Part shown: in pieces, positions 1 to 64,000 of the stretch | How positions within the stretch are numbered: the first letter of the stretch is position 1 | How the letters are laid out: each line of letters begins with the position of its first letter | Sequence record: KX130865 | Strand: one strand, 5' to 3' | Source of the DNA: Shigella phage SHSML-52-1 | DNA: 64,000 nucleotides | Notes under the pieces: model-generated | What the model saw: only the letters and a program-made list of their open reading frames with translations | Database searches by the model: none | Told to the model about the DNA's origin: nothing | Program-made: the position numbers and the translations under genes

Positions 1-648
1 TTTGCCTCTATTAACTCTGGTATTCTGCTGAGTCAAGGTAAATTTATTATGACTCGTGCAGTTAATGGCACCACTTATGCGGAAGCAAATATCTCTGATG
101 AAATTGATTTTGACGTAGCACTTTATGATTTGAATAGCTTCTTAAGCATTTTGAGTCTAGTGTCTGATGATGCTGAAATTTCAATGCATACTGATGGCAA
201 TATTAAAATTGCAGATACACGTTCCACAGTTTATTGGCCTGCTGCTGACAAGAGCACTATTGTTTTTCCTAATAAGCCAATTCAGTTCCCGGTGGCTTCT
301 GTTATTACTGAAATTAAAGCTGAAGACCTTCAACAATTGCTTCGAGTTTCACGTGGTCTGCAGATTGATACAATTGCTATTACAAATAAAGATGGTAAAA
401 TTGTTATCAATGGTTACAATAAAGTTGAAGATTCTGGCTTGACCCGTCCTAAGTATTCTTTGACTCTTACTGATTATGATGGTTCTAATAACTTTAACTT
501 CGTAATCAATATGGCTAATATGAAAATTCAGCCGGGTAATTATAAAGTAATGTTGTGGGGAGCTGGTGATAAAGTTGCAGCTAAGTTTGAAAGCTCTCAA
601 GTAAGTTATGTTATTGCAATGGAAGCTGATTCTACTCACGACTTCTAA
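1..648 (+). CDS. 45: DNA polymerase sliding clamp gp45 (5' end cut by window edge)
   Basis: Frame open from base 1 to stop 646-648; translation (…LQQLLRVSRGLQIDTIAIT…EADSTHDF) matches T4-family gp45; followed by 44 and 62 in canonical order. Confidence 0.9.
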   Translation, partial: FASINSGILLSQGKFIMTRAVNGTTYAEANISDEIDFDVALYDLNSFLSILSLVSDDAEISMHTDGNIKIADTRSTVYWPAADKSTIVFPNKPIQFPVASVITEIKAEDLQQLLRVSRGLQIDTIAITNKDGKIVINGYNKVEDSGLTRPKYSLTLTDYDGSNNFNFVINMANMKIQPGNYKVMLWGAGDKVAAKFESSQVSYVIAMEADSTHDF

Positions 649-652
649 GTCA

Positions 653-678
653 AAGCTTTACGTTTACTGTAGTACGAT
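653..678 (+). promoter_or_regulatory. putative middle promoter for gene 44 (MotA-box-like AAGCTTTA 653-660, -10 TACGAT 673-678)
   Basis: Box to -10 spacing 12 bp; same architecture recurs upstream of 39, 42, 56 and 32. Confidence 0.35.
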
Positions 679-680
679 TA

Positions 681-698
681 TGGAGGAGAAATCCTCCA
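681..698 (+). promoter_or_regulatory. stem-loop in gene 44 leader (TGGAGGA-GAAA-TCCTCCA)
   Basis: 7-bp perfect inverted repeat about 25 nt upstream of the gene 44 ATG. Confidence 0.3.
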
Positions 699-723
699 GT
701 TTAATGATAATGAGGAAAATTAC

Positions 724-1686
724 ATGATTACTATCAATTCTAAAGAACACATTCTAGAACAGAAATATCGTCCTTCTTCCATTGACGAATGTATTCTGCC
801 TGCGTATGACCATGCAACATTCAAGTCTTTAGTATCTAAAGGAAAACTTCCTCATATTATTTTGCACTCTCCTTCTCCTGGTACCGGTAAAACAACCGTG
901 GCAAAAGCATTATGTAATGATATCAATGCTGAAATGATGTTCGTCAACGGTTCTGATTGTAAGATTGATTTTGTGCGTGGTCCGTTAACTGCATTTGCTC
1001 GTTCAGTCTCAATGGAAGGCAAGCCTAAAGTTATCGTTATCGATGAATTTGACCGTAGCGGCCTTGCTGAATCACAACGGCACCTTCGTACATTCATGGA
1101 AGAATTCTCTAGTAACTGTTCTATTATTATTACTGCCAACAACATCGATGGAATTATCGAACCGTTACGTAGTCGTTGTCGAGTTATCGAATTCGGACGT
1201 CCAACCGAAGAAGATAAAATCTCGATGATGAAGAAAATGATTCATCGTATGGTTGAAATCTGTAAGAACGAAAATATCAAAATCGCTGATATGAAAGTTG
1301 TTGCAGCTCTGGTTAAAAAGAACTTCCCGGACTTTCGTCGTACAATTGGCCAATTAGACCAGTACTCGTCTAAAGGTGTTCTTGATGCAGGTATTCTGTC
1401 TATCGTAACTAATGACCGTGGCACAGTCTCTGATGTTATCGAAGCAATGAAGAACAAAGATATCAAACAACTTCGTGCATTAGCTCCAAAATATGCTGCA
1501 GATTATTCATGGTTCATTGATAAATTAGTTTCAGAATGTTATGACCAAGTTGCACCTGGTAAAAGTATTATTTCGCTTTACGAAATTGCAGGCGAAAATA
1601 ATAAGTTTCATGGACTAGCTAGTAATATTGAATTACATGTTATGTATATGCTTCTTCAATTGACTTGTGAATTGACTTGGAAATAA
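724..1686 (+). CDS. 44: clamp loader large subunit gp44 (AAA+ ATPase)
   Basis: 320 aa; Walker [15 protein letters not shown] Walker B, SRC motif; position between 45 and 62. Confidence 0.9.
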
Positions 1687-1687
1687 T

Positions 1688-2251
1688 ATGAACTTATTCG
1701 ATGATGACGTCCAACTTAACGAGCACCAAATCGCATGGAAGTCTAATGACGCTGATGCGATTCAAAAATGTGCTGACATGTTTAAAGAAAAACCTGAGAA
1801 TGAATTCTTTAAAATCATTAATGCTATTAATGAAAAGAAATCTATATCAATTGCTCAGGTCGACTACTCAAAATTTATGGTTGAGAACTCATTATCCCAG
1901 TTCCCGGAATGTATGCCAGCTGTTTACATGATGAACTTAGTAGGTTCTGAATTAAGTGATGAAGCGCACTTCAACTATATGATGGCGGCAATTCCGCGTG
2001 GTCGTCGATTCTCTAAATGGGCTAAACTAGTCGAAGACACCTCAGAGTTACTAGTTATCAAACTGTTGATGAAACATTACACAATCAACATGAATGATGC
2101 TACCGAGTATAAGCGGCTCCTTGAAAAAAATAACAAGTTGCCAATAGTCCTTAAAGAACTGAAGGCCATGGTCACTGATGAGTTTCTCAAAGAAGTTACA
2201 AAAAATGTGAAAGAACAAAAACAATTTAAAAAATTAGCATTGGAATGGTAA
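1688..2251 (+). CDS. 62: clamp loader small subunit gp62
   Basis: 187 aa ORF immediately after 44, start 1 nt after the 44 stop; size and position match T4 gene 62. Confidence 0.8.
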
Positions 2252-2253
2252 AA

Positions 2254-2622
2254 ATGATCGAAATTAAATTGAAGAACCCCGAAGATTTTCTTAAAGTCAA
2301 AGAGACTCTAACCCGTATGGGCATCGCTAATAACAAGGATAAAGTTCTTTATCAGTCCTGTCATATCCTCCAAAAGCAAGGTAAATACTACATCGTCCAC
2401 TTTAAAGAAATGCTGCGTATGGACGGACGTCAGGTTGATATTGATGGTGAAGACTATCAGCGACGTGATTCGATTGCTCAGTTGCTTGAAGACTGGGGCT
2501 TGATTGTTATTGAAGACTCTGCTCGTGAAGATCTGTTTGGCCTGACTAATAACTTCCGTGTCATCTCTTTTAAACAGAAAGATGACTGGACTTTGAAAGC
2601 AAAATATACAATTGGTAATTAA
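2254..2622 (+). CDS. regA: translational repressor RegA
   Basis: Matches recalled T4 RegA (…LTRMGIANNKDKVLYQSCHILQK…FKEMLRMDGRQV…); track ORF starts 2245 but ATG 2254 follows the 62 stop and gives the T4-like N-terminus MIEI. Confidence 0.8.
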   Translation: MIEIKLKNPEDFLKVKETLTRMGIANNKDKVLYQSCHILQKQGKYYIVHFKEMLRMDGRQVDIDGEDYQRRDSIAQLLEDWGLIVIEDSAREDLFGLTNNFRVISFKQKDDWTLKAKYTIGN

Positions 2623-2626
2623 AGCA

Positions 2627-2644
2627 ATGGGACTTCGGTCCCAT
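2627..2644 (+). terminator. GC hairpin with UUCG loop (GGGACTTCGGTCCC) between regA and 43
   Basis: Perfect stem with stable tetraloop; not followed by a clean U-run, so may be a partial terminator or part of the gene 43 translational operator. Confidence 0.45.
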
Positions 2645-2703
2645 TTGGAGTATAATAAGTTCATCAACAAACAAAAGACAATAACTCGTCTAAAGGAAAT
2701 TAA

Positions 2704-5415
2704 ATGAAAGAATTTTACTTAACGGTTGAACAGATTGGTGATTCAATTTTTGAACGTTACATCGATTCTAATGGCCGTGAACGTACTCGAGAAGTAGAAT
2801 ATAAACCATCACTGTTTGCTCATTGTCCAGAAAGTCAGGCTACGAAATATTTCGATATCTACGGTAAGCCGTGTACTCGTAAGTTGTTCGCTAATATGCG
2901 TGATGCTTCCCAATGGATTAAACGTATGGAAGATATCGGACTTGAAGCACTTGGCATGGACGATTTCAAATTGGCGTATTTGTCTGACACTTATAACTAT
3001 GAAATCAAATACGACCATACAAAAATTCGTGTGGCTAACTTCGACATCGAAGTAACATCTCCGGACGGGTTCCCTGAGCCGTCACAAGCAAAACATCCGA
3101 TTGATGCTATCACCCATTATGACTCAATTGACGACAGGTTCTACGTATTTGATCTATTGAATTCTCCATATGGTAATGTAGAAGAATGGTCTATCGAAAT
3201 TGCGGCTAAGCTTCAAGAACAAGGTGGTGATGAAGTTCCATCTGAAATTATCGATAAAATCATTTATATGCCGTTCGATAACGAAAAAGAATTGTTGATG
3301 GAATATCTCAACTTCTGGCAACAGAAAACTCCTGTCATTTTGACTGGATGGAACGTTGAGTCATTTGATATTCCATATGTGTATAACCGAATCAAGAATA
3401 TTTTTGGCGAATCTACTGCGAAACGTTTATCGCCACATCGTAAAACTCGTGTTAAAGTTATCGAAAACATGTATGGTTCTCGTGAAATCATTACATTGTT
3501 CGGTATATCTGTTCTTGATTACATTGACCTTTACAAAAAATTCTCTTTTACCAATCAACCGTCGTATTCTCTGGATTACATTTCAGAATTTGAATTGAAC
3601 GTTGGTAAACTGAAATATGACGGCCCTATTTCTAAGCTTCGTGAAAGCAATCACCAACGATATATTTCTTATAACATTATCGACGTGTATCGTGTATTGC
3701 AAATTGATGCTAAACGCCAGTTCATTAACTTGAGCTTGGACATGGGTTATTATGCTAAGATACAGATTCAATCTGTGTTTAGCCCAATTAAAACATGGGA
3801 TGCTATTATTTTTAATAGCCTTAAAGAGCAGAACAAGGTGATTCCGCAAGGTCGTTCTCACCCGGTTCAACCTTATCCTGGCGCTTTTGTTAAGGAACCT
3901 ATTCCAAATCGATACAAATATGTAATGAGTTTCGACCTTACATCTCTGTATCCAAGTATTATTCGCCAAGTGAATATTAGCCCGGAAACAATAGCAGGAA
4001 CGTTTAAAGTAGCTCCACTGCATGATTATATTAACGCAATCGCTGATCGTCCTTCAGATGTGTACAGTTGCTCTCCTAACGGCATGATGTATTATAAAGA
4101 CCGTGATGGTGTAGTTCCAACTGAAATCACTAAGGTCTTTAATCAGCGTAAAGAACATAAAGGTTACATGCTTGCAGCTCAACGTAATGGTGAAATAATT
4201 AAAGAGGCATTGCATAATCCTAATCTTTCTGTTGATGAACCATTAGATGTTGATTATCGTTTCGACTTCACTGATGAGATTAAAGAAAAGATTAAAAAGT
4301 TGTCTGCTAAATCTCTTAATGAAATGTTGTTTAGAGCTCAACGTACTGAAGTTGCAGGTATGACTGCACAAATTAACCGTAAATTGCTTATCAACTCACT
4401 TTATGGTGCACTTGGAAACGTTTGGTTCCGTTATTACGATTTGCGTAATGCAACTGCAATCACAACATTTGGTCAAATGGCTTTACAGTGGATTGAACGT
4501 AAAGTTAATGAATACCTGAATGAAGTTTGTGGTACAGAAGGCGAAGCTTTCGTTCTTTATGGTGATACAGACTCTATTTACGTATCTGCTGATAAAATTA
4601 TCGATAAGGTTGGTGAATCTAAATTCCGTGATACCAACCATTGGGTAGACTTCTTAGATAAGTTCGCTCGTGAACGTATGGAACCTGCTATTGATAGAGG
4701 TTTCCGTGAAATGTGTGAATACATGAACAATAAACAACACTTAATGTTCATGGACCGAGAAGCTATCGCTGGTCCTCCGCTCGGTTCTAAAGGTATTGGT
4801 GGATTCTGGACTGGTAAGAAACGTTATGCATTAAACGTGTGGGATATGGAAGGTACTCGTTACGCTGAGCCTAAACTCAAAATCATGGGTCTCGAAACAC
4901 AGAAATCTTCGACCCCTAAAGCAGTACAGAAAGCTCTTAAAGAATGTATTCGTCGTATGCTTCAAGAAGGTGAAGAATCATTACAAGAATATTTTAAAGA
5001 GTTTGAAAAAGAATTCCGTCAATTGAATTATATTAGCATCGCGTCGGTATCTTCTGCGAATAACATTGCTAAATATGACGTTGGTGGATTCCCTGGTCCT
5101 AAATGTCCGTTCCATATTCGTGGAATTCTGACGTATAACCGGGCTATCAAAGGTAATATTGATGCTCCACAAGTTGTAGAAGGTGAAAAAGTATATGTTC
5201 TGCCTTTACGTGAAGGAAACCCATTCGGTGATAAATGTATCGCATGGCCTTCTGGCACTGAAATCACAGATTTAATTAAAGACGACGTACTTCATTGGAT
5301 GGACTACACTGTTCTCCTTGAGAAGACATTTATTAAACCACTTGAAGGATTCACATCAGCAGCGAAACTCGATTACGAGAAGAAAGCATCTCTGTTCGAT
5401 ATGTTCGATTTTTGA
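2704..5415 (+). CDS. 43: family B DNA polymerase gp43
   Basis: 903 aa; exonuclease motifs (FDIEV, YNIIDV), polymerase motifs (SLYPSII, YGDTDS); N-terminus matches the RB69-type polymerase as recalled. Confidence 0.97.
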   Translation: MKEFYLTVEQIGDSIFERYIDSNGRERTREVEYKPSLFAHCPESQATKYFDIYGKPCTRKLFANMRDASQWIKRMEDIGLEALGMDDFKLAYLSDTYNYEIKYDHTKIRVANFDIEVTSPDGFPEPSQAKHPIDAITHYDSIDDRFYVFDLLNSPYGNVEEWSIEIAAKLQEQGGDEVPSEIIDKIIYMPFDNEKELLMEYLNFWQQKTPVILTGWNVESFDIPYVYNRIKNIFGESTAKRLSPHRKTRVKVIENMYGSREIITLFGISVLDYIDLYKKFSFTNQPSYSLDYISEFELNVGKLKYDGPISKLRESNHQRYISYNIIDVYRVLQIDAKRQFINLSLDMGYYAKIQIQSVFSPIKTWDAIIFNSLKEQNKVIPQGRSHPVQPYPGAFVKEPIPNRYKYVMSFDLTSLYPSIIRQVNISPETIAGTFKVAPLHDYINAIADRPSDVYSCSPNGMMYYKDRDGVVPTEITKVFNQRKEHKGYMLAAQRNGEIIKEALHNPNLSVDEPLDVDYRFDFTDEIKEKIKKLSAKSLNEMLFRAQRTEVAGMTAQINRKLLINSLYGALGNVWFRYYDLRNATAITTFGQMALQWIERKVNEYLNEVCGTEGEAFVLYGDTDSIYVSADKIIDKVGESKFRDTNHWVDFLDKFARERMEPAIDRGFREMCEYMNNKQHLMFMDREAIAGPPLGSKGIGGFWTGKKRYALNVWDMEGTRYAEPKLKIMGLETQKSSTPKAVQKALKECIRRMLQEGEESLQEYFKEFEKEFRQLNYISIASVSSANNIAKYDVGGFPGPKCPFHIRGILTYNRAIKGNIDAPQVVEGEKVYVLPLREGNPFGDKCIAWPSGTEITDLIKDDVLHWMDYTVLLEKTFIKPLEGFTSAAKLDYEKKASLFDMFDF

Positions 5416-5455
5416 TATAATGCCAAGAACGGTAAACTAATTAAATGAGAGAAAT

Positions 5456-6091
5456 ATGAAAACTACACCAATCACTATCGCTATTGACGCAATCGTAAAA
5501 CAAGCTTCATCTCTTGCCACTATGGCTAAAGTAATTAGTCAAAACCCTGCCCGATATAATGCTATTCTTGAAACTCTTCGTCGCCCTGGACTGAGTAATT
5601 ATGAAAGCCGAGTAATTATTACAGGTGTTGGTAAGAATGCTAATATTGCAACTAAAGCTTCTGAGACATTTGCTTCACTAGGTATTCCTAGCATGTATTT
5701 GAACACTGGGCATTATTCTCATGGTGACGCAGGATTTATTGCACCTAATGATGTATTAGTTCACATCAGTCGTTCCGGTAAGACTGAAGAAATGATAGGT
5801 GTTGCTAAACATCTTCGTATGATTCGTCCTCAGGTTAAACAGATTCTGTTACATTGTAACCCTGACATTCCACAAGAATACGAAGCTCTTTTTGATTATA
5901 CGTTCTGTACCGGTATCGCGGTAGAAGTTGACGAGAACTCTTTAGCTCCGACCATGTCTACTACATTGTTGTTAGCGCTTATCGATACGTTCGCTATCAA
6001 CCTTTCATCTGAACGTGGATTTACCTCTAATGATTTCCTTAAGTTCCATCCAGGCGGTGCACTAGGTGCCATGTTACGAGGCGAACAATGA
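5456..6091 (+). CDS. SIS-domain sugar-phosphate isomerase (arabinose-5-phosphate isomerase / KpsF-GutQ-like)
   Basis: 211 aa; SIS signatures VGKNANIA, SRSGKTEE and C-terminal FHPGGALG typical of KdsD/GutQ-type isomerases. Confidence 0.7.
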   Translation: MKTTPITIAIDAIVKQASSLATMAKVISQNPARYNAILETLRRPGLSNYESRVIITGVGKNANIATKASETFASLGIPSMYLNTGHYSHGDAGFIAPNDVLVHISRSGKTEEMIGVAKHLRMIRPQVKQILLHCNPDIPQEYEALFDYTFCTGIAVEVDENSLAPTMSTTLLLALIDTFAINLSSERGFTSNDFLKFHPGGALGAMLRGEQ

Positions 6092-6231
6092 AAGCAATAA
6101 CAATAGGACTTTTACTATTGATGCTTGCCATGACTATCTACTGGAGCTTAACGGCTCCAGTAATGATTCCAACACTTGTAATTGGATGGATTATGATTGG
6201 TCTACAGGCAAAGTATGAATGCTTTAACTAG
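6088..6231 (+). CDS. small hydrophobic protein (47 aa), translationally coupled to the SIS gene
   Basis: ATGA overlap with the SIS stop; two predicted TM segments; not in ORF track (below 60 aa). Confidence 0.25.
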   Translation: MKAITIGLLLLMLAMTIYWSLTAPVMIPTLVIGWIMIGLQAKYECFN

Positions 6232-6244
6232 AATAGTGTACAAT
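6218..6244 (+). promoter_or_regulatory. putative middle promoter (MotA-box AATGCTTTA 6218-6226, -10 TACAAT 6239-6244)
   Basis: Box to -10 spacing 12 bp, about 30 nt upstream of the 6273 ATG. Confidence 0.4.
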
Positions 6245-6272
6245 ACACCTACTTACCAATGAGGACTTCAAC

Positions 6273-7961
6273 ATGAAAAAAGCTGTTATTCTTGGTGCTG
6301 GATTAGCAACTCGTTTATATCCAATTACTCACCATATTCCTAAGGTGCTTGTTAACTATAAACAAGACACTATTCTGAGCAATTTGTATACAATTTATTC
6401 TGACCTTGGCGCAGATGAAATTATTGTAGTAGTTCATTCAAAATTTGCTGAAACTGTTCGAGCTTATTGTGAGCAAGAAGGGTTCAATGTGACTATTCGT
6501 ACAGTTGATGAAGCGTATGGTTCTGCTTATGCTCTTGCTAAATTACACAAAGATTTAGACGGCCATAACGTAATTGTTAACTGGTGTGATATTATTCCTG
6601 ATTTTGGTTCATGGTCTTGGAATGTTAACGCAATCTATGTTAAGGGTGATGAATGTCGATATAATTTCGATGGTGAAAATATCACTAACGTAGGTTCAAC
6701 TGGTGGTAATGTTGTAGGAATTTATCAGTTCAAAGACTGGGAATTCTATATGGGTTCTACTGATGAGGAAATTCATGAATACTGCAAAGGACGTGATTTC
6801 GTAGAATTCCTTTACAGCGGCGCATTCAATAAATCAGAGCTTATGAATATCATCGACCTTGGTGATATGCCTAAACTTGAAAAAGCTCATGAAGTTCGTG
6901 AACTTAATCGTAGTTTTAATGCAGTTGAAATTGGTGAAGAAACGGTAACAAAGATTGCTTTAACAGAACAGGGCGTTGCACTTCAAAAAGATGAAGTCAA
7001 TTGGTATAAGAAAGTTAAATCAGATTCAGTTCCACGGATTGTAAGTTATCATCCTGGCGGCCACTTTATTATGGAACGCATTAAAGGTAAGCCGGCATTT
7101 GAATATATTAAATCCAAATCAAGTCTTGCTCGTCCACAAATTGTTGATGCAATTTTAGATGCACTGAAATTCAGCACAGACACTTATTTTGTAAGTCCTG
7201 AAACTGTTCGCCGTGATTTCACTAAAGAGTTCTATACGAAAGTTATTGATCGTTGTGAAAGCATTCAGCCATTGATTGATTCATTTGGTAAAATCACACA
7301 CGTGAACTACACTAAGATTGGACGTCTGAAGCCAATGTTGAAACAAGCTTTAGAACATCTTATTCGTTATCATAACCGTTCTCAGGGACAGTACTCTGTT
7401 ATTCACGGCGACCCAAACTTCAGTAATACTATGATTACTGATAACGGCGAAGTCAAGTTTATCGACCCTCGTGGATATTTTGGTGAAACCAAGATTTACG
7501 GGCCAAAATTGTACGATGAAGCTAAAGTGCTTTATGCTGTTTCAGGTTATGATGAATTCAATGCTAATCCGACCTGGGGACAGTTTACTATTGATGAAAC
7601 AACTTGTAATGTGACTATTAACATCAATCCATTAGTTTACAAATATGGAAAGATGAGTTCGTTTAACGAGTATCATCATTTGGCTGTAGCAATTATCTGG
7701 ATTGCATTAGGTGGTTATTTCAAGAATAATCCACTTAAAGCGGTAGCCGCCTATTATAAAGGTATGGAACTTCTGACTAAGCAATTACGTAACATGGGCC
7801 GTGTACTTCAAGATGGCTCTATTAGTTATGACGTAGCAGAACCTGTAACGGCTACTCTGATTACAAAAAATCCTGGTAAATGGGTGCTAACTGATAAAGA
7901 AACTGGTGTTTCCTATCGTCCAATCGGCGGCGATATCACTCATCAATGGGAACGAATCTAA
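6273..7961 (+). CDS. bifunctional sugar-1-phosphate nucleotidyltransferase (N-terminal, RmlA-like) / APH-type kinase (C-terminal)
   Basis: 562 aa; N-terminus ILGAGLATRLYPIT resembles RmlA GGSGTRLYPLT; C-terminal HGDPNFSNTMI…FIDPRGYFG resembles the HGDxxxxN / D-x-x-G motifs of APH/choline-kinase-fold kinases. Confidence 0.7.
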   Translation: MKKAVILGAGLATRLYPITHHIPKVLVNYKQDTILSNLYTIYSDLGADEIIVVVHSKFAETVRAYCEQEGFNVTIRTVDEAYGSAYALAKLHKDLDGHNVIVNWCDIIPDFGSWSWNVNAIYVKGDECRYNFDGENITNVGSTGGNVVGIYQFKDWEFYMGSTDEEIHEYCKGRDFVEFLYSGAFNKSELMNIIDLGDMPKLEKAHEVRELNRSFNAVEIGEETVTKIALTEQGVALQKDEVNWYKKVKSDSVPRIVSYHPGGHFIMERIKGKPAFEYIKSKSSLARPQIVDAILDALKFSTDTYFVSPETVRRDFTKEFYTKVIDRCESIQPLIDSFGKITHVNYTKIGRLKPMLKQALEHLIRYHNRSQGQYSVIHGDPNFSNTMITDNGEVKFIDPRGYFGETKIYGPKLYDEAKVLYAVSGYDEFNANPTWGQFTIDETTCNVTININPLVYKYGKMSSFNEYHHLAVAIIWIALGGYFKNNPLKAVAAYYKGMELLTKQLRNMGRVLQDGSISYDVAEPVTATLITKNPGKWVLTDKETGVSYRPIGGDITHQWERI

Positions 7962-8347
7962 TGCACCGTGTAGAAAACATGCTTAATCTTTGTTTTGATG
8001 TCGATGATTGTATAACAGAGTGGAATAACAATCGTGATTACGTGAACTTCAAACCAGATGTCGAAATGGTGTCTGCCATTAATGCCCTGTACGATGCAGG
8101 GCATACCATAACGCTTTACACTGCCCGTGGTATGAAGTCGGTAGGTCCTGGTCGTATAGCAATTGACATTCTCCCAAGTCTGATTCAGAACTTGGAAAAC
8201 ATTGGTTTGAAGTACCATAATTTGCTAACACATAAACCAGTATATGATTGGATTATCGACGACAAAGCTATGCGTCCTGACGAATTCAAAGCTCTTATGA
8301 ATAAAGGCGAATTCGAAACATTTAAATCATATAAACCAAATCTATAA
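7961..8347 (+). CDS. HAD-superfamily phosphatase-like protein
   Basis: N-terminal FDVDDCIT (DxDx[T/V] HAD motif I); track start 7946 but ATG 7961 abuts the upstream stop. Confidence 0.55.
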   Translation: MHRVENMLNLCFDVDDCITEWNNNRDYVNFKPDVEMVSAINALYDAGHTITLYTARGMKSVGPGRIAIDILPSLIQNLENIGLKYHNLLTHKPVYDWIIDDKAMRPDEFKALMNKGEFETFKSYKPNL

Positions 8348-8404
8348 TAATTTAAGTAAGACCTGCAAAAACCATCGCATCAATTAACGCGAGATGCAAA
8401 AAAA

Positions 8405-9565
8405 ATGAATACTTTTAAAATCGGAACGAATTTTGATTTAGCTCTTCTTGATAAAATCGTAGAGCTCAATAAAACCTATCCTAATAGCTTGATAAACGAA
8501 GTATATGGCTCTACAAGAGAAATGGCTTTTGTAGCAGCCAGACCTGATTTTAGGCTTCCTGACGTTGACAAAAAGATGTTAGAAGACTACGTTAAACGTT
8601 GTAACGAATTAGGTATTTGCTTTAACTATACACTCAACACGATAAATCCTGGTTCAAAAAGAGAACTAGTTGAGTGGAAGAAGAAAGCTATTCAGGATTA
8701 TGTTCAGTATCTTTGGTCAATAGGCGTATGGCGTATTACTATCGCTAACCCTGTTGTTATGGAAATTGTTCGTGAAGTCAATAAAGATATTGAGATTGAA
8801 GTTTCAACAATTCTACATGTTGATGCTGTAACTCAAATCAAATACTTACATGACCAATATAACATCAAAAAGGTCTGTTGCGGAATTCATAAGAACCGTT
8901 CAGTTTCTTTCCTGAAGCGTGCAGCAGAGTTTTGCAATAAGAACAATATAATATTTGAAGTTCTTGTAAATGAGTTCTGTTCTAATGCTGGTAAAGGGTA
9001 TACAACACATTGTAGTTATCGTGACTCTTGCTATATTTTCCATAGTACTGATGTTACCGCTGATGATGCTAAATCCTTAAATGGATATCCTATGCAGCAC
9101 TGTATTAAAGCTCGTGATACAGACCCATTTAACTGGTTGAGAACTCGTTTTGTTCGTCCTCAAGATTTGAAACTTTATAATGATATTGGTATCACTCAAT
9201 TCAAAGTTTCAGGACGTACAGGTAGCACAGACTACATTTTGAAAGTTCTTGAAGCATACGCTTCTGAAAAGTTTGAAGGTAATTTGTTAGAACTGTGGAA
9301 GCCTTTAGAGACTATTTTCACTCTTGAAAATGAGACTGAGTTTTCACATACAGTAAATATTGAAACCTCTTTGTTAGATGGCTTTTTAGAAAAAAGGTGG
9401 TTCAGACATCCAGATTTTGATTGTGCTAATGAAATCTGTGGGTCAACGTGTACATATTGTGAAAGGTATTATAAACGTCAATTATCTAAAAACGGGTTAG
9501 CAGAAAACTCCATATCTATTATTGATATAACTAACTCTGATGACGCTTTGAGGTACCCGGAATGA
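8405..9565 (+). CDS. hypothetical Cys-rich protein in the modification block
   Basis: 386 aa; Cys clusters (CSNAGKGYTTHCSYRDSC; CANEICGSTCTYC) suggest metal or Fe-S binding; U32-like fold considered but signature not matched. Confidence 0.6.
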   Translation: MNTFKIGTNFDLALLDKIVELNKTYPNSLINEVYGSTREMAFVAARPDFRLPDVDKKMLEDYVKRCNELGICFNYTLNTINPGSKRELVEWKKKAIQDYVQYLWSIGVWRITIANPVVMEIVREVNKDIEIEVSTILHVDAVTQIKYLHDQYNIKKVCCGIHKNRSVSFLKRAAEFCNKNNIIFEVLVNEFCSNAGKGYTTHCSYRDSCYIFHSTDVTADDAKSLNGYPMQHCIKARDTDPFNWLRTRFVRPQDLKLYNDIGITQFKVSGRTGSTDYILKVLEAYASEKFEGNLLELWKPLETIFTLENETEFSHTVNIETSLLDGFLEKRWFRHPDFDCANEICGSTCTYCERYYKRQLSKNGLAENSISIIDITNSDDALRYPE

Positions 9566-9801
9566 TTTCTAGAAAAAGTTTTAATTATAAACTTAACGAA
9601 GAGATTTTGACTATGAAACTGAACACTAACGAACAAATTCTTAAAAAGGCCCTTATGGGCCTGTTTGAAACCAAAGCGGCTAAAGTGATTAAAGAACCTG
9701 TTCAATTGGAATACTACACTGATGCATTCCTTCATAGTGTTCTTGGAAGTATAGATTCTGAAGCTTTACGTTATATCAACATTGTCAAGAAATTCAAATA
9801 A
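9562..9801 (+). CDS. hypothetical protein (79 aa)
   Basis: Track ORF overlapping the upstream stop; contains a terminator-like hairpin at 9648-9661, so coding status is uncertain. Confidence 0.3.
   Translation: MISRKSFNYKLNEEILTMKLNTNEQILKKALMGLFETKAAKVIKEPVQLEYYTDAFLHSVLGSIDSEALRYINIVKKFK
9648..9661 (+). terminator. hairpin GGCCC-TTAT-GGGCC followed by TGTTTG
   Basis: Perfect 5-bp GC stem inside ORF 9562-9801; possible attenuator after the modification-gene block. Confidence 0.3.
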
Positions 9802-9824
9802 GCTTTACGAATTGAGTATATAAT
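9800..9824 (+). promoter_or_regulatory. putative middle promoter for gene 42 (AAGCTTTA 9800-9807, -10 TATAAT 9819-9824)
   Basis: MotA-box-like element plus consensus -10 about 20 nt upstream of the 9844 ATG. Confidence 0.4.
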
Positions 9825-9843
9825 AAATTGTATTGAGGTAAAC

Positions 9844-10560
9844 ATGGGAAAACATAACACAATGAAATATATCAAAGCCGCAGATTTTCAAGCCGCATTT
9901 AAAGCAGTCAATCGTGAAATTTTAGAAAACCCTGAATTCGTAACTGATTCTCGTATTGGACGTTGTAATGAAATTGGGTCTATGACAGTAGTTGTTGACA
10001 CTCCATCATCATTCAAAATGACCGACCCACGTATTAACCGCATCTCTTATGAATACGCCGAAGACTTCTGGAAGTTTATGATTTCTGGTGGTACCAACGC
10101 AGAAGAAGCGTTTAAGGCATATCCTAATGTCGCTAAATTTATTTCTAAACCAAAATCAGATGTTTTGCCGGCGAACTTCAACACTTTCTATGGTCCTCGC
10201 ATTGCGGCCCAATTACCAACTCTTCTAAAAGAACTTAAAGAAAAACCTAACTCTCGAAGAGTTGTGTTCCAAATTCTAGAAAGTTCTGATCAGGCTTTGC
10301 TTGATTCGGACGAAACACTTGAATATCCATGTACTGACTCAGTGACTTATTATATTCGTGATGGTAAGCTTTATACCCACTGCCATATGCGTTCTCAGAA
10401 CTGTGCTGTTGTTATGCAGTTGGATTTTTATCTCCAAGGAAAATTACTTCATTATATCGCTAACGAATGCGGTGTAGAAGTTGGTGATTATACTCATACC
10501 ATGGTAAGTGCCCATGTGTTTGAACGTGATTTTGATTATGTTAAAGGATTCCTTGACTAA
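9844..10560 (+). CDS. 42: dCMP hydroxymethylase gp42 (thymidylate-synthase fold)
   Basis: 238 aa; PNSRRVVF and CTDSVTYYIRDGKLYTHCHMRSQN match the TS/dCMP-HMase active-site region (catalytic Cys). Confidence 0.85.
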   Translation: MGKHNTMKYIKAADFQAAFKAVNREILENPEFVTDSRIGRCNEIGSMTVVVDTPSSFKMTDPRINRISYEYAEDFWKFMISGGTNAEEAFKAYPNVAKFISKPKSDVLPANFNTFYGPRIAAQLPTLLKELKEKPNSRRVVFQILESSDQALLDSDETLEYPCTDSVTYYIRDGKLYTHCHMRSQNCAVVMQLDFYLQGKLLHYIANECGVEVGDYTHTMVSAHVFERDFDYVKGFLD

Positions 10561-11459
10561 TGGCTATTTTCCGCGTACCAATCTTGAGTATGCGGTCTTA
10601 TGAAACTGGACAGTATGCTATCCTTAAGGATGGCAACTTCCAACTTCATTTGCACCGTGCTAATCCAGGTGATGTGATTACATATCCACGTAATGCATCT
10701 GATATTAAAGAATGTGAACGTCTTTTCCCGGAATTTAAGTTTGTTCCATTATGGTATAAAGATAACGCGTATAACACTCGTAAATATTTCTGGTCTGAAA
10801 ATGAATTTGTGGTTGATTCATTAATTGCTTATTATGATTGTGATTTTCTAATAACAGATATCACTGGATATGACGGCGCTTTTGATGTAGAATTCAATTT
10901 CAATATCACGGCAGACCCTAATAAACCACGTTTTTATATTGACGAATTCTTAAAAACCGATATGTTGTCAGTTAATCGTTCACTTCAAACTACTGTGTTG
11001 AATGAACGTCAAAAGGAAGTGCTGGTTAAAGCCGGTGCAGATGGTAATAAGATTATCGTAACGCAGAAAGTTATACGTCCTTCCATCATGCAGCGTCTTG
11101 TAGGTGATTTGACTCCTATTCATGTAGATGGTATTTTTCATCCATTTCGAATTAGTGATCCGTGTTATCATTTTGAACAAGTGGTTGAATGTGCAATTCA
11201 ATTAGGTCAACCACTTTATATAACCGATCCAAATAATAGCTTCGACAGAAATAAGTATCCTGAAGAAGCGCTGATTCGAATTTTTAAACCAACTAAAACT
11301 GAGTACTATCAAATTCTTAAAGGACGCCCGAAGATTCAATATTTCGAAAATCCTGAAGAAGTATTCCATCCAGGTCTTGGTGAGTTCATCTACTTTAATG
11401 CTTTAATTTCTTCGCCGTATAATATACCTAAATACGAAGATGTCGTAATCGAGGAATAA
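10560..11459 (+). CDS. hypothetical protein at the T4 beta-glucosyltransferase position; candidate hmC-DNA glycosyltransferase
   Basis: 299 aa, TAATG-coupled to gene 42; no family recognised by eye; function inferred from synteny only. Confidence 0.45.
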   Translation: MAIFRVPILSMRSYETGQYAILKDGNFQLHLHRANPGDVITYPRNASDIKECERLFPEFKFVPLWYKDNAYNTRKYFWSENEFVVDSLIAYYDCDFLITDITGYDGAFDVEFNFNITADPNKPRFYIDEFLKTDMLSVNRSLQTTVLNERQKEVLVKAGADGNKIIVTQKVIRPSIMQRLVGDLTPIHVDGIFHPFRISDPCYHFEQVVECAIQLGQPLYITDPNNSFDRNKYPEEALIRIFKPTKTEYYQILKGRPKIQYFENPEEVFHPGLGEFIYFNALISSPYNIPKYEDVVIEE

Positions 11460-11460
11460 A

Positions 11461-12009
11461 ATGGCTAAAATTATTTTAGTAGATGGCCCGGATAATGCCG
11501 GTAAAACAACTTTCATTAATGACATAATGGAAATTAGTGAAAGATATGTAAAGATTGATTTCCCTAAACGAACAGTTGATGGACGTTTCGATGTTAAGTC
11601 TCGAAATGAAGTTGGTTGTTTCGAAACGATGTTGAATTATTTAGACCCTACTAAGATTTATCTGTTAGACCGTGGATATATTAGTAACTGGGTTTATGGA
11701 CGTATTCGACAAGATGCGGACTCTGTTCTTGATGTTTATGAGCAGGATTATGTTCGTCTTTGTCAAAACCATGATGTGTTCACAATTATTTTAACACGTA
11801 ACGAAATGACTGAAAGTTTTGAAGACGACCTTATTACTTTGTCTTCATTCGGTTTTAATACAGTCATTTCACATTTTGAAGAGTTTGCAATTCATAACAA
11901 AATCCAAACATATCAATTACTTAATCATGATGGTGCTAACAAAGTTATAGGATTTAATGCAAGCGAACGTAATAATTTGATTACAGAAATCATTAAATGG
12001 GCTCGTTAA
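11461..12009 (+). CDS. P-loop kinase (thymidylate/deoxynucleoside-kinase-like)
   Basis: 182 aa; Walker A VDGPDNAGKTT and LLDRGY motif resembling the TMK/dNK DRx motif. Confidence 0.55.
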   Translation: MAKIILVDGPDNAGKTTFINDIMEISERYVKIDFPKRTVDGRFDVKSRNEVGCFETMLNYLDPTKIYLLDRGYISNWVYGRIRQDADSVLDVYEQDYVRLCQNHDVFTIILTRNEMTESFEDDLITLSSFGFNTVISHFEEFAIHNKIQTYQLLNHDGANKVIGFNASERNNLITEIIKWAR

Positions 12010-12107
12010 GAGCCATTTAAAGTTTTAAATGCTGTATAACTCTTAGTATATAATCATCTTATCTTTTAAACATGAGTAAAATATAATGATGCCTATGGAA
12101 AAATACA

Positions 12108-13280
12108 ATGTCTGATTTAAAATCTCGTCTGATTAAAGCTTCTACTTCTAAAATGACTGCAGACTTGACTAAGTCTAAGCTGTTTAATAATCGCGATGAA
12201 GTCCCTACTCGTATTCCGATGTTGAATATTGCATTAGGTGGTGCACTGAATGCCGGGTTGCAATCAGGCTTAACTATTTTTGCTGCTCCTTCTAAACACT
12301 TTAAAACGTTGTTTGGGCTGACCATGGTTGCAGCATATATGAAGAAATATAAAGATGCAATCTGTTTGTTTTATGACTCAGAATTCGGTGCTTCAGAATC
12401 TTATTTTCGTTCAATGGGTGTTGATTTAGACCGTGTAGTTCATACTCCGATTCAATCTGTCGAACAACTTAAAGTTGATATGACTAATCAGCTTGACGCG
12501 ATTGAACGCGGTGATAAAGTTATTATCTTTATCGATTCAATCGGTAATACTGCATCTAAGAAAGAAACCGAAGATGCGTTGAACGAGAAAGTTGTAGGTG
12601 ATATGTCTCGTGCTAAGGCACTTAAATCTCTGTTCCGCATTGTGACTCCTTATCTGACTATTAAAGATATTCCATGTGTTGCAATCAACCATACAGCAAT
12701 GGAAATCGGCGGACTATATCCTAAAGAGATTATGGGTGGTGGTACAGGTATTCTTTATTCTGCCAACACGGTATTTTTTATCTCTAAACGTCAGGTTAAA
12801 GAAGGTACAGAATTGACCGGTTATGACTTCACGTTGAAAGCGGAAAAATCTCGTACAGTTAAAGAGAAATCTACTTTCCCGATCACGGTTAATTTTGATG
12901 GCGGTATTGACCCATTCAGTGGCTTGTTAGAAATGGCAACTGAAATTGGTTTTGTAGTTAAGCCTAAAGCCGGGTGGTATGCTCGTGAATTCCTTGACGA
13001 AGAAACAGGCGAAATGATTCGTGAAGAGAAATCATGGCGTGCTAAAGCTACCGATTGTGTAGAATTCTGGGGACCTTTGTTTAAACATAAGCCTTTCCGA
13101 GATGCAATTGAAACTAAATATAAACTAGGTGCTATCTCTTCTATTAAAGAAGTTGATGACGCTGTTAACGACCTTATTAATTGCAAAGCAACAACTAAAG
13201 TTCCGGTTAAAGCTTCTGATGCTCCGTCTGCAGCAGATATAGAAAACGACCTTGACGAAATGGAAGATTTCGATGAATAA
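12108..13280 (+). CDS. uvsX: UvsX recombinase (RecA-like)
   Basis: 390 aa; N-terminus MSDLKSRLIKASTSK and overall sequence match T4 UvsX; acidic C-terminal tail. Confidence 0.95.
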   Translation: MSDLKSRLIKASTSKMTADLTKSKLFNNRDEVPTRIPMLNIALGGALNAGLQSGLTIFAAPSKHFKTLFGLTMVAAYMKKYKDAICLFYDSEFGASESYFRSMGVDLDRVVHTPIQSVEQLKVDMTNQLDAIERGDKVIIFIDSIGNTASKKETEDALNEKVVGDMSRAKALKSLFRIVTPYLTIKDIPCVAINHTAMEIGGLYPKEIMGGGTGILYSANTVFFISKRQVKEGTELTGYDFTLKAEKSRTVKEKSTFPITVNFDGGIDPFSGLLEMATEIGFVVKPKAGWYAREFLDEETGEMIREEKSWRAKATDCVEFWGPLFKHKPFRDAIETKYKLGAISSIKEVDDAVNDLINCKATTKVPVKASDAPSAADIENDLDEMEDFDE

Positions 13281-13614
13281 TCTCGATGATTTAAATCTAG
13301 AAATCGTTGATGAATCCCCTTCTTCGGAAGGGGAAGACATTCGCAAAGAACGAGTGTTTAATGAATCTCTTAAAATTATCCGTTCAGCAATGGAAAATGT
13401 CATTCAAGAGATTCTGATTACACTTGAAGACGGTTCTCATCATATAGTCTATATTACAAAACTAGACTGGGTTGATGGTAAAATCGTAATGGACTTTGCA
13501 GTTCTTGACCAGGACAGAAAAGCAGAACTTGCACCACATGTTGAAAAATGTGTTACAATGCAAATACAACAAGCTTTTAATGAACGGACCAAGAAAAAAT
13601 TTAAATTCTTTTAA
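13273..13614 (+). CDS. 40: small protein at the gene 40 position
   Basis: ATG 13273 overlaps the uvsX stop; track start 13252 is a TTG; assignment by synteny (uvsX-40-41). Confidence 0.5.
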   Translation: MNNLDDLNLEIVDESPSSEGEDIRKERVFNESLKIIRSAMENVIQEILITLEDGSHHIVYITKLDWVDGKIVMDFAVLDQDRKAELAPHVEKCVTMQIQQAFNERTKKKFKFF

Positions 13615-13623
13615 GGAGTTATC

Positions 13624-15066
13624 GTGGTAGAAATTATTTTGTCTCATCTAGTATATGACCAGGCTTATTTTTCTAAGGTCTGGCCTTATATGGATTCTGA
13701 GTATTTTGAGCGTGGACCGGCAAAAAACGTCTTTAAAATTATAAAGAGCCACGTTAACGAATATAATGCAATGCCATCTATCAATGCATTAAAGGTGGCT
13801 TTAGATAACAGTTCTTTAACTGAAGCCGAATATAAAGGAACTTCAGACCTAATTGAAAAATTGGCTGATACTCCTGAAGACCACGAATGGTTGGTTAAAG
13901 AAACTGAGAAATATGTCCAGCAAAAAGCGATGTATAATGCTACGTCCAAAATCATTGAGATTCAGTCTAATGCTGAACTACCTCCAGAACAACGTAACAA
14001 GAAAATGCCTGACGTAGGAGCTATTCCTGATATTATGCGTCAAGCACTTTCAATTTCGTTTGATAGTTATGTTGGGCATGACTGGATGGAAGACTATGAA
14101 GCACGCTGGCTTTCTTATCTGAACAAAGCACGTAAGGTCCCGTTCAAATTAAACATTTTGAATAAAATCACTAAAGGTGGTGCTGAAACCGGTACACTGA
14201 ATGTTTTAATGGCCGGTGTTAACGTCGGCAAATCTTTAGGCCTTTGTTCACTTGCTGCAGATTATCTTCAAACAGGACATAATGTTCTTTATATTTCCAT
14301 GGAAATGGCTGAAGAAGTTTGTGCTAAGCGTATAGATGCAAACATGCTTGACGTATCACTCGATGATATCGATGATGGTAACGTATCTTATGCTGAATAT
14401 AAAGCCAAGATGGAAAAATGGCGTTCAAAAACAACATTAGGACGTTTAGTAGTTAAACAGTATCCTACCGGTGGAGCTAATGCTAATACATTTCGTGCAT
14501 TGCTTAATGAATTGAAACTCAAGAAGAACTTTGTGCCATCTGTAATCATGGTTGATTACTTAGGTATTTGTGGGTCTTGTCGTATCAGAGTTTACACTGA
14601 AAATAGTTACACATTAGTTAAAGCTATCGCAGAAGAACTTCGTGCATTAGCAGTAGAATCTGAAACAGTTCTATGGACTGCAGCTCAAGTAGGACGTGCA
14701 GCATGGGATGCTTCAGACATGAACATGAGTGATATCGCAGAATCAGCAGGTTTACCAGCAACGGCAGATTTCATGTTGGCTGTAATTGAAACTGAAGAAC
14801 TTGCACAAGCTGAACAACAACTTATCAAACAAATCAAATCACGATACGGTGATAAGAATAAGTGGAATAAATTCCTGATGGGTGTACGTAAAGGCAATCA
14901 GAAATGGGTTGAGATTGAGCAAGAAGGCATGAACACACCTAACACAGTAAATGAAAACGCAGGTGCTCAGATGCGTCAGGCAGAGGTGAATCGTACGGAA
15001 CGCGTAGGTAAAGCCAAAGCAACACGTGCTGACCTAGATAGCTTAGCCAACGAGTTAAAATTTTAA
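13624..15066 (+). CDS. 41: replicative DNA helicase gp41 (DnaB family)
   Basis: 480 aa, GTG start after AAGGAG; near-identical to recalled T4 gp41 (MVEIILSHL…, GVNVGKSLGL Walker A). Confidence 0.95.
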   Translation: MVEIILSHLVYDQAYFSKVWPYMDSEYFERGPAKNVFKIIKSHVNEYNAMPSINALKVALDNSSLTEAEYKGTSDLIEKLADTPEDHEWLVKETEKYVQQKAMYNATSKIIEIQSNAELPPEQRNKKMPDVGAIPDIMRQALSISFDSYVGHDWMEDYEARWLSYLNKARKVPFKLNILNKITKGGAETGTLNVLMAGVNVGKSLGLCSLAADYLQTGHNVLYISMEMAEEVCAKRIDANMLDVSLDDIDDGNVSYAEYKAKMEKWRSKTTLGRLVVKQYPTGGANANTFRALLNELKLKKNFVPSVIMVDYLGICGSCRIRVYTENSYTLVKAIAEELRALAVESETVLWTAAQVGRAAWDASDMNMSDIAESAGLPATADFMLAVIETEELAQAEQQLIKQIKSRYGDKNKWNKFLMGVRKGNQKWVEIEQEGMNTPNTVNENAGAQMRQAEVNRTERVGKAKATRADLDSLANELKF

Positions 15067-15070
15067 TAAA

Positions 15071-15090
15071 AAGGAGACTTCGGTCTCCTT
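15071..15090 (+). terminator. rho-independent terminator after gene 41 (AAGGAGAC-UUCG-GUCUCCUU)
   Basis: Perfect 8-bp stem with UUCG loop directly after the gene 41 stop. Confidence 0.65.
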
Positions 15091-15095
15091 TCGGG

Positions 15096-15125
15096 GTTTA
15101 CATCTTCCTCTAGGCATGATATGAT
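15096..15125 (+). promoter_or_regulatory. early promoter (-35 GTTTAC 15096-15101, -10 TATGAT near 15120)
   Basis: T4 early-promoter-like -35 immediately after the terminator, upstream of ORF 15155. Confidence 0.4.
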
Positions 15126-15154
15126 GAACTTACACCAACCAAGAGGAAAACATT

Positions 15155-15529
15155 ATGAATATGTCTCAAGCAATTTTTACTGCAATCACCGAAAACACAA
15201 CTGTTGAAGTAGTTTCTCCGCTGGCAACCTACGTTATTCTTGCTCCTAAAACTATTGTATCTCGTATGGAAAACATGGGCAAACGTATCGTACAAATAGT
15301 TGGAGCTGGAAATCAAAAACTTGATTATCTACGAACCATCAAAGCTTATGAACATTTCCAACTCGAAAAAGGTTCTCCTATCCAGGTAGAACTCGTAAAT
15401 GGTGATATCGTTCGAGCAATGTTCCATCATTTCTATGCGTTGAATGACCCATCTAAAGCGGTTCGTTTAATTGCATACGACGCAAACCAAAACGAAATCA
15501 ATGCAGATATATCTAAATTACGTTTTTAA
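15155..15529 (+). CDS. hypothetical early protein (124 aa)
   Basis: Track ORF with RBS AAGAGGAAAA; no family recognised. Confidence 0.55.
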   Translation: MNMSQAIFTAITENTTVEVVSPLATYVILAPKTIVSRMENMGKRIVQIVGAGNQKLDYLRTIKAYEHFQLEKGSPIQVELVNGDIVRAMFHHFYALNDPSKAVRLIAYDANQNEINADISKLRF

Positions 15530-15578
15530 GTTTACTTCTCCAGTAGTTGTGTTATTATAGACCTATCAACTACTGGAG
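15530..15578 (+). promoter_or_regulatory. PeSL-type cassette: early promoter with 12-bp inverted repeat (CTCCAGTAGTTG / CAACTACTGGAG)
   Basis: -35 GTTTAC 15530-15535, -10 TATTAT 15553-15558 inside the loop; downstream arm contains the RBS GGAG of ORF 15585. Confidence 0.55.
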
Positions 15579-15584
15579 AACAAA

Positions 15585-15902
15585 ATGAAAACCATCGATT
15601 GTAAAGCAGAATTTAAGATTTTTTATCACGGTTCAAGTAGTTCAGCTAACATCGAAAACATGCTTTGTCCTCCTGAAGAAACAGGAGTTCTGTCTGAAAC
15701 TGGACGTAAGAAAAACTTGAATCGTGTATTCTTTACTGAAGATATCGGTTTAGCAAAGATTTATGCAGGACGAGCAGCACGCTCTTATGGAGGTGAACCA
15801 CGTCTCTATCGAGTAATTTCTCCGGTAGACGTAGTTCAAATGAATGATACTAAAGGTGCTACAGTTTATCACGCTGAATGGGCCTTCTGTGAGGAAATCT
15901 AA
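15585..15902 (+). CDS. hypothetical early protein (105 aa)
   Basis: Track ORF directly downstream of a PeSL promoter; no family recognised. Confidence 0.55.
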   Translation: MKTIDCKAEFKIFYHGSSSSANIENMLCPPEETGVLSETGRKKNLNRVFFTEDIGLAKIYAGRAARSYGGEPRLYRVISPVDVVQMNDTKGATVYHAEWAFCEEI

Positions 15903-15909
15903 AATGGAA
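15891..15909 (+). repeat. 19-bp junction repeat GAGGAAATCTAAAATGGAA (copy 1)
   Basis: Identical 19-mer spans stop and next start at two consecutive gene junctions (second copy 16096-16114). Confidence 0.6.
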
Positions 15910-16107
15910 AATATGGCTAAAGTGTTGTTTATTGGTTGGTTTGAAAATGGGAATATGTTTACCAAAGAAGTTACCATGGACGTGTCTGATAAAGACCAAA
16001 TCCTATGGGCCACTTCTCAATTTGCTGAAGTAAATAAAGCTTTAGTTGAAGCATTTGTTGATGATAAGAAAGTTTTTGAATCCGATTGGCGTAAAGAGGA
16101 AATCTAA
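15904..16107 (+). CDS. hypothetical early protein (67 aa)
   Basis: ATG 15904 one nt after the upstream stop; track ORF 15844-16107 in the same frame. Confidence 0.45.
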   Translation: MENMAKVLFIGWFENGNMFTKEVTMDVSDKDQILWATSQFAEVNKALVEAFVDDKKVFESDWRKEEI

Positions 16108-16114
16108 AATGGAA
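16096..16114 (+). repeat. 19-bp junction repeat GAGGAAATCTAAAATGGAA (copy 2)
   Basis: Second identical copy at the next gene junction. Confidence 0.6.
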
Positions 16115-16249
16115 GAAGTAGAATGTGTAGTGTGTGGTTGTAGCGTCTATGAAGACGAAGCTGTTTTCGATGCATATGATAATGCGACTTGTTTAGACTG
16201 CGACCGTGAATCTGAAGAACATGCTTACGAGCATGAAGACGAGGAATAA
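16109..16249 (+). CDS. small acidic zinc-ribbon-like protein (46 aa)
   Basis: CVVCGC…CLDC cysteine pairs plus acidic tail; ATG 16109 within track ORF 16046-16249. Confidence 0.45.
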   Translation: MEEVECVVCGCSVYEDEAVFDAYDNATCLDCDRESEEHAYEHEDEE

Positions 16250-16261
16250 AATAAAATAATT

Positions 16262-16303
16262 GTTTACAGGGGTCTATGGTAGTGATACTATAGACCTATC
16301 AAC
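16262..16303 (+). promoter_or_regulatory. PeSL-type early promoter (GTTTAC 16262-16267; inverted repeat GGTCTAT / ATAGACC)
   Basis: Contains the recurrent TATAGACCTATCAAC core found at seven plus-strand junctions. Confidence 0.5.
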
Positions 16304-16319
16304 TATAGAGGAAATTGAA

Positions 16320-16688
16320 ATGAAAAAATTAATCGCTTTAGCAATGGTATTTGGATTAACCGGATGTGGTGCTCATGGCTTTATCCCTAATAACGTTGGC
16401 CAACTGATTTACAATCCGAATGTTAAACAGTATGACCAACCTAAAGTTGAAGTGGAAGACCCGGTTACTGTAGGTAATCGAATGATTCAAGCTGATGCTC
16501 ATGCTCAACGTTATCGTGACTCTGATACTGTAGCTATGTCAAAAGAACAACGCGTTAAAGAACATTGTCTACAGGCTACTGAAATCGCATTTATTCGCTA
16601 TGTTGAAACAACTGGTAAAGAGCCTACCCAGAAACAAATCGCGAATAACTACGTCCAGTGTATTGAACGTTTAAACAAATTTAATTAA
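16320..16688 (+). CDS. putative lipoprotein
   Basis: Signal peptide with lipobox (MKKLIALAMVFGLTGC); ATG 16320 with RBS AGAGGAAATTGAA; track ORF 16260 begins at an upstream TTG. Confidence 0.55.
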   Translation: MKKLIALAMVFGLTGCGAHGFIPNNVGQLIYNPNVKQYDQPKVEVEDPVTVGNRMIQADAHAQRYRDSDTVAMSKEQRVKEHCLQATEIAFIRYVETTGKEPTQKQIANNYVQCIERLNKFN

Positions 16689-16749
16689 TTGGTTTACACC
16701 AAAGTTAAACCAAGATACTATAAACATAACAAATCAAGAGGAAATTAAC

Positions 16750-16998
16750 ATGGAATTATTCGTGGCTAGTTCAGTAGCAGTTTTAATCGCAGGTATTGGT
16801 TCAATCATCATTTACATGTTGCCTTGGGTAATCGCACTTATTCGTGGCACAAAAAGCACAACAGCAATCTTCTTTGTATCTTTACTCTTTAACTGGACGA
16901 TGGTTGGTTGGATTGGAACTTTAATTTGGTCTATCGTTGCCGAAAAGAAATCGGCTCAGCAGCCTCAACAAGTAATTATTATTCGCGAAAAAGAATAA
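16750..16998 (+). CDS. imm: superinfection immunity (Imm)-like membrane protein
   Basis: 82 aa, two TM segments, motif LPWVIALIRG…WTMVGWIGTLIW resembling the Imm_superinfect family. Confidence 0.5.
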   Translation: MELFVASSVAVLIAGIGSIIIYMLPWVIALIRGTKSTTAIFFVSLLFNWTMVGWIGTLIWSIVAEKKSAQQPQQVIIIREKE

Positions 16999-17002
16999 AC
17001 TT

Positions 17003-17041
17003 GTTTACATTATAGATGGACTATAGTATAGTAGTCCTATC
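17003..17041 (+). promoter_or_regulatory. PeSL-type early promoter (GTTTAC 17003-17008; inverted repeat GGACTA / TAGTCC)
   Basis: Variant core ATAGTAGTCCTATCAAA shared with cassettes at 37980, 38492 and 58821. Confidence 0.5.
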
Positions 17042-17061
17042 AAATCAACTAAGGAGTTAAA

Positions 17062-17355
17062 ATGAAAAAGTTATCATTGGCAGCAATCCTACTTGCAGTA
17101 TCATGTGCACCAGCTCCAGTTACAGCAGGTTATGATAAAGACCTCTGTGAGTGGTCAATGACTGCAAATCAAGAAGATGTTGAACAACAAATCTTCTCTG
17201 ATATCATGAACATCACTAAACGAGACCGTCCTAATATGGTTAATAAAGTTGTTGAACAACTTAAGTCTGGCGGTATCATGCAGTACAACTATGTTTTGTA
17301 TTGTGACCCTAATTTCGATAACAAAGATATCGTAACCGAAATCACAGGTGAATAA
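17062..17355 (+). CDS. sp: spackle-like periplasmic protein
   Basis: 97 aa with signal peptide; GYDKDLCEWSMTA…GGIMQYNYVLYCD resembles T4 Sp as recalled. Confidence 0.55.
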   Translation: MKKLSLAAILLAVSCAPAPVTAGYDKDLCEWSMTANQEDVEQQIFSDIMNITKRDRPNMVNKVVEQLKSGGIMQYNYVLYCDPNFDNKDIVTEITGE

Positions 17356-17356
17356 T

Positions 17357-18007
17357 ATGATTTATTATATGCACAAAAACGCGCCATTTAAATATGGTAA
17401 ATTTCCTAATGCACAATGTTATAATATAACGCCGAATGAAAATAATAACGGATATCATATTGGTGTAATTTTTGTAATTGTTAAAGATAACGAAATCGTC
17501 GCCTGGGCAGATTTTAAAGGTACAACATATGATGTTAATCCAGTGCCTTTCACATATTATAATTTAATGGATTTGGCATACGACTATAATTGGTTTACTC
17601 ATGATACTCTAGCACATGTTGAAGGCGTAGGATTTGACATCTCTTATTCTAGCTATTCATTATGTCCTATGAGCCGAGCTCACGGTAAAGATGTATCATA
17701 TCTTTCAATTCGGAAACGTGTAAACTTCAAACGTAGTACAGAGTATGTTGGTGGACTCTTTGTTAAAGATAATAAAATAACCCGTATTAGTTATCCTTTA
17801 AGTGTAGGTCAAAAAGATGTTGATGTTGATTTAGACTTAACTGAAAATAACATTAATCATATTGCTTCTGTATATTTTGATATCGATGAAAAAATTGTAG
17901 TGTGTGGATACGAATTACCACCTGAAGAAAAGGATGAAACAATTGAAGTCGAATTAGAAATTTCTGTTGATGACCAAATATTTAATGCATTTATGAATCG
18001 AGGTTAA
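17357..18007 (+). CDS. hypothetical protein (216 aa)
   Basis: Track ORF (GTG 17348); ATG 17357 follows the sp stop; no family recognised. Confidence 0.55.
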   Translation: MIYYMHKNAPFKYGKFPNAQCYNITPNENNNGYHIGVIFVIVKDNEIVAWADFKGTTYDVNPVPFTYYNLMDLAYDYNWFTHDTLAHVEGVGFDISYSSYSLCPMSRAHGKDVSYLSIRKRVNFKRSTEYVGGLFVKDNKITRISYPLSVGQKDVDVDLDLTENNINHIASVYFDIDEKIVVCGYELPPEEKDETIEVELEISVDDQIFNAFMNRG

Positions 18008-18008
18008 A

Positions 18009-18206
18009 ATGACTACTGCAATTTGCACTGGTTCTAAAATTAGTGTTTTTACAAGTTTTGAAGATTATGAAGTTGTTTCAAAACACCAATGCCATATTAG
18101 CGTAAAAGCTAATGACGGTGTAATTTGGAATATTCCACAGTATGAAGGCACTACATACGAAGTCACAGATATAAATGGTGACAAAGCAATCTTTGTAATT
18201 GATTAA
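18009..18206 (+). CDS. hypothetical protein (65 aa)
   Basis: Track ORF, start 1 nt after the upstream stop. Confidence 0.45.
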   Translation: MTTAICTGSKISVFTSFEDYEVVSKHQCHISVKANDGVIWNIPQYEGTTYEVTDINGDKAIFVID

Positions 18207-18225
18207 ATATACTCAGGAGGTACCT

Positions 18226-18693
18226 ATGGGTATTATTAACACTGCAATAGATTCTGTTTACGCATATAAGTTTATTCGACTAATGCAAAAACCTTTTACC
18301 GAATGGAAAGCGTATGAAGCCAAAATCATCGACGAACGTGGAAGTGTTCTTAAACGTCCTTCTACTCCCGAAGAGAAAGCGGCTTATACACCTTTTCATG
18401 CTTCAGTTCGTTCAATGAAGCGAATGATGAGTACTGTTCCAGGTCTTAATGGAATGGCCTCAATGATGTCTGCCTGGAGTGCCGTAGCATCCCGCTATAA
18501 CATTACAGAAGAACAACAGAAAGAAATATTTAAAGAACTCCCTTTATTTGAGGATATGGTTGCTGGTGATTCAGGCGGTAGTCCTCAAGCTATTGCATCA
18601 GGAACTACTACAGGTGCAATTGTAAATAAAGGTCCAGAACAAATTCCTTCCAAGAAAAGAAAGCGAATTAAAGTAAATATTAATAAGTTGTGA
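18226..18693 (+). CDS. hypothetical protein with basic C-terminal tail (KKRKRIKVNINKL)
   Basis: ATG 18226 preceded by AGGAGG; track ORF starts 18199. Confidence 0.5.
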   Translation: MGIINTAIDSVYAYKFIRLMQKPFTEWKAYEAKIIDERGSVLKRPSTPEEKAAYTPFHASVRSMKRMMSTVPGLNGMASMMSAWSAVASRYNITEEQQKEIFKELPLFEDMVAGDSGGSPQAIASGTTTGAIVNKGPEQIPSKKRKRIKVNINKL

Positions 18694-18699
18694 TAAGAT

Positions 18700-18719
18700 G
18701 GCCTTATTAATTTAAGGCC
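18700..18719 (+). promoter_or_regulatory. hairpin GGCCTTA-TTAATT-TAAGGCC upstream of gene 61
   Basis: 7-bp perfect inverted repeat in the 39-nt spacer before the gene 61 ATG; no U-run. Confidence 0.35.
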
Positions 18720-18732
18720 TCTGGAGAATACT

Positions 18733-19755
18733 ATGGCTGAATGGATAGATAATGAATTTGCTTATCGTGCGTTTTCTCACCTCCCTCGTTTTAGACAAAT
18801 CAATAATTCAAGCACATTTAAATTAACATTTCGTTGTCCAGTTTGTGGCGACTCCCAGACAGATGCAATGAAAGCTCGCGGATGGTATTATGGCGGTACT
18901 CCAGGTAATGTGCATTGCTATAACTGTCAATACCACAATACAATTTCTGGATACTTAAAAGAGTATGATGAAGAGCTTTATCGCGAATATCTAATGGAAG
19001 TTCGTAAAGAAAAAGCTAGAATGGAACCAAAGATTGAAAAGGTTCCTGAAGCTAAGCCGGAGCCAGAGAAAAAGACTATAAATTCTTTGCCATCTTGTTC
19101 TCGTCTGGACAAGTTGCCTGAAGAGCATCCTATTGTGAAATATGTTAAGTCTCGGTGTATTCCTAAAGAATCGTGGAACAGATTATGGTTCACATTAGAA
19201 TGGCCCAAATTGGTCAACAAGATTCAACCTGGTACGTATAAGAAAGAGATTCCTGAACCGCGTTTAGTGATTCCTATTTTTAATAAAGATGGGAAGGCCG
19301 AGTCATTCCAAGGACGTGCACTTCGTAAAGATGCTCCTCAGAAATATATCACTATTAAAGCGTTTGAGTCTGCAACAAAAATTTATGGTGTTGAACGTGT
19401 TAAGGAAGGAGACGTCTGGGTAATGGAAGGCCCTATTGATAGTTTATTCATACCCAATGCAATCGCTATTACAGGCGGCTCGATAGATTTAGATGTGGTA
19501 CCATTTAAAGAACGTCGGGTATGGGTAATGGATAATGAACCTAGGCATCCGGATACTATAGCTCGTATGAAGCGATTAGTTGATGCAGGCGAACGTGTCA
19601 TGTTCTGGGACCGAGCTCCATGGAGATCAAAGGATGTGAATGATATGGTAATGAAAGAAAATGCAACACCACAAGAAATTTTAGAATATATGAAACAGAA
19701 TATTTCAAGTGGGTTGCATGCTAAAATGAGATTATCTCGTTATTCGAAGATTTAA
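18733..19755 (+). CDS. 61: DNA primase gp61
   Basis: 340 aa; zinc ribbon CPVCGDS…CYNC and overall match to recalled T4 gp61. Confidence 0.93.
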   Translation: MAEWIDNEFAYRAFSHLPRFRQINNSSTFKLTFRCPVCGDSQTDAMKARGWYYGGTPGNVHCYNCQYHNTISGYLKEYDEELYREYLMEVRKEKARMEPKIEKVPEAKPEPEKKTINSLPSCSRLDKLPEEHPIVKYVKSRCIPKESWNRLWFTLEWPKLVNKIQPGTYKKEIPEPRLVIPIFNKDGKAESFQGRALRKDAPQKYITIKAFESATKIYGVERVKEGDVWVMEGPIDSLFIPNAIAITGGSIDLDVVPFKERRVWVMDNEPRHPDTIARMKRLVDAGERVMFWDRAPWRSKDVNDMVMKENATPQEILEYMKQNISSGLHAKMRLSRYSKI

Positions 19756-19949
19756 ACAAGCCCTATAATAGCAAAGGCCAAATCAACTACAGTATCCAAT
19801 GGAATAGAAGGAACTATAATACCATGGGCAACTAACAATGGTGCAATCCCGAAGTTCCATGAAATAATGCCACCTACAACTATTGCAGCGATAGCAGTTT
19901 TCTTTTTATTGCCTTTAATAGCGTTGATTAACGATGGAAGTTTAAACAT
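19752..19949 (-). CDS. small membrane protein (65 aa), antisense to the surrounding early genes
   Basis: Strong RBS AAGGAGATATT before ATG on the minus strand; hydrophobic segments; convergent with gene 61. Confidence 0.45.
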   Translation of the reverse strand: MFKLPSLINAIKGNKKKTAIAAIVVGGIISWNFGIAPLLVAHGIIVPSIPLDTVVDLAFAIIGLV

Positions 19950-19978
19950 AATATCTCCTTAGTTACCTATTATTTATT

Positions 19979-20004
19979 ACGCTTTATAAAATTAATGTTA
20001 GAAT
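19979..20004 (+). promoter_or_regulatory. putative middle promoter for gene 56 (ACGCTTTA 19979-19986, -10 TAGAAT 19999-20004)
   Basis: MotA-box-like element with 12-bp spacing to -10. Confidence 0.4.
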
Positions 20005-20037
20005 TAACTTTCTTATACTGAATTGAAAGGAAAAATA

Positions 20038-20559
20038 ATGGCACACTTTAACGAATGTTCACAACTTATTTCTGGTGTTGATAAAGCAGAAGAAGCTTAT
20101 TTTAATGCTCTGATTCACGAAGATAAAGACCCACTGCAGGTAATGCTTGATATGCAGAAATCTTTACAGGTTCGTCTGGCAAATGACAAGCCTGAACATA
20201 ACAAACATCCTGATGAATTGGCTACTGCTGGTGATGTTGTTGATTGGCTGCGTAATCAGAAAGATTATATTGATGATGAATTCCGTGAACTGCTGACTTC
20301 ACTTGGTGGTATGAGCAATGGTGAAAAAGCCGCTAGCTCTGTATGGAAGCCATGGAAAGCACAACATGCTGAATATCGAAATCGTCGTATCGATGAATTG
20401 TCTCCTGAAGACCAGCTTGAAATTAAATTTGAGATGATTGATATCCTCCACTTTGTTCTGAATATGTTCCAAGGTCTGGGTCTTTCTGCTGAAGAAATCT
20501 TTAAACTTTATTACCTGAAAAATGCTGAAAATTTCGCACGTCAAGACCGAGGTTATTAA
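20038..20559 (+). CDS. 56: dCTP pyrophosphatase gp56 (MazG-like)
   Basis: N-terminus MAHFNEC… and overall match to recalled T4 gp56; track ORF starts at upstream TTG 20023. Confidence 0.9.
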   Translation: MAHFNECSQLISGVDKAEEAYFNALIHEDKDPLQVMLDMQKSLQVRLANDKPEHNKHPDELATAGDVVDWLRNQKDYIDDEFRELLTSLGGMSNGEKAASSVWKPWKAQHAEYRNRRIDELSPEDQLEIKFEMIDILHFVLNMFQGLGLSAEEIFKLYYLKNAENFARQDRGY

Positions 20560-20726
20560 TGGCTCGTTTAAATAAACGCCAACTCAAGAAAGCCCATAAG
20601 AAACGTATTGACCGGCTATTTAAAGATTATAACAAAGAGCTCGTGTGTGAGCTCTTAACTAATCAACTTCGTATGGTTGAAGTTATAGAAGGTCCTGACG
20701 AAATTTTGTCAGTGAAGAAGCTTTAA
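20559..20726 (+). CDS. hypothetical basic protein (55 aa)
   Basis: TAATG overlap with the gene 56 stop; not in track (below 60 aa). Confidence 0.3.
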   Translation: MARLNKRQLKKAHKKRIDRLFKDYNKELVCELLTNQLRMVEVIEGPDEILSVKKL

Positions 20727-20748
20727 AATTAATTATAGAGCATTCAAA

Positions 20749-20973
20749 ATGAAATTTGATTTCTACTCATGGCAAAAAGCCGGGAGACCGGCTACTCGAG
20801 CATTTGGTTCTGATGGATATGATGACAGGCTTCATTGGAAATTTAATAACTCAGATGATTATTCTCCAGTAATCATTAATGGTGATGTTGTTGTATTAGC
20901 TAAATTCGGGTATTTTACTGTTCCACAGGAATTCATTATAAATACACCTGTAATTAAACAACAAAGGAGTTAA
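20749..20973 (+). CDS. hypothetical protein (74 aa)
   Basis: Track ORF; weak RBS; its 3' end carries the soc late promoter. Confidence 0.35.
   Translation: MKFDFYSWQKAGRPATRAFGSDGYDDRLHWKFNNSDDYSPVIINGDVVVLAKFGYFTVPQEFIINTPVIKQQRS
20937..20944 (+). promoter_or_regulatory. late promoter TATAAATA for soc
   Basis: Exact T4 late -10 consensus about 32 nt upstream of the soc ATG, with RBS AAGGAG between. Confidence 0.5.
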
Positions 20974-20975
20974 TT

Positions 20976-21212
20976 ATGGGTGGTTATGTAAACATCAAAA
21001 CCTTTACGCATCCTGCTGGTGAAGGTAAAGAAGTTAAAGGTATGGAAGTTTCTGTGCCGTTTGAGATTTATTCAAACGAACATCGGATTGCAGATTCTCA
21101 TTACCAAATCTTTCCATCAGAAAAGGCAGCTTATTCTACTGTAGTTTCTGATGCAGCTGACTGGAAAACTAAGAACGCTGCAATGTTTACCCCTACACCA
21201 GTAAGTGGTTAA
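20976..21212 (+). CDS. soc: small outer capsid protein Soc
   Basis: 78 aa; GYVNIKTF…HYQIFPSEKAAYSTV matches T4 Soc as recalled. Confidence 0.7.
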   Translation: MGGYVNIKTFTHPAGEGKEVKGMEVSVPFEIYSNEHRIADSHYQIFPSEKAAYSTVVSDAADWKTKNAAMFTPTPVSG

Positions 21213-21219
21213 ATAATTT

Positions 21220-21247
21220 AAGGAATCCTTCGGGATTCCTTTTTTTG
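21220..21247 (+). terminator. rho-independent terminator after soc (AAGGAAUCC-UUCG-GGAUUCCUU + U7)
   Basis: Perfect 9-bp stem, UUCG loop, followed by TTTTTTGTTT. Confidence 0.8.
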
Positions 21248-21255
21248 TTTATACA

Positions 21256-21290
21256 GTTTACATCCACTAAAAACTGTGTTAAGATATTCT
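21256..21290 (+). promoter_or_regulatory. early promoter (-35 GTTTAC 21256-21261)
   Basis: GTTTAC directly after the terminator; -10 not canonical. Confidence 0.3.
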
Positions 21291-21313
21291 TACTTACTCA
21301 AGAGGAGAACAAT

Positions 21314-21541
21314 ATGTTAAATCGTTGGATTAAACCTAATAACACATTAGGTGCTTTGATTGCTCAAGAAGTTTCGTTGAAATACGGTCTTGGATATTAC
21401 GATGATGTAGTCATACACTCATTCATGATGGATGGTGAAGACGTCAAATTTAATGCCGAAATCCGCTGGGATGACGGTGGTGTTCGTTTTGTTCGAGGAA
21501 CAATTAATGCTTACGATGCTGAAGAAGTTATTTGCTGTTAA
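21314..21541 (+). CDS. hypothetical protein (75 aa)
   Basis: ATG 21314 with RBS AGAGGAGAA; track ORF begins upstream at 21245. Confidence 0.45.
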   Translation: MLNRWIKPNNTLGALIAQEVSLKYGLGYYDDVVIHSFMMDGEDVKFNAEIRWDDGGVRFVRGTINAYDAEEVICC

Positions 21542-21554
21542 ACCAGGCGAAGGT

Positions 21555-21755
21555 ATGATGCCTATTCCTGATACACACGAAAAAAGTTGGGAATACATTG
21601 GTGACGGCATGATGGAAGAAGTTATTCGTCCAAAAACAAAACAGGTTAATGCTTCAAGCTCTTCAAGTTATAATCATTCATACGTATCGTCTTGGCCTGG
21701 TGATTCCGGGTCAAGTTATTCTGATTGTAGTTCGGACTCAGGGAGTTGTGATTAA
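21555..21755 (+). CDS. hypothetical Ser-rich protein (66 aa)
   Basis: ATG 21555 after AGGCGAAGG; track ORF 21432-21755 in the same frame. Confidence 0.35.
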   Translation: MMPIPDTHEKSWEYIGDGMMEEVIRPKTKQVNASSSSSYNHSYVSSWPGDSGSSYSDCSSDSGSCD

Positions 21756-21934
21756 TGAACAGAATAGTTAAATGGTTTAAAAGCTGGGACGATGGTGTCG
21801 GTCCAGAAGATTGGCTGGATGTTCTTGAAGAGAATATGGCTAAAGAATTCCAGAAACATGAAGAAAAGCTCGTCGAAGATGAAGGCGAACGTATTGTAAA
21901 ACTTTATATGGGTGAACCATCGAGGAAATTATAA
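21755..21934 (+). CDS. hypothetical acidic protein (59 aa)
   Basis: TAATG-coupled to both neighbours; not in track (below 60 aa). Confidence 0.3.
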   Translation: MNRIVKWFKSWDDGVGPEDWLDVLEENMAKEFQKHEEKLVEDEGERIVKLYMGEPSRKL

Positions 21935-22398
21935 TGGATGCTATGTTATTTAAAATGTATTTGCTTGAAGCCAAGTCGTTTAAACATATACCAGTAGAAG
22001 ATAAGACTCCACTAGAAATAGCTATTCTCATTAACAAAAGTCTAAATAATCCGCAATATATCGTAGAAGAATTCTGCAAATTGCAGATTCCTAAAGGTTA
22101 CAAAATTCGTGTAGAGCGAGTTGGAGCTATTACTCGTTCTAAAAATTCTCCGTTTAGTCTTGAAGAAGGCATAAAGGACTTAGGTTATGAATCCACGGAA
22201 AATGCTGTTTATGTGAATCCTGAAAGGCGTTTAGACCTGTTTGAAAAGCGGGACCATAAGTATTTTGCCAAAAAATACTTTATTACATCATTAGCAGATT
22301 TAGTCCATTTGCAACGAGCTATTTGGAAATTTTTTAAGACAAAAGGTGTAGCGCTAGAAACATTCTCCGAGCAGCCTAGTTTTTATTTAGGTGAATAA
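21934..22398 (+). CDS. hypothetical protein (154 aa)
   Basis: Track ORF; no family recognised. Confidence 0.5.
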   Translation: MDAMLFKMYLLEAKSFKHIPVEDKTPLEIAILINKSLNNPQYIVEEFCKLQIPKGYKIRVERVGAITRSKNSPFSLEEGIKDLGYESTENAVYVNPERRLDLFEKRDHKYFAKKYFITSLADLVHLQRAIWKFFKTKGVALETFSEQPSFYLGE

Positions 22399-22579
22399 TA
22401 TGGACCTTATGAGTATGTTTGACGAGCCTGAAGTTGAGGCTCCTAAAGTGCATCGTAGTGAACTTGTTGATGAACTAGATAGTATTATACAACGACACGG
22501 CTTTAGTTTACCTGTCGAAGCCCTGAAAGACCTTGCCTCTTATTATGACGACCCTCCACCATGGAGTCCTTGGAAATGA
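22391..22579 (+). CDS. hypothetical acidic protein (62 aa)
   Basis: Track ORF overlapping the upstream stop. Confidence 0.4.
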   Translation: MNNMDLMSMFDEPEVEAPKVHRSELVDELDSIIQRHGFSLPVEALKDLASYYDDPPPWSPWK

Positions 22580-22739
22580 AAGAGAAATTTAAAGAGAAAT
22601 TCTTACTAGAAATCAAGGAAAAAGACTTTGAGACATGGTATCGAATGGTGAAAGGGTTGACATTGCTTTTTAAAGCATCGTTATTCATGTTAGAACAACC
22701 TGGCCCAGATGGTCCTTTAGTAGGAAAGCTTAAAAAGTA

Positions 22740-22768
22740 GTTTACATTCCCTCCTCTCGTGTTATGAT
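22740..22768 (+). promoter_or_regulatory. early promoter (-35 GTTTAC 22740-22745, -10 TATGAT 22763-22768)
   Basis: 17-bp spacer; 28 nt upstream of the 22796 ATG. Confidence 0.45.
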
Positions 22769-22795
22769 AGGCTTATCTTTAAATGGAGGTCTATC

Positions 22796-23377
22796 ATGAC
22801 ATGTCAATCTGAACTTCAAGAACGCGAATACCTAACAAATCTTATTGATAGCAAATTCACCCGCCAAGAACAAAACATTCTCTGGGCTTGCACCGATTCT
22901 AAGGAAGACCCGGATTTCCACTATGAATTAGACCATCTTGTTCGTAAGCATATGACTTCTACAGTACCAGTAGAACTCTACCGTGGTGTAACTCCAGAAG
23001 AAGTAGAACATCTTTCATTGTTATCTGTAGGATGCCATTGGTCTCCTGGACGAGTAACATCGTTCACAACTGATTTCAGTACGGCTCGTCAATTCTCTGG
23101 GAGATGGGAATATCAGACGTACACTATTCTTAGTCTCAGGAATGCTCCATTCATTTTTGATTACTACCAAAACATGGTTAACATTGTACTTGCCGGAAAG
23201 AATCCTAAGCATGTTATGGAAGAAACGCGTGTTGACGTCCTAGATATGATTGAATCTGAACAAGAATACATGGTCTCAGGTATCTCTAGATTTGAGATTG
23301 TGGAAATTGAAGACTTAGAATATGACCCTTTATCTCGACTATACAAAATCATTCATTTAAAAATGTTGAATTTTTAG
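22796..23377 (+). CDS. ADP-ribosyltransferase, ModA/ModB-like (paralog 1)
   Basis: 193 aa; R-S-E arrangement (LYRGV, SFTTDFS, EQEYM) typical of arginine-specific mono-ARTs; paralogous to the next gene. Confidence 0.55.
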   Translation: MTCQSELQEREYLTNLIDSKFTRQEQNILWACTDSKEDPDFHYELDHLVRKHMTSTVPVELYRGVTPEEVEHLSLLSVGCHWSPGRVTSFTTDFSTARQFSGRWEYQTYTILSLRNAPFIFDYYQNMVNIVLAGKNPKHVMEETRVDVLDMIESEQEYMVSGISRFEIVEIEDLEYDPLSRLYKIIHLKMLNF

Positions 23378-23406
23378 TGTACAAACTCTACCGACGATGA
23401 TACTAT
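23377..23406 (+). promoter_or_regulatory. early promoter (-35 GTGTAC 23377-23382, -10 TACTAT 23401-23406)
   Basis: 18-bp spacer; upstream of the second ART paralog. Confidence 0.4.
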
Positions 23407-23434
23407 ACCTTTATCAACCACAGGAGAAACCTAA

Positions 23435-24043
23435 ATGTTTATGCCGTATAATGAATGTGAAATTGAGGAAATGGTTCGCCGTGCTCAATGCCCCGAATAT
23501 CAAGATGAATTGCAGTACGAAATTGATAGTCAATTCAACGATAATGAACAAAGCATCCTTTGGCAGTGTATGGAAAACAAGCCAGACTGTATTCAACAGG
23601 AGTTAAGTTCAATCGTTCGTAGAAATTGGACGTCTTCAGTTCCTGAGACAATGTATCGTGGAATCTCTAAGAAAACTATGGCCACACTCGATGATAAAAG
23701 CATTGGTAGTATTATTAAATTTGACAGAGTAATGAGCTTTAGTCCAGTGTTCGGTGTAGCACGTAACTTTGCTTCGTATAATTTTTACGGAACATTTAAT
23801 ATGTTCTGCATCAAAGATGCACCATTTGCTTTCAACTTCCGTGAACATATGCTTAACATGATTCTGGCTGCGCCATCTTGTGAGTTCAATGGAGCTTTCC
23901 CTGAAGCGACAAGACGGTCTAATGCTAGACTTATATCTGACGAATGCGAATTTATGCTCCCTATAGGGACTACACTACGTGTAGATTCTATTATTCAAGA
24001 TGGACGTTATACAATCTGGAATCTGTCTATTGTCAGTTACTGA
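23435..24043 (+). CDS. ADP-ribosyltransferase, ModA/ModB-like (paralog 2)
   Basis: 202 aa; shares N-terminal block (E.QSILW.C…VRRNWTSSVPETMYRGI) with paralog 1; SFSPVFG and ECEFM motifs. Confidence 0.55.
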   Translation: MFMPYNECEIEEMVRRAQCPEYQDELQYEIDSQFNDNEQSILWQCMENKPDCIQQELSSIVRRNWTSSVPETMYRGISKKTMATLDDKSIGSIIKFDRVMSFSPVFGVARNFASYNFYGTFNMFCIKDAPFAFNFREHMLNMILAAPSCEFNGAFPEATRRSNARLISDECEFMLPIGTTLRVDSIIQDGRYTIWNLSIVSY

Positions 24044-24117
24044 CTGAATTGGAATAACCGGATGGAACTCAGAACCATTATAACACATAAAAAATTAAAG
24101 CATTTTATGAAAAAAGA

Positions 24118-24158
24118 GTGTACACTACCTGAGGGCATGATATTATAGACCTATCAGC
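24118..24158 (+). promoter_or_regulatory. PeSL-type early promoter (-35 GTGTAC 24118-24123, -10 TATTAT 24141-24146, core TATAGACCTATCAGC)
   Basis: 17-bp spacer; conserved cassette core. Confidence 0.5.
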
Positions 24159-24196
24159 TAAATGACCTTAACGTCCGTAAGACAGAGGAAAATATT

Positions 24197-24943
24197 ATGT
24201 TATCAAATAATAAAATTAACAAAATCAATCGTCGTCTTGACCACACCAGAGCTTCTGCGAAGAGACGCTCTAAGGATTTTAACTTAGACTTTAATTACCT
24301 TAAAAACATTCTTGATCAAAAGGTCTGCGCTTACTCAGGTGAATCTTTCAATAACTCTGTTGAAGGTGAGAAATTATCCTTAGAACGTTTTAATAACGAT
24401 ATCGGCTACATTAAAGGTAATGTTATCCCAGTTAAGAAAAAATATAACACGGCTCGTTCTGATTTAACATTAGAAGAACTTATTGAGAAACGTGATGCCA
24501 TTGCAAGACGTATCGCTAATCCTTCTGTCCGTAAAGTAGAGAAACTTAATCTCGACGAGAAGAAATGGGCCCAAATTAAAAAGGTTTATGGTACTATTTT
24601 AAAAATCCGAGCAAAACGTGAAAATCGTGTTAAGCATATGGCTAACATGATGAAAAATCAACCTTTATCTAACGAATCTAAACTTAGAATTGTTGCTTTG
24701 AAAGCACGCATTAATGGCTCACATCAAGCAGAAGGCCATGAACTTACTAAACTCAACGTTCTTCTTAAAGGCTCTGACTGGAAAACTAAAACTAAATTAA
24801 CTGATGCTGAATCGCTTTTCGATACATATGATAAAGTTATCCAAGGTCTGCGACGTTTTGAAAAGATTGGTTTCATTGGTAAATTAAAATTGAAACGTGG
24901 CTTACCACTTAGCGCATCATTATTCCAACTGATTAAAGGTTAA
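24197..24943 (+). CDS. basic protein at the srd position (Srd-like, tentative)
   Basis: 248 aa, Lys/Arg-rich; assignment by size and synteny (modA/modB - srd - dda) only. Confidence 0.4.
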   Translation: MLSNNKINKINRRLDHTRASAKRRSKDFNLDFNYLKNILDQKVCAYSGESFNNSVEGEKLSLERFNNDIGYIKGNVIPVKKKYNTARSDLTLEELIEKRDAIARRIANPSVRKVEKLNLDEKKWAQIKKVYGTILKIRAKRENRVKHMANMMKNQPLSNESKLRIVALKARINGSHQAEGHELTKLNVLLKGSDWKTKTKLTDAESLFDTYDKVIQGLRRFEKIGFIGKLKLKRGLPLSASLFQLIKG

Positions 24944-24945
24944 TT

Positions 24946-25257
24946 ATGGTTTATGTATATGCAATAGTTTATCGAGATATGGAAGGATTTACTGTCCCGG
25001 TTCCACTTGATGAGCATCGTCCTGCAGTATTTTTTAGAAAGGATATTGCAGATAAAGTTTTCGATACTTTGAAAACACAGTATAAAACAGATTTAAAAAT
25101 GGGAGTTCTAAGAATGGTCGAAACTCCGCGTAAGTTCTGGTTTAATAAGCTTGAAATGAAACACATTAAACTAGATGCGGAGACGCAAAGATTGTATCAA
25201 CGAATTCTAGATACTGGCCGTATTGTTAGTATTCCAATTGCAGGGACTTTACGATGA
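24946..25257 (+). CDS. hypothetical protein (103 aa)
   Basis: Track ORF, tightly packed between the srd-like gene and dda. Confidence 0.5.
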   Translation: MVYVYAIVYRDMEGFTVPVPLDEHRPAVFFRKDIADKVFDTLKTQYKTDLKMGVLRMVETPRKFWFNKLEMKHIKLDAETQRLYQRILDTGRIVSIPIAGTLR

Positions 25258-26567
25258 CATTTGATGATTTGACTGAAGGCCAGAAAAACGCCTTCAACGT
25301 TGTTATGAAAGCTATTAAAGAAAAGAAACATCACGTAACTATTAACGGGCCTGCTGGTACAGGTAAAACAACCCTTACTAGATTCATCGTTGAAGCTCTT
25401 ATTTCTGCCGGAGAATCAGGTATTATTTTAGCAGCCCCTACACATGCTGCTAAAAAGGTTCTAAGCAAACTTGCCGGTCAAGAAGCATCGACTATTCATA
25501 GCATTCTTAAAATCAACCCAACTACATACGAAGAAAACGTATTGTTTGAACAGAAAAAGGTTCCCGACTTAGCCTTGTGTCGTGTACTGTTATTTGATGA
25601 AGCGTCAATGTGCGACCGTTCTCTGTTTAAAATAATGTTAGCTAGTATCCCTAAATGGTGCACAGTAATTGGAATTGGTGACCGATGCCAGATTCGACCG
25701 GTAGACCCAGGCGAATCAACTGCGTATCTAAGTCCTTTCTTCACTCACAAAGACTTCGTGCAATGCGACCTTACAGAAGTTAAACGTAGCAATGCGCCAA
25801 TTATTGATGTTGCGACTGATATTCGTAATGGCAAATGGATTTATGATAAAGTAGTTGATGGGCATGGTGTTCATGGATATACAGACCTTAAATCGTATAT
25901 GATGAATTATTTTAATGTCGTTAAAACTCCTGAAGACCTTTTCGAAAATCGAATGATGGCATTCACAAATAAGTCGGTGGACAAGTTGAATTCAATTATT
26001 CGCCGAAAACTTTTTGAAACAGAAAAGCCATTTATTAAAGACGAAGTCATTGTTCTACAAGAGCCACTTACTAAGACATATAAGCTAGATGGCAAAAATA
26101 TGACCGAAATGCTTTTCAATAACGGGCAATTCGTTCGTATTCGAGACGCTGTAGAAACGTCTACATTCGTTAAAGCACGCGGTGTTTCAGGCGAATATAT
26201 GATACGATACTGGAATCTTACAGTAGAAACATATGGGGATGATGAAGAATACATCCGCGAAGATATAAAGGTTATTTCTTCCGAAGAAGAGCTTTATAAA
26301 TTCAATTTGTTTTTGGCTAAGACCGCAGAAACATACAAATTTTGGAATAAAGGTGGTAAAGCTCCATGGAGCGAATTCTGGGATGCTAAACGTATGTTCA
26401 CTAAGGTGAAGGCACTACCAGTATCAACCTTCCATAAGGCCCAGGGTATGTCTGTTGACACGGCCTTTGTTTATACACCGTGTATCCATTATGCCGATTC
26501 AGAATTAGCTAAACAGTTATTATATGTCGGCACAACTCGTGGTCGTTTTGACGTCCATTTTATTTGA
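25254..26567 (+). CDS. dda: Dda DNA helicase (SF1)
   Basis: 437 aa; N-terminus MTFDDLTEGQKNAFN…GPAGTGKTT matches recalled T4 Dda. Confidence 0.95.
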   Translation: MTFDDLTEGQKNAFNVVMKAIKEKKHHVTINGPAGTGKTTLTRFIVEALISAGESGIILAAPTHAAKKVLSKLAGQEASTIHSILKINPTTYEENVLFEQKKVPDLALCRVLLFDEASMCDRSLFKIMLASIPKWCTVIGIGDRCQIRPVDPGESTAYLSPFFTHKDFVQCDLTEVKRSNAPIIDVATDIRNGKWIYDKVVDGHGVHGYTDLKSYMMNYFNVVKTPEDLFENRMMAFTNKSVDKLNSIIRRKLFETEKPFIKDEVIVLQEPLTKTYKLDGKNMTEMLFNNGQFVRIRDAVETSTFVKARGVSGEYMIRYWNLTVETYGDDEEYIREDIKVISSEEELYKFNLFLAKTAETYKFWNKGGKAPWSEFWDAKRMFTKVKALPVSTFHKAQGMSVDTAFVYTPCIHYADSELAKQLLYVGTTRGRFDVHFI

Positions 26568-26576
26568 GAGAAAATT

Positions 26577-27254
26577 ATGAGCACTGATGTTATTATAGAT
26601 TTTGAAACATTCGGCAATACATCAAAAGCGGCTGTTATTGACCTTGCGGTTATTGCATATAATTCCGACCCTGAAGTTGTTGAATCATTTGAAGAACTTG
26701 TTCAACGAGGTAAGCGAATTAAATTTAATTTAGCTTCTCAGAAAGGGAAGCGAGTTTTCGCTAAATCCACTATGAAATGGTGGAAAGAACAATCGGCTGA
26801 AGCACGTAAAAACTTGGCCCCGTCTGAAGACGATGTCACTACGCTTGAAGGCATTAAAATCTTTTTAGATTATTGTCGAGCTAATAAAGTTGACCAATGG
26901 AAATCACAGATGTGGTGCCGTGGTATGAGCTTTGACTTCCCGATATTGGTCGATTTGATTCGTGACCTCTATCGTGATGAAGGTGTTCTTGAACCAGATA
27001 TTGATACTGATAAATTAGAACCGGTTAAATTCTGGGCTCAACGTGATATTCGTACGGCAATCGAAGCTTACTCGTTGACACGAGGATTAAGTATGTGTCC
27101 ATTACCGATGGGTACGCTAAAAGGATTCGTTGCCCATGATAGTATTCATGATTGTGCTAAAGATATTTTGATGTTAAAATATGCTCAGCGTTATGCGCTT
27201 GGCCTTGAAGATGTCCCTGAGAATCCTGACCCGTTAAGTGTAAAACAGCGATAA
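26577..27254 (+). CDS. dexA: exonuclease A (DexA, DEDD 3'-5' exonuclease)
   Basis: 225 aa; N-terminal DFETFG exo motif; position after dda. Confidence 0.8.
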   Translation: MSTDVIIDFETFGNTSKAAVIDLAVIAYNSDPEVVESFEELVQRGKRIKFNLASQKGKRVFAKSTMKWWKEQSAEARKNLAPSEDDVTTLEGIKIFLDYCRANKVDQWKSQMWCRGMSFDFPILVDLIRDLYRDEGVLEPDIDTDKLEPVKFWAQRDIRTAIEAYSLTRGLSMCPLPMGTLKGFVAHDSIHDCAKDILMLKYAQRYALGLEDVPENPDPLSVKQR

Positions 27255-27258
27255 ACCA

Positions 27259-27288
27259 GTTTACAACCAAGGATGGTTGGAGTATAAT
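27259..27288 (+). promoter_or_regulatory. early promoter (-35 GTTTAC 27259-27264, -10 TATAAT 27283-27288)
   Basis: Consensus hexamers with 18-bp spacer containing CAACCAAGGATGGTTG. Confidence 0.55.
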
Positions 27289-27318
27289 CTTTCTATCTTA
27301 ACTAAACAGGAAAACATT

Positions 27319-27813
27319 ATGAATATCAATACTACGGCTACTTACATCCTGAAAGACGAAAAACAAATCAACTGGTACGGTGCTTCAGTGCGAGCTTATG
27401 AAAAGTTTTGTGAAATTTTAGGCGCCACTCAAGGTAATAGTTTCACTATTGTTAACTTCATCAAACAAGCTGAAGGCCCTTGGTTATTCTTAGAAATTAA
27501 AAATTCATATGGTACAATTTCTACTACCGCCCTTCCAAGCACCGACTTTGAACTGTTGATTGAAGAAGTAGAACCCGTTAAAGACATCTGTATTGATATG
27601 GATATCGCTTGTATGTACGGTACTCTTATTAAGCCTATTGAGCCTACTGATTTGCTGTGTAAATATGTTTCAATTCGACGCCCATTCGCTGGTCCAGTAA
27701 ATGGATGGGTAACTGATCAGTGGATTGAAGACGGTGTTGAACTTCTTAACGTTGTTCATGCCGGTGATTTTAGTGTGGTTCCACGTAGTGCTGTGGTTAA
27801 TATCCTTAATTAA
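27319..27813 (+). CDS. hypothetical protein, tandem paralog A
   Basis: C-terminal block VTDQWIEDGVELLNVVHAGDFSVV shared with 27878 and 28343 ORFs; ATG 27319 lies downstream of the promoter. Confidence 0.5.
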   Translation: MNINTTATYILKDEKQINWYGASVRAYEKFCEILGATQGNSFTIVNFIKQAEGPWLFLEIKNSYGTISTTALPSTDFELLIEEVEPVKDICIDMDIACMYGTLIKPIEPTDLLCKYVSIRRPFAGPVNGWVTDQWIEDGVELLNVVHAGDFSVVPRSAVVNILN

Positions 27814-27815
27814 TG

Positions 27816-27845
27816 TTGTACATCCAAGGACGGATGGAGTATAAT
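27816..27845 (+). promoter_or_regulatory. early promoter (-35 TTGTAC 27816-27821, -10 TATAAT 27840-27845)
   Basis: Paralogous to the 27259 promoter (CATCCAAGGACGGATGGAGTATAAT). Confidence 0.55.
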
Positions 27846-27877
27846 GAATTCAACTTAAACAAAGAGAGAGAGAAATT

Positions 27878-28333
27878 ATGATTACTATTGGTGAAATTAA
27901 GCGTGTATCATCTGCATCTCGTTCTAAAGCTGCAGGTCGTCTGGTTGAAGTTGTCGGACTTCGTACTAATGGTACTGGACGTGTTAAAGAAGTTAAAGTT
28001 CGAATCATTCCTAGTTCCGGAAAAACTGAAACTCAGTACGCTTACGTAAGTCCTAAATTCTTGGAAACTCATGTGAGCGCTCATTTTGCTTCTACTGAAC
28101 CTAATGTACAGTTCAAATGGGCCTTGTGTAAAGGTGTTGAATTCCAGACTGATAAAGAATTTGATTACATCGACGAATACGGCTATCCAAGCACAACTGA
28201 TATCATGTGTGGCTTCATTAGTGACCAATGGGTAGAAGATGGTGAAAAGTTATACAATATCGTATTCTTAGGTGACTTCAGAGTTGTTAAAGAATCTGAA
28301 ATCACTCGCTATGTATCTCCTCGTAAAGCTTAA
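27878..28333 (+). CDS. hypothetical protein, tandem paralog B
   Basis: 151 aa; internal duplication plus shared C-terminal block ISDQWVEDGEKLYNIVFLGDFRVV. Confidence 0.55.
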   Translation: MITIGEIKRVSSASRSKAAGRLVEVVGLRTNGTGRVKEVKVRIIPSSGKTETQYAYVSPKFLETHVSAHFASTEPNVQFKWALCKGVEFQTDKEFDYIDEYGYPSTTDIMCGFISDQWVEDGEKLYNIVFLGDFRVVKESEITRYVSPRKA

Positions 28334-28342
28334 GGAATTATT

Positions 28343-28762
28343 ATGAATATTGCAAATCTCTCTATTGGTGATTACGTACACGTATCGGATGCTTCTCGCT
28401 CTAAAGTTGCTGGTAAGTTGGTTGAAGTTCTTTATGTAAGTGATCCTGTTTTTGGTCGCAATGAAGTTAAAGTTCGTGATGCTGATGGCAACATTGGTTA
28501 CGTTAAAAGCCAGTTCATTGAGCCAGAAGAAAAAGCGTTCAAATGGGGACTATGCAGATCAGTTTCTGTTGAAAAAGACCATGAATTCACTATTGCTGCG
28601 GCAACTGATGGAACACCATGGAAAACTAAGCAAATCGCTGGATTTATTAGCGACCGTTGGGTAGAAGATGGTGTCAAGCTTTATAACATTGTTTTTGCCG
28701 GGCAGTTCATGGTAGTTCCTGAATTCCAAATTAAAAAATATAGCCCAGCTGCTTTCGCATAA
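28343..28762 (+). CDS. hypothetical protein, tandem paralog C
   Basis: 139 aa; SDASRSKVAGKLVEV and ISDRWVEDGVKLYNIVFAGQFMVV shared with paralog B. Confidence 0.55.
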   Translation: MNIANLSIGDYVHVSDASRSKVAGKLVEVLYVSDPVFGRNEVKVRDADGNIGYVKSQFIEPEEKAFKWGLCRSVSVEKDHEFTIAAATDGTPWKTKQIAGFISDRWVEDGVKLYNIVFAGQFMVVPEFQIKKYSPAAFA

Positions 28763-28766
28763 AGTT

Positions 28767-28816
28767 GTTTACTTCTCCTCTGGTTTTGATATTATAACCA
28801 TATCAACCAGAGGAGA
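28767..28816 (+). promoter_or_regulatory. PeSL-type cassette: early promoter with 11-bp inverted repeat (CTCCTCTGGTT / AACCAGAGGAG)
   Basis: -35 GTTTAC 28767-28772, -10 TATTAT 28790-28795; downstream arm includes RBS GAGGAG of ORF 28822. Confidence 0.55.
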
Positions 28817-28821
28817 ATAAT

Positions 28822-29346
28822 ATGTTAGTTTATCGCGTAGAACGTAGTTTTTGTACTCAACGTGAATCATTACCAGGAATTGTTATCGAAGACGGTAAAG
28901 CCGTCAGAATTTGGGAAACCTCTTGGAATAAAGAACCTCTCTCACCTTACGGTTGGTCTGGCACTGACAACTCTGAAGAAACATGGGAGTTCCTTGATAA
29001 ACATGGAATAATCTCAGGTAACTTCTACCATCACGGCGACAACTATAATGTCCCTAATCGTCCTACAGTAAATGAAGACAAACTCCTTGAACAAAATATC
29101 TTAAGATACCATAGAATTGAGCACACATTTGAATTGAACAAAGATTGGGCTCAAGGGTTCTATTTTGGATTTGAAAGCGTTGACGCGGTTTATGCATGGT
29201 TTGATGACCAGGTGGATGTTGAACTCTTGAAAGCTAAAGGATACTACATCGCGGTCTATGAAGCACCTGATTTCATCCTCGGAAGTTGTCAATTAATGTT
29301 TAGACGTTCATTGGCAGAACAAGTTGATTTTATTTTGCTAAAATGA
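28822..29346 (+). CDS. hypothetical protein (174 aa)
   Basis: Track ORF after a PeSL promoter; no family recognised. Confidence 0.55.
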   Translation: MLVYRVERSFCTQRESLPGIVIEDGKAVRIWETSWNKEPLSPYGWSGTDNSEETWEFLDKHGIISGNFYHHGDNYNVPNRPTVNEDKLLEQNILRYHRIEHTFELNKDWAQGFYFGFESVDAVYAWFDDQVDVELLKAKGYYIAVYEAPDFILGSCQLMFRRSLAEQVDFILLK

Positions 29347-29389
29347 TGTACAACAACTATGGTCTATGATACTATAGACCTATCAAAAC
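29346..29389 (+). promoter_or_regulatory. PeSL-type element (inverted repeat GGTCTAT / ATAGACC; core TATAGACCTATCAAAAC)
   Basis: Conserved cassette core upstream of the 29404 ATG; -35 weak (ATGTAC). Confidence 0.4.
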
Positions 29390-29403
29390 AAGAGGAGAAT
29401 ATT

Positions 29404-29631
29404 ATGAAACGTCAAATCATTAAAAACGTAACTACTGATTCAAACATCGATGAGTTTGAAGATGTTCTGTTTAATCCTGATTTAGTTGTTGTACAGAAAA
29501 ACTGGACTGAATTTTTATGCTACACTGAAGTGGTTTACGTTTACGAAAAACTCGGTGATGAAATGCCTATCTATGGTATCTTCCGTGAAATCACTGAAAA
29601 CGGTACAACTTATTGGAAGGAAACTTACTAA
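29404..29631 (+). CDS. hypothetical protein (75 aa)
   Basis: ATG 29404 after AGAGGAGAA; track ORF starts 29359. Confidence 0.45.
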
Positions 29632-30035
29632 TGGCTAATAAATTCCGCGTTAACTCATGGTACAAATTTAAAGATAAACGTGCCCAAGAAGAGTTTATTA
29701 AAAACCACACTGATAATGGGATTTACGCACGACGTCTTGGCATGGAACCATTTAAAGTATTAGATGTTGACCATCTTGGACGTCCTACTAAAATTGTGAC
29801 ATCTACTGGCATGGTTGGATACGCAACAGGCGGTGATATCCTTGATGAAAACTTTATCTGGCTCTCTACGAATGAAGCAGAGTTCTTTGATGAAGTGGAA
29901 AATCCATACCAAGCTTCTGAAGAGCAAGAACAGATAGAAGATTTCACAGAATTCCCGGTAATGAAAGTTACTATCGAAAATAACGACCAGGCATGGTCTT
30001 TGTATCAAATGTTGAAAGCACATTTTAAGGAATAA
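29631..30035 (+). CDS. hypothetical acidic protein (134 aa)
   Basis: TAATG-coupled to the upstream ORF; track ORF 29613-30035. Confidence 0.5.
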
Positions 30036-30037
30036 TA

Positions 30038-30217
30038 ATGCCGTTATACGACTATAAATGTCAATCTGAAGATTGTGGCCATGAATATGAAAAAATTAAA
30101 AGGATTTCTGAACGAGAAAACGATGTTTGCCCTGAATGTCATCGTCTGTCTACTCGTCGGGTTTCTGCTCCTAAACATGTGAACGGTGGTTTTTACGACT
30201 TACTTAAGAAGGGATAA
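30038..30217 (+). CDS. zinc-ribbon protein (FmdB-like, 59 aa)
   Basis: MPLYDYKCQSEDCGHEYE…DVCPECH: CxxC…CxxC pattern of the FmdB regulatory zinc-ribbon family; not in track. Confidence 0.45.
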   Translation: MPLYDYKCQSEDCGHEYEKIKRISERENDVCPECHRLSTRRVSAPKHVNGGFYDLLKKG

Positions 30218-30219
30218 TT

Positions 30220-30645
30220 ATGGCTTTTAAAGGTTTTGAAGTTGGTAAGAAATATCGTATTATCAAAGGTCAAGAAGATAATTTCTTGAGAATTCTTAAT
30301 ACAACTGGTAAACGTCTTAACACTAATCTGCATACTACTTTATTGTCTAAAGATTTTATTGTGGAAGAGATGATTGGTTACGGTGTTTCAGTGATTGCTG
30401 TAGAAGCCGTAGGCGATTACGGCCGAACTATTCATAGTATGCAAGGTGATATTCTAATTTACGGTGCAGAATTTAAATTCTTTGAAGAAGTTCTTGAATC
30501 AGATACAGCCGTCGATTTCAAAAAAGGCTCTATAGAATTTGTTGATGGTTCGGTGATCGTATCAGGCGATGTGGTCATTACAGTTAAAAGTGAACAAGGG
30601 CGTTTGGCTGCAATTGATGCACTTCAGAAAATTAAATTTAAATAA
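30220..30645 (+). CDS. hypothetical protein (141 aa)
   Basis: Track ORF followed by a terminator. Confidence 0.55.
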   Translation: MAFKGFEVGKKYRIIKGQEDNFLRILNTTGKRLNTNLHTTLLSKDFIVEEMIGYGVSVIAVEAVGDYGRTIHSMQGDILIYGAEFKFFEEVLESDTAVDFKKGSIEFVDGSVIVSGDVVITVKSEQGRLAAIDALQKIKFK

Positions 30646-30665
30646 GGGCTTCGGCCCTTTTTGCT
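30645..30665 (+). terminator. rho-independent terminator (AGGGC-UUCG-GCCCU + U-run)
   Basis: Hairpin overlapping the stop codon, followed by TTTTTGCTTT. Confidence 0.7.
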
Positions 30666-30686
30666 TTAGATTTCGGATGATAGAAT
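30661..30686 (+). promoter_or_regulatory. putative middle promoter for gene 39 (TTGCTTTA 30661-30668, -10 TAGAAT 30681-30686)
   Basis: Near-consensus MotA box with 12-bp spacing. Confidence 0.45.
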
Positions 30687-30708
30687 ACCTTCATAACGAG
30701 GAGACAAC

Positions 30709-32526
30709 ATGATTAAAAATGAAATTAAGGTATTGTCAGATGTAGAACATATTAAGAAACGTAGTGGTATGTATATTGGTTCTTCTGCCAAAGAAGCCCA
30801 CGAGCGTTTTTTGTTTGGTAAATATCAACAAGTTGAATATGTTCCTGGTCTGGTTAAATTAATCGATGAGATTATTGACAACTCGGTTGATGAAGCTATT
30901 CGTACATCATTTAAGTTTGCAAATAAAATTGATGTGCAAATTAAAAATAATCAAGTTTCGGTGGAAGATAACGGACGTGGTATTCCTCAAGGTTTAGTTA
31001 CCGACCAAACGGGTGAACAAATTCCTGGGCCTGTAGCAGCCTGGACTATTCCAAAGGCAGGTGGTAACTTTGGTGATGACTCTGAACGCAAGACTGGTGG
31101 TATGAACGGCGTCGGGAGTAGTTTAACTAATATCTTCTCTACGTTGTTTACAGGCATCACGTCAGATGGTGAAAATGAAATCACTGTTAACTGTTCAAAC
31201 GGAATGGAAAACAAATCATGGTCTTCTAAGAAATCTAAAGGTAAAGGCACTAAAGTAATCTTCACTCCTGATTTCTCTTCATTTGAAGAGCATAATTTAT
31301 CTCAAATTTATTTAGATATTACTTTAGACCGACTTCAAACATTGGCAGTCGTTTATCCTGATATCAAGTTCACATTTAATGGTAAAAAGGTCGATGGTAA
31401 TTTTAAACGATTTGCTAAACAATTTGGTGAAGATAACATCATTCAAGAAAATGATAAAGTCTCTATAGCATTCACAACATCACCAGATGGCTTCCGTCAT
31501 TTAACTTATGTGAATAACATCCATACTAAAAATGGTGGACATCATGTTGAATGTGTAATGGACGATATCTGCGAACATCTTTTGCCGGGTATTAAAAAGA
31601 AATATAAGGGTATTGAAGTCACTAAAGCTCGTGTTAAAGAATGTCTCACAATGTTGATGTTTATTAGAGACATGAGCAACATGCGTTTTGATTCTCAGAC
31701 TAAAGAACGTTTAACGTCAACGTATGGTGATATTCGTAATCATATCCAATTAGATGCTAAGAAAATTGCTCAGGCGCTTCTTAAAAACGAAGCCTTGATT
31801 ATGCCTATTGTTGAAGCAGCATTAGCTCGTAAATTGGCGGCAGAAAAGGCTGCAGAAACTAAAGCAGCTAAAAAGGCAACTAAAGCTAAGGTTCATAAGC
31901 ATATTAAAGCTAACCAATGTGGTAAAGATGCAGATACGACATTGTTCTTAACAGAAGGTGATTCTGCAATTGGTTATCTCATTGATGTTCGTGACCGTGA
32001 ACTACATGGTGGATTCCCATTACGTGGTAAGGTAATGAATAGCTGGGGTATGTCATATGCTGATATGATGAAGAACAAAGAGCTCTTTGATATCTGTGCT
32101 ATCACAGGTCTTATTCTTGGTGAAAAGGCAGAGAATACGAACTATCGTAATATTGCAATTATGACCGATGCCGATCATGACGGTCTTGGAAGTATTTATC
32201 CGGCTTTGCTTGCTTTCTTTAGTAATTGGCCTGAATTGTTTGAACAAGGACGTATTCGCTTTGTTAAAACGCCTGTAATTATTGCACAAATTGGCAAAAC
32301 TCAAAAATGGTTTTATACTGTAGCTGAGTATGAAGAAGTTAAAGATACACTGCCTAAGCATAGTATTCGATACATCAAGGGATTGGGCTCCCTTGAAAAG
32401 TCAGAATATCGTGAAATGATTCAGAACCCTGTGTACGACGTAGTTAAACTTCCTGAAAATTGGAAAGAACTATTTGAAATGTTGTTGGGTGATGATTCAG
32501 AACTTCGTAAAGAATGGATGTCCTAA
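30709..32526 (+). CDS. 39: topoisomerase II large (GyrB-like ATPase) subunit, contiguous gp39+gp60
   Basis: 605 aa single ORF with GHKL ATPase and TOPRIM regions; no split gene 60 or bypass gap. Confidence 0.9.
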   Translation: MIKNEIKVLSDVEHIKKRSGMYIGSSAKEAHERFLFGKYQQVEYVPGLVKLIDEIIDNSVDEAIRTSFKFANKIDVQIKNNQVSVEDNGRGIPQGLVTDQTGEQIPGPVAAWTIPKAGGNFGDDSERKTGGMNGVGSSLTNIFSTLFTGITSDGENEITVNCSNGMENKSWSSKKSKGKGTKVIFTPDFSSFEEHNLSQIYLDITLDRLQTLAVVYPDIKFTFNGKKVDGNFKRFAKQFGEDNIIQENDKVSIAFTTSPDGFRHLTYVNNIHTKNGGHHVECVMDDICEHLLPGIKKKYKGIEVTKARVKECLTMLMFIRDMSNMRFDSQTKERLTSTYGDIRNHIQLDAKKIAQALLKNEALIMPIVEAALARKLAAEKAAETKAAKKATKAKVHKHIKANQCGKDADTTLFLTEGDSAIGYLIDVRDRELHGGFPLRGKVMNSWGMSYADMMKNKELFDICAITGLILGEKAENTNYRNIAIMTDADHDGLGSIYPALLAFFSNWPELFEQGRIRFVKTPVIIAQIGKTQKWFYTVAEYEEVKDTLPKHSIRYIKGLGSLEKSEYREMIQNPVYDVVKLPENWKELFEMLLGDDSELRKEWMS

Positions 32527-32542
32527 GCTCCTTAGGGAGCTT
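32525..32542 (+). terminator. hairpin AAGCTCC-TTAG-GGAGCTT after gene 39
   Basis: 7-bp stem overlapping the stop codon, followed by a T-rich tract. Confidence 0.45.
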
Positions 32543-32568
32543 CATTTTAATTTTAATAAGGCTTAATT

Positions 32569-33669
32569 ATGAAAGTTATGTTTATCCCATCTCGCGCAGT
32601 CCCATTTAACCCAGAACGTGTACAAGGTGGTCTTGAAGCAGTACATTTAAATGTGTTGAAATATTTAGTTTCTATCGGTGCTGATATTGATTATATCGGC
32701 TTTGATAATGACACATTTGGTGATTGGAAGGTTAATCATCATCCTGTTGGTCATCTGACTAAATTCAGTCTAGGTATGAGTTATACTATGGCTCGTAAGA
32801 TTGTTGAACTAGCCGGCATCCATGAATACGATTTTGTTGTTACTATGGAACCGACTAAACTAACCGTTCAGGCAATTAAAGACGCAGGTCTCTCTAAAGT
32901 TCATAAGAATTTTATGGCAACACCATTTGAACCGGTATCTCGTGGCATTGTTCAAATTTGGGACCAGACTATTCAAATTCATAAGAATGGTGGTAAGAGC
33001 TATGCTCCTACTAAAGCCTTCCGTGAATTTGAACGTAAATATTGTTATATGACTTCAGGTCTGACTGACAAAATTGATTATGATTATTGGCGAGCAAATC
33101 CGTTGTTTGAAGCCGAAGATTATCCGGTTATTTGTTTGAATGAGAAACCTGAAGTTCTTCCGGCGACTGATCTGATTATTAGTGCACAACGTTATGACAC
33201 TAAAATGCGTCGTACTGATGTTGCTCTTGAAGCGATTAAAGCACTAGGCGAAAATGGTGTAGGATACTGTCCTAGTAAATGGGCACCACCGGCTAAGTAT
33301 CCTGTTATTATTGATGCTCCACACAGTGAAATCATGGAACGTCTTAAAACAGCTAAAGCACTTATCAATACGTGTCCTGACACGGGTACGGTAGAGAATA
33401 GTTCTATTGAAGCCATCTCTAAAGGTGTCCCTGTGATTCAGTTAGTTTTTAAGGATTATCCGCACGCGACATTCGAATATGACCCAGATACTGTGCGTGT
33501 AGAAATTGATTCCTCTACTCCTAAGAAAGAAGTAGTTGCGCTTTACACAAAAGCTGTATTAGAATTCACTGACACATACGAAGCTCGAGTTAAACGTGCT
33601 GAAGCAGTATGGAAGAAGTATAACCGAGATGCGGTTGTTGCGATGTGGGATAAAATCTTCACAGCGTAA
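32569..33669 (+). CDS. GT-B-fold glycosyltransferase (GT4-like); candidate hmC-DNA sugar transferase
   Basis: 366 aa; C-terminal TGTVENSSIEAISKGVPVIQ resembles the GT4 E-x7-E sugar-donor motif; sits between 39 and rIIA. Confidence 0.6.
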   Translation: MKVMFIPSRAVPFNPERVQGGLEAVHLNVLKYLVSIGADIDYIGFDNDTFGDWKVNHHPVGHLTKFSLGMSYTMARKIVELAGIHEYDFVVTMEPTKLTVQAIKDAGLSKVHKNFMATPFEPVSRGIVQIWDQTIQIHKNGGKSYAPTKAFREFERKYCYMTSGLTDKIDYDYWRANPLFEAEDYPVICLNEKPEVLPATDLIISAQRYDTKMRRTDVALEAIKALGENGVGYCPSKWAPPAKYPVIIDAPHSEIMERLKTAKALINTCPDTGTVENSSIEAISKGVPVIQLVFKDYPHATFEYDPDTVRVEIDSSTPKKEVVALYTKAVLEFTDTYEARVKRAEAVWKKYNRDAVVAMWDKIFTA

Positions 33670-33685
33670 ATCCTGAATCGCCTGA

Positions 33686-33736
33686 GGCACTATTACACAT
33701 AAGATGATAGATTATATGGTCTTTAGTAATAGTGCC
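33686..33736. repeat. 11-bp perfect inverted repeat (GGCACTATTAC / GTAATAGTGCC) with 29-nt loop
   Basis: Arms at 33686-33696 and 33726-33736 in the intergenic region after the glycosyltransferase. Confidence 0.6.
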
Positions 33737-33761
33737 CTAGGAATCTACTGAAGAGAATATT

Positions 33762-33962
33762 ATGAGAACATATAACGTGGACTTGGAACTTTTTGATAAA
33801 GCAGTGCTCCGGGAATTCCGGCTTATCCAAAGATTTTTTGATATCGAATCAGCAGAGTCCTTTAAAGAACGCTTTAAAGAAATTCGATATAAAATACAAA
33901 CCGATACAGCTACTAAAGAAGAACTTCTTGAAGTAGCAGAAATTTTTAAACGTAACTTGTGA
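33762..33962 (+). CDS. hypothetical protein (66 aa)
   Basis: Track ORF immediately upstream of rIIA. Confidence 0.4.
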   Translation: MRTYNVDLELFDKAVLREFRLIQRFFDIESAESFKERFKEIRYKIQTDTATKEELLEVAEIFKRNL

Positions 33963-33974
33963 TGAGAGAAAAAT

Positions 33975-36188
33975 ATGATTATTGAAACGGCTAAAGAAAC
34001 GATTATTGGTTCAGGCGGTAAGAGCACAGCATTCACTATTCAAGGCAATAGCAAAGTTTATAAGATTTTGTCTAATGACCTTTATACAAACAAAGAATTG
34101 GCTTGTGTACGTGAATTAATCACAAACTGTATTGATGGACAAATTCTTAATGGTTGCACTGATAAGTTTATTGTTCAGGCTCCAGGTCGTTTAGACCCAC
34201 GTTTTGTAGTTCGAGACTTTGGTCCTGGTATGAGTGATTTCACCATTAGAGGTAATGACGAAGAGCCAGGAATCTATAATTCATATTTTGCTTCAACTAA
34301 AACATCGAGTAACGATTTCATTGGTGGATTCGGACTCGGCTCTAAAGCTCCGCTAGCATATACCGATACATTTAACCTTACGTCTTATCACAACGGTGAA
34401 GTTCGTGGTTACGTAATCTACCAAGATGACACAGGTCCACAAATTAAGCTGACCTTTGTAGATAAGATGGGTCCTGATGACCGTACGGGTGTAGAAGTAG
34501 TCGTACCGGTTAACCCGGAAGATTTTGAAAAGTTCGCATCCGAAATTGCATATGTTATGCGTCCTCTAGGTGATATTGCAGAAGTTCGTGGTGTTAAAGA
34601 TATTAAATACTTCCCTGAATTTGACGATGTATATTTGGCCAAGGAAGCTCCATGGGGTGAACGCGGTAATATCATGGCTGTTTACGGTGGTATTGTATAT
34701 CCAATCGGAAGTGTTATTAAAGAACAAACATGGATGATGACTCGATGCACCACAGCTTATATTAAATTCCCTATGGGTGAACTAGACGTAGCTCCGTCTC
34801 GTGAAGCATTGTCATTTGATAAACGTACAGTAGCAAATATCCATAAACGCGTTGCAGAAATCGATGCTAAATTGTTCGCTGAAGATTCTAAGAAATGGAT
34901 TGATTGTAAATACCCACGTCATGTGTTCCGTGAAATTGATTCTCTTGGTTATACCGCTCGTAAATACATGGAAAAGGCTGGGTCTAATATTGAATCACTG
35001 AAATACTCTAAAGAACAACTAACTTATTCTGAGTTGTACAAACGTTTTAAAATGGGGCCTGAGTGGTGTAATCTTGGCGTCGTATATGATATCGTTGAAT
35101 CCCCTCGTCTTCGTCGTATTCGTGAAAGTGGTAGCTCATCATCGACCATTTCAATTAACAGCCTGATTGGCATTAACATTAAAAATGTTGAAATCGTTAT
35201 TGACGACGTTAAGGGACGCGTTCCATTAATGCGAGCTCTTAATTCAATTGAAATGTCTAAAGACGAGGTTAAATTAACTGGTAAAGTTCCACGCGGTTTT
35301 GGTAAAAGTGTACTATTCGTTGACCCTACAGACGAAGATGCAATGAAACTTCTGGAACGCCTTAAAGTTATCTTTGATGGCGACAACATTAACATGTACA
35401 AGACTTCAGAGCTTTTACAAATCGTTAAGCCATGGATTGAAGTCAGGAAACGGACTAATGAGCCTCGTCCTAAATCGCCAAGTGCTCATCGATTCTTTAA
35501 GAATGAAAACGACGTTTGGGTATCAGAAGATCTCTTTATTCCGGCAAGTGAAGCAGATGAAATCCAAGGTTATGCTATAGTTCGTAATCGTTCTAATGCT
35601 GAATGTCTTGATGCAGATAAAGGTTGGTTGAACTATGACTCCAATTTCTTGACTCGTATTGCTGATTTGTCAGGTATTAAAGAGTTCACTGTAGTTCGTC
35701 CACAGATTGCTAAGAAAGTTCGTAAACTTGGTGAAGTAGAATGCTTGTTCGAAAAATCAATTAATGACTATATTATGCTAATCGATAAAGTGGATTATGA
35801 TGAGTATGTATCACCAAGTCGTAGAGCACAGCCTTATTTGAATCATATTACTCGTAATGAAGAGCTTAACTTCCTTAGTAAGTATTTTAGCTCTAAGAAC
35901 AAAGAAATCAGTAAAGACTTTGCAAAACTCTCCACAGTAAATAATCGCTGGGGATGGAATCGATTCGCAGGTGCTACTAATACAGACCTGAATAAGAAGT
36001 TAGAATTGTGTGCTAAAATTTTCGATAAGCTTAAAGATAATGCTTACGATAATGATGATAAAATGGTTATTGAATTCGAAACCAATTATCATATTGTGTC
36101 AGAATACATGGGACGACGTGGTACTCTTTCAAAAGAACAGGTCGCTCAAATCGTTAAATTCATGAAGGCCGTGGAAGCGGCCAAATAA
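33975..36188 (+). CDS. rIIA: rIIA membrane-associated protein
   Basis: 737 aa; extensive match to recalled T4 rIIA (…LYTNK…VRELITN…RLDPRFV…FGPGMSDF…). Confidence 0.95.
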   Translation: MIIETAKETIIGSGGKSTAFTIQGNSKVYKILSNDLYTNKELACVRELITNCIDGQILNGCTDKFIVQAPGRLDPRFVVRDFGPGMSDFTIRGNDEEPGIYNSYFASTKTSSNDFIGGFGLGSKAPLAYTDTFNLTSYHNGEVRGYVIYQDDTGPQIKLTFVDKMGPDDRTGVEVVVPVNPEDFEKFASEIAYVMRPLGDIAEVRGVKDIKYFPEFDDVYLAKEAPWGERGNIMAVYGGIVYPIGSVIKEQTWMMTRCTTAYIKFPMGELDVAPSREALSFDKRTVANIHKRVAEIDAKLFAEDSKKWIDCKYPRHVFREIDSLGYTARKYMEKAGSNIESLKYSKEQLTYSELYKRFKMGPEWCNLGVVYDIVESPRLRRIRESGSSSSTISINSLIGINIKNVEIVIDDVKGRVPLMRALNSIEMSKDEVKLTGKVPRGFGKSVLFVDPTDEDAMKLLERLKVIFDGDNINMYKTSELLQIVKPWIEVRKRTNEPRPKSPSAHRFFKNENDVWVSEDLFIPASEADEIQGYAIVRNRSNAECLDADKGWLNYDSNFLTRIADLSGIKEFTVVRPQIAKKVRKLGEVECLFEKSINDYIMLIDKVDYDEYVSPSRRAQPYLNHITRNEELNFLSKYFSSKNKEISKDFAKLSTVNNRWGWNRFAGATNTDLNKKLELCAKIFDKLKDNAYDNDDKMVIEFETNYHIVSEYMGRRGTLSKEQVAQIVKFMKAVEAAK

Positions 36189-36197
36189 GGAAACATT

Positions 36198-37145
36198 ATG
36201 TACAATATCAAATGCTTGTCCCAAGAAGAACAGTTAGAAGCTTACGGCCTGGTTGAATCAGGCAAATGGACTCGTAAAGAAATTGCCGATTACTTCGACA
36301 TTTCAACAGATACTCTTCGTAAGATTGTTAAGAATTTTAAAGCAGAAGGCGTTGTCCCTGAATCAAACGATGCCTCTTATGTAATCGAAGAAGTTCCAGA
36401 AAATGATGAACCTATTATCGGCGGACATCGTCCTGAAATCGTATGGAACGCGTCATCTAAATTTATTTCAATTATTGAAGGACGCGTAGCATACAATGCG
36501 ACCCCATCAAGTCATGCAAATTTTGAAGAAATTAAAGCTAATCTGGTCGCAGGAAACCTTAGTAAAGCTGTCGAACTTATTAACATCAAGAAAGCTATTA
36601 GTAAGTTTGTTGATGGTAATGTTGTTATTGAAGGTGGTAGTTTATTTTATCAAGGTATAGAGATTCGTTCTGGCCTGGTTAATCGTATTATTGATTCTAT
36701 GGAAAAAGGCGAAGACTTTAAATTCTATCTGCCGTTCCTTGAAAACCTGTTAGAAAACCCAAGCGAAAAAGCTGTACAACGTTTATTCGACTTCTTGGTT
36801 GCAAACGATATTGAAATCACTGAAGATGGGTATTTCTATGCATGGAAAGTAGTTCGTAAGGACTATTTAGACTGCTATAGTGGTACATTTGATAACTCCC
36901 CAGGTAAAGTTGTTTCAATGCCTCGTACTCGAGTTAACGACGATGATACTCAAACCTGTTCTCGCGGTCTCCACGTTTGTGCTAAATCTTATATTCGCCA
37001 CTTTGGTTCTAGCTCAGATAAAGTTGTTAAGGTTAAAGTTCATCCACGTGATGTTGTATCCATCCCAGTTGACTACGGTGATGCTAAGATGCGTACTTGT
37101 CGTTATGAAGTAATTTCAGACGTTACTGAATTATTTGCAGAATAA
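36198..37145 (+). CDS. rIIB: rIIB protein
   Basis: 315 aa; MYNIKCL… and conserved C-terminal half (GGSLFYQ…PGKVVSMPRTRVNDDDTQTCSRGLHVC…) match T4 rIIB. Confidence 0.95.
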   Translation: MYNIKCLSQEEQLEAYGLVESGKWTRKEIADYFDISTDTLRKIVKNFKAEGVVPESNDASYVIEEVPENDEPIIGGHRPEIVWNASSKFISIIEGRVAYNATPSSHANFEEIKANLVAGNLSKAVELINIKKAISKFVDGNVVIEGGSLFYQGIEIRSGLVNRIIDSMEKGEDFKFYLPFLENLLENPSEKAVQRLFDFLVANDIEITEDGYFYAWKVVRKDYLDCYSGTFDNSPGKVVSMPRTRVNDDDTQTCSRGLHVCAKSYIRHFGSSSDKVVKVKVHPRDVVSIPVDYGDAKMRTCRYEVISDVTELFAE

Positions 37146-37150
37146 TAATT

Positions 37151-37176
37151 GGGGACTTCGGTCCCCTTTTTTCTTT
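37151..37176 (+). terminator. rho-independent terminator after rIIB (GGGGAC-UUCG-GUCCCC + U-run)
   Basis: Perfect hairpin followed by TTTTTTCTTT. Confidence 0.8.
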
Positions 37177-37186
37177 AGGGGTAATT

Positions 37187-37474
37187 ATGATTCATCCATT
37201 TGACGTATCAGAATCCAAAATTGCTAATCTTCGTGGTCATCATAAGTGTAAATCAGTTTATTGTGCTAAATTGGTAAAACACCCAGGTGATGCACACTAC
37301 GGCTGGTTAGAATGCGACGAAGTTGTTATTGAAATCCCACCGGTAGATGCAGAATATCTTGAAGAAGGTGACCGCATTTATTTTGGCGAACTACACATCA
37401 GAGGTATCTATGGTAAAGACGAACTTGGGACTGTTGAGGCTGAAGAATCTTCCGACATTTATCCTGTCGAATGA
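37187..37474 (+). CDS. hypothetical protein (95 aa)
   Basis: Track ORF; Cys/His-containing (HHKCKSVYC). Confidence 0.4.
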   Translation: MIHPFDVSESKIANLRGHHKCKSVYCAKLVKHPGDAHYGWLECDEVVIEIPPVDAEYLEEGDRIYFGELHIRGIYGKDELGTVEAEESSDIYPVE

Positions 37475-37490
37475 GTTTTTGACTAGTGAA

Positions 37491-37967
37491 ATGAAAGTGA
37501 AGATTGCTGACACTGCTCGGTACTCGTTGAAACAAGATCCAGGTCAAATAAAAGAAGACGTTGTTCGACGTTGTAAGGTTGCAGTCTTTGCAGAGTATGT
37601 AGTAGCAAATTGGCTAGACGGATATGTTAATAAAGGTAATGAAGACGTAGAAGACCCGTACACGTATGCGTGGGACGTGTTAGCCCATCCTAAATATTGT
37701 GGAATTCGTGTAGAAGTCAAGACACATCAGATGGATTCTAAATGGATTTCTGTTACCACAGGATACAGTGGTGATTATCCAGGCGGCAACGGAATCAACA
37801 TAGGGCCCTTCCTTAATCATCGAGTCGCTGACTGTATTATTATATTGAATGTCAAAGAAACCTCACCTGACGTCTTCTCTTATTCTATAAAGTTCGTGGG
37901 AGACCATGAAGACCTAAAGAAAATCGTCCGCAAGAGCAACTACAACGGCTGGTATCTTCATCTTTAA
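37491..37967 (+). CDS. putative PD-(D/E)xK-type nuclease at the denB position
   Basis: ATG 37491 within track ORF 37347-37967; AWDVLAHPKYCGIRVEVKTH resembles a D…E-x-K nuclease core; synteny with T4 denB. Confidence 0.35.
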   Translation: MKVKIADTARYSLKQDPGQIKEDVVRRCKVAVFAEYVVANWLDGYVNKGNEDVEDPYTYAWDVLAHPKYCGIRVEVKTHQMDSKWISVTTGYSGDYPGGNGINIGPFLNHRVADCIIILNVKETSPDVFSYSIKFVGDHEDLKKIVRKSNYNGWYLHL

Positions 37968-37979
37968 TTTCATAAAAGT

Positions 37980-38016
37980 GTTTACAACTAAGTAGGACTA
38001 TGATATAGTAGTCCTA
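37980..38016 (+). promoter_or_regulatory. PeSL-type early promoter (GTTTAC 37980-37985; 8-bp inverted repeat TAGGACTA / TAGTCCTA)
   Basis: Variant core ATAGTAGTCCTATC. Confidence 0.5.
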
Positions 38017-38035
38017 TCTAAAAGAGGATAACATC

Positions 38036-38299
38036 ATGAAATTTAAATTTTTCTACGCAAAACATAAAGTAACAGGCGAATTTGTTTCAATGTACAACAC
38101 TGCAGATGACGAAGGGATGATTTATACCCATTTGGGTCTATCTCATTGGGACTCGGACGTGCCTTATATGTCATCTGAAGCCGAAATAACTCGTTTAGTT
38201 AACGGACATATGAACGACCATTTTGGTGTTATTCTTTCTAAAGACCTTAAAGAGGTTATCAACAAAGGATATATGGAACTCGCGGAAGTTGAGATATGA
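38036..38299 (+). CDS. hypothetical protein (87 aa)
   Basis: Track ORF with RBS AAGAGGATAA. Confidence 0.5.
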   Translation: MKFKFFYAKHKVTGEFVSMYNTADDEGMIYTHLGLSHWDSDVPYMSSEAEITRLVNGHMNDHFGVILSKDLKEVINKGYMELAEVEI

Positions 38300-38382
38300 G
38301 CTCTAAAATGTGGATCGGAATATGGTTGCTTAGTATCCCAATGATTTGTATAATATTTTCAATTGTGTTGAGGTACTTATGA
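38296..38382 (+). CDS. small hydrophobic peptide (28 aa)
   Basis: ATGA-coupled to the upstream ORF; single TM-like segment; not in track. Confidence 0.25.
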   Translation: MSSKMWIGIWLLSIPMICIIFSIVLRYL

Positions 38383-38489
38383 AAAATGCACTTCTTATTG
38401 TACTAAGAACAATTTGTGATACGGGTTTTTACATTGCATGTTCGTTCACTGGAACATGGTTGGCTTTAACATATTTTAATGTAATTTAA
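38379..38489 (+). CDS. small hydrophobic peptide (36 aa)
   Basis: ATGA-coupled to the preceding peptide ORF; not in track. Confidence 0.25.
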   Translation: MKNALLIVLRTICDTGFYIACSFTGTWLALTYFNVI

Positions 38490-38491
38490 TT

Positions 38492-38530
38492 GTTTACAAC
38501 ACAGTAGGATTATGGTATAGTAGTCCTACT
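38492..38530 (+). promoter_or_regulatory. PeSL-type early promoter (GTTTAC 38492-38497; inverted repeat AGTAGGA / TCCTACT)
   Basis: Cassette upstream of ORF 38550. Confidence 0.5.
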
Positions 38531-38549
38531 GAAACATGAGGAACACAAA

Positions 38550-38750
38550 ATGGCTAAGCTTTTTAAAGATGTTGAAATTGGTGAAAAATTCGTCCTGAAT
38601 AATGGACAGCAGCTTATTCGTGTAGCTTCTATAGCCGGACAAACTCATAACTGCATTGCCCCAACGTGTTGGACTCGATTCTTTATTGAAGATGACACTG
38701 AATGTTTAACTGTTGAAGAGCTTTTTGAACGTTCTGATATGGCCGAATAA
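38550..38750 (+). CDS. hypothetical protein (66 aa)
   Basis: Track ORF with RBS TGAGGAACA. Confidence 0.5.
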   Translation: MAKLFKDVEIGEKFVLNNGQQLIRVASIAGQTHNCIAPTCWTRFFIEDDTECLTVEELFERSDMAE

Positions 38751-38826
38751 AATTGTACAAACTCTTGAGAGCAGAGTATAATGCTCTCATGGATTACAAA
38801 AACATTAATCAATTGAGGAAATTAGC

Positions 38827-39273
38827 ATGTCCAAATATTTAACTCGTAAAGACCTTCTGGCAGTTGGCGGTGAAGTTGTTGCAGTAGTTCGTAATGGCGA
38901 ATACGGTTCTGAAGTTTCTAAAGAGTTTCGTTCTCGTGAAGGTTTTTACTTCTTTGTTAAAGGTTCATCTGACTGGCGACAAGTAGCAGCACGATTCTTT
39001 GTAGGACGTCAACGTTCTAAACAAGGGTTGGATGCAATTCTTTCTCACATTCGTCAAGGCCGTTCACAACTCGCCCGTACCATGGGCACTAATAATATTG
39101 AATATGACGTAATCTTTGTTTCAGCCAAGAACATGAAACCCCTGACTACTGGTTATGGTAAAGGTCAATTGGCTCTGGCATTCACTCGCAACCATACATC
39201 AGAATATCAAACACTCACTGAAATGAACCGTCTTCTGGCCGATAATTTCAAATTCATTCTGCAGAGTTACTAA
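38827..39273 (+). CDS. ndd: nucleoid disruption protein Ndd
   Basis: 148 aa; [12 protein letters not shown]…[14 protein letters not shown]…[15 protein letters not shown]…LADNFKF matches recalled T4 Ndd. Confidence 0.85.
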
Positions 39274-39280
39274 TTTATAC

Positions 39281-39314
39281 AGGCCTATTAAGTTAGGCCT
39301 TTAATTTATTTTTG
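39281..39314 (+). terminator. terminator after ndd (AGGCCUA-UUAAGU-UAGGCCU + U-rich)
   Basis: 7-bp stem followed by TTAATTTATTTTTG. Confidence 0.6.
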
Positions 39315-39325
39315 AGGTAATTAAA

Positions 39326-39472
39326 ATGGTATCATGGATTATTGCATTGTTGTGTTGGTCGTTTTTATTCGTTAACACTTTAGTTACAGGCGAAACAACA
39401 GTATTTCAACAGGCCGTATCACAAGGCACCTTAGCGGTCTTAGCTCTTTTTAACGTGTTAAAAGGCGAGTAA
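39326..39472 (+). CDS. small membrane protein (48 aa)
   Basis: RBS GAGG; hydrophobic; TAATG-coupled to the next small ORF; not in track. Confidence 0.35.
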   Translation: MVSWIIALLCWSFLFVNTLVTGETTVFQQAVSQGTLAVLALFNVLKGE

Positions 39473-39612
39473 TGATTAAGAAAATCTTAGCAGGAGCCTT
39501 CGGGCTCTTGTTGTTGCTTACGGTTCTGTACTATGGTGTGATGTTTGGACTAATCCAAGTAGTGCTTTTCATTTCAGATGTTATAATGGATATTCGTTCA
39601 TTAATATGGTGA
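39472..39612 (+). CDS. small membrane protein (46 aa)
   Basis: Hydrophobic; ends 4 nt before the gene 52 ATG. Confidence 0.35.
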   Translation: MIKKILAGAFGLLLLLTVLYYGVMFGLIQVVLFISDVIMDIRSLIW

Positions 39613-39616
39613 AAAT

Positions 39617-40942
39617 ATGCAATTGAATTCTCGTAATCTAAAAAGTATTATTGATAACGAAGCCTTAGCATATGCGATGTACACCGTTGAAAACCGTGCA
39701 ATCCCAAACATGATTGATGGATTTAAGCCGGTTCAACGTTTTGTGGTTCATCGTGCATTAGATTTGGCTCGTGGTAATAAAGAAAAATTTCATAAACTTG
39801 CGTCAATTGCAGGCGGTGTTGCAGATTTAGGTTATCACCATGGTGAATCTTCTGCACAAGATGCAGGTGCATTGATGGCTAACACATGGAACAACAACTA
39901 TCCACTGTTAGATGGCCAAGGCAACTTTGGTTCTAGAACAGTCCAAAAAGCTGCAGCATCTCGTTATATTTTTGCTCGTGTAAGTAAAAATTTCTATAAC
40001 GTATATAAAGATACTGAATATGCTCCAGCTCATGAAGATAAAGAACACGTTCCACCAAAATTCTATCTTCCTATTATTCCGACAGTTCTTTTGAATGGTG
40101 TATCTGGTATTGCAACCGGTTACGCAACAAATATTCTGCCTCATAGTTTTAAATCGGTAAAAAAGGCTGTATTACAAGCTCTTCAAGGTAAAAATGTCAC
40201 TAAGCCAAAAGTTGAATTCCCGGAATTCCATGGTGAAGTACATGAAGTTGATGGGCGTTATGAGATTCACGGAACATATAAGTTCACATCTCGCACTCAA
40301 ATGCAGATAACTGAAATCCCATATAAATTCGACCGTGAAACGTATGTGAGTAAGGTTCTTGACCCGTTGGAAGACAAAGGTCTAATCTCATGGGAAGATG
40401 ATTGTGGTGAACACGGCTTTGGGTTTAAGGTGAAGTTCCGTAAAGAGTACTCGCTTCCTGATGATGAAGAGCTACGTCATGAAAAAATCATGAAAGATTT
40501 TAGTCTCATCGAACGTCGTTCACAAAACATCACAGTGATTAATGAAAAGGGTAAATTAGCAGTCTACGATAACGTAGTGGACTTAATCAAAGATTTTGTT
40601 GAAGTCCGTAAGACTTACGTTCAGAAACGTATTGACAACAAAATCCTTGAATCTGAAAAAGCATTTAAACTGGCTTTTGCTAAGGCACACTTCATCAAAA
40701 AAGTTATCAACGGTGAAATCGTGATTCAGGGCAAGACTCGTAAAGCTTTGACTGAAGAGCTAGCACAAATCGAAATGTACAAAGAACATGTCGATAAACT
40801 GGTGGGTCTTAACATCTTCCATATCACTTCCGACGAAGCACGTAAACTAGCAGAAGAAGCTAAAGCTAAGAAAGAAGAAAATGAGTATTGGAAGTCTACT
40901 GATGTTGTGACAGAGTACACTAAAGACTTGGAGGCACTTTGA
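39617..40942 (+). CDS. 52: topoisomerase II medium subunit gp52 (GyrA-like)
   Basis: 441 aa; N-terminus MQLNSRNLKSIIDNEALAYAMYTVENRAIPNMIDGFKPVQRF matches T4 gp52. Confidence 0.93.
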   Translation: MQLNSRNLKSIIDNEALAYAMYTVENRAIPNMIDGFKPVQRFVVHRALDLARGNKEKFHKLASIAGGVADLGYHHGESSAQDAGALMANTWNNNYPLLDGQGNFGSRTVQKAAASRYIFARVSKNFYNVYKDTEYAPAHEDKEHVPPKFYLPIIPTVLLNGVSGIATGYATNILPHSFKSVKKAVLQALQGKNVTKPKVEFPEFHGEVHEVDGRYEIHGTYKFTSRTQMQITEIPYKFDRETYVSKVLDPLEDKGLISWEDDCGEHGFGFKVKFRKEYSLPDDEELRHEKIMKDFSLIERRSQNITVINEKGKLAVYDNVVDLIKDFVEVRKTYVQKRIDNKILESEKAFKLAFAKAHFIKKVINGEIVIQGKTRKALTEELAQIEMYKEHVDKLVGLNIFHITSDEARKLAEEAKAKKEENEYWKSTDVVTEYTKDLEAL

Positions 40943-41017
40943 GTGCCCTAGCCTTAGGATTTCTCGGTGCAATAGCTGCACTAGTGATTTGGCTGTATTG
41001 GTTGGACAAACATGATT

Positions 41018-41055
41018 AGGGAGCTTCGGCTCCCTTTTGTGCATTTTTTTCTCAC
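41018..41055 (+). terminator. rho-independent terminator after gene 52 (AGGGAGC-UUCG-GCUCCCU + U-run)
   Basis: Perfect hairpin followed by TTTGTGCATTTTTTT. Confidence 0.7.
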
Positions 41056-41060
41056 AAAAC

Positions 41061-41138
41061 AGTTTACATGTGCTTCAAACATGATATTATAGACCTATCA
41101 AAACAAAACAGCCAAATTGGAGAAATAAAATGTCTAAA
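41061..41138 (+). repeat. promoter/RBS/start cassette, direct-repeat copy 1 (GTTTAC, MotA-box TGCTTCA, -10 TATTAT, GGAGAAATAAAATGTCTAAA)
   Basis: About 76 bp, roughly 85-90% identical to 41382-41457. Confidence 0.6.
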
Positions 41139-41345
41139 ATGAAATTAACCCAAAACACAACTACTCGTTTCGGTAAAGTTAAACCTGGTATGAATGCTCT
41201 CCGTAAAGCACTTGTTGAAGAATTAAATTTCTTAGAAGTTGAAATCAATTCTTTAGTGGTTCGCGGTTCAAATGGACATCATTTAGAAAAGCTTCGTTCT
41301 AAAAAGGCAAAACTTATTAGCCTTATTAAAGAAATGAGTTTGTAA
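41130..41345 (+). CDS. hypothetical basic protein (71 aa)
   Basis: Track ORF; starts MSK like motA because of the duplicated cassette. Confidence 0.5.
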   Translation: MSKMKLTQNTTTRFGKVKPGMNALRKALVEELNFLEVEINSLVVRGSNGHHLEKLRSKKAKLISLIKEMSL

Positions 41346-41354
41346 ATTTTACCA

Positions 41355-41374
41355 GGGCTTTTGAAAAAGAGCCC
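41355..41374 (+). promoter_or_regulatory. hairpin GGGCT…AGCCC between ORF 41130 and the motA cassette
   Basis: 5-bp GC stem with A/T-rich loop, followed by AAAATAAAG. Confidence 0.3.
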
Positions 41375-41381
41375 AAAATAA

Positions 41382-41457
41382 AGTTTACTTTTGCTTCAAA
41401 CATGATATTATAGACCTATCAAAACAAATACTAATTTGGAGAAATAAAATGTCTAAA
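41382..41457 (+). repeat. promoter/RBS/start cassette, direct-repeat copy 2 (drives motA)
   Basis: GTTTAC 41383-41388, TGCTTCA, -10 TATTAT 41406-41411, identical RBS and MSK start. Confidence 0.6.
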
Positions 41458-42081
41458 GTTACTTACATCATCAAAGCTTCTGAAAACGCTCTGAATGAAA
41501 AAACTGCTGCAATAATGGTTTATATCATTAAGAACAACTTCACCACTGCTGCCAATGTCCGTGAAGCTCTGGAAGCAGAATACAGTGCATCAGTTGTTAA
41601 CTCTAACATTGGTGTATTGATTAAGAAAGGTTTAGTCGAAAAATCCGGTGATGGACTTGTAGCAACAGGCGAAGCAATGGATATTATCCAAAAAGCTGCA
41701 GACCTCTTTGCCCAAGAAAATGCTCCAGAACTTCTTCAGAAACGTAACACCAGAAAAGCACGTGGAGTTACTCCTGAAATGCATGAATTAGCAAACTTTG
41801 TTTTTGAAAATATTAAAGATAAAGTTGAAGTTAAAGAAATTGGTGAAAACCGTAGTAACTTAGAAGTTCGATTCGCTAAACGAGTTCTAGGCATTCGCCA
41901 AATTGAAATTCGACGAGATGGCGCTCTTAGAATCTTTGCATACAACATGTCAGAAACTGAATCAAAGCTGTTTACTTCTCTTGAAAATGATGTTAAGATT
42001 AAGATCGGTGGTAAATATACTTACATTGACTTCCCTAATGTGTCTAAAGAAATCATTACCCTTGTAACTAACGTACTGTGA
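41449..42081 (+). CDS. motA: middle transcription activator MotA
   Basis: 210 aa; MSKVTYIIKAS…VVNSNIGVLIKKGLVEKSGDGL…QENAPELL matches recalled T4 MotA. Confidence 0.9.
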   Translation: MSKVTYIIKASENALNEKTAAIMVYIIKNNFTTAANVREALEAEYSASVVNSNIGVLIKKGLVEKSGDGLVATGEAMDIIQKAADLFAQENAPELLQKRNTRKARGVTPEMHELANFVFENIKDKVEVKEIGENRSNLEVRFAKRVLGIRQIEIRRDGALRIFAYNMSETESKLFTSLENDVKIKIGGKYTYIDFPNVSKEIITLVTNVL

Positions 42082-42091
42082 GGAATACATA

Positions 42092-42421
42092 ATGAATAAG
42101 CTGAATATTATTAACGAACTTCGTAAATGTGCAGAACCTACTCAGGAAGGATGGGATATTTGGTACCACGGGGCTTATTTAGGGACAATTGTAAAGATTA
42201 AAGCAGGCCAATATACGGTTATTCGTGAAAATAATGACGCGCCATTTGGCCTTCGTAAAAACTACATGGCAGCGATCAGTTCATTTGTTGATGCAGCTTA
42301 CGAAATCTATAAAGAAGATTATAAAGAATATCAGCAGTCACAACCGGTTATTCGTTCGATTGGTGTAAATAAACAAGCACAAAAATCTATTTGGCAACGT
42401 ATTAAGGAATGGTTTAAATGA
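42092..42421 (+). CDS. hypothetical protein (109 aa)
   Basis: Track ORF. Confidence 0.5.
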
Positions 42422-42879
42422 AAACTTTTAAAGAACGTTTAGCTCTGTTAGATAAAGCTTTGTCGCGTGAGACTCCGGAAAGTCTGGCTGCTAAATTAGC
42501 TTCTTACGGTGGTGAATATACAGAACAAAATGTTTTAGACGAAGTTCCTGAAATCTGTTGGCAGACTCTGTATTGGGATGAAAACCAAAAGTATCAACGA
42601 CGAATTGTCTGCGCAGCCAACCGTTTTAAATTAAAAGATGGACGAACTCTTATTATTCCAGGTGCTCGTCATTATTCTAAAGATATGGCAGAAGTTTTAG
42701 ATGTAGTTAAACCTCAATTAGTTACTCAACAAGTTTGTGATGATGACCAAGGGTTTATTGACCAATATAGTAATTATTGGACACGTGAAGAAGCAATGAT
42801 TATTGCAACTTACGCTGGACAAGTACGTATTGAACGTGGTGGTAATGAAAAAGAACTTTACTCTGAGGACCTTTACTAA
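42418..42879 (+). CDS. hypothetical protein (153 aa)
   Basis: Track ORF, ATGA-coupled. Confidence 0.5.
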
Positions 42880-43160
42880 TGAATCTTAAACAACTCCAGA
42901 TTGATGCTATTGAAGCCCACATTAATCATATCAAACGCCTGAATGTTATGATGGAAGAAAATTATGGTATGTATGCTAATCAGCCTGGTTGGGATGCTTT
43001 AGATCATCCTTATTTGGTTAATTTATGTAAAGGTGATACGTTAGCAATTATTCGTGATGGGTTAAAACCTTTCTTGCGCGACATGTATATTAAAATGAAC
43101 GAAGAAATTATTAGCTCGTTGCAATATCAATTAAGGAAATTAGATGATGAGAATAATTGA
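42879..43160 (+). CDS. hypothetical protein (93 aa)
   Basis: Track ORF, TAATG-coupled. Confidence 0.45.
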   Translation: MNLKQLQIDAIEAHINHIKRLNVMMEENYGMYANQPGWDALDHPYLVNLCKGDTLAIIRDGLKPFLRDMYIKMNEEIISSLQYQLRKLDDENN

Positions 43161-43371
43161 TTCTAAAGCAGATTATTTTAATTCTGTTAATGATAAGAAT
43201 AAAGCTTTAATTCGCCACTTTATTACTGAGATGGGTTATACTGACTCTAAAGATTTGAAAGAGCACATTATCGAATGTTCTGTGGCTAAAAAGTTTTCTT
43301 TCACAGACAAATGTTTAAATGAGGTTATAAATCATTATGAACAATCTTGTAGCAAAACACGATTTCAATAA
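43144..43371 (+). CDS. hypothetical protein (75 aa)
   Basis: Track ORF. Confidence 0.4.
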   Translation: MMRIIDSKADYFNSVNDKNKALIRHFITEMGYTDSKDLKEHIIECSVAKKFSFTDKCLNEVINHYEQSCSKTRFQ

Positions 43372-43445
43372 GGCTTCTGTCCATAAGGACAAGAAGAAAT
43401 CAGAACTTCAATCTAAACGCAAACAAAAACATAAGGGTAAAGACT

Positions 43446-43745
43446 ATGCTTACTAAAATCAAAGAAAATCCTGCCACTGAACTTGTTATTCGTTGTGAAG
43501 AACTTGCAGAGCTTTATCAGGTTAACCGAGAAGTGTGTCGTAGTGTTATCGTAGATATGGAAGACGAAGTATGTTCTCGTATTCCTTTTAGTGTCGATTT
43601 CAATCACATGAAGCCTGGTGAAATCACTATCGTCTTTGGTTCTGACTATACTGAAGAACGGGCTCTTAATGCCCTAGAATATGAAATGTCATTCTTCGAC
43701 ATACAGGACTACATTGATAGTTATAAGGAACAATATGAGTCATAA
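43446..43745 (+). CDS. hypothetical acidic protein (99 aa)
   Basis: Track ORF; acidic composition; lies in the region where T4 has arn, but no sequence-level assignment. Confidence 0.45.
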   Translation: MLTKIKENPATELVIRCEELAELYQVNREVCRSVIVDMEDEVCSRIPFSVDFNHMKPGEITIVFGSDYTEERALNALEYEMSFFDIQDYIDSYKEQYES

Positions 43746-43896
43746 TCTTCAGAACGTAGTAGAGGCCGAACGTGAGCGTGAGGCTTTAGTCTATAATGAA
43801 CTATTAGCTCCGTTCTTAGCCTTACACTCGTACGAACAGGAAGACTACATTGATTATGTTAAAAGCGTAGAAAAAGCCGTTTACAATCAACACTGA
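43735..43896 (+). CDS. hypothetical protein (53 aa)
   Basis: ATG 43735 after TAAGGAACAAT; in frame with track ORF 43681-43896. Confidence 0.3.
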   Translation: MSHNLQNVVEAEREREALVYNELLAPFLALHSYEQEDYIDYVKSVEKAVYNQH

Positions 43897-43908
43897 TAAT
43901 GGTACTAT
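43879..43908 (+). promoter_or_regulatory. early promoter for asiA (-35 GTTTAC 43879-43884, -10 TACTAT 43903-43908)
   Basis: 18-bp spacer; -35 lies inside the preceding small ORF. Confidence 0.35.
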
Positions 43909-43942
43909 ATCCATATCAACCAAGTGGAATGAATAAAACGTT

Positions 43943-44215
43943 ATGAATAAAGACATTGAAATCGTACGTGAAATTATTACTATTGCTTCTATTTTGATTA
44001 AATTCTCTAGGGAAGATATTGTTGAAGACCGAGCAAGTTTCATCGGATTCTTGAATGAGATTGGAATTAAAAAAGATGGTCGGCAGCTAAATCAGAATTC
44101 GTTCAGAAAACTAATTACAAATTTAACTGCCGAAGAAAAGAAAACACTGATTAGTGAATTCAATGAAGGTTTTGAAAATATTTATCGTCATTTAGCGATG
44201 TATTCTAACAACTAA
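43943..44215 (+). CDS. asiA: anti-sigma-70 protein AsiA
   Basis: 90 aa; MNKDIEIVREIITIASILIKFSREDIVEDRASFIGFLNEIG…NEGFENIYRHLAMY matches T4 AsiA. Confidence 0.9.
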   Translation: MNKDIEIVREIITIASILIKFSREDIVEDRASFIGFLNEIGIKKDGRQLNQNSFRKLITNLTAEEKKTLISEFNEGFENIYRHLAMYSNN

Positions 44216-44875
44216 TTATTTAGCCCTTCCTAGTATTCGGACCGCTTGGTTGCATATAGCTGCTAAGCGATCTTCCTCAAGTATATTACTCCCCTTATAC
44301 CAATACATCGTCACAGTTCCAGCATAGATGTTATCCAAATTAAAGTATGGACAACTATACATATAAGAAAGTTCAGCAGTCTTAGATTTTGTAGGCAAAA
44401 ATGCAAATTCTGATTTAGACGAGAAATGACGGCCACTTAAATGAATTATATATTCATTGGCCGTTTTATCCACCGGGAATCCCCCAAGGGACTTTTCAGA
44501 AATTGTGCTAGGCAGTTTGCCTTCATAAGCTATAAGGTCGACGAAATAATTTAAGTTTTTAGGTCTGAAAGAATACACAGCACTAAAATCTGCACCAGAT
44601 GAGATATGAACTATTTGCAGTTGTTCTAGAGCCGCAGATTCAAAACGTAAAGCTCGTTCTTTTTGGATTATTTCAGTATAAGTATCATACTTAGATCTTA
44701 CATAATAATCCAGCAAAATACTTCCTTTGTACCATATTAGTGCCATTAGGAACAAAAGAATAATTACCGCTACTCGGGACATTAAAACCTTTCCAGTAGC
44801 GTTATCTTTGAAAATACGATCTAGCAACCCAAATAGAATATCACTAAGCGAAAATGATACTTTTGGTGTTGCCAT
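44216..44875 (-). CDS. t: holin T
   Basis: 219 aa; N-terminal TM segment and conserved periplasmic domain (…LEQLQIVHISSGADFSAVYSFRPKNLNYFVD…YMYSCPYFNLDNIYAGT…) match T4 holin. Confidence 0.9.
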   Translation of the reverse strand: MATPKVSFSLSDILFGLLDRIFKDNATGKVLMSRVAVIILLFLMALIWYKGSILLDYYVRSKYDTYTEIIQKERALRFESAALEQLQIVHISSGADFSAVYSFRPKNLNYFVDLIAYEGKLPSTISEKSLGGFPVDKTANEYIIHLSGRHFSSKSEFAFLPTKSKTAELSYMYSCPYFNLDNIYAGTVTMYWYKGSNILEEDRLAAICNQAVRILGRAK

Positions 44876-44884
44876 AATACCTCC

Positions 44885-45436
44885 TTACTTAAAGATATTT
44901 ATAATCGCTTTGATAATAGATTTGTTTTCAAGGTCAGGGAATTTAGGGAATTCGCCGCCAAGATGTTCATGTTTTTCTAAAAGGGCAAAGAATTTTTTGA
45001 GCTCTTTAAATTTTCGTTTTTCTTCTCTATTAGCAACCTCTGCGTCAATAAGAGAACTTAAAACACTGAATAATTTATAGAGTTCATGAATTTTCTTATC
45101 ACGTTGAACTACACGTTTATATGCTTCATCTTCCTTCCACCCGTCGTCGGTCCAAATGTCAAATTCACCAGGTTCTTCTGTAGTAACATTTTGAAGAGCA
45201 CCTGGAGTGTCAATAACAATTTTTTGCTTATCATATGTCCATACTGTTTTTCCTCGATGGTCTTCAACATATACCCATTCTTGCTCGCGTTCGTCAAATA
45301 TAACAGCATAGCCTTCTTTAGGGTCTAAAGGTTTTTTTGGTGTCGAATGAGCTGGAAATCCTACGCCTTTTAATGGTTTATAATTTTCTTCTTTGTAAAA
45401 TTCTTTAGTGTCAAAATAATAGTGATAGAGTTTCAT
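44885..45436 (-). CDS. 38: tail fiber assembly chaperone gp38 (T4-type)
   Basis: 183 aa; MKLYHYYFDTKEFYKEENYKP… matches recalled T4 gp38; directly downstream of gene 37. Confidence 0.8.
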   Translation of the reverse strand: MKLYHYYFDTKEFYKEENYKPLKGVGFPAHSTPKKPLDPKEGYAVIFDEREQEWVYVEDHRGKTVWTYDKQKIVIDTPGALQNVTTEEPGEFDIWTDDGWKEDEAYKRVVQRDKKIHELYKLFSVLSSLIDAEVANREEKRKFKELKKFFALLEKHEHLGGEFPKFPDLENKSIIKAIINIFK

Positions 45437-45446
45437 ATTATAAAAA

Positions 45447-45460
45447 GGGACAGAAGTCCC
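45447..45460 (-). terminator. hairpin GGGAC-UUCU-GUCCC + U5 between genes 37 and 38
   Basis: Read on the minus strand: perfect 5-bp GC stem followed by TTTTTAT. Confidence 0.5.
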
Positions 45461-45466
45461 TTCTCC

Positions 45467-48400
45467 TTATGCTAAACGAACGATATAGTTAAAAGCAACG
45501 TTTTTAACAGTGTTTTCTGTATTTCCTGTGGCATTTACAGTTATTGTATGTCCATGGGAACCAATTGCAACAGTATGAGAATGAGCACCAATACCCACCG
45601 AATGGGTATGAGCACCAATACCTACCGTATGAGCATGGTTACCCGTAGAGCTAGTAGTTCCTGACCAACTATGGGTGTGGGCACCGTCATTTGATGTTTT
45701 ACCGACCTTAGTTGCTAAAGTCGAACCAGTGATACCTGAGTTAATTTTAGCATATGAGTTTGCACCTATCGTAGTAACCCCGTCTCTAAACAAATCGTTT
45801 GCCCATGCAGCAGTGACCTGTGGACCTGAACGCGCGTGTTGGTGAGCTCCTGCGGAACTAGTATTACCACTCACTGTATGGTTATGGTTACCAGTGGTAT
45901 TACTGGTCTTAGTACCATAATCAAAGCTTGAAGTCGTTTTGCTACCGTAATCAAAACTAGAAGTGGTCTTAGTACCCAAATCTGTGCTTGATGCACTTGC
46001 ACTATGGCTATGTGACTTAACACCATCTGCTTCTGTACTTAATACAGCGCGCCCAGATGGTTTACCCTTGATAGTTTGACCACGCATATCAGGCAGAGCG
46101 CCAGAAGGATACACCGCAGCTAACTTAGGATACAAGCCAGTATCAAATGTTTGGCCTTCCATTATGGCATAACCTTCAGGAGGTGTATCAGTAGGCCAAG
46201 GAATCGGAGCACCAATTGGGTAACTCGAGACAATATCCGTCTTAAGGTTATTTATTGTGGTATTCAAGTTAGCAAAGTTGCCAGAACCACCAGTAATATT
46301 ACCATCAGTACCGAATTGAGCATTACCAACTTTTAATGGTTTAGTAATATCGACAGAATCAGAGTTTAATGCAATACCATGTGAATATGTGTAGCTGTGC
46401 ATACGAACGACGTTGCCGCCATCTCCAATACCTAAATACCATTTCGGAACATCTGCTTTACGTCCTTGAATGAAGTTAGAAGACTCTTGTGTTGGAGCAT
46501 TTATTCTAATAGCATCTGATGCCATATTTACTGTTATGCGTTGACCAGCCGTAGTTCCAGCCGCTTCTACTTTAAATCTACCGCCGCCGATATCTACATC
46601 ATGATCCATGGAAACTTTACCAGTACTTAATGTAATATAGAACGGACGTAAATTAGAAATACCACCTGATTCACCAACATTCTGTGGAGTTGGAATAATA
46701 TAAAGCTTATCTTCAGAACGACGGAAAATAGCCCCGTATTCAGCATCGTAAATACGGAAAGCATCAGCAGTCCCGCCAATTTTAACCTGTCCAGTAATTG
46801 AGGCACCACCTTGAACAAACAATCCATTATTCATTGTAACGTTGCCAACTAGAGTGCTTAATCCGTTAACTCTAAGACTTCCGTCGGTTATTAAGCTTCC
46901 TCTAGCATTAACCTGTCCATTGAACTGAGTTACAACAGGGCCTGTAGTTTCAGAACCGGTCGGAGCTACGCGTTGAGAATAGAAATAATAACCTTGGCCA
47001 TCAGAAACCTCAAATACGGTTTCTCGAGCTTTATCACCAGTAGCATTAAATGAGTTACCCCATGCTTTCACGGTCACATAACTTTTGTTCTGACCTGCAC
47101 GAGTACCGCCTTCCCAAAGGATTTGTTTGGTGCCATCAATACCTGAAGCCGCTTTAAAAACTAGAGAAGCATTAGTTCCATCACCATTAAAATATAATCC
47201 ATTATTAAGTTTTAACGTTTGAACAGAAGCGATGGTACCATCAGCACGCAAATTTAACGAATTTGAACCAGTTTTAATATCTAAAATGCCAGGCTCAACA
47301 AGAAGCCCATCACCCATACTAACGGACATACGACCAGTGCCACGGAAATAGTGATACATCTTGGCATTGCTGCTATAACCAATATGAGTCTGACCGTCAC
47401 CGTTATTATTACCATCAACATCGGTACGCGCAGTAAACATTGCTTGGTTGTTATTTGGGTAATCCCAAGTAGAACCAGAATCTCGACTATAACCAACCAT
47501 CAATTTTTTAGTACTGTTAATACCGTTATTAAGAATAGTGCCGGCAGAAATACCATTCGCAACTAAATCGATAACCCCGTCACGAACCCATTTAATACCA
47601 GTATCATTGTCACCAATTGCAATACCTTTACCAAACGAAACCAATGGATAACGTCCTTGGTCACCAACATCAGCAAGACCTATACCTATCGAATTAGCAA
47701 CAGACATACGCCCATCTGTGGTATAAGACCATTGATAAACTTCAGCATTACGTCCCGTCCAATACGAAATATTCTGTGGTTTACCTGAACGAGCATCGGC
47801 AACTTCATGGAAAATAGCAGAAGAAACATGTCCGCGGAATTTACGAAGGTAGTTTATACCATTAGTATCCAAATCTGTTTCGGTTGGAGTATAGTGCCAA
47901 GTCGGTAATGAAACTAAATCATATGCAGTATCAATATTAGTGTCCCAAGATTTAGTGCTCACATTGATATTTTTGGTAATAACTTTAGGACCAATTAAAG
48001 AACCAGCTTTAGTTTCAATATTACTTTGAGTAACTAAATATCCATTAGATACTAATAAACTTCCGGAATCAACTTGAAAATTACCGTTTCGATTAAAAGT
48101 CCAGTATTTTGAAGTCCCGGTTTCATCAATATAATGGAATTTAAAACTACCTTCGTTTACTAATGTACCAGCAGAAAAAGTTCCATCTTTATAGCGTTGT
48201 TTAATCAGTGGATGGTATTCTGAAACAGAAGTAGTTGAACTTAAATCTGTAAAGATAGGGGCTTTATTCGAATGTTGGTTAGCCCAAGCGCCATTTCCAG
48301 TGGTTTTAGGTAAAAATTCAATGTATTTTCCTGCATAAACAAACTGATTTCCATTGAGATTATACGTGCCGTTTTGTAAATAATCGCCAGTTTGAGTTAC

Positions 48401-48583
48401 ATTACCGTTAATATCCCCACCCTTAGCAAAGCCTAGGCTAATAATATTACCGAGGTCATCTTTAGTAAAAAGAGTTCGGTCTTTTAAGTTTATCGCTAAT
48501 TCGCCTTCGGCTAATTGTGCTGCAGTAGGATTAACTCCTGCCACTTTGCTTCTTTTAAATTGTATCTGTTTTAATGTAGCCAT
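45467..48583 (-). CDS. 37: long tail fiber distal subunit gp37 (receptor-binding, C-terminal His-box)
   Basis: 1038 aa; conserved N-terminus [13 protein letters not shown]…; C-terminal HxH repeats ([33 protein letters not shown]) and …NYIVRLA end as in T4 gp37. Confidence 0.9.
45577..45632 (-). repeat. tandem repeat of about 27 bp encoding His-box units in gene 37
   Basis: ATGAGCACCAATACC(C/T)ACCG(A/T)ATG repeated head-to-tail; coordinates approximate. Confidence 0.5.
45914..45967 (-). repeat. imperfect tandem repeat of about 27 bp in gene 37 (encodes KTTSSFDYG x2)
   Basis: Two adjacent near-identical units; coordinates approximate. Confidence 0.45.
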
Positions 48584-48591
48584 AAGTCCTC

Positions 48592-49254
48592 TTAATAATA
48601 GCCGAAATCTTGAACAGAATCTTTAATTACAATCTGGTCGAAACGAGGAACATGATTAGCCTCAGACGCCGGATTCTGTGAGAAAAAGTTTGGTGCTGTT
48701 AAAGTACCAGTCATGGTATCGCCTTTACGCAATACACGGGAATTTGCGTTATCCGTAACAATATTTATTCGACCATCAACATAGTCCTTTCTAGTAAGGT
48801 CATTCGCTGCTATAGGAGCAGCTGCATTACTTCTTATTTGACCTACTGCTGTCATAACGCCTTTTGTACTAATATCACCATTACGTGCATTAATTACAAC
48901 AGTTCGGTCTGCTGAACCTTGTGATGATTTAAAACCAATACCATTCCACGAAACGATGTCAATATTTGCCATAGCAAAGGTAGCTGCATCACCGTTACCT
49001 GGATAAACACCGCACTGTTGACTACTACCTATAGTAGGAACATGTACTCCTCCATTAAATCGAACAGTCGCGGCGTAAGTACCACCATTAGCTTTAGAAA
49101 CGAAATCGTTATCAGCAGCTTGCGGTTTATTATATTCTGAATAGAGTTTAAACGTTTTATACAGGACGTCATCACCTGCTGGCATTAAAGGGAAATTACC
49201 TTGATGCCATATAACAGCACCGCCAGTTGTACTACCAGCTTTTAAATCGGCCAT
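48592..49254 (-). CDS. 36: long tail fiber distal connector gp36
   Basis: 220 aa; position between 35 and 37; RBS AAGGAG. Confidence 0.8.
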
Positions 49255-49278
49255 AGTTGTCTCCTTATATGTATACCA

Positions 49279-49286
49279 TATTTATA
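49279..49286 (-). promoter_or_regulatory. late promoter TATAAATA for gene 36
   Basis: Exact late consensus on the minus strand about 25 nt upstream of the gene 36 ATG. Confidence 0.5.
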
Positions 49287-49293
49287 CAAAAAT

Positions 49294-49311
49294 GGGAGAC
49301 CGAAGTCTCCC
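49294..49311 (-). terminator. rho-independent terminator after gene 35 (GGGAGAC-UUCG-GUCUCCC + U-run)
   Basis: Perfect 7-bp stem on the minus strand followed by ATTTTTG. Confidence 0.65.
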
Positions 49312-49322
49312 TAAATTTATTC

Positions 49323-50444
49323 TTATGCTTCTTTAAATTCTTGTCCAAATACCTTACCAGTATCAGTTGAAGATTGAGTAGGTAGTGTCATTATGTCTGG
49401 GGCACTTAAAGATTCTGAAACATAATTTACACGAATACCATTTATACCAAACTCGGCCGGTTTTGAAACGCTTCCATTACATGATACTTCAGTGAATATA
49501 ACGTTTCTTAATCCACCTTGGCCGACTGGAGCTGTACGATAACAATAAATCGTGAACCCGTCAGCACCAGCAGGAATTTCTATGTAGTCTTCATATATCT
49601 TCCATTCACCTGCGCTCCCATCAAAGTTTATATCTTTAAATGAAATAGGTGAAGTAGAAGGAGATTTAAAGAAACGAATAGAAAGTCGTGTCGTCCCTTG
49701 TGCTAACAAATCAGCATCGGCCATTAGTTGGAATTTCATATAAAGGAAATCTCCAGGCTTCAATTTATACCCAGCGAGAGGCGTAATAATGGATGTTGTA
49801 GGCATCCTTTTAATTTCGTTATTAGTACCTCCAACGGCAGATAAAAATGTGTCTGTCGATTCGTACGTACGTCTAGGGAAGCCGGTAGCACCAATATCAT
49901 CGATCGTGTCGTACACAACATCAAGTGGTGTACTATAGTCAGTTGAAGTTTTCTTATTACTATACTTAATATGTTCTAATGCTATAGCATTCTTACCAGA
50001 AATATAAAATGCAGAATAAGAAATGTCCACTATATTTAAAACTTGTTGAGCTAATGGAATAGCAGAACTCCCAGCTTTGGTAAACCATGCAAGAACTTCT
50101 GGTGGAAAGTTTGTTTTAGCGTTAGTAACAAGAGCAAATATAAAATTTGAAGCATATGTGTCCATGAAAGTAACAAATGCACTTGACGTTGCGTCGTTTT
50201 CAGTAGAGAAATTATATGACTTAGATTCAACTACTGCACCTGTTGTAGGATTTATTACACGAACGTTTAATCCAACGGAAAAAACCTGGGACCCAAGTGG
50301 ATTATCTTGGAACTTAATATAAGTAGGAGATGTTGATAGCGGACAAGAGCCCGCTATGCTTAATTTAAATCGTACTGAATTGCTTTCCGATAAAAATGGC
50401 GTTTGGACGTATCCTTGTCCAAACTTAGCCATAAATTTTTCCAT
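49323..50444 (-). CDS. 35: long tail fiber hinge protein gp35
   Basis: 373 aa; position between 34 and 36. Confidence 0.8.
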   Translation of the reverse strand: MEKFMAKFGQGYVQTPFLSESNSVRFKLSIAGSCPLSTSPTYIKFQDNPLGSQVFSVGLNVRVINPTTGAVVESKSYNFSTENDATSSAFVTFMDTYASNFIFALVTNAKTNFPPEVLAWFTKAGSSAIPLAQQVLNIVDISYSAFYISGKNAIALEHIKYSNKKTSTDYSTPLDVVYDTIDDIGATGFPRRTYESTDTFLSAVGGTNNEIKRMPTTSIITPLAGYKLKPGDFLYMKFQLMADADLLAQGTTRLSIRFFKSPSTSPISFKDINFDGSAGEWKIYEDYIEIPAGADGFTIYCYRTAPVGQGGLRNVIFTEVSCNGSVSKPAEFGINGIRVNYVSESLSAPDIMTLPTQSSTDTGKVFGQEFKEA

Positions 50445-50452
50445 AATACCTC

Positions 50453-53400
50453 TTATTCAATCCACTCGAATTTAACAGATTTATTCACAGGGTCTGGAAT
50501 AATGCGGACATTACCAATCCTTAAGAAATCCCTTATTGTCAAGTTTCCGATTGTTGCATTATCAGAAGGTAAAGCACCAATATCAGAAGGTTGAGGAGGG
50601 TTTCCGCCATCAAATACCTGAACAAAACTTGACCAAGAATTTTTAGTTTTCTGCCATGTACGTGTCCAACGGGTTGTACGTGCCTCTGGAGTTGTTGGAT
50701 AAGTAATCCAATCTTGGTAAAGCGAATCAAGTGTATTACCAAACTGAGTCAATGTACCAGGAGATTTAACTTCTTCGCCACGTTCTAAGTATGGAAGCCC
50801 AGTCACTTCATTAGTTTTTTCAACCATTTTAAAATAACCCGGGAACTGGTTATAAGTGGCTGAATCGTTAATATCGATTGACCAGAATCCTACGGTATCA
50901 GATGTTGGCGCCCGGGTATATAAATCAGATGTTTTAGAACCCTGAGAACGAATTCTCGAGTTAACAGTTAAACCACCTGAATTTATAGTAGCACCTTTGG
51001 CAATGATTAAGCCTTCACCAATCGTTACTTGGCCAGATGCATTATTAATAGCCAAAGGACGTAATCCATTAAATCCACCGGTCTGATCACCGGATGCAGT
51101 AAGCATAAAATAGGTATTAGCAGCATCATTACGAATAAAGAATCCGTAATCACCGCTAATTGCTCTGAAAGCATTTGCAGACTTGCTAATGAATTCACCA
51201 TTGGCTGTGACTGAACGACCAAATGTTGCAACGCCATTAACATTCATCAAACCGGAAGCATTAATGTTTATTGGCATTACAGTACCATTAATGCTAAACG
51301 CTATATTCCCATCTTTATTACGTTGAGAATAAAAATGATTAGACGTTTCATCACCAACTTCAAATACAGTAGAACGTGTTGTATCTGATCCGCCACCAAA
51401 CTGATTTCCCCATACTCTGATAGTCATCGTCTGTGCTGGGTTAGTTCCAGTTTGAGGTCCTTTTTCAAAAATCAGACGAGTTGCTGTTCCAGTATTAGAA
51501 ATAGTTAATGTACTATTTGCCGAAACTGAACCACCAAACGTAGCAGTACTAGATGATACAAGAGGGGCACTCAGATTCGTTTGTTGGGTTAAGGTTAGTG
51601 AACCATTAACCGTCTGTGCAATATCCCTACGAATGAACTGAGATGAATCTAGACCATCCAATAAATTTGCATCAGCAGCTTTTGCTTTTAATGGCAAATA
51701 ATTTGCTAATACACGGTTTAATTCATATGGAGAAATAGCATAACTATTTTTCTCGTAAAGATTCAGATCCTGGGTACTACCTTGAGTATCGTCACCAACG
51801 AATGTAATAGAACCGGATGAAGTTTTAACGAATCCGCGAATTGCTGTAGTAGCAGCCCATGTTGGTTCATTCTGGACAATCCATTTTAAATTCTTAGGAG
51901 ATACAGCAGTATTAGCAGAAGTTCCTGTTACAGTTTCAGCCTGAGTAGCAACCTTAATTACGCCTTCAGACGTTTCAGTGGACTTAGTCCCTAAAAGCTT
52001 TTTAGGAGTAATAAGAACATCATCTAAAGTTCCTGCATTAGATTCTGCCTGGGTCGCTACTCGAAGTGTACCACGTTGTGTTTCATTTGCTTTAGAAATA
52101 TCAAGAGTATAATGGTTCCACAAGGTTCCTTCTTCAATAAGTCCGGAATCAGAATTAACACTGGTACGGTCAGAAGAATCAAAATGAGTTTTAATTTTCA
52201 GTGGAGTCGAGATACGAGTATCATCAGTTCCAGTATCAAATTCAACTTGCGTAGCAAGTTCGGCTATGCCGGATAATCCTTCCGTAGCTTTCCTATCATT
52301 TAACGTCTTAGGCGTTACTGCACGTGTATAATCAGTCCCAGCATTAGTTTCTGCTTGCGTAGCAATTTCAATTAAACCAATACGTCCATCAGTAGAAGTT
52401 TTCTTATGTAGTGTTTCAGGAGTTACTACAGCGTGAGAATAACCTGCTTGTGATTGACCAGCAATTACTTCACTATCAACAGCTAAAATTACTGCACCTT
52501 GTTGAGCATAAGTTGCTTTATATTGGTCAAGGGCTTTAGGAGAAATAGTTAAATTATTTACGGTTTTATTATAAACGTTAGTGCCTGCGGCCCCACGAGT
52601 TTCAGCAGGAGTAGCAGAAGTAGTTGATACATATTTAACTATACCAGATAGTGTTTCAGAACCCTGACGTGCCTGCAATTTCTTAGGTGTAATAATCGTT
52701 GTGTCATCAAGACCGGCATCAGTTTCAGCCTGAGTAGCAATTTCAGCAAGACCACGACGAGTTTCAGTTGCTGTACGCTCATTTAATTTTTTAGGCGTAA
52801 CAATAGTATCGTCCACAAATGCTGCTGTGGAATTCTGGTTAACTTGTGCTGTTGTAGCAATTTTAGCGATACCACGTCGAGCTTCAGTTGCTGTACGATT
52901 TGCCAACGTTTCAGGAGTAATAGCCACTTCTTTAGCTGGAGTATTCTCTAAATCAACATTTGCTTGCGCTTGAGTAGCAAGAGCAATAACACCTAAACGA
53001 GCTCGTGTAGCATCAGTTCCAGCATCAACACGTTCTACCGTAGGGACATTCTGTTGCACAACCCAATAACGTGTACCAGCAACGGTGTCTTCGATATACG
53101 CTAATTCTAATACAGGAACATATGAAGTAGTGCCATTGAATTCTAGTTCAGTAACAGAGACCCATTGAGCATCAGGTGGATATTCAGAACGTTTAGGGAA
53201 CTGAAGCAATGCAACAGTGGAAGCAATTGTATCACCTTCGGCAGCTTTAATTTTTACTGTTTGACCTTTACGCATGTAGTTCATTGAAATTTTAACAGTG
53301 TCACCACTCAAAATTCCGGTAGGCAGCGTAAGATTAATAGTTCCGGTTGTAGCGTTATTTGTGCCAAAGATAAGAACTTCTTCATTTGGACGAATATTTG

Positions 53401-54328
53401 AATCCGCACGGATAATACGAAGACGCGATTTCTGGTCGCCTTCCCATATACGCCATAAACTATTTGCAGCATCAAAAACAAAAAACGCGTCAGAGTCATT
53501 TCTGCCTTCAGCAATATGAGTCCCGACTTCACCAATAGACGTTGTATCATCAAATGTTTTAACAATTGTATGATACAGTGGGTTTAATCTATCTAAATCG
53601 ACTAGGCTGATTATATCACCATTGTTAGCATTACGTGGAAGTGTAATGTTGATTGGTGCTGCACTAGTAAAACGACGAACGATAAAATCATTTGCTTGTG
53701 CTTGATATGGTGTCGCAGGTGTAACAGTGATTGATTCTTTACCATAATCGGTAATATACATCTGCCACAAACGATTACTAAACACAAACAATAGTTGTGA
53801 ACGTGGGCGCGTCATTAAAACCGTACGAACTTGTTCACCTCTAAAGTTTAAAATACTCTGTACAGACGCGTTAATCTGTACTTTAACTGTCCCGGTTCGT
53901 CCACCAATATCAGCCAAAACAACAGTATCACCATCAACTGGAGTATTTGGCAATGTAAAAACCATATCATTGCCGGCACCAGTGTTAACCGAAATCGATT
54001 CACCTGAAGAAAGTTGATAAGTCCCAGAAGCGACAGTTATCCATTGTGCATCAGTACGAACTGCACGCCATTGTAAAAGGTTAAATGCCCCGGAAGGAGA
54101 CACGATATCATTTATTGCTTGATATAAACGGTTGTCATAAAGAACAACAAATCCTTTGTTATATCCACGCGTAGAATCATATACTTGAACGGTGTTTTCT
54201 TGTACCAGGAAGTCAACGTTTACGCCATCAGTACCTACTGTACGGTCGGCTAATGCTACGTTAACAATCTTGTCGCCACCGGCGTCCAGACCGTCTTCGG
54301 CTCTGAACTTACGTTTGATGTCGGCCAT
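50453..54328 (-). CDS. 34: long tail fiber proximal subunit gp34
   Basis: 1291 aa; N-terminus MADIKRKFRAEDGLDAGGDKIVNVALADR…; repeated shaft motifs (…IATQAE.NAGTD…). Confidence 0.9.
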   Translation of the reverse strand: MADIKRKFRAEDGLDAGGDKIVNVALADRTVGTDGVNVDFLVQENTVQVYDSTRGYNKGFVVLYDNRLYQAINDIVSPSGAFNLLQWRAVRTDAQWITVASGTYQLSSGESISVNTGAGNDMVFTLPNTPVDGDTVVLADIGGRTGTVKVQINASVQSILNFRGEQVRTVLMTRPRSQLLFVFSNRLWQMYITDYGKESITVTPATPYQAQANDFIVRRFTSAAPINITLPRNANNGDIISLVDLDRLNPLYHTIVKTFDDTTSIGEVGTHIAEGRNDSDAFFVFDAANSLWRIWEGDQKSRLRIIRADSNIRPNEEVLIFGTNNATTGTINLTLPTGILSGDTVKISMNYMRKGQTVKIKAAEGDTIASTVALLQFPKRSEYPPDAQWVSVTELEFNGTTSYVPVLELAYIEDTVAGTRYWVVQQNVPTVERVDAGTDATRARLGVIALATQAQANVDLENTPAKEVAITPETLANRTATEARRGIAKIATTAQVNQNSTAAFVDDTIVTPKKLNERTATETRRGLAEIATQAETDAGLDDTTIITPKKLQARQGSETLSGIVKYVSTTSATPAETRGAAGTNVYNKTVNNLTISPKALDQYKATYAQQGAVILAVDSEVIAGQSQAGYSHAVVTPETLHKKTSTDGRIGLIEIATQAETNAGTDYTRAVTPKTLNDRKATEGLSGIAELATQVEFDTGTDDTRISTPLKIKTHFDSSDRTSVNSDSGLIEEGTLWNHYTLDISKANETQRGTLRVATQAESNAGTLDDVLITPKKLLGTKSTETSEGVIKVATQAETVTGTSANTAVSPKNLKWIVQNEPTWAATTAIRGFVKTSSGSITFVGDDTQGSTQDLNLYEKNSYAISPYELNRVLANYLPLKAKAADANLLDGLDSSQFIRRDIAQTVNGSLTLTQQTNLSAPLVSSSTATFGGSVSANSTLTISNTGTATRLIFEKGPQTGTNPAQTMTIRVWGNQFGGGSDTTRSTVFEVGDETSNHFYSQRNKDGNIAFSINGTVMPININASGLMNVNGVATFGRSVTANGEFISKSANAFRAISGDYGFFIRNDAANTYFMLTASGDQTGGFNGLRPLAINNASGQVTIGEGLIIAKGATINSGGLTVNSRIRSQGSKTSDLYTRAPTSDTVGFWSIDINDSATYNQFPGYFKMVEKTNEVTGLPYLERGEEVKSPGTLTQFGNTLDSLYQDWITYPTTPEARTTRWTRTWQKTKNSWSSFVQVFDGGNPPQPSDIGALPSDNATIGNLTIRDFLRIGNVRIIPDPVNKSVKFEWIE

Positions 54329-54358
54329 TCGTTTTTCCTTTATTGTTTCAATAATACT

Positions 54359-54366
54359 TATTTATA
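54359..54366 (-). promoter_or_regulatory. late promoter TATAAATA for the tail-fiber operon (gene 34)
   Basis: Exact late consensus on the minus strand about 31 nt upstream of the gene 34 ATG. Confidence 0.55.
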
Positions 54367-54369
54367 CCA

Positions 54370-54399
54370 GTTTACGCTTTCAAATGAGTGTGTTACTAT
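54370..54399 (+). promoter_or_regulatory. early promoter for the rnh-dsbA-33-59 cluster (-35 GTTTAC 54370-54375, -10 TACTAT 54394-54399)
   Basis: 18-bp spacer; divergent from the gene 34 late promoter. Confidence 0.4.
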
Positions 54400-54431
54400 A
54401 GACAAGTTGACTAACTGAACAAGAGGTTCAT

Positions 54432-55349
54432 ATGGATTTAGAAATGATGTTGGATGAAGATTACAAAGAAGGTATTGCACTTGCCGACTTTAGTAACATT
54501 GCGTTGGCAGCCGCATTAAACAACTTTGAAGATGGCGATAAAATTACTGTTCCAATGGTTCGCCATGTAATATTGAATTCAATTCGTAAAAACGTAGTGA
54601 TGTTCCGTAAGCAAGGCTATACAAAATTTGTATTGTGTATGGATAATGCTACTTCAGGTTATTGGCGACGTGACTTTGCTTACTATTACAAGAAAAATCG
54701 CAAAACCGATCGTGAAGCTTCAAAGTGGGATTGGGAAGGATATTTTACTGCACTCCATCAAGTTGTTGATGAGATTAAGAAATACATGCCATACGTTGTA
54801 ATGGATATTGACAAGTATGAAGCGGATGACCATATTGGTGTATTAACTAAATATTTGTCATTAGCTGGTCATAAGGTATGTATTGTTGCATCAGATGGTG
54901 ACTTTACACAATTACACAAATATCCTAACGTTAAACAGTGGTCGCCACCACAGAAAAAATGGGTTAAAATTAAGAATGGTTCTGCTGAAATTGATTGCAT
55001 GACTAAAATTCTTAAAGGCGACCGTAAGGATGGTGTTGCATCTGTTCGAGTTCGTGGTGACTTCTGGTTTACTCGAGTTGAAGGTGAACGAACTCCAAGC
55101 ATGAAAACATCAATTATTGAAGCAATTGCTAACGACCGTTCTCAAGCTGAAGTATTATTAAGTGCAGAAGAATATAAACGGTATCAAGAAAATTTGGTTC
55201 TCATTGATTTTGATTATATCCCTGATAATATTGCTTCAACCATTATAGAGTATTATAACTCATATAAACAACAACCTAAAGGCAAGATTTATTCATATTT
55301 TGTAAAATCTGGTCTTTCTAAATTAACAAGTGTAATTAATGAATTCTGA
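54432..55349 (+). CDS. rnh: RNase H (5'-3' exonuclease / flap endonuclease)
   Basis: 305 aa; MDLEMMLDEDYKEGIALADFSNIALAAA… and overall match to recalled T4 RNase H. Confidence 0.85.
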   Translation: MDLEMMLDEDYKEGIALADFSNIALAAALNNFEDGDKITVPMVRHVILNSIRKNVVMFRKQGYTKFVLCMDNATSGYWRRDFAYYYKKNRKTDREASKWDWEGYFTALHQVVDEIKKYMPYVVMDIDKYEADDHIGVLTKYLSLAGHKVCIVASDGDFTQLHKYPNVKQWSPPQKKWVKIKNGSAEIDCMTKILKGDRKDGVASVRVRGDFWFTRVEGERTPSMKTSIIEAIANDRSQAEVLLSAEEYKRYQENLVLIDFDYIPDNIASTIIEYYNSYKQQPKGKIYSYFVKSGLSKLTSVINEF

Positions 55350-55356
55350 GGTAAAC

Positions 55357-55626
55357 ATGGCTAAGAAAGAAGCAGTTGAATTTAATCAAGATGTGCATGG
55401 TGAAGAACTGGCTAAACTAGTCAAGGAAGCTTCCGATAACAAACTTAAAATTTCTGGTTATAATGAACTGATTAAAGACATTCGTACTCGTGCTAAAGAA
55501 GAGCTTGGCGTCGATGGAAAAATGTTTAATCGTTTGTTAGCTCTTTATCATAAAGACGCACGTGACCAATTTGAAGCTGAAAACGAAGAGGTAGTCGAGC
55601 TTTATGACACAGTTTTCACTAAGTGA
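55357..55626 (+). CDS. dsbA: dsDNA-binding protein DsbA (late transcription)
   Basis: ATG 55357 gives an 89-aa protein MAKKEAVEF…ISGYNELIKDIRTRAKEELGVDGKMFNRLLALYHKD… matching T4 DsbA; track ORF starts 55339. Confidence 0.8.
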   Translation: MAKKEAVEFNQDVHGEELAKLVKEASDNKLKISGYNELIKDIRTRAKEELGVDGKMFNRLLALYHKDARDQFEAENEEVVELYDTVFTK

Positions 55627-55942
55627 TATTAAACCGGTTGATGAGACCGGTTTATCTGAACAAGAATTAACAGTAAAACACGATAAAGATGATATCGCTA
55701 AATTGCTTGACCGACAAGAAAATGGATTCATTATCGAATCCATGGTTGAAAAATTTGGTATGTCTTATTTAGAAGCAACAACTGCTTTCTTGGAAGAAAA
55801 TTCTATTCCAGAAACACAATTTGCTAAATTTATTCCTACAGGAATTGTTGAAAAAATTACAAGCGAAGCAATTGACGAAAATATGCTTCGCCCATCAGTT
55901 GCTCGTGGTGAAAAAACTAATACGTTAGATTTCTTATTATGA
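55604..55942 (+). CDS. 33: late transcription co-activator gp33
   Basis: 112 aa; MTQFSLSDIKPVDETGLSEQEL…FLEENSIPETQFAKFIP…NTLDFLL matches T4 gp33. Confidence 0.9.
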   Translation: MTQFSLSDIKPVDETGLSEQELTVKHDKDDIAKLLDRQENGFIIESMVEKFGMSYLEATTAFLEENSIPETQFAKFIPTGIVEKITSEAIDENMLRPSVARGEKTNTLDFLL

Positions 55943-56622
55943 AATACGTTGTGTATAAAACTACCAATAAAATAAATGGTAAAATTTATATAGGCGTACA
56001 CAAAAAACATAAAGAGAAAGATTGGTATATTGGATCAGGCCGCGCTATATTAGCGGCCAAAGCTAAATATGGACTAAAAAATTTTTATACCGAAATTCTT
56101 TATGAATATGATAATGACAAGGACGCCTATAAAAAAGAAGCAGAATTGGTTAACGAAGATTTTGTTTTGCGAGATGATACTTATAACTTAGTTCCCGGTG
56201 GTAAAGGTGGTCCTGGTAAAAAACAAAGTGATGAAGCTAAAAGGTCTATTTCACTTTCTAAATTAGGTAAACCTAGATCTGAAGAGACTAAGGCTAAAGT
56301 ATCTAAAACAAGACTAGAAAGAAAAATACCGTCACCTAATAAGGGTAAGAAACTATCTGAAGCTCACAAATTGGCCTTGAGTAAAGTCCGAAAAGGGCGA
56401 AAAACGAATAAGCCGATGCCTGATTCAACCAAAGAAGCTCTTAGAATAGCAAATTCAAAGCCGCATTCTAAAGAAAGAACTATTAAAAAACAAAAACCTA
56501 TAATTATTGATGGTACAAAATACGCCTCGTGTAAAGAAGTTTCAAATGTTTTTAATATTTCTGCGTCTTTAGTTACATATAGACTTAAATCTTCAAAATG
56601 GTCCGGATGGAAATATGATTAA
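55939..56622 (+). CDS. GIY-YIG homing endonuclease (Seg-like)
   Basis: 227 aa; N-terminal KYVVYKTTNKINGKIYIGVH…YIGSG…NLVPGG GIY-YIG domain; Lys-rich NUMOD-like repeats and a C-terminal DNA-binding region. Confidence 0.8.
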   Translation: MKYVVYKTTNKINGKIYIGVHKKHKEKDWYIGSGRAILAAKAKYGLKNFYTEILYEYDNDKDAYKKEAELVNEDFVLRDDTYNLVPGGKGGPGKKQSDEAKRSISLSKLGKPRSEETKAKVSKTRLERKIPSPNKGKKLSEAHKLALSKVRKGRKTNKPMPDSTKEALRIANSKPHSKERTIKKQKPIIIDGTKYASCKEVSNVFNISASLVTYRLKSSKWSGWKYD

Positions 56623-57268
56623 AATACGCATGCCTCCTGATGGAGAACGTTATATTAATGGAAAATCGGTATATAAACTATACTTGATGTGCAAAAACCA
56701 TTTTGGTGGTCGGTATGACGTAATCAAATATAACTGGTGCATGCGTGTTTCGGATAATGCGTATCAAAAACGCCGAGATAAATATTTCTTTGAGAAACTA
56801 GCAGAGAAATATAAGTTAAAGGAACTCACCTTGATATTCATCAGTAACTTAGTTGCTAACCAAGATGCATGGATTGGTGAGATATCAGACGCTGATGCAT
56901 TAGTTTTCTATAGGGAATATATTGGACGACTCAAACAAGCCAAGGAGACGTTTGCTGAAGATGTACGTAACATCTACTATTTCAGTAAGAAAGTGGAAGT
57001 TAGTGCGCTTCAAGAGATATTTGATTATAATAATAAAGTTCAGTCGAGCTACATATTTAAATTGCTACAAAGCAATATAATTTCATTTGAAACCTTCTTG
57101 TTGTTGGATTCATTCTTGAATATTATAGATAAGCATGACGAACTTACTGACAATTTAGTCTGGCAAAATTATTCTACCAAATTAAAGGCATATCGAAAAA
57201 TACTTCAAATCGATGGAAATGCTGCTAAGAAATTGTTCATAGAAACAATCAAATCATGTAAGTATTAA
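56615..57268 (+). CDS. 59: helicase loader gp59
   Basis: 217 aa; MIKIRMPPDGERYINGKSVYKLYLM…NWCMRVSDNAYQKRRDKYFF… matches T4 gp59. Confidence 0.93.
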   Translation: MIKIRMPPDGERYINGKSVYKLYLMCKNHFGGRYDVIKYNWCMRVSDNAYQKRRDKYFFEKLAEKYKLKELTLIFISNLVANQDAWIGEISDADALVFYREYIGRLKQAKETFAEDVRNIYYFSKKVEVSALQEIFDYNNKVQSSYIFKLLQSNIISFETFLLLDSFLNIIDKHDELTDNLVWQNYSTKLKAYRKILQIDGNAAKKLFIETIKSCKY

Positions 57269-57292
57269 GCTTTATTTCTTGTGTGTTAAAAT
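57267..57292 (+). promoter_or_regulatory. putative middle promoter for gene 32 (AAGCTTTA 57267-57274, -10 TAAAAT 57287-57292)
   Basis: MotA-box-like element with 12-bp spacing. Confidence 0.4.
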
Positions 57293-57297
57293 TACTT

Positions 57298-57305
57298 TAT
57301 AAATA
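57298..57305 (+). promoter_or_regulatory. late promoter TATAAATA upstream of gene 32
   Basis: Exact late consensus about 97 nt upstream of the gene 32 ATG. Confidence 0.45.
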
Positions 57306-57315
57306 AATCATACCA

Positions 57316-57339
57316 GCTACGAGGTATAAGTGTCGTAGC
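57316..57339 (+). promoter_or_regulatory. stem-loop in gene 32 leader (GCTACGA…TCGTAGC)
   Basis: 7-bp perfect inverted repeat with 10-nt loop at the 5' end of the leader, where T4 has a pseudoknot. Confidence 0.35.
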
Positions 57340-57351
57340 AACCAACTGTAA

Positions 57352-57402
57352 ATAAATTAAATAATCTAAATAATCTAAATAATCTAAATAAAGGTAAATA
57401 TA
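57352..57402 (+). repeat. A/U-rich tandem repeats (ATAATCTAA x3 plus degenerate copies) adjacent to the gene 32 start; putative gp32 translational operator
   Basis: Three perfect 9-bp units at 57361-57387 flanked by related copies; unstructured A/U-rich tract before the RBS. Confidence 0.55.
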
Positions 57403-58305
57403 ATGTTTAAACGTAAATCTACTGCTGACCTCGCTGCTCAAATGGCTAAACTGAACGGTAACAAAGGTTTCTCTTCAGAAGATAAAGGCGAATGGAAGCT
57501 GAAGCTAGATGCATCAGGTAATGGTCAAGCGGTAATTCGTTTCCTGCCAGCAAAAACTGATGACGCACTACCATTTGCAATTCTTGTTAACCACGGTTTC
57601 AAGAAAAATGGTAAATGGTATATTGAAAATTGCTCTTCTACACATGGTGATTACGACTCTTGTCCTGTATGTCAGTACATTAGTAAAAATGACCTGTACA
57701 ATACCAACAAAACTGAATATTCTCAACTGAAACGTAAAACTTCTTATTGGGCTAATATTCTGGTTGTTAAAGACCCTCAAGCTCCAGATAACGAAGGTAA
57801 AGTATTTAAATATCGTTTCGGTAAAAAGATTTGGGACAAAATCAATGCAATGATTGCAGTTGATACCGAAATGGGTGAAACTCCGGTTGATGTTACTTGT
57901 CCGTTTGAAGGTGCCAACTTCGTTCTGAAAGCTAAGCAGGTTTCCGGTTTTAGCAACTATGACGAATCTAAATTCTTGGGTCAATCTGAAATTCCTCGTA
58001 TTAATGACGAAGCATTCCAGAAAGAACTATATGACCAGATGGTAGACCTTACTACTTTGACGGCTAAAGACCAGTTCAAGTCCTTTGAAAAATTAAATGA
58101 ATCTTTCGCTAAGGTTCTTGGTACTGCCGCTCTTGGTGGTGCAGCAGCCGCAGCAGCTTCTGTTGCAGATAAAGTTGCTTCTGACCTTGACGATTTTGAT
58201 AAAGACATGGAAGCCTTTAGTTCTGCAAAAACTGAAGATGACTTCATGAGCTCTACCTCATCCTCTGATGATGGCGACCTCGATGACCTGTTAGCTGGTC
58301 TATAA
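57403..58305 (+). CDS. 32: single-stranded DNA-binding protein gp32
   Basis: 300 aa; [36 protein letters not shown]…; zinc-site Cys/His; acidic C-terminus; matches T4 gp32. Confidence 0.97.
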
Positions 58306-58311
58306 TAAATT

Positions 58312-58335
58312 GGGAGACTTCGGTCTCCCTTTTGA
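58312..58335 (+). terminator. rho-independent terminator after gene 32 (GGGAGAC-UUCG-GUCUCCC + U-run)
   Basis: Perfect 7-bp stem, UUCG loop, followed by TTTTGAG. Confidence 0.75.
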
Positions 58336-58359
58336 GTATCTGTAAATTGCCGAAAAAGT

Positions 58360-58405
58360 TGTTTACTTCTTCCCTTGTTTACTTCTTCCCTGGATGTGTT
58401 AGTAT
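58360..58405 (+). promoter_or_regulatory. early promoter with tandemly duplicated -35 region (TGTTTACTTCTTCCCT x2) and -10 TAGTAT
   Basis: 16-bp unit at 58360-58375 and 58376-58391; second GTTTAC is 17 bp from the -10 at 58400-58405. Confidence 0.5.
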
Positions 58406-58434
58406 AGACCTATTAACAACATGAGGAAACCAAA

Positions 58435-58821
58435 ATGGAAATCGGAAAATCTTATATCATCAACCCTTTATTTAAAGACGACTTTGCTAACGAGTGCCGT
58501 TGCAATACAATAATGCTAAATTTAATAGAGAAGCACGGACCTAGTTTTGTTGTAGATGAAATGGAAAGTGATGATTGTGCTGGTGAATGTGTGGTACGTG
58601 TAACTATGGAAGATGGCACTGAATACATGGCGAGTGGCCCACTTGAGACGTATTTTGAGATTTACTCTGAAGAATTCAAATACTTTACTGAGGTAGATTT
58701 AGTAAAACCTCAACCTACTAACGAAGGTATAACTTTAGGTGTAACAAAAATCCATTGTATCGTAGATGAAACCAACGTCGACGAAATCATCGAACTTTTG
58801 CAAAAAACTTTTAAAAAGTAG
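58435..58821 (+). CDS. hypothetical acidic protein (128 aa)
   Basis: Track ORF with RBS TGAGGAAACC. Confidence 0.5.
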   Translation: MEIGKSYIINPLFKDDFANECRCNTIMLNLIEKHGPSFVVDEMESDDCAGECVVRVTMEDGTEYMASGPLETYFEIYSEEFKYFTEVDLVKPQPTNEGITLGVTKIHCIVDETNVDEIIELLQKTFKK

Positions 58822-58860
58822 TTTATAACAAGATAGGGCTATGTTATAGTAGTCCTATCA
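58821..58860 (+). promoter_or_regulatory. PeSL-type early promoter (-35 GTTTAT 58821-58826; inverted repeat GATAGG / CCTATC)
   Basis: Variant core ATAGTAGTCCTATCAAA. Confidence 0.45.
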
Positions 58861-58884
58861 AATAAAAGTGAAGAGGAGAATAAA

Positions 58885-59133
58885 ATGAGATTGCAACGCC
58901 AGAGCATCAAAGATTCAGAAGTTAGAGGTAAATGGTACTTCAACATCGTTGGTAAAGACGCTGAACTCCTTGAACAAGCTGAAGAAGCTTTACGTGAAAT
59001 GGGTTGGAACGAAGAATGTGATGGATGTCCACTCTACGAAGATGGTGAAAGCGCAGGATTCTGGATTCACCACTCTGATGTTGAATCGTTTAAAGCTGAT
59101 TGGAAAGTTGTTAAGAAAAATCTGAGGAAATAA
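58885..59133 (+). CDS. hypothetical protein (82 aa)
   Basis: Track ORF with RBS AAGAGGAGAA. Confidence 0.5.
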   Translation: MRLQRQSIKDSEVRGKWYFNIVGKDAELLEQAEEALREMGWNEECDGCPLYEDGESAGFWIHHSDVESFKADWKVVKKNLRK

Positions 59134-59135
59134 AA

Positions 59136-59723
59136 ATGCTTAAATTAGTATTCGCATGCGCACCATCTAAAACAGTTGATGATAAACTGGAATATGCTTT
59201 TGGATTAGGTGATGGACTTCCATGGAAGCATATCAAACAAGATATGAGTAACTTTGTTGCTCGCACTAAAAACACTGTAATGGTTATGGGTGCTAAGACT
59301 TTTGCATCATTACCTCGTCTACTACCAGATCGTACTCATGTGGTTGTCACTGATATGGCCAGAAAACTGCCTAGGACTAAAACTGATGAACTTGCACGGT
59401 TCTATATCACCCAATCTGAATTTATTACATTGGTAACAGGTGGTGAAATTAACTTGTTTAGCCCTGCAACTGATGTACCGTTTAAACTTTCTACCGAACA
59501 TGTTGATGTATCTGTTATCGGCGGTCCTGCTCTACTTAAACAAGCATTGCCTTATGCCGATGAAATTGTGATGACTAAAATCATTAAGAAATGTCGTGTT
59601 AATTCCGATGTTCAACTTGATAAAGATTTCATCCAAGATATTATGCTTCAACGTTCTATGGTAGAATCTCATTACTACAGAATCGATGAACTCACCGAAA
59701 TTACTGAGAGCGTATATAAATGA
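59136..59723 (+). CDS. frd: dihydrofolate reductase
   Basis: 195 aa; LGDGLPW and VIGGPALL DHFR motifs; matches recalled T4 Frd. Confidence 0.9.
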   Translation: MLKLVFACAPSKTVDDKLEYAFGLGDGLPWKHIKQDMSNFVARTKNTVMVMGAKTFASLPRLLPDRTHVVVTDMARKLPRTKTDELARFYITQSEFITLVTGGEINLFSPATDVPFKLSTEHVDVSVIGGPALLKQALPYADEIVMTKIIKKCRVNSDVQLDKDFIQDIMLQRSMVESHYYRIDELTEITESVYK

Positions 59724-60580
59724 AACAATACCAATACCTGATTAATGATATCCTAGAAAATGGCTACGAAACAGACGACCGTACAGGCACAGGAACAATT
59801 GCCCTGTTCGGAACTAAATTACATTGGGACCTGACTAAAGGATTCCCTGCAGTAACAACTAAGAAATTAGCATGGAAAGCTTGTATTGCCGAGTTACTGT
59901 GGTTCATGTCTGGTTCTACTAATGTTAATGAATTACGTCTTCGTACTCATGGTAGTCTAATTGAAGGTAAAACTATTTGGGACGACAACTATGAAAATCA
60001 GGCAAAAGACCTTGGATATCATAGCGGCGAACTTGGTCCTATTTATGGTAAGCAATGGCGTGATTTCGGTGGTGTGGACCAATTAGTTGAAACAATCGAC
60101 CGTATTAAAAAATTACCAACTGATCGTCGTCAAATTGTTTCTGCATGGAACCCAGCCGAAATTGACCAAATGGCTCTTCCTCCTTGTCATATGTTCTATC
60201 AATTTAATGTGCGTAATGGACATCTTGATTTACAATGGTATCAACGCAGTGTAGATGTTTTCTTGGGCCTGCCGTTCAACATTGCCTCGTACGCTGCCTT
60301 GACGCATATTGTGGCTAAGATGTGTAATCTTATCCCAGGTGATTTAGTGTTCTCAGGCGGCAACACGCATATCTACAGCAATCATGTAGAACAATGCAAA
60401 GAAGTTCTTCGTCGTGAACCTAAAGAGTTATGTTCTCTTGAAATTAATTGGCCTAGTAATTTTGAGAATTGGCCTACAAAAATCCAAATGGACTGGGTTA
60501 CTGGAACGATGACACATTCTGATTTCGTTCTTAAAAATTACGAATCTCATCCAGCTATCAAAGCTAAAATGGCGGTATAA
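59720..60580 (+). CDS. td: thymidylate synthase (uninterrupted)
   Basis: 286 aa contiguous ORF with active-site PPCH and DRR motifs; no intron interrupting the reading frame. Confidence 0.93.
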   Translation: MKQYQYLINDILENGYETDDRTGTGTIALFGTKLHWDLTKGFPAVTTKKLAWKACIAELLWFMSGSTNVNELRLRTHGSLIEGKTIWDDNYENQAKDLGYHSGELGPIYGKQWRDFGGVDQLVETIDRIKKLPTDRRQIVSAWNPAEIDQMALPPCHMFYQFNVRNGHLDLQWYQRSVDVFLGLPFNIASYAALTHIVAKMCNLIPGDLVFSGGNTHIYSNHVEQCKEVLRREPKELCSLEINWPSNFENWPTKIQMDWVTGTMTHSDFVLKNYESHPAIKAKMAV

Positions 60581-60581
60581 A

Positions 60582-60836
60582 ATGATTTTACGTTTTATTA
60601 ATTCATATGGCACCACAATTTTTGAAATGAAAAATCCAAGTGAACTGGATATCCCTTCACCAAATAGTGAAATCACAGTTAAAGGTGAACGATTCATTTG
60701 TTATTCACATGAACGAATTTATGAATATCGTGAATTCTGTGGTGGATTCGGTATAGAAAAAGAACCGTTGGTTTATTTTAATATCACGGTCTTGACTCCT
60801 AAAGAATATGAAGAAATTATTGCAGAGGACATGTAA
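60582..60836 (+). CDS. hypothetical protein (84 aa)
   Basis: Track ORF between td and nrdA. Confidence 0.45.
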   Translation: MILRFINSYGTTIFEMKNPSELDIPSPNSEITVKGERFICYSHERIYEYREFCGGFGIEKEPLVYFNITVLTPKEYEEIIAEDM

Positions 60837-61141
60837 TGAAAATGTGCCGCGTTGTGAATAAATATAAATCCGATTTTGATGTTAATATTCATCGTGGCAC
60901 ATTCTGGGGAAATTATGTAGGCAAGGATGCCTCTTCCCGAGAAGAAGCTATTGAGCTTTTCAAAAAGGATTTTATTAAGAGAATTAAGTGTGGAGAAATC
61001 ACAAAAGCTCATCTAGAACCTTTACGTGGTATGCGTCTGGGATGCACATGTAAACCAAAAGCCTGTCACGGTGATATAATAGCTCTAGTGGTTAATAAAC
61101 TTTTTAAAGACGAATTTAATATAGAGGACATATGCAAGTAA
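60836..61141 (+). CDS. hypothetical protein (101 aa)
   Basis: Track ORF, TAATG-coupled; several Cys/His residues. Confidence 0.5.
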   Translation: MKMCRVVNKYKSDFDVNIHRGTFWGNYVGKDASSREEAIELFKKDFIKRIKCGEITKAHLEPLRGMRLGCTCKPKACHGDIIALVVNKLFKDEFNIEDICK

Positions 61142-63387
61142 CTAAGAGCAGTGGCGTATCCCAAAATTTTGATGCACAGAAAATTATCCAGGTTCTGACC
61201 TGGCAATGTGAAGGAACACAAATTGACCCATATGAATTGTACGAAGAAATTAAGACCCATCTTGTCGACGGGATGAGCACCAAAGATATCCAGAAGATTT
61301 GTATTAAAGTTGCAGCTAACTCGATTTCTGTCGAAGAACCTGATTATCAGTATGTCGCCGCCAAAGGGCTAATGTTTGCACTTCGTAAAGATGTATATGG
61401 GCAGTTTGAACCGCCTGCTTTTATCGACCATATTTCTTATTGTGTTAATGAAGGCAAATACGACCCTGAGCTGTTGTCTCAATATTCAGCAGAAGAAATC
61501 ATTTATCTCGATTCACAGATTAAACATGAACGAGACTTTGACCTGACTTATGCTGGTGCTATGCAGCTTAAAGAAAAATATCTAGTTAAAGATAAAACAA
61601 CTGGGAAGATTTATGAAACTCCACAGTTTGCTATCATGGCTATTGGCATGGCCTTACATCAAGACGAAACTCATGACCGTTTGAAACATATTATTCGTTT
61701 TTATGATGCCGTTTCTACTCATCAAGTTTCATTGCCTACTCCAATTATGGCAGGTGCTCGTACTCCGACTCGCCAGTTCTCTAGTTGTGTAGTTATTGAA
61801 GCCGGTGATTCGTTAAAATCTATTAACAAAACTTCAGCATCAATTATTGAATATATTTCTAAACGAGCTGGTATAGGTATCAACGTTGGTATGCTTCGTG
61901 CAGAAGGTTCTAAGATCGGTATGGGCGAAGTTCGACATACGGGTGTTATTCCATTCTGGAAACATTTCCAAACTGCAGTAAAATCTTGTTCTCAAGGTGG
62001 TATTCGTGGTGGTGCTGCTACAGCGTATTATCCGATGTGGCACTTAGAAGTAGAGAACCTATTAGTTCTGAAAAATAACAAAGGCGTGGATGAAAACCGT
62101 ATTCGACATATGGACTACGGAATTCAGATTAATGACCTTATGATGGAACGCCTTGGTAAAAATGATTATATTACTTTATTTAGCCCTCACGAAATGTCAG
62201 GCGAACTATACTACTCGTTCTTTGAAGATCAAGATAAATTCCGTGAGCTTTATGAGAAAGCTGAAAAAGACCCAACAATCAGAAAGAAAAGAATCAAAGC
62301 ACTAGAACTCTTTGAATTGTTCATGACTGAACGTTCTGGCACTGCTCGAATTTATCCACAGTTTGTTGATAACACGAATAACTACACTCCGTTTATTCGT
62401 GAAAAAGCTCCAATTCGTCAGAGTAACTTATGTTGTGAAATCGCTATTCCAACTAATGATGTGAATGGTCCTGATGCTGAAATTGGTTTATGTACGTTAT
62501 CTGCTTTTGTATTAGATAAATTTGATTGGCAAGACCAAGATAAAATTAATGAACTTGCTGAAGTACAAGTACGTGCACTTGATAACCTGTTAGACTATCA
62601 AGATTATCCGGTCCCAGAAGCTTTAAAAGCTAAAAAGCGTCGTAATCTTGGTGTTGGTGTTACGAACTATGCTGCATGGTTAGCTTCTAACTTTGCTTCA
62701 TATGAAGACGCTAACGATTTGACTCATGAATTGTTTGAGAGATTGCAATATGGCCTTATCAAAGCTTCAATCAAACTCGCCAAAGAAAAAGGACCTTGTG
62801 AGTATTATTCAGACACTAAATGGTCTAGAGGCGAATTACCTATCGACTGGTACAATAAAAAAATTGACCAAATCGCAGCCCCGAACTACGTCTGTGACTG
62901 GGAAGAACTTCGAGCTGAACTCAAAGAACATGGAATTCGTAACTCAACGTTGTCTGCACTCATGCCTTGTGAGTCAAGCAGTCAAGTATCTAACTCTACA
63001 AACGGGATTGAACCGCCGCGTGGTCCAGTGAGTATTAAAGAATCTAAAGAAGGCAACTTCCGTCAGGTTGTTCCTAATATTGAACACAACATGGGTCTTT
63101 ATGACTATGCGTGGAAACTCGCTAAGAAAGGTAATAAGCCTTATCTGACACAAGTTGTTATCATGTTAAAATGGGTGTGCCAATCTGCTTCTGCTAATAC
63201 ATACTACGACCCTTCAGTCTTTGAGAAAGGCAAAGTGCCAATGTCTGTAATGCTTGATGACTTGCTTTACTTCTGGTACTTTGGTGGTAAGAACCTTTAC
63301 TATCATAACACTCGAGATGGTTCTGGTACAGATGACTATGAGTTAGAAACGCCTAAAGCTGAAGATTGCTCCGCTTGTAAGCTTTAA
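61132..63387 (+). CDS. nrdA: aerobic ribonucleotide reductase large subunit NrdA
   Basis: 751 aa; N-terminal ATP-cone, catalytic-site motifs (NLCCEI, ALMPCESSSQ) and C-terminal Cys pair. Confidence 0.95.
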   Translation: MQVTKSSGVSQNFDAQKIIQVLTWQCEGTQIDPYELYEEIKTHLVDGMSTKDIQKICIKVAANSISVEEPDYQYVAAKGLMFALRKDVYGQFEPPAFIDHISYCVNEGKYDPELLSQYSAEEIIYLDSQIKHERDFDLTYAGAMQLKEKYLVKDKTTGKIYETPQFAIMAIGMALHQDETHDRLKHIIRFYDAVSTHQVSLPTPIMAGARTPTRQFSSCVVIEAGDSLKSINKTSASIIEYISKRAGIGINVGMLRAEGSKIGMGEVRHTGVIPFWKHFQTAVKSCSQGGIRGGAATAYYPMWHLEVENLLVLKNNKGVDENRIRHMDYGIQINDLMMERLGKNDYITLFSPHEMSGELYYSFFEDQDKFRELYEKAEKDPTIRKKRIKALELFELFMTERSGTARIYPQFVDNTNNYTPFIREKAPIRQSNLCCEIAIPTNDVNGPDAEIGLCTLSAFVLDKFDWQDQDKINELAEVQVRALDNLLDYQDYPVPEALKAKKRRNLGVGVTNYAAWLASNFASYEDANDLTHELFERLQYGLIKASIKLAKEKGPCEYYSDTKWSRGELPIDWYNKKIDQIAAPNYVCDWEELRAELKEHGIRNSTLSALMPCESSSQVSNSTNGIEPPRGPVSIKESKEGNFRQVVPNIEHNMGLYDYAWKLAKKGNKPYLTQVVIMLKWVCQSASANTYYDPSVFEKGKVPMSVMLDDLLYFWYFGGKNLYYHNTRDGSGTDDYELETPKAEDCSACKL

Positions 63388-63437
63388 GAATTTTGTTTAT
63401 AATTGACTCATGGATGAGTCACTATTGAGAGAATATA

Positions 63438-64000
63438 ATGAGTACAGTTTTTAATACCCAAAAAGTTGATGTTTTGAATGAACCAATGTTCTTTGGTTCC
63501 GGTCTTGGCCTTGCGCGTTACGATATTCAACGCCATAAAGTTTTTGAAGAGCTTATTGAAAAGCAATTGTCGTTTTTTTGGCGCCCTGAAGAGGTAAACT
63601 TGATGTTGGACTCTGCGCAGTTCAATAAGCTTCCACAGTTCCAACAGAACATCTTTACGAACAACCTTAAGTATCAATCATTATTGGATTCTATCCAAGG
63701 CAGGGCACCATCTGCGGTACTTATGGCATTACTTTCCGACCCTTCATTAGATACATGGGTTGCTACATGGACATTCAGTGAAACCATTCACTCTCGTTCA
63801 TATACTCATATCATGCGAAATCTTTATACTGATCCATCGAAGGTATTTGATGAGATTGTATTAGATGAAGCAATTATGAAACGTGCGGAATCAATCGGCA
63901 AATATTATGATGATGTTCTAGTTAAAACACGTGAATGGGAAAATGCTAAAGAAATTTTTAAATGTTTTTCCGAAAATGAATATGATTTGGATGCATATTC
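63438..64000 (+). CDS. nrdB: ribonucleotide reductase small subunit NrdB (3' end beyond window)
   Basis: ATG 63438 after GAGAGAATATA; frame open to the window end; FFWRPEEV and TWTFSETIHSRSY are R2-type iron-site motifs; not in track because no stop. Confidence 0.85.
   Translation, partial: MSTVFNTQKVDVLNEPMFFGSGLGLARYDIQRHKVFEELIEKQLSFFWRPEEVNLMLDSAQFNKLPQFQQNIFTNNLKYQSLLDSIQGRAPSAVLMALLSDPSLDTWVATWTFSETIHSRSYTHIMRNLYTDPSKVFDEIVLDEAIMKRAESIGKYYDDVLVKTREWENAKEIFKCFSENEYDLDAY

Follow-up and report, generated by a model that had tools for sequence, protein, structure and literature searches.

Comparison of the window, i.e. the whole 64,000-nucleotide stretch of phage DNA analysed here, with sequenced T4-like genomes suggests, with a probability of roughly 85%, that the block of small genes found between gene 41 and gene 61 is the usual RB69-type (Mosigvirus) version, annotated already in earlier records, of a variable early-gene island, which all T-even-like phages have in common between helicase gene 41 and primase gene 61. 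Judged by comparison with T4, sp, dmd, adfA (61.2) and 61.1 occupy their ancestral positions and the sole real rearrangement is the imm.1-imm pair, which lies between dmd/o4 and sp and not directly after polymerase gene 43. A first-pass annotation of this DNA had described the superinfection-exclusion genes as relocated as a cluster; what stands of this is that imm appears to have moved together with its upstream neighbour imm.1, while sp stayed in place.

The layout has little discovery value, as it was deposited with RB69, whose 2003 record annotates the gene order, and recurs in about 150 sequenced phages. The interval has already been discussed as a hyperplastic region and anti-toxin island and is in print as an "anti-TA island" (PMC9391042). 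We found no paper discussing the position of imm in RB69, its known status resting on database annotation. The useful result is a correction, i.e. that sp is native to the 41–61 interval and the change of slot is confined to imm.1-imm.

Gene content of the interval and comparison with RB69 and T4

The phage is RB69-like with 98% identity to several sequenced phages, including LF82-41 with 98.5% nucleotide identity across 7 kb, and a nucleotide comparison using the block as query returned 145 database records with at least 80% query coverage. Genes 41 and 61 are separated by 3,666 nt containing ten ORFs, all on the + strand, in the order o1, o2, dmd, o4, imm.1, imm, sp, adfA, o9 and 61.1 (Table 1), confirming the small genes that had been noticed there. 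RB69 (NC_004928, RB69p031-p041) shows the same order, i.e. ORF041c, ORF040c, dmd, the slot taken by o4 in the window, imm.1, imm, sp, 61.2, ORF033c and 61.1, with 96-97% DNA identity and most proteins being 96-100% identical. The gene 61.1 is a single ORF in the window and two in RB69. The record of Shf125875 is likewise annotated with this order, imm.1, imm and sp included. The GC content of the block (0.31-0.39, compared to 0.35-0.41 in the flanks) gives no foreign base-composition signature. PADLOC yielded zero matches among all ten block proteins, and NCBIfam models gave only sub-threshold noise on them.

Table 1. Features of the 41–61 interval and of the slot after gene 43 (positions in the window).
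Feature	Position	Strand	Evidence or remark
SIS-domain gene (arabinose-5-P isomerase-like)	5456..6091	+	PF01380; annotation of relatives
42.1, 47-aa two-helix membrane ORF	6088..6231	+	homologue of T4 gp42.1
Gene 41, replicative helicase, left border	13624..15066	+	86% identical to T4 gp41, 480 aa
9-bp stem with UUCG loop, terminator-like, 3' of gene 41	15070..15091	+	RNA fold z = -2.6 (15060-15154)
Early promoter before o1, GTTTAC-N18-TATGAT	15096..15125	+	stem-loop upstream of -35 box
o1, 124 aa	15155..15529	+	RB69ORF041c, phrog_10668; 100% identical to RB69
Early promoter before o2	15530..15580	+	14-bp stem-loop spanning -10 box, z = -4.9
o2, 105 aa	15585..15902	+	RB69ORF040c; putative minimal ADP-ribosyltransferase fold
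dmd	15904..16107	+	PF17587 E=2.8e-24
o4, 46-aa acidic zinc-ribbon ORF	16109..16249	+	CxxC...CxxC; phrog_13952
Early promoter before imm.1	16262..16297	+	12-bp stem-loop over -10 box, z = -4.0
imm.1, lipoprotein	16320..16688	+	Pfam DUF5481 E=5.6e-9; 32% identical to T4 Imm.1
Early promoter before imm	16692..16721	+	no significant stem-loop, z = -0.6
imm, inner-membrane superinfection immunity protein	16750..16998	+	PF14373 Imm_superinfect E=1.8e-15
Early promoter before sp	17003..17040	+	stem-loop over -10 box, z = -2.3
sp (spackle)	17062..17355	+	PF25676 E=1e-42; PDB 6x6o E=1e-39
61.2 = adfA (anti-DarT factor A)	17357..18007	+	PF23813 E=2e-119
o9, 65 aa	18009..18206	+	RB69ORF033c, phrog_3249; 100% identical to RB69
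61.1, long form	18226..18693	+	C-terminal 48 aa 67% identical to T4 gp61.1
Gene 61, primase, right border	18733..19755	+	74% identical to T4 gp61

T4 has the identical flanking genes and, in the same order as the window, dmd, sp, 61.2 and 61.1, but its interval comprises only five genes (dmd, 61.4, sp, 61.2 and 61.1) within 1,648 nt (1.65 kb compared to 3.67 kb), lacking o1, o2, o9, imm.1 and imm and having tifA where the window has o4. The T4 annotation thereby contradicts two premises of the relocated-cluster reading, according to which T4 gene 61 directly follows 41 and sp lies downstream of 61: five genes separate 41 from 61, and sp is located 5' of 61 with respect to transcription. The third premise, imm lying next to gene 43 in T4, is correct.

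The superinfection-exclusion proteins and their adjacency

Imm, Sp and Imm.1 score above their Pfam thresholds and are genuine homologues of their T4 counterparts. The Imm-like, spackle-like and lipoprotein assignments thus hold, and comparison of the products starting at 16750 and 17062 with Imm and Sp, which the first-pass annotation had named as the way to refute it, identified them as Imm and Sp. Imm (PF14373, 56.9 bits, cut-off 27.9) aligns with T4 Imm along its whole length (82/83 aa) with 64% identity and has two hydrophobic segments by hydropathy (residues 1-34 and 40-59). Sp (PF25676, 145 bits, cut-off 27) is 66% identical to T4 Sp and is matched at residues 1-97 by the sequence of PDB 6x6o (E=1.4e-39); it reads as MKKLSLAAILLAVSCAPAPVTA followed by GYDKDLC29...LYC81, keeping the 22-residue signal peptide as well as Cys29 and Cys81. 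The features reported for Spackle include a 22-residue export signal and, in the mature helical bundle, a Cys29-Cys81 pair (PMC7677548). Imm.1 (DUF5481, 36.8 bits, cut-off 27) has the lipobox L-T-G-C at residues 13-16 as lipoprotein signal and invariant Cys83 and Cys114; a word-indexed protein search, even with a profile, recovered only 3-4 relatives, and a literature search on imm.1 gave nothing relevant. By homology with T4 and RB69, Imm at the inner membrane and Sp would exclude superinfecting T-even phages, Sp being predicted to inhibit, in the periplasm, the gp5 tail lysozyme of the incoming phage.

Imm.1 adjoins Imm in 657 of 809 records, suggesting that both travel as a unit. Of the 981 phage records carrying imm or sp, 156 have the two side by side, and the layout of the window is the norm for RB69-like phages. 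The adjacency of imm and sp recurs at an unrelated site in T4-like phages of Morganella and Providencia (MP1, Rgz1, PSTRCR_121/127, PSTCR6), in which Imm (PF14373) is followed directly by Sp (PF25676); this pair is located in the tk-rI region and not between 41 and 61, its genes overlap (ATGA) and imm.1 is absent. It seems unlikely that all of the following hold together: the position of imm beside sp being selected for and not accidental, having arisen at least two times (in Mosigvirus between 41 and 61 and in the Morganella/Providencia phages near tk-rI), Imm.1 being a third exclusion factor and the three genes forming a module. Under this reading, Imm.1 would be a tethered lipoprotein, its helical domain being small and disulfide-linked, and a hitherto unrecognised exclusion factor of RB69-type phages, and the separately promoted imm.1, imm and sp would form a co-inherited module protecting the outer-membrane/periplasm side, the periplasm and the inner membrane.

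Early promoters and stem-loop cassettes

Using the strict T4-type early-promoter pattern GTTTAC-N17/18-TAnnnT, we identified five sites on the + strand of the block (15096, 15530, 16262, 16692 and 17003) compared to about 0.05 expected, and none on the - strand. All five are located in intergenic gaps, and imm.1, imm and sp are each preceded by one of them. A generic sigma-70 scan was uninformative on its own (22 sites, 15.4 expected), making the strict pattern necessary. The claim that each gene is placed behind a cassette promoter therefore applies to five of the ten genes, imm.1, imm and sp among them, the other five (dmd, o4, adfA, o9 and 61.1) being read within operons. This arrangement would result in five early units transcribed from T4-type sigma-70 promoters, i.e. 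o1, o2-dmd-o4, imm.1, imm and sp-adfA-o9-61.1. Early promoters ahead of the operon of dmd and ahead of sp are found in T4 as well.

The gaps follow the plan stop-GTTTAC-...-CTATCAACTAC-GAGGA-ATG, which is common to the window, T4, Gaprivervirus RZ and Dhakavirus LHE83. This resembles the PeSL (promoter-early stem-loop) cassettes described for T4-type phages (PMC2839356, PMC4122927), in which a strong sigma-70-type early promoter with stem-loop is followed by ribosome-binding site and ATG and which flank variable genes in hyperplastic regions. As in PeSL cassettes, a stem-loop lying between the -35 and -10 boxes or covering the latter is present before o2, imm.1 and sp, the one before o2 pairing with the ribosome-binding site (GGAG), but is missing at the imm promoter, the leader of which has a 54-nt similarity to that of imm.1. 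The first promoter also differs, its cassette containing the terminator-like stem-loop behind gene 41 directly upstream. In Rfam, the palindromic o2 promoter matched a miRNA family by chance and nothing else was returned.

Origin of the imm.1-imm position

The synteny comparison that had been proposed shows imm at a site different from that in T4 and sp keeping to the 41–61 interval in T4, RZ, LHE83 and RB69, which argues against a move as a cluster. That both imm and sp left their T4 positions and gathered between 41 and 61 is hardly credible: both genes do adjoin in the window and are apart in T4, and the adjacency in the Morganella/Providencia phages shows that such a pairing recurs, but sp (gene 61.3) is already within the interval in T4, between 61.4 and 61.2, is still followed by adfA in the window and still follows dmd in Dhaka- and Gaprivervirus. 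The T4 annotation hence refutes the sp part, confining the change of place to imm.1-imm.

The imm.1-imm locus of T4 between genes 43 and 42 has this gene pair in an unchanged order, the lipoprotein gene being upstream of the gene for a two-helix membrane protein, yet in T4 the two are 11 nt apart with one shared promoter, whereas in the window each has its own. The slot after gene 43 holding the pair in T4 is occupied in the window by a SIS-domain sugar-isomerase gene. Directly following imm in T4, RZ and LHE83, the small ORF 42.1 overlaps with its start the stop codon of imm in T4 (ATGA) and that of the SIS-domain gene in the window, again as ATGA. The former neighbour of imm thus remains in place downstream of gene 43 and, by this synteny, marks the former site of imm.

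As part of the best explanation, which we consider strongly favoured as a whole, the Mosigvirus position of imm.1-imm would be derived, the two-gene unit having landed beside a resident sp; the direction of the move is judged from one sampled genome per genus. The opposite polarity, with the RB69-type layout being ancestral and the T4 lineage having moved the pair to the post-43 slot, fits the presence of the pair (not of imm alone) only in Tequatrovirus and Mosigvirus among the genomes sampled and T4 Imm being the closest relative of the Imm in the window. This polarity is quite improbable, however, as imm follows gene 43 in T4, RZ, LHE83, Gelderlandvirus UTK0003 and Muldoonvirus, which represent five genera, the distant Muldoonvirus among them, as 42.1 comes next after imm in T4, Gapriver- and Dhakavirus while the window has 42.1 there without imm, and as Dhaka- and Gaprivervirus share o2-dmd-sp with the window and have zero genes between dmd and sp.

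The derived position was most likely reached by recombination between the early-promoter/stem-loop cassettes of about 60 nt, in what could have been a move within the genome or a capture from a T4-like phage. Imm is only 50-51% identical to its Dhaka/Gapriver counterparts, below its identity to T4 Imm, and Sp shows the opposite pattern (71-74% to Dhaka/Gapriver, above its identity to T4 Sp), suggesting that the cassette may come from a T4-like donor and not from the phage's own 43-side slot. A reading that dispenses with transposition within the genome, according to which a co-infecting T4-like phage donated imm.1-imm at promoter cassettes and the resident post-43 copy was lost separately with the entry of the arabinose-modification genes, is a tentative one to which we give somewhat less than even odds. 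It is consistent with the Imm pattern being the reverse of that of gp43, uvsX, o2 and Sp, with a mosaic neighbourhood in which gp40, gp41 and gp61 are nearer to T4 and gp43 and uvsX nearer to Dhakavirus, and with imm.1 being located beside imm only in T4-type and RB69-type phages among the genomes sampled. On the other hand, the identity of Imm to T4 does not exceed that of further accessory genes common to both phages (Sp and AdfA with 66%, Dmd with 63%), giving no sign of a recent transfer, and an imm that diverged faster in the Dhaka/Gapriver phages would yield the same pattern.

Allele exchange at dmd/o4 and counter-defence genes

Alignment with RB69 revealed an allele swap spanning 15884 to 16300, with its right breakpoint falling inside the imm.1 promoter. 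The evidence for the proposed role of the promoter cassettes in the imm.1-imm insertion consists of the common cassette architecture and one nearby breakpoint. Within the swapped segment the window has a dmd allele unlike that of RB69 (54% amino acid identity), and o4 replaces the RB69 61.4 sequence, filling the slot that holds 61.4/tifA in RB69 and T4; a homologue of TifA (T4 gp61.4, ToxN inhibitor) was not found downstream of dmd, o4 showing no similarity to T4 61.4.

The characterised members of the block would, by homology with T4 and RB69, keep the infected cell safe for the phage. Dmd (PF17587, 85.6 bits, cut-off 27) would act as an antitoxin neutralising the RnlA/LsoA toxins, and AdfA (PF23813, 397 bits) would neutralise DarT. 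AdfA carries His at RB69 position 164, at which RB69 has Arg164; His164 is the DarT1-neutralising allele (PMC11257639). Besides Imm.1, candidates for further counter-defence factors are o4 in the tifA slot and o2, which was compared with the Arr/Tpt1/AcrF11-like ADP-ribosyltransferase fold as a candidate assignment and invariably has dmd immediately downstream.

Gene content of the 41-61 interval

The interval between helicase gene 41 and primase gene 61 of SHSML-52-1 spans 3,666 nt (15067-18732) and contains ten ORFs, all on the + strand, showing the block of small genes proposed here by the first-pass annotation to be largely right. Its calls of an Imm-like and a spackle-like protein were also correct, as judged by the identities to T4 Imm and Sp and by the PF14373 and PF25676 matches.

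Coordinates of the 41-61 interval, its flanking genes and the gene 43/42.1 slot (o1, o2, o4 and o9 are ORFs of the interval)
Feature	Position	Strand	Characteristics
SIS-domain, arabinose-5-phosphate-isomerase-like gene	5456-6091		stop overlaps 42.1 homologue (ATGA)
42.1 homologue	6088-6231		downstream of gene 43
gene 41	13624-15066	+	86% identical to T4 gp41
o1	15155-15529	+	RB69ORF041c
o2	15585-15902	+	RB69ORF040c
dmd	15904-16107	+	PF17587, E=2.8e-24
o4	16109-16249	+	46 aa, acidic, CxxC...CxxC
imm.1	16320-16688	+	DUF5481; lipobox LTGC; 32% identical to T4 Imm.1
imm	16750-16998	+	PF14373, E=1.8e-15; 64% identical to T4 Imm; two hydrophobic helices
sp	17062-17355	+	PF25676, E=1e-42; 66% identical to T4 Sp
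61.2/adfA	17357-18007	+	PF23813, E=2e-119
o9	18009-18206	+	RB69ORF033c
61.1, long form	18226-18693	+	
gene 61	18733-19755	+	74% identical to T4 gp61

The T4 record reads, in the direction of transcription, 41, dmd, 61.4, sp, 61.2, 61.1, 61, i.e. five genes in 1,648 nt, and has 43, imm.1, imm, 42 at a separate locus. The spackle gene sp (gene 61.3) is therefore native to the 41-61 interval, and it also lies there, directly after dmd, in Gaprivervirus RZ and Dhakavirus LHE83. Compared to T4, the window adds o1, o2 and o9, has a longer 61.1, carries o4 in place of 61.4 and holds the imm.1-imm pair between 41 and 61. The first-pass annotation rightly placed T4 imm next to 43 but took T4 gene 61 to follow 41 directly and sp to lie downstream of 61, both of which the T4 record contradicts. 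From its relocated cluster of exclusion genes, the different placement of imm.1-imm holds, while sp did not move.

The feature is already known: it is the version that RB69-type phages have of an established hyperplastic island of counter-defence and exclusion genes. In the RB69 record, imm.1, imm and sp are annotated in the same order, and Srikant et al. named the T4 region the anti-TA island and drew its synteny with RB69 in their Fig. 3A (PMC9391042). The 7-kb stretch around the block is 98.5% identical to Escherichia phage LF82-41, 98.2% to Shigella phage Shf125875 and 96-97% to RB69, the latter two being Mosigvirus (Tevenvirinae) by their record taxonomy lines, and 145 phage records match it over 80% or more of its length. 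With a fused Imm+Sp query, 156 of 981 records had the two genes next to each other, at 80-99% identity; each Mosigvirus record among the matches listed has one site with both genes, and the window has one copy of each. Protein identities against Dhakavirus and T4 show mosaic ancestry across 2704-19755: gp43 and UvsX share 84-90% with Dhakavirus and 62-68% with T4, and gp40, gp41 and gp61 share 74-86% with T4 and 46-68% with Dhakavirus.

Probable displacement of imm.1 and imm

Gene 43 is closely followed by imm in T4, RZ, LHE83 and Gelderlandvirus UTK0003, and in Muldoonvirus imm comes a few genes later. In T4 (NC_000866, 26226-26375, minus strand) we observed a 49-aa two-helix membrane ORF, 42.1, which is unannotated in the RefSeq record and named gp42.1 in some others. 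The T4 imm stop codon overlaps its start (ATGA), and in RZ and LHE83 its homologue follows imm immediately. This two-helix membrane ORF is conserved at 47-49 aa, and the RB69 annotators described their homologue as "similar to T4 42-imm intercistronic region". Since 42.1 overlaps imm in T4 and the isomerase-like gene in the window, T4 imm.1-imm and the isomerase-like gene are alternative occupants of one 43/42.1 slot, the old neighbour of imm having kept its place.

Dhaka- and Gapriverviruses show the arrangement o2-dmd-promoter-sp with no gene between dmd and sp. In the simplest reading, insertion of two cassettes, each a promoter plus its gene, would have placed imm.1 and imm between dmd and sp within the Mosigvirus lineage. 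Of 809 records carrying Imm.1 or Imm, 657 have the two side by side, T4-type and RB69-type phages included; the pair therefore behaves as a unit. Window Imm is closer to T4 (64%) than to Dhaka- and Gaprivervirus Imm (50-51%), the reverse of Sp, o2, gp43 and UvsX, and the surrounding gp40, gp41 and gp61 are likewise nearer T4; both points are consistent with capture of imm.1-imm from a T4-like phage, a possible alternative to a move within the genome.

A second pairing of imm and sp occurs in the tk-rI region of T4-like phages of Morganella and Providencia, where the two genes adjoin and overlap; the homologues are adjacent and overlapping in Morganella phage MP1 (L004, 4983-5416) and adjacent in Providencia phage PSTCR6 (L010, 4001-4467). 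It is independent of that between 41 and 61, and the pairing thus arose more than once.

Promoters and stem-loops

Searching with the strict T4 early-promoter pattern GTTTAC-N17/18-TAnnnT, we identified five + strand sites in the block (15096, 15530, 16262, 16692 and 17003; about 0.05 expected), every one intergenic, and none on its - strand; the + strand of the whole window has 19 (0.84 expected). Directly behind them lie o1, o2, imm.1, imm and sp; the five remaining genes follow in operons, spaced 1-20 nt from their neighbours or slightly overlapping them. Stem-loops lie over the -10 boxes at 15530 (14 bp, z = -4.9), 16262 (12 bp, z = -4.0) and 17003 (z = -2.3), and a UUCG hairpin directly precedes the 15096 promoter. 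In the first of these (15530-15585), the spacer of the -35 and -10 boxes also pairs with the o2 ribosome-binding site, which would be sequestered in upstream read-through transcripts and free in transcripts started at the 15530 promoter. These elements match published PeSLs, which border variable genes and combine an early promoter with a stem-loop placed over its -10 box or in the spacer before it (PMC2839356, PMC4122927). The intergenic gaps of the window, T4, Dhakavirus and Gaprivervirus follow a common plan, in which a stop codon precedes GTTTAC, some 18 nt and TAnnAT, with roughly CTATCAACTAC-GAGGA-ATG after them. As this plan and an early promoter precede imm.1, imm and sp alike, describing these as having cassette promoters, as was done initially, is apt.

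Predicted functions and variation around dmd

Sp inhibits the gp5 lysozyme stoichiometrically, acts together with Imm in superinfection exclusion and has a 22-residue signal and a Cys29/Cys81 pair (PMC7677548); window Sp keeps both and matches PDB 6x6o (E=1e-39). Dmd inhibits RnlA and 61.4 (TifA) inhibits ToxN (PMC9391042), while 61.2 (AdfA) inhibits DarT, with DarT1 neutralised by the His164 allele and RB69 carrying the Arg164 allele, which is inactive (PMC9391042, PMC11257639). Window AdfA has His at RB69 position 164; tifA is absent, its slot being occupied by o4. For all genes of the block, functions in SHSML-52-1 are predicted from homology. The Imm.1 model has a disordered tether followed by three helices, with two invariant cysteines, and a search for fold matches to it returned none. 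The highly conserved o2 product (about 105 aa) was modelled with confidence and has a predicted ADP-ribosyltransferase fold, of the kind seen in Tpt1, Arr, AcrF11 and diphtheria toxin; it is a candidate counter-defence enzyme. In Mosig-, Dhaka- and Gapriverviruses its gene directly precedes dmd, and T4 has no o2.

Relative to RB69, window 15884-16300 is swapped, the right breakpoint lying inside the imm.1 promoter. Window Dmd has only 54% aa identity to RB69 Dmd and is nearer the Dhaka/Gapriver and T4 alleles; eight records carry the window's allele at 99% identity or more. The slot after dmd has three versions among close RB69-type phages: tifA/61.4 (RB69), a 46-aa acidic zinc-ribbon ORF of the o4 type (window, Shf125875, LF82-4) or nothing (JK45). 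An exact 19-nt direct repeat, GAGGAAATCTAAAATGGAA, flanks dmd (15891-15909 and 16096-16114), forming the stop/start junction of both o2/dmd and dmd/o4, and could aid deletion or amplification of dmd. In Shf125875 (L002, 3586-4035), the o2 homologue carries one inserted base close to its 3' end, and through the resulting frameshift the annotated ORF extends over dmd (149 aa versus 105 aa).

Follow-up and report, generated by a model that had tools for sequence, protein, structure and literature searches.

Predicted immediate-early promoters of a Mosigvirus lie in PeSL-like cassettes whose hairpins would form only in read-through RNA

Shigella phage SHSML-52-1 (KX130865) carries recurrent intergenic cassettes that are probably RB69-like sigma70 immediate-early promoters of the PeSL kind, with hairpins that would form only in read-through RNA, and that would also act as recombination junctions. 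The stretch analysed here (64,000 nucleotides; the window) shares 98.5% identity with Escherichia phage 55 (Mosigvirus), and its gene order is collinear with the T4 early genes. The window is that of a Mosigvirus, an RB69-like T4-type phage, and its plus strand is the early-gene strand. Promoter activity, the +1 positions and all functional consequences of the hairpins are what we infer from the sequence, whereas the hairpins that straddle the -10 element are real and under selection at the RNA level.

The motif TATAGACCTATCA is present in six exact copies, at 15556, 16289, 24144, 29373, 41088 and 41409, and in a one-mismatch copy at 58403 which reads TATAGACCTATTA. These copies (six exact and one mismatched) are confined to the plus strand, where 0.11 would be expected by chance. 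The first-pass annotation had listed seven plus-strand copies; the recurrence stands, with one of them inexact and the copy placed at 24143 moved to 24144. A second motif, ATAGTAGTCCTATC, has three exact copies (17028, 38005 and 58846; chance expectation 0.03), which correct the positions 17025, 38008 and 58851 reported earlier for a set of four, and the copy near 38522 is a variant ending ...TATAGTAGTCCTACTG. In register, both variants of the motif are a single element: each has a -10 hexamer, TAYTAT or TATAGT, with AGACCTATCA or AGTCCTATCA after it, leaving one base of difference in the core, at about -4. The full pattern GTTTAC-N-TATAGNNNTAT occurs five times, again only on the plus strand, against an expectation of 0.01. 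On these sequence grounds the recurrent core, a 13–14-mer, covers the 3' half of the -10 element, the discriminator and a predicted start site, all belonging to putative host-sigma70 early promoters.

The motif search that had been proposed as a check was run over the window and returned 22 cassettes, on the plus strand only and far above chance, with the consensus GTTTAC-N17/18-TGnTAYTAT-AG(A/T)CCTATCA (Table 1). They show the sequence features of a sigma70-like early promoter, namely GTTTAC or a one-mismatch variant, a spacing of 17–18 bp, TAnnnT and an upstream A-tract, and TGn is present in 16 of them. The statement that GTTTAC stands at -35 in each of the 11 motif copies listed earlier holds for eight, the others having GTGTAC (24118), ATGTAC (29346) and GTTTAT (58821). 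Every cassette (22/22) is intergenic, with a stop codon before it and an SD/ATG after it. The distance from that stop to the -35 ranges from -18 to 119 nt and is mostly 0–12 nt (20 cassettes with a mapped upstream plus-strand gene; 54370 and 58377 left out), and the leader to the SD/ATG measures 20–44 nt in all 22. The copies are dispersed along the early strand, with none in the tail-fibre block at 44–54 kb. A generic sigma70 scan of the window was uninformative (52 sites, 51.6 expected), so that the extended phage-specific pattern alone discriminates. TGCTTCA sequences resembling a MotA box in the motA-type spacers were set aside as a middle-promoter mark since their register relative to the -10 is off by about 5 bp. 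Rfam covariance models gave no match at gathering score anywhere in the window.

Table 1. The 22 predicted early-promoter cassettes, all on the plus strand of the window (type R, RBS-masking; type C, core hairpin; energies in kcal/mol unless given as MFE).
Cassette	Span	-35	-10; predicted +1	ATG	Arms and structure	Gene and other features
P15096	15096..15157			15155	UUCG-loop terminator hairpin 15073-15088 upstream; z -2.0; -12.8	
P15530 (type R)	15530..15587	GTTTAC 15530-15535	TGn + TATTAT 15553-15558; A 15565	15585	15536-15549 / 15567-15580, 14 bp; MFE -20.9; z -5.8	SD GGAGAA inside
P16262 (type C)	16262..16322	16262-16267	TACTAT 16286-16291; A 16298	16320	16270-16281 / 16286-16297, 12 pairs; -17.9; z -3.9	
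P16692	16692..16752		TACTAT 16716-16721	16750	no hairpin (z +0.3; -4.5)	before imm-like gene; diverged core AAACATAACA
P17003 (type C)	17003..17064		TATAGT 17027-17032; A 17039	17062	17015-17024 / 17031-17041; -12.4; z -2.1	before spackle gene
P21256	21256..21316				no -10-straddling hairpin; canonical terminator 21220-21241 + T-run just upstream	
P22740	22740..22798			22796	-10/discriminator pairs with SD/start-codon region in MFE fold; z -3.1	
P23377	23377..23437	GTGTAC			no significant hairpin	
P24118	24118..24199	GTGTAC		24197	weak inverted repeat (-7.4; rank 9/22)	before srd-like gene; core TATAGACCTATCA at 24144
P27259	27259..27321		TATAAT		weak hairpin, -9.4	
P27816	27816..27880	TTGTAC			no hairpin across -10	
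P28767 (type R)	28767..28824		TATTAT 28790-28795; A 28802	28822	28773-28785 / 28805-28817, 13 bp; MFE -23.7; z -7.2	SD GAGGAG inside
P29346 (type C)	29346..29406	ATGTAC	TACTAT 29370-29375	29404	29361-29368 / 29373-29380; -11.0	before cef (PF24050 T4_Cef)
P37980 (type C)	37980..38038		TATAGT 38004-38009	38036	37992-38001 / 38008-38017; z -2.4; -13.6	
P38492 (type C)	38492..38552			38550	38502-38513 / 38520-38531, 12 pairs incl. one G.U; z -4.3; -17.2	
P38753	38753..38829	TTGTAC	TATAAT 38777-38782		38763-38773 / 38782-38793, flanking -10; z -2.2; -14.4	before ndd; arm sequences unlike other cassettes
P41062	41062..41132				no convincing -10-straddling hairpin; UUCG terminator 41019-41034 upstream	before 71-aa ORF; near-duplicate of motA cassette
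P41383	41383..41451			41449	weak inverted repeat	before motA
P43879	43879..43945				weak structure	before asiA
P54370	54370..54434				no hairpin	before 305-aa ORF
P58377	58361..58437			58435	weak inverted repeat	core TATAGACCTATTA at 58403; -35-bearing 16-bp segment duplicated in tandem (58361 and 58377)
P58821 (type C)	58821..58887	GTTTAT	TATAGT 58845-58850	58885	58832-58842 / 58849-58859, 11 pairs incl. one G.U; z -5.2; -16.4	

The promoter part of the cassette matches what is published for T4 and RB69 early promoters (Nolan 2006, PMC1524935; Hinton 2010, PMC2988021). Shared with the window are GTTTAC, occupying -36 to -31, an A-tract upstream, TGn, a -10 in which T-12, A-11 and T-7 are invariant, and a preference for C at -3 to -1. 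Nolan 2006 predicted 57 early promoters in RB69, with GTTTAC at -35 and the C preference at -3 to -1, and Hinton 2010 describes consensus regions additional to the sigma70 elements. Both present logos only, and complementarity between spacer and downstream sequence is not discussed in the text searched. Promoters are not annotated in the RefSeq record of T4. The ATG behind P16262, at 16320, is the start of a lipoprotein-like ORF.

About 10 of the 22 cassettes contain a promoter-specific inverted repeat across the -10 (duplex of -11 kcal/mol or lower) and the remaining 12 have no convincing hairpin, which is thus not required for a cassette to exist. The first-pass annotation had put each of its 11 motif copies inside an inverted repeat of 7–12 bp; we find such repeats in seven (15530, 16262, 17003, 29346, 37980, 38492 and 58821), with 8–14 pairs and -11 to -23 kcal/mol, but weak or absent ones in 24118, 41062, 41383 and 58377. 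RNA folds from -30 to the ATG have a mean z of -1.9, with 10/22 below -2. Each spacer pairs better with its own downstream sequence (-10.6 kcal/mol) than with that of other cassettes in the window (-7.2 kcal/mol; permutation p<5e-5). The same is true of 149 families made up of the window and IMG/VR loci, and defined crudely, from the N-terminal 8 residues of the protein encoded downstream: cognate pairs score -9.7 against -7.0 for non-cognate ones (z -14.6), and 34% of the former as opposed to 7% of the latter reach -12 kcal/mol or lower. Many of these loci were retrieved by the core pattern itself, which biases the consensus but not the cognate/non-cognate tests; an exact-pattern scan of IMG/VR gave 99 loci, and searches with gp61 as a single protein or a two-sequence alignment only 2 and 7, respectively.

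The arms vary among cassettes while their pairing is kept (TCTCC-AGTAG/CTACT-GGAGA, -TGTAG/CTACA-, -ATTAG/CTAAT- and -TCTAG/CTAGA-), and the T4 dmd promoter has a 15-bp hairpin straddling its -10. Within the stems, G.T mismatches outnumber A.C mismatches by 40:9 under a scoring scheme blind to the distinction (binomial p 9e-6 when tested against 0.5, and 1.4e-4 when the non-cognate ratio, 644:523, is the reference), which indicates that selection acts on the sense-strand RNA. Sense folds are also more stable than antisense folds, at -10.0 versus -9.1 kcal/mol (p 2.5e-4); this comparison was made over all 149 families since one confined to the 51 strong hairpins would be biased by their selection. 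When orthologous type R cassettes were aligned with MAFFT, indels kept their arms out of alignment and RNAalifold accordingly predicted no pairs; per-sequence folds and the cognate/non-cognate tests were used in its place. The 5' arm lies upstream of the predicted transcription start, and the hairpin would therefore exist only in RNA from an upstream promoter and never in the cassette's own transcript.

In a minority of cassettes, designated type R, the 3' arm would be the SD itself, such that the RBS is masked in read-through RNA and open in promoter-initiated RNA. This gate geometry, with the SD in the 3' arm and the 5' arm upstream of the predicted +1, is complete in P15530 and P28767, the two cases in which the downstream arm had already been said to contain the RBS, and partial in P22740 and P15096; the other 18 cassettes do not have it, and the SD is buried in only the first two. 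Partition-function folding gives the SD an unpaired probability of 0.01 in read-through RNA versus 0.61 in promoter-initiated RNA for the gene at 15585, and of 0.01 versus 0.73 for that at 28822. Accessibility rises from long to short RNA in part through a trivial length effect. The translation-initiation region behind P22740 is unpaired at 0.19 in read-through RNA and 0.54 in its own transcript. In P15096 nine pairs join the spacer arm (15105-15114) to the SD region (15139-15148), and masking of the SD is only partial in a longer context (0.59). Sequestration of the RBS by read-through, as proposed in the first-pass annotation, is thus predicted in both cases it named but is a minority feature, found in 2/22 cassettes of the window and in about 5–13% of 148 families. 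An SD unpaired probability below 0.05 is seen in 6/148 families compared with 0.08% of spacer-swapped controls (p 4e-9). In each of three lineages, a hairpin with arms of a different sequence also masks the SD of the orthologue of the 28822 gene. As a class, promoter-adjacent genes are not more SD-masked than other genes (0.46 vs 0.47) and their mean SD accessibility equals that of spacer-swapped controls (0.466 vs 0.465), and on this basis we rejected RBS masking as a general design of all cassettes. The literature searched, which was thin on older T4 papers, yielded no description of early promoters with RBS masking built in.

Gating by a promoter placed inside a hairpin is familiar from the late genes e, soc and 49 of T4. 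Similar arrangements exist at the T4-type late promoters of I-TevI, I-TevII, I-TevIII, segB and mobE (reviewed in PMC2988022). By sequence, P15530 and P28767 share the exact geometry of these late gates, with the 5' arm upstream of the start and the SD in the 3' arm. At the late gates the long transcript is masked and the one started at the internal promoter is open, and the same is predicted for type R. The internal promoter is, however, a sigma70 early one in the window and a gp55 late one in T4, and so the temporal logic would be reversed, giving an immediate-early burst in place of a delay until late. Judged by this analogy, the RBS-masking subset is the apparent early-promoter counterpart of T4 late-promoter gating.

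Masked read-through RNA and open own RNA would together make translation depend either on the early promoter of the gene itself or on ribosomes that terminate a short way upstream. The second possibility, to which we give about one chance in four, is that the type R hairpin serves translational coupling and leaves read-through RNA unsilenced: a ribosome terminating at the upstream stop codon would melt the 5' arm and free the SD, and read-through RNA would be translated for that gene only if the upstream gene were translated. The gap from stop codon to -35 is 0 nt at P15530 and 4 nt at P28767, so that the stop abuts or nearly abuts the -35 and the 5' arm starts 7–11 nt after the stop. The footprint and helicase activity of a terminating ribosome reach this far past the stop codon. 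A stem of 13–14 bp would nevertheless open only in part, and equally short gaps are found at type C and hairpin-free cassettes, which means that the spacing is not specific to type R.

It is somewhat less probable, and on balance unlikely, that the stem-loops are terminators or attenuators for polymerase arriving from upstream, as in the original PeSL model in which one unit ends and the next starts. One RB49 stem-loop, that of PeSL211/210, was reported to lower expression of a lacZ placed downstream to a degree similar to rrnB T1 (Arbiol 2010, PMC2839356), and the hairpins of the window, existing only in read-through RNA, would be suitably placed. Just upstream of four cassettes (15096, 21256, 41062 and 58377) there is a separate UUCG-loop terminator with a T-run, the hairpins at 15073, 21220, 41019 and 58312 all scoring as intrinsic terminators, and a stem-loop without a T-run precedes 41383. 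The hairpins that straddle the -10 are different. None of the 51 strong ones has at least 5 T in the 8 nt that follow, the sequence 3' of them being A-rich (ATCAAAAC or ATCAACTA), and a terminator scan of the plus strand flags none. Their stems, of 8–14 bp, are rich in AU, whereas those of RB49 are of the G-tract/C-tract kind, and downstream genes lacking a promoter of their own, such as dmd at 15904, rely on read-through. For want of a GC-rich hairpin followed by a U-tract, intrinsic termination by the cassette hairpins was rejected. Promoter-coupled terminators of bacteria, in which hairpin DNA overlaps a promoter and couples adjacent units (Fletcher 2026, bioRxiv 10.64898/2026.08.19.745784), have their layout matched in three related loci (L011, L015 and L016), with the -35 in the loop of GGGG...CCCC, then a T-tract spacer and the -10, whereas the hairpins of the window span the -10 and not the -35 and have no T-tract.

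An improbable alternative is that the inverted repeats act as DNA, in the form of a cruciform or a palindromic protein site used in recombination or promoter opening, with RNA folding incidental. The cassettes are recombination junctions, the -10 sits in the hairpin loop, and a recombination protein binding the stem DNA specifically was a speculation of Arbiol 2010 (PMC2839356). A cruciform or duplex palindrome should, however, be strand-symmetric, in contrast to the 40:9 mismatch ratio and the more stable sense folds; arm sequences are wholly different among cassettes and so offer no common binding site; and the 5' arm (-30 to -14) falls outside the open-complex bubble. That the repeats are a functionless by-product of an AT-rich, partly palindromic consensus (ATAG-AC-CTAT) is very improbable in view of the preference for cognate pairing, the covariation of arms between paralogous and orthologous cassettes and the strand-specific mismatch bias, even though the core is itself nearly palindromic and 12/22 cassettes have no convincing hairpin.

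The label PeSL-like given to these elements at the outset is apt for compact cassettes of early promoter, stem-loop, SD and ATG, 22 of them on the early strand. In common with the PeSLs of RB49/phi1 (Arbiol 2010, PMC2839356) and of PST/T4 and nt-1/KVP40 (Comeau 2014, PMC4122927), they combine, between genes, an A/T-rich tract and a sigma70-like early promoter with a stem-loop (in part of the cassettes here) and with the SD and ATG, in many repeats before small genes of unknown function; as in RB49/phi1, the stem-loop often overlaps the -10. Likewise shared are the link to sites where close relatives differ by an insertion, a deletion or a replacement, and the occurrence of recombinant hybrids. 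When the PeSL stem-loop is sought in the window, 10/22 cassettes have a duplex across the -10, four a separate upstream terminator hairpin with a T-run and the rest neither. The window departs from the PeSL papers in its consensus (GTTTAC...TGnTAYTAT-AG(A/T)CCTATCA) and in its stems, which are AU-rich and promoter-specific and, in a subset, mask the SD, with no T-run after them; the published stem-loops of PST/T4 lie just upstream of the promoter, whereas those of the window straddle the -10. Arbiol 2010 mentions neither translation nor RB69, and the pairs treated in Comeau 2014 are PST/T4 and nt-1/KVP40 only. We found no published PeSL analysis for Mosigvirus, the kind of element itself being already known.

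Several junctions in relatives support, at the sequence level, a role for the cassettes in recombination. Loci L005–L010 have a single hybrid promoter that joins the 5' half of P15096 to the 3' half of P15530 and lack the gene at 15155-15529. Relative to L025, which is 96–97% identical, the segment 16088-16295 is replaced, with the break at 16295/16296 inside the core of P16262. Eleven families have the same gene and leader behind unrelated upstream flanks. The proposal that cassettes shuffle small early genes is therefore backed by some insertion or replacement junctions and by hybrids, but only one of the four homology breaks against L025 lies in a cassette and three lie elsewhere. The lambdoid morons (discussed in PMC2839356 and PMC1524935) similarly are small accessory genes carrying their own expression signals; here, in contrast, the shared regulatory cassette would itself be the recombination substrate, the genes are co-oriented with their neighbours and their base composition is that of the genome.

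The reading we favour, of sigma70 immediate-early promoters in PeSL cassettes, pictures a unit of about 55–80 bp that would run from a stop codon through an A-rich UP-like tract, GTTTAC and a 17–18 bp spacer ending in TGn to a -10 of TAYTAT or TATAGT, then AG(A/T)CCT-A(+1)-TCA, a short A/C-rich leader, the SD and the ATG. Host sigma70 RNA polymerase would read these promoters, and in about half of the cassettes the spacer would be complementary to sequence at or after the -10. In the commoner type C, the 3' arm would be the -10/discriminator core and not the RBS, with the hairpin some 10–25 nt 5' of the SD; within polycistronic early RNA, it most likely serves locally as an insulator, stabiliser or attenuator. 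The consensus of about 40 bp common to the cassettes would also make them homologous-recombination junctions for the gain, loss and swap of small early genes.

A broader proposal, which we advance tentatively and think has perhaps one chance in three, is that hairpins straddling the -10 are a general marker of transcript origin in T4-type phages, combining type R gating, type C insulation and shuffle-ready modules. Each early promoter would stamp upstream-derived RNA with a structure absent from its own transcripts. Type R would restrict translation to immediate-early transcripts from the gene's own promoter, as a mirror image of late-promoter gating (e, soc, I-TevI), and the GGAG of read-through RNA could escape RegB; type C would insulate the downstream translation-initiation region from its upstream context.

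For annotation, these results offer a map of 22 predicted early transcription units in a Mosigvirus and correct at least one gene start, at 16320. The PeSL idea gains quantitative support from promoter-specific complementarity, covarying arms and the sense-strand G.U bias. Should type R work as predicted, some early genes would be translated only from transcripts of their own promoter, and such gating would be a simple route both to a short immediate-early pulse and to shuffled modules independent of their neighbours. If the hairpins do mark transcript origin, promoter-gene modules would be context-independent, which could explain how freely they are shuffled.

Between 15000 and 19000 the window shares 98.5% identity with Escherichia phage 55, which is classified as a Mosigvirus (RB69 group of T4-type phages), and ~98% with Shigella phage Shf125875. 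The + strand is the early-gene strand, because its gene order agrees with the T4 counter-clockwise early and middle gene block (see table); in 15000–17400 a coherent set of genes is obtained only from the ORFs of the + strand. The first of two motifs singled out by the first-pass annotation, TATAGACCTATCA, occurs in six exact copies plus one with a single mismatch, all on the + strand (0.11 expected), the second, ATAGTAGTCCTATC, in three exact copies (0.03 expected), and the full pattern GTTTAC-N-TATAGNNNTAT in five (0.01 expected). Alignment on the -10 shows both motifs to be a single element, comprising GTTTAC, 17–18 bp, usually TGn, TAYTAT or TATAGT, and then AGACCTATCA or AGTCCTATCA, which leads us to read the conserved 'core' as the 3' part of the -10 together with the discriminator, the predicted transcription start and the earliest bases of the transcript. 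The predicted start is an A located 7 nt beyond the -10, for example at 15565, 16298, 17039, 28802, 38016, 38528 and 58857. Several of the eleven positions originally listed were shifted by 1–5 nt, the copy placed at 38522 is a diverged variant, and the GTTTAC said to stand at every -35 is exact in 8/11 and differs in the other three. For RB69, 57 early promoters have been predicted with GTTTAC at -35 and with C favoured from -3 to -1 (Nolan et al. 2006, PMC1524935), and the consensus of T4 early promoters extends beyond the sigma70 elements (Hinton 2010, PMC2988021).

A slightly looser pattern finds 22 cassettes on the + strand, every one of them between a stop codon and an SD/ATG, and the genes behind them are mostly small and either lack a Pfam match or match DUFs only. 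At 16260–16688, whose protein matches DUF5481, phage 55 (the closest annotated genome) places the start at a TTG from which the gene would run through the promoter; ATG 16320 is the more likely start, since it is preceded by a good SD and a lipoprotein-type signal peptide begins there (MKKLIALAMVFGLTGC). Two near-identical cassettes, 321 bp apart and numbered 41062 and 41383 by their -35 positions, have a common leader and first codons (ATG TCT AAA). A MotA-box-like TGCTT(C/T)A, displaced by ~5 bp from the register of the -10, occurs in the spacers of both and, in relatives, in those of several unrelated genes; as a speculation, MotA binding there could repress early promoters of this type.

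Features of the window, with gene order along the + strand
Feature	Position	Remarks
Gene order, first part		gp45/44/62, regA, gp43 ... uvsX, gp41, small ORFs, dmd, imm, sp, gp61
Gene order, after gp61		... modA/B-like, srd, dda, dexA, motB, cef, gp39, rIIA, rIIB
Gene order, after rIIB		denB, ndd, gp52, motA ... asiA
UUCG terminator	15073–15088	just upstream of a cassette; T-run follows
UUCG terminator	21220–21241	just upstream of a cassette; T-run follows
UUCG terminator	41019–41034	just upstream of a cassette; T-run follows
UUCG terminator	58312–58329	just upstream of a cassette; T-run follows
Cassette	41062–41132	fronts a 71-aa ORF without Pfam match
Cassette	41383–41451	fronts motA
Tandem duplication of 16-bp -35 segment	58361–58392	GTTTACTTCTTCCCTT then GTTTACTTCTTCCCTG, directly upstream of P58377; similar to copies in degraded PeSLs described as 'recombinational slippage' (Comeau 2014)
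Short tandem repeat	57358–57395	AAATAATCT, ~3.5 copies; AT-rich stretch near a gene junction
Segment in window only	20523–20927	~400 nt, not in related locus L025; no bounding cassettes
Stretch absent from L025	22815–23252	438 nt within an ADP-ribosyltransferase-like gene (22796–23377); not cassette-bounded

When the cassettes are folded individually, starting immediately past the -35 and running to the ATG, z averages -1.9 relative to dinucleotide shuffles, and 10/22 fall below -2. In a cognate test, which controls for the common consensus, each spacer was set against its own downstream sequence and against those of other cassettes. Cognate pairs averaged -10.6 kcal/mol versus -7.2 for non-cognate pairs (22 window cassettes; permutation p < 5e-5), and 10 cassettes reached -11 kcal/mol or below. 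Seven of these are among the eleven named in the first-pass annotation, which had placed each inside an inverted repeat; no convincing repeat was found in the remaining four (24118, 41062, 41383 and 58377). An exact-pattern scan of IMG/VR yielded 99 loci on RB69-like and other T4-type contigs, giving, with earlier loci, 273 unique cassettes. These were grouped into 149 families by the first 8 residues of the protein encoded downstream. With each family represented once, cognate pairs averaged -9.7 versus -7.0 kcal/mol (z -14.6) and 34% of them, versus 7% of non-cognate pairs, reached -12 kcal/mol or below, comparisons which are unaffected by the bias that the consensus carries because the core served as bait for many loci.

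Of the 51 strong hairpins, 17 have a 3' arm that spans the SD (type R), 25 have one that reaches no further than +6 and coincides with the -10/discriminator core (type C), and nine are intermediate. Arm sequences vary widely across cassettes while pairing is kept, and in type R the bases beside the anti-SD/SD pairing covary (AGTAG/CTACT, TGTAG/CTACA, ATTAG/CTAAT, TCTAG/CTAGA and TCTGG/CCAGA). Orthologues of the 28822 gene from the window's lineage, an RB69-like lineage and a T4-like lineage all keep an SD-masking hairpin with differing arms. In T4 (NC_000866, ~20,612, minus strand), the promoter in front of dmd likewise has a 15-bp hairpin (-22 kcal/mol) straddling its -10 (spacer AAGCTGACAAGACTATGG, TATAGT, AGTCTTGTCGGTT), so that the model phage also shows the feature. 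Rfam returned no family match anywhere in the window.

Because the 5' arm is encoded ahead of the predicted start, the hairpin would form only in read-through RNA arriving from an upstream promoter. In partition-function folds, the SD of genes 15585 and 28822 is unpaired with a probability of 0.01 in read-through RNA, compared with 0.61 and 0.73, respectively, in their own transcripts, such that the two cases of RBS sequestration originally proposed are correct at the level of prediction. RBS masking as a general property of the cassettes is excluded by means equal to controls: promoter-adjacent genes are not more masked than other genes (0.46 versus 0.47), nor more than spacer-swapped controls (0.466 versus 0.465). 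The extreme tail is enriched, with the SD less than 0.05 unpaired in 6/148 families versus 0.08% of controls (p 4e-9) and less than 0.1 unpaired in 8/148 versus 0.6%. The type R geometry of the 15585 and 28822 genes is that of the promoter-inside-hairpin gates at T4-type late promoters (I-TevI, segB and mobE; PMC2988022), although the internal promoter is early here and late in those gates. In both type R cassettes the upstream stop codon falls 0–4 nt before the -35, and so a terminating ribosome could open the 5' arm, in which case translation would be coupled and the gene not silent. Read-through RNA in which the SD is masked might also escape RegB, which cleaves the GGAG of early SD sequences and against which secondary structure is protective (PMC3014915).

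The stem-loops of promoter/early stem-loop (PeSL) cassettes in T4-type phages have been read as terminators or attenuators, and one G/C-rich RB49 stem has been tested (PMC2839356). For the -10-straddling hairpins this is a minor alternative, because none of the 51 strong hairpins is followed by a T-run, the next bases being A-rich, and because canonical UUCG-loop terminators with T-runs exist as separate elements upstream of four cassettes. None of the window cassettes' hairpins has a terminator-like form on the + strand. The four terminator hairpins, which have a C(U)UCGG tetraloop (GGAGACTTCGGTCTCC and similar), are near-identical; they constitute another repeated intergenic element and differ from the hairpins that straddle the -10. 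In related loci L011, L015 and L016, ~60 nt upstream of position 1501, a -35 (GTGTAC or CTTACA) lies inside the loop of a GGGG...CCCC hairpin that is followed by T5 and by TATAAT at promoter spacing. Here the putative terminator doubles as the upstream half of the promoter, a layout resembling the promoter-coupled terminators described in a 2026 preprint on bacteria.

Although G.T and A.C mismatches were penalised equally in the stem search, interior stem mismatches after de-duplication number 40 G.T (G.U in + strand RNA) versus 9 A.C (p 9e-6 against 0.5; 1.4e-4 against the non-cognate 644:523). Across all 149 families, folds of the sense strand also exceed those of the antisense strand in stability (p 2.5e-4). 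Such an asymmetry between strands favours selection acting on the sense-strand transcript, and speaks against action of the inverted repeats in DNA as a cruciform or duplex palindrome.

In the RB69-like contigs L005–L010, the orthologue of the 15585 gene directly follows the gp41 terminator behind one promoter, whose 5' half matches cassette P15096 and whose 3' half matches P15530, and the 15155–15529 gene is missing; such a hybrid is what one would expect if two cassettes had recombined near the -10. In L025 (96–97% identical), 56 unrelated nt replace window 16088–16295 (208 nt), which contains a 46-aa Cys-rich ORF (16109–16249, CxxC...CxxC) and the 5' part of P16262, and homology resumes at 16296, within the core. 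Eleven families show the same gene and leader behind unrelated upstream sequence. Three other breaks relative to L025 are not at cassettes, which makes the cassettes one route of exchange among several.

The PeSL-like label given to the cassettes is apt, as they satisfy the sequence-level definition, including that of the RB49/phi1 subclass, whose stem-loop lies across the -10; what sets them apart from published PeSLs is their own consensus, another stem composition and no terminator-like tail. The PeSL paper (PMC2839356) mentions neither translation nor RB69. All functional statements about the cassettes are predictions, and we regard them as the early-promoter/stem-loop cassettes of a Mosigvirus, of a kind already known. 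What is modestly new is the statistical evidence that these hairpins are specific to their promoters and under sense-strand selection, and that they are not canonical terminators, with a minority predicted to mask the RBS.

Follow-up and report, generated by a model that had tools for sequence, protein, structure and literature searches.

Identical stop/start junctions on either side of dmd in an early operon of a T4-like phage

The closest described counterparts of the arrangement reported here are the promoter-early stem-loop (PeSL) cassettes of T4-type phages (Arbiol et al. 2010, PMC2839356; Comeau et al. 2014, PMC4122927). Recombination between PeSL copies has been proposed as a route of excision or integration, and experiments on T4-type phages have revealed PeSL minicircles whose crossovers lie between SD and -10 box (PMC2839356). 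Short conserved boundary sequences, or linkers, are ascribed to lambdoid phages under the modular theory (references 21-22, as cited in PMC3029335), whereas most phage mosaic joints are without such boundary sequences (PMC3029335). In mycobacteriophage Island3, gene 68 is an insertion with repeats of ~50 bp at its bounds, and these repeats take in the C-terminal codons of the gene upstream (Pope et al. 2011, PMC3029335).

The DNA analysed here, referred to as the window, is a stretch of 64,000 nucleotides from Shigella phage SHSML-52-1 (KX130865), a Mosigvirus (T4-like phage) with 99% identity to Escherichia phage 55 and Shf125875. The 19-nt sequence GAGGAAATCTAAAATGGAA occurs in it exactly twice, on the plus strand, at two consecutive gene boundaries termed J1 and J2. 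These bracket exactly dmd, whose neighbours are a conserved 105-aa gene on the upstream side and a 46-aa CxxC gene downstream. The three genes form one early operon with PeSL (promoter/stem-loop) cassettes at both of its bounds, and the features of the locus are as follows.

15531-15585, plus strand: left PeSL-type early promoter and stem-loop, the operon's left boundary, with SD GGAG directly before the 105-aa start codon
15585-15902, plus strand: 105-aa gene (phrog_2110), an ORF with a PHROG match at 5e-60
15891-15909, plus strand: J1, comprising SD GAGG, spacer, TAA of the 105-aa gene, one A and ATG GAA of dmd
15904-16107, plus strand: dmd (67 aa), matching Pfam Dmd PF17587 at 1.3e-24 and PHROG 2102 at 7e-34
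16096-16114, plus strand: J2, comprising SD GAGG, spacer, TAA of dmd, one A and ATG GAA of the 46-aa gene
16109-16249, plus strand: 46-aa gene (phrog_13952), an ORF with a PHROG match at 2.5e-29
16263-16310, plus strand: right PeSL-type early promoter and stem-loop of Dhakavirus type, the right boundary of the variable region

Like PeSL elements, the junctions are short conserved regulatory sequences that end in an SD and an ATG, flank single small ORFs in hyperplastic T4-like regions and bound indels between relatives. They differ from PeSL elements in measuring 15-19 nt rather than about 50-75 nt and in lying within a transcription unit, where they overlap the coding end and stop of the upstream gene; the minicircle evidence applies to PeSL only. 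Since they contain neither promoter nor stem-loop, we rejected a PeSL identity for J1 and J2. As with lambdoid linkers, the junction is a short boundary sequence common to dissimilar neighbours, and mosaic breakpoints coincide with it: one sequence is found at five different gene pairs, and breakpoints fall on it. It differs from the lambdoid linkers in belonging to a lytic T4-like phage and in combining coding tail, SD, stop and start at once. The Island3 insertion resembles dmd in being a small gene that is present or absent, in having a repeat that duplicates upstream C-terminal coding sequence, and in its equally ambiguous polarity. The Island3 repeat of ~50 bp spans 18 codons, whereas the dmd junction holds 3 codons with a stop and a start and is kept across several genera.

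Deletions between short direct repeats are well known in T4, for example the rII deletions. The dmd locus shares with them a direct repeat at both ends and one copy remaining after loss, with two copies in filled sites and exactly one in empty sites. The rII-type repeats are arbitrary intragenic sequences, whereas the dmd junction falls at exact gene boundaries, where both products would be functional and coupled. Ordinary coupled stop/start junctions also place the SD inside the upstream ORF, with both genes on the same early mRNA; unlike J1 and J2, they differ from one gene pair to the next and do not delimit indels. A mobile element with target-site duplication was rejected, as the 205-bp unit encodes only Dmd and has no terminal inverted repeats and no enzyme gene.

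Anatomy of the junction and its operon

The original prediction, made from the sequence of the window, placed an identical 19-bp stop/start junction at two consecutive gene boundaries, and this is what we observe. J1 and J2, 205 nt apart, were the sole matches when the 64 kb were searched for the 19-mer with up to three mismatches. Each copy reads GAG GAA ATC TAA (…EEI-stop), then a single A, then ATG GAA, and the predicted 1-nt gap is present at both the 105-aa ORF/dmd boundary and the dmd/46-aa ORF boundary. GAGG lies 9 nt before the ATG and the stop 1 nt before it. The junction can be generalised as GAGGAAATCTAA(A)ATG, and both copies carry a ribosome_binding_site annotation in phage 55. 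With Glu-Glu-Ile ends and GAGG given, variation is open only in the codon for Ile, the choice of stop codon and the spacing.

Shuffled versions of the 64 kb held a mean of 0.03 matches to the 19-mer and reached two matches in none of 100 shuffles, and a position-weight model built on 95 gene starts gave an expectation of ~4e-4 identical 19-mer pairs. Among ~4,400 gene-start pairs, exact matches spanning the ATG numbered 96, 39, 19, 6, 1, 1 and 1 at lengths 8 to 14, and beyond length 14 there were just three outliers (19, 19 and 22 nt), one of which is the J1/J2 pair. The 19-nt identity is a statistical outlier, far above the RBS-consensus similarity among the ~95 gene starts. GAGGAAAT alone is a common RBS in the window, with 9 plus-strand copies and an ATG soon after 8 of them; the spacers that follow these copies are all different, J1 and J2 excepted, and none of the other ~25 tight junctions in the window has the J1/J2 form.

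The edges of the repeat are sharp. Upstream identity amounts to 0 of 10 and 1 of 20 bases, and local alignment of the 100-nt flanks of J1 with those of J2 scored no better than shuffles. A match confined to the RBS consensus, with no flanking similarity, had been named in advance as the result that would count against a recombination reading. The identity does extend beyond the RBS consensus, but it is confined to the SD/stop/start junction, between flanks without similarity. With flanks of this kind, selection alone could in principle build a repeat.

The left PeSL has promoter-like hexamers TTTACT/TATTAT at 15531-15558 and a 19-nt inverted repeat that is 89% complementary, with an RNA fold of -21.5 kcal/mol (z = -5.05). 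In the right PeSL the hexamers are TTTACA/TACTAT at 16263-16291 and the fold has z = -4.0. The right PeSL is near-identical to the PeSL before sp in Dhakaviruses, unlike that of other Mosigviruses, with a crossover near CTATCAACTA. No promoter or convincing terminator was found between the 105-aa gene, dmd and the 46-aa gene; the lone terminator-like match lies inside the 46-aa ORF, a number within shuffle expectation. No promoter-like site overlaps 15891-15909 or 16096-16114, and the predicted RNA structure of J1 and J2 in 60-nt windows was no better than that of shuffles (z = -0.99 and +0.91). At both boundaries the SD lies inside the upstream ORF and the stop lies near the start, with the two genes on the same strand and the same transcript, an arrangement from which we infer translational coupling.

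The 105-aa gene ends in TGT GAG GAA ATC TAA (…CEEI*), which contains the SD of the next gene. Its …WAFCEEI tail is kept in most of 21 related loci, whichever gene comes next, and differs in three more distant loci (L029-L031). Because a 15-nt core of the junction is both part of this coding end (…CEEI) and the ribosome site of the following gene, selection explains much of its preservation. A PDB sequence search with the 105-aa protein gave no match. The product of the gene between J1 and J2 scores 86.7 bits against PF17587 (cutoff 27), with residues 4-63 aligned to profile positions 3-59 of 60, and by this match is a member of the Dmd antitoxin family and a predicted antitoxin. Dmd is described as a phage antitoxin against host RnlA/LsoA (PMC5308261). 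The 46-aa product is acidic and zinc-ribbon-like, with a CxxC…CxxC pattern.

Filled and empty sites in related phages

The 15-nt core, GAGGAAATCTAAATG, is conserved across genera. Dhakaviruses have it at each of their two junctions, which makes the repeat an old one. The filled form, 105aa-J-dmd-J-46aa, is found in the window and in Dhakaviruses. The empty form, 105aa-J-46aa, has one copy and no dmd and is found in Enterobacter, Kosakonia and Pectobacterium phages. Its carriers are CIP9, Q7622, IME523, Entb_45, MY742, Kosakonia 305 and PM2, together with contigs L025, L028 and L233. By type, the empty form belongs to Kanagawavirus-type phages and PM2. In an alignment of the window and NC-G with CIP9, L028, L025 and PM2 (the sequence of L010 was also read), the gap in the empty sites is exactly J plus dmd, and both flanks are collinear. 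Matches to the Enterobacter, Kosakonia and Pectobacterium phages start at the first base of J2 (query position 37), and a synthetic query from which dmd had been deleted aligned in one piece only to empty-site phages.

Run against INPHARED, the same synthetic query recovered no relative without dmd for either the window clade or the Dhakaviruses, and no near-identical (>=95%) genome pair differing only by dmd was found. A pattern scan of metagenomes returned two contigs, a CIP9-like empty site and the chimera L232 described below, neither of which is a recent dmd-less relative. Given an old and conserved core, the data document no recent event.

The 12-mer GAGGAAATCT(A/G)A, sought in 192 kb of T4-like loci, is limited to five gene pairs. 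The pairs joined by the 12-15-mer are 105aa>dmd (six allele types), 105aa>46aa, 105aa>188aa, dmd>46aa and dmd>113aa. The 46-aa gene always has the junction before it, whether its upstream gene is dmd or the 105-aa gene. Exact scans of IMG/VR gave >120 stretches with the 15-mer and 67 with the 16-mer, mostly in unrelated contigs, and most of these matches are consistent with chance or generic RBS use; two copies ~200 bp apart were seen only in T4-like contigs. Dmd-based retrieval from IMG/VR yielded only 12 loci, most of them already among the loci compared. Under the low-complexity filter, tblastn with the 46-aa protein aligned only residues 12-33, and the comparison of the 46-aa region rests on DNA searches instead.

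Mosaic breaks at the junctions and a chimeric dmd start

The closest relative of the window switches at both junctions. In comparisons with other Mosigviruses, 97-99% identity holds as far as the GAGG of J1 and falls to 62-85% within dmd. For L023 the values are 74-79% before J1 and 84-87% after, and for NC-G identity runs from 81-85% to 68-69% and then to 86-89% in the 46-aa gene. Differing evolutionary rates cannot produce such a change in the rank order of relatives. Among the matches listed, ~140 records fall in the 95-99% identity band. For the listed Mosigvirus records with a different dmd allele the alignment mostly ends at query position 199, which is the end of GAGGAAAT, and a few such alignments end 5-13 nt beyond it.

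The Dmd Pfam profile stops before the EEI tail, and the window's tail, KEEI, is encoded by J2. In the Dmd alignment an xEEI tail occurs only in alleles that precede the junction; the T4-type, SSE1-type and WFbE185-type proteins are without it. In the 105-aa family, …CEEI extends to phages without dmd or the 46-aa gene. These alignments mark the EEI tail as native to the 105-aa family and as foreign to Dmd. Just before GAGG the dmd tails vary by lineage (cgtaaa, cgcatt, ttatct), a variety for which recombination at the junction needs several events or later drift. A crossover at the tail of T4-type dmd (cGAGGATAAtATG) was considered as the origin of J2 and rejected, as dmd would be out of frame with the TAA.

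In the metagenome contig L232 the order is 105aa-J-dmd. Its 25-nt stretch GAGGAAATCTAAATGGAAGAGTTTG is equal to the dmd>46aa junction of JS98 and VR5, and is followed by a WFbE185-type dmd joined at a TTTG microhomology. In this contig dmd therefore starts with 13 nt from the beginning of the 46-aa coding sequence, its start codon among them.

Origin of the repeat

We consider it probable that the junction is a translation-coupling site that has also served as a short recombination linker. The 19-mer would act as a composite initiation/termination junction, with the SD GAGG set in the upstream Glu-Glu-Ile codons, followed by TAA and by the ATG one base on, and would couple the three genes closely on a single early mRNA. 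J1 would be the 3' end native to the 105-aa gene, which is widely conserved, and J2 the same sequence carried ahead of the 46-aa gene. In the dmd-less relatives, the 46-aa gene lies directly behind the 105-aa gene and would use the single junction as its ribosome site. dmd would have been placed between the two by recombination at, or a few bases from, the boundary sequence. The route could have been an unequal crossover, guided by microhomology, between T4-like genomes in a co-infection, or the integration of a circle excised beforehand, a process proposed for PeSL cassettes. Both routes would leave one junction copy on each side and join a foreign EEI tail to Dmd. The direct repeat would make dmd a precisely removable, expression-ready cassette, and allele swaps would break at the junction because the conserved junction is the best homology between diverged alleles. 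A length of 15-19 bp is short for UvsX-type homologous recombination.

The original prediction took the identical junctions as a sign of recombination between gene-boundary homologies. This stands insofar as the indel, the breakpoints, the five gene pairs and the L232 chimera mark the junction as a site of gain, loss and exchange of genes, but the repeat is not a fresh scar. The broader proposal, that such recombination is the general mechanism assembling small-ORF arrays, is not shown; the outer boundaries of this array are PeSL cassettes, which are already described as shuffling elements (PMC2839356).

One addition, compatible with the linker explanation and in our view possible if tentative, is concerted evolution, in which short-patch gene conversion between copies 205 nt apart extended the 15-nt identity to 19 nt, adding an A to each spacer and making GAA the second codon of each gene. 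Dhakavirus- and Kanagawavirus-type loci have TAAATG at both junctions and the window clade has TAAAATG at both, and the nearest dmd alleles start ATGGGA or ATGGGT where the window has ATGGAA, as in the 46-aa gene. However, OLB35 has the extra A at J1 without any J2, the tracts involved are <=4 nt, and A-run slippage with a single transition would be a cheap coincidence.

The polarity of the event could also be the reverse, with 105aa-J-dmd-J-46aa ancestral, dmd lost from the Enterobacter, Kosakonia and Pectobacterium phages by deletion between the repeats, and the identity of the junctions older and of other cause. The empty sites are the exact product expected of recombination between J1 and J2, and dmd would be useless in hosts without RnlA/LsoA. 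Dmd homologs were found in 799 phage records, mainly from phages of Escherichia, Shigella, Yersinia, Salmonella and Citrobacter, and the dmd-less genera are absent from the leading groups. A gp41 neighbour-joining tree and identity matrix gave a star for Dhakavirus, Gaprivervirus-like phages, PM2 and Kanagawavirus (L029, at ~21-25% identity, was unusable as an outgroup). This backbone does not make the dmd-less lineages an outgroup and, being a star, does not distinguish insertion from deletion. We nonetheless consider ancestral dmd rather unlikely. It leaves the J1/J2 identity and the foreign EEI tail unexplained and requires two or more independent losses (in PM2 and in the Kanagawavirus type), and the L232 dmd with the first 46-aa codons suggests that in that lineage the 46-aa gene adjoined the 105-aa gene before dmd came.

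Convergence and purifying selection might instead account for the repeat on their own, with no special role for recombination at the junction, if the same optimal coupling cassette (GAGG, A-rich spacer, TAA, ATG) evolved and was kept twice and if the differences in gene content stem from random illegitimate events that selection filtered to gene boundaries. Several observations agree with this. Among strong RBSs in the window, GAGGAAAT with a nearby ATG (8 of 9 copies) is the most frequent, J1 is no more than the coding end conserved in the 105-aa gene, and the flanks of J1 and J2 have no similarity. Near-identical TIRs exist between unrelated genes, such as the 19-nt AGGAAAACATTATGAATAT at 15144 and 27308, and the 15-mer is frequent in unrelated viral contigs (the >120 stretches above). 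Against this, the ~25 other tight junctions of the window lack the J form, and the identity lies far in the tail of the distribution. The 46-aa gene has the exact junction whatever its upstream gene, the EEI tail is missing from Dmd alleles that have no junction after them, and the ranking of relatives changes at the junctions. The L232 dmd, moreover, shares 10 more bases past the ATG with the 46-aa gene, which selection on an SD cannot explain. On this evidence selection by itself is an unlikely source of the repeat.

The targets of T4 RegA are A/U-rich initiation regions overlapping the AUG, and conservation of the shared sequence as the operator of some RNA-binding regulator, such as a RegA-like translational repressor of early mRNAs, would suit the unstructured and hence accessible junction RNAs. 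It is very improbable, as the motif stands at only 2 of the window's ~95 gene starts and the filled/empty-site pattern is left unexplained. Chance is negligible even for a short, AT-rich sequence whose background similarity is lifted by the RBS consensus, given the shuffles, the position-weight expectation and the retention of the repeat at both junctions across genera.

The recombination-linker explanation places the dmd locus within a known kind of phage genome evolution, that of boundary sequences and PeSL-like shuffling, and involves no new kind of element. A more speculative extension, which we regard as doubtful, is that SD/stop/start junctions are a general promoter-less counterpart of PeSL, serving as ~15-nt linkers for gain, loss and exchange of single genes during T4-like co-infection, with copies kept identical by gene conversion. 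If such a class existed, anti-defence genes such as dmd would be prominent among the exchanged genes, and products would arrive in frame and coupled, amounting to an integrase-free gene-cassette system inside operons.

The origin of mosaic joints is debated between homologous exchange at boundary sequences and random illegitimate recombination followed by selection. The dmd locus is a compact, well-documented case for exchange at short boundary sequences. The case rests on a functional junction of 15-19 nt, isolates with filled and empty sites, breakpoints that fall on the junction and a chimeric joint a few bases from it. By this means a counter-defence gene such as dmd could be added, dropped or allele-swapped without disturbing the expression of its neighbours.

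An identical junction on both sides of dmd

As originally predicted, an identical 19-bp stop/start junction stands at two gene boundaries: GAGGAAATCTAAAATGGAA occurs on the + strand at 15891-15909 and 16096-16114; a search of the 64-kb window that tolerated up to 3 mismatches found no further match. Shuffled windows contained a mean of 0.03 matches, and 0 of 100 shuffles had two. Both copies read GAG GAA ATC TAA, one A, then ATG GAA, so that one ORF finishes in Glu-Glu-Ile and its stop, and the next begins after a single intervening nucleotide. The GAGG lies 9 nt 5' of the ATG, within the last codons of the upstream gene, and both copies carry a ribosome-binding-site annotation in phage 55. 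The window is from a Mosigvirus (T4-like, Straboviridae), and its 15100-16800 region is 99.1-99.4% identical to Escherichia phages LF82-41, 55 and LH01 and Shigella phage Shf125875. The near-identical relatives LF82-4 and LF82-9 have a second genomic place matching part of this region.

Features of the locus, in gene order
13624-15066: gp41 helicase
Between gp41 helicase and the next cassette: 124-aa ORF
15531-15585: promoter/stem-loop cassette (PeSL), sigma-70-like hexamers, fold z = -5.05
15585-15902: 105-aa gene, phrog_2110
15891-15909, + strand: first junction copy (J1)
15904-16107: dmd, Pfam Dmd 1.3e-24, phrog_2102
16096-16114, + strand: second junction copy (J2)
16109-16249: 46-aa acidic protein, CxxC…CxxC, phrog_13952
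16263-16310: second promoter/stem-loop cassette (PeSL), sigma-70-like hexamers, fold z = -4.0
3' of the second cassette: lipoprotein gene, then imm, then sp

Both cassettes fold far better than shuffles and match the promoter-early stem-loop (PeSL) elements of T4-type phages (PMC2839356). From the gene order and the cassettes, J1 and J2 therefore bracket exactly one gene, dmd, in a three-gene early operon. Dmd is the antitoxin with which the phage blocks RnlA/LsoA, toxins of the host (PMC5308261). T4-like phages infecting many hosts (Acinetobacter, Aeromonas, Cronobacter, Serratia, Proteus, Yersinia) keep the 105-aa gene right behind gene 41. It is labelled ADP-ribosyl transferase in some records, but the Pfam Arr-ms score is only E = 0.083 and a PDB sequence search with its protein gave no match.

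Junction identity against the ribosome-site background

GAGGAAAT with an ATG close behind is often seen as a ribosome site in the window. Nine + strand copies are present, eight of which have ATG within a few bases; the spacers all differ except in the two junction copies. We aligned the starts of the 96 called window genes and built from them a position-weight model, under which about 4e-4 identical 19-mer pairs are expected. An exact-match census recorded the longest match spanning the ATG in roughly 4,400 pairs of gene starts. Lengths of 8 to 14 nt were reached by 96, 39, 19, 6, 1, 1 and 1 pairs, respectively, and three outliers of 19, 19 and 22 nt lie beyond. J1/J2 accounts for one 19-nt outlier; the second is shared by two genes far apart (at 15144 and 27308), and the 22-nt outlier comprises the last bases of a PeSL repeat of roughly 75 nt. 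Given the model expectation and this outlier position, the J1/J2 identity is real and consensus alone does not account for it.

The identity ends sharply. Upstream of the two copies there are no matches in 10 bases and one in 20, and a repeat search of the window returned a 19-nt family without extension. Local alignment of the 100-nt flanks, proposed as a check on the original prediction, found similarity no better than in shuffled sequence. The junction RNAs showed no structure on folding against shuffles (z = -0.99 and +0.91).

The other outliers are initiation regions too. AGGAAAACATTATGAATAT, at 15144-15162 and 27308-27326, precedes the 124-aa ORF after gp41 and a 164-aa ORF; shuffles lead us to expect no such pair. 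The PeSL-type repeat of about 75 nt (41060-41135 and 41380-41455) comprises an early promoter and initiation region, and its last 22 nt, TTGGAGAAATAAAATGTCTAAA, are identical. It sits before a 71-aa ORF (41130-41345) and motA (41449-42081; Pfam MotA_activ 2e-39), whose products both begin MSK.

Filled sites, empty sites and mosaic breakpoints in relatives

Dhakaviruses JS98, NC-G, IME281, ESCO10, WG01 and others carry the same array of 105-aa gene, dmd and 46-aa gene. Both of their junctions are GAGGAAATCTAAATG, in which the stop abuts the ATG, and the repeat is old. In the window clade, an extra A at both junctions and GAA as second codon of both downstream genes bring the shared stretch from 15 nt up to 19 nt; short-patch conversion or coincidence may lie behind this growth.

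In Enterobacter phage CIP9, gp41 and a PeSL are present together with a 105-aa homolog ending …AEWAFCEEI, followed directly by the 46-aa homolog, with no dmd between the two and a single junction copy, tgcGAGGAAATCTAAATGGAAGAATTTGAATG. The same empty site is present in Q7622, IME523, Entb_45, MY742, Kosakonia 305, Pectobacterium PM2, the IMG/VR contigs L025 and L028 and the metagenome contig L233. In a multiple alignment of filled and empty sites, what the empty ones lack is precisely dmd and one copy of the junction. A synthetic query lacking dmd aligned in one piece only to empty-site phages (79-84% identity), which are by this query about as close to the window as the Dhakaviruses. The junction thus fits a direct-repeat-bounded indel. 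L025 (1947-2090) and L028 (1929-2072), both Kanagawavirus-like, also have an extra 47-aa CxxC gene, missing in CIP9 (locus L027, 1917), where the joint lies inside a GAAGAA microhomology. The neighbours of the 47-aa gene end …GEEE with GGAGAAGAAGAATGA on both sides, so the region holds another indel of a small gene, flanked by repeated junctions with acidic tails.

The 105-aa gene ends …WAFCEEI in most of 21 fetched loci (three more distant ones, L029-L031, excepted), whether a 188-aa gene, a lipoprotein gene, the 46-aa gene or one of several dmd alleles comes next, and J1 is therefore the native end of the 105-aa gene. A search of T4-like loci totalling 192 kb placed the 12-mer GAGGAAATCT(A/G)A at five gene pairs only: 105aa>dmd, 105aa>46aa, 105aa>188aa, dmd>46aa and dmd>113aa. 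The last, in VR20, has 18 novel nucleotides directly 5'. The Pfam Dmd profile match stops at residue 63 of 67, and the xEEI tail occurs only in Dmd alleles with a junction directly 3'; other alleles end …CRG* (T4), …DFR* running into a PeSL (SSE1 type) or …DFRG* (WFbE185 type). The EEI tail is thus foreign to Dmd.

Identity to the window, by gene
Relative: 105-aa gene; dmd; 46-aa gene
SSE1, OLB35, WFbE185 (other Mosigviruses): 97-99% to the J1 GAGG; 62-85%; absent
L023 (fetched relative locus): 74-79%; 84-87%; absent
NC-G: 81-85%; 68-69%; 86-89%

The closest relative of the window switches at J1 and again at J2, which rules out differences in evolutionary rate as the cause. Among the listed Mosigvirus records, almost all that have another dmd allele cease to align at query position 199 (window 15898, where GAGGAAAT ends), with a few reaching 5-13 nt beyond; the 95-99% identity band in question holds about 140 records. 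The right edge of the variable segment is inside the second PeSL, and Mosigvirus similarity resumes from CTATCAACTA. This PeSL is the type found before sp in Dhakaviruses, other Mosigviruses carrying another type here, so the 46-aa gene and PeSL segment looks imported, with the right crossover inside the PeSL. The window Dmd protein is 87% identical to that of RB10 and only 52-57% to those of many Mosigviruses, and dmd alleles cross genus lines.

Three further observations concern dmd. RB49 dmd (NC_005066 59819-59992) does not map where T4, Mosigviruses and Dhakaviruses have theirs, suggesting that dmd has moved between loci. A 110-113-aa protein encoded directly after dmd (L023 1998-2330 and L019 2032-2373; VR20 and a related contig) contains a segment resembling Dmd (32 aa at 41% identity, E = 2e-5) and may be a second, longer Dmd paralog. 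In OLB35 (L004, an UNVERIFIED record), the dmd 3' end and the start of the PeSL are both duplicated at ~1300-1521, and 44 nt of the 46-aa gene (97.7% identity to the window) lie between these two duplications; the dmd reading frame also looks locally shifted. Either recombination left a scar here or the assembly is chimeric.

Metagenome contig L232 (OBRI01000039.1) has the order 105-aa gene, junction, dmd, PeSL, sp. Its 25 nt from the GAGG, GAGGAAATCTAAATGGAAGAGTTTG, are the same as those at the dmd>46aa junction in JS98 and VR5, and an exact WFbE185-type dmd (…GCTAAAGTAGTTTTTATTGG) follows. The 46-aa gene is the source of the first 13 nt of the L232 dmd coding sequence, counting the start codon; the protein begins MEEF-AKVVFIGW, and the joint falls at a TTTG common to both parents. 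This dmd start is a joint made by recombination, lying a few bases away from the junction, and it suggests that in this lineage the 46-aa gene adjoined the 105-aa gene before dmd came in.

Origin and meaning of the junction

We consider it probable that dmd was placed between two genes by recombination at this boundary, and that the junction is also a coupling site. The latter role, that of a coupling initiation site, we infer from its anatomy and general knowledge. Recombination at or near the boundary sequence would have put dmd between the 105-aa and 46-aa genes, leaving a copy on each side; the second copy would be the 3' end of the 105-aa gene, carried ahead of the 46-aa gene and serving it as ribosome site. 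Two routes are plausible. One is unequal crossover guided by SD-bearing tails, of which L023 would be an example: its dmd tail, cgtaGTGAGGAAAcaaaATGA, has 9 nt, GTGAGGAAA, in common with the 105-aa tail. The other is circle integration, as proposed for PeSLs (PMC2839356). Once in place, the conserved junction would be the best homology between diverged alleles, and dmd would be precisely deletable.

Convergence or selection alone could have made both junctions alike, a reading we think unlikely: the junction is functionally constrained, but identity in L232 continues 3' of the ATG, ruling out SD selection as its cause there. The opposite polarity, in which dmd was lost from the dmd-less lineages, is possible because the gp41 backbone gives no resolved branching order. 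A transposable or homing element was rejected.

Recombination at this gene boundary, as originally predicted, is well supported by the indel, the mosaic breaks and L232. The repeat is not a fresh scar, being old and functionally constrained, and a general mechanism for assembling small-ORF arrays is not borne out by this one junction. PeSL identity was rejected for J1 and J2, which have neither promoter nor stem-loop, although PeSLs and the junction are alike in their proposed way of working. The junction fits the conserved boundary sequences of modular phage evolution, with a close parallel in the Island3 gp68 case of mycobacteriophages (PMC3029335). It offers a tidy and experimentally tractable case, and one that involves an anti-defence gene, dmd.
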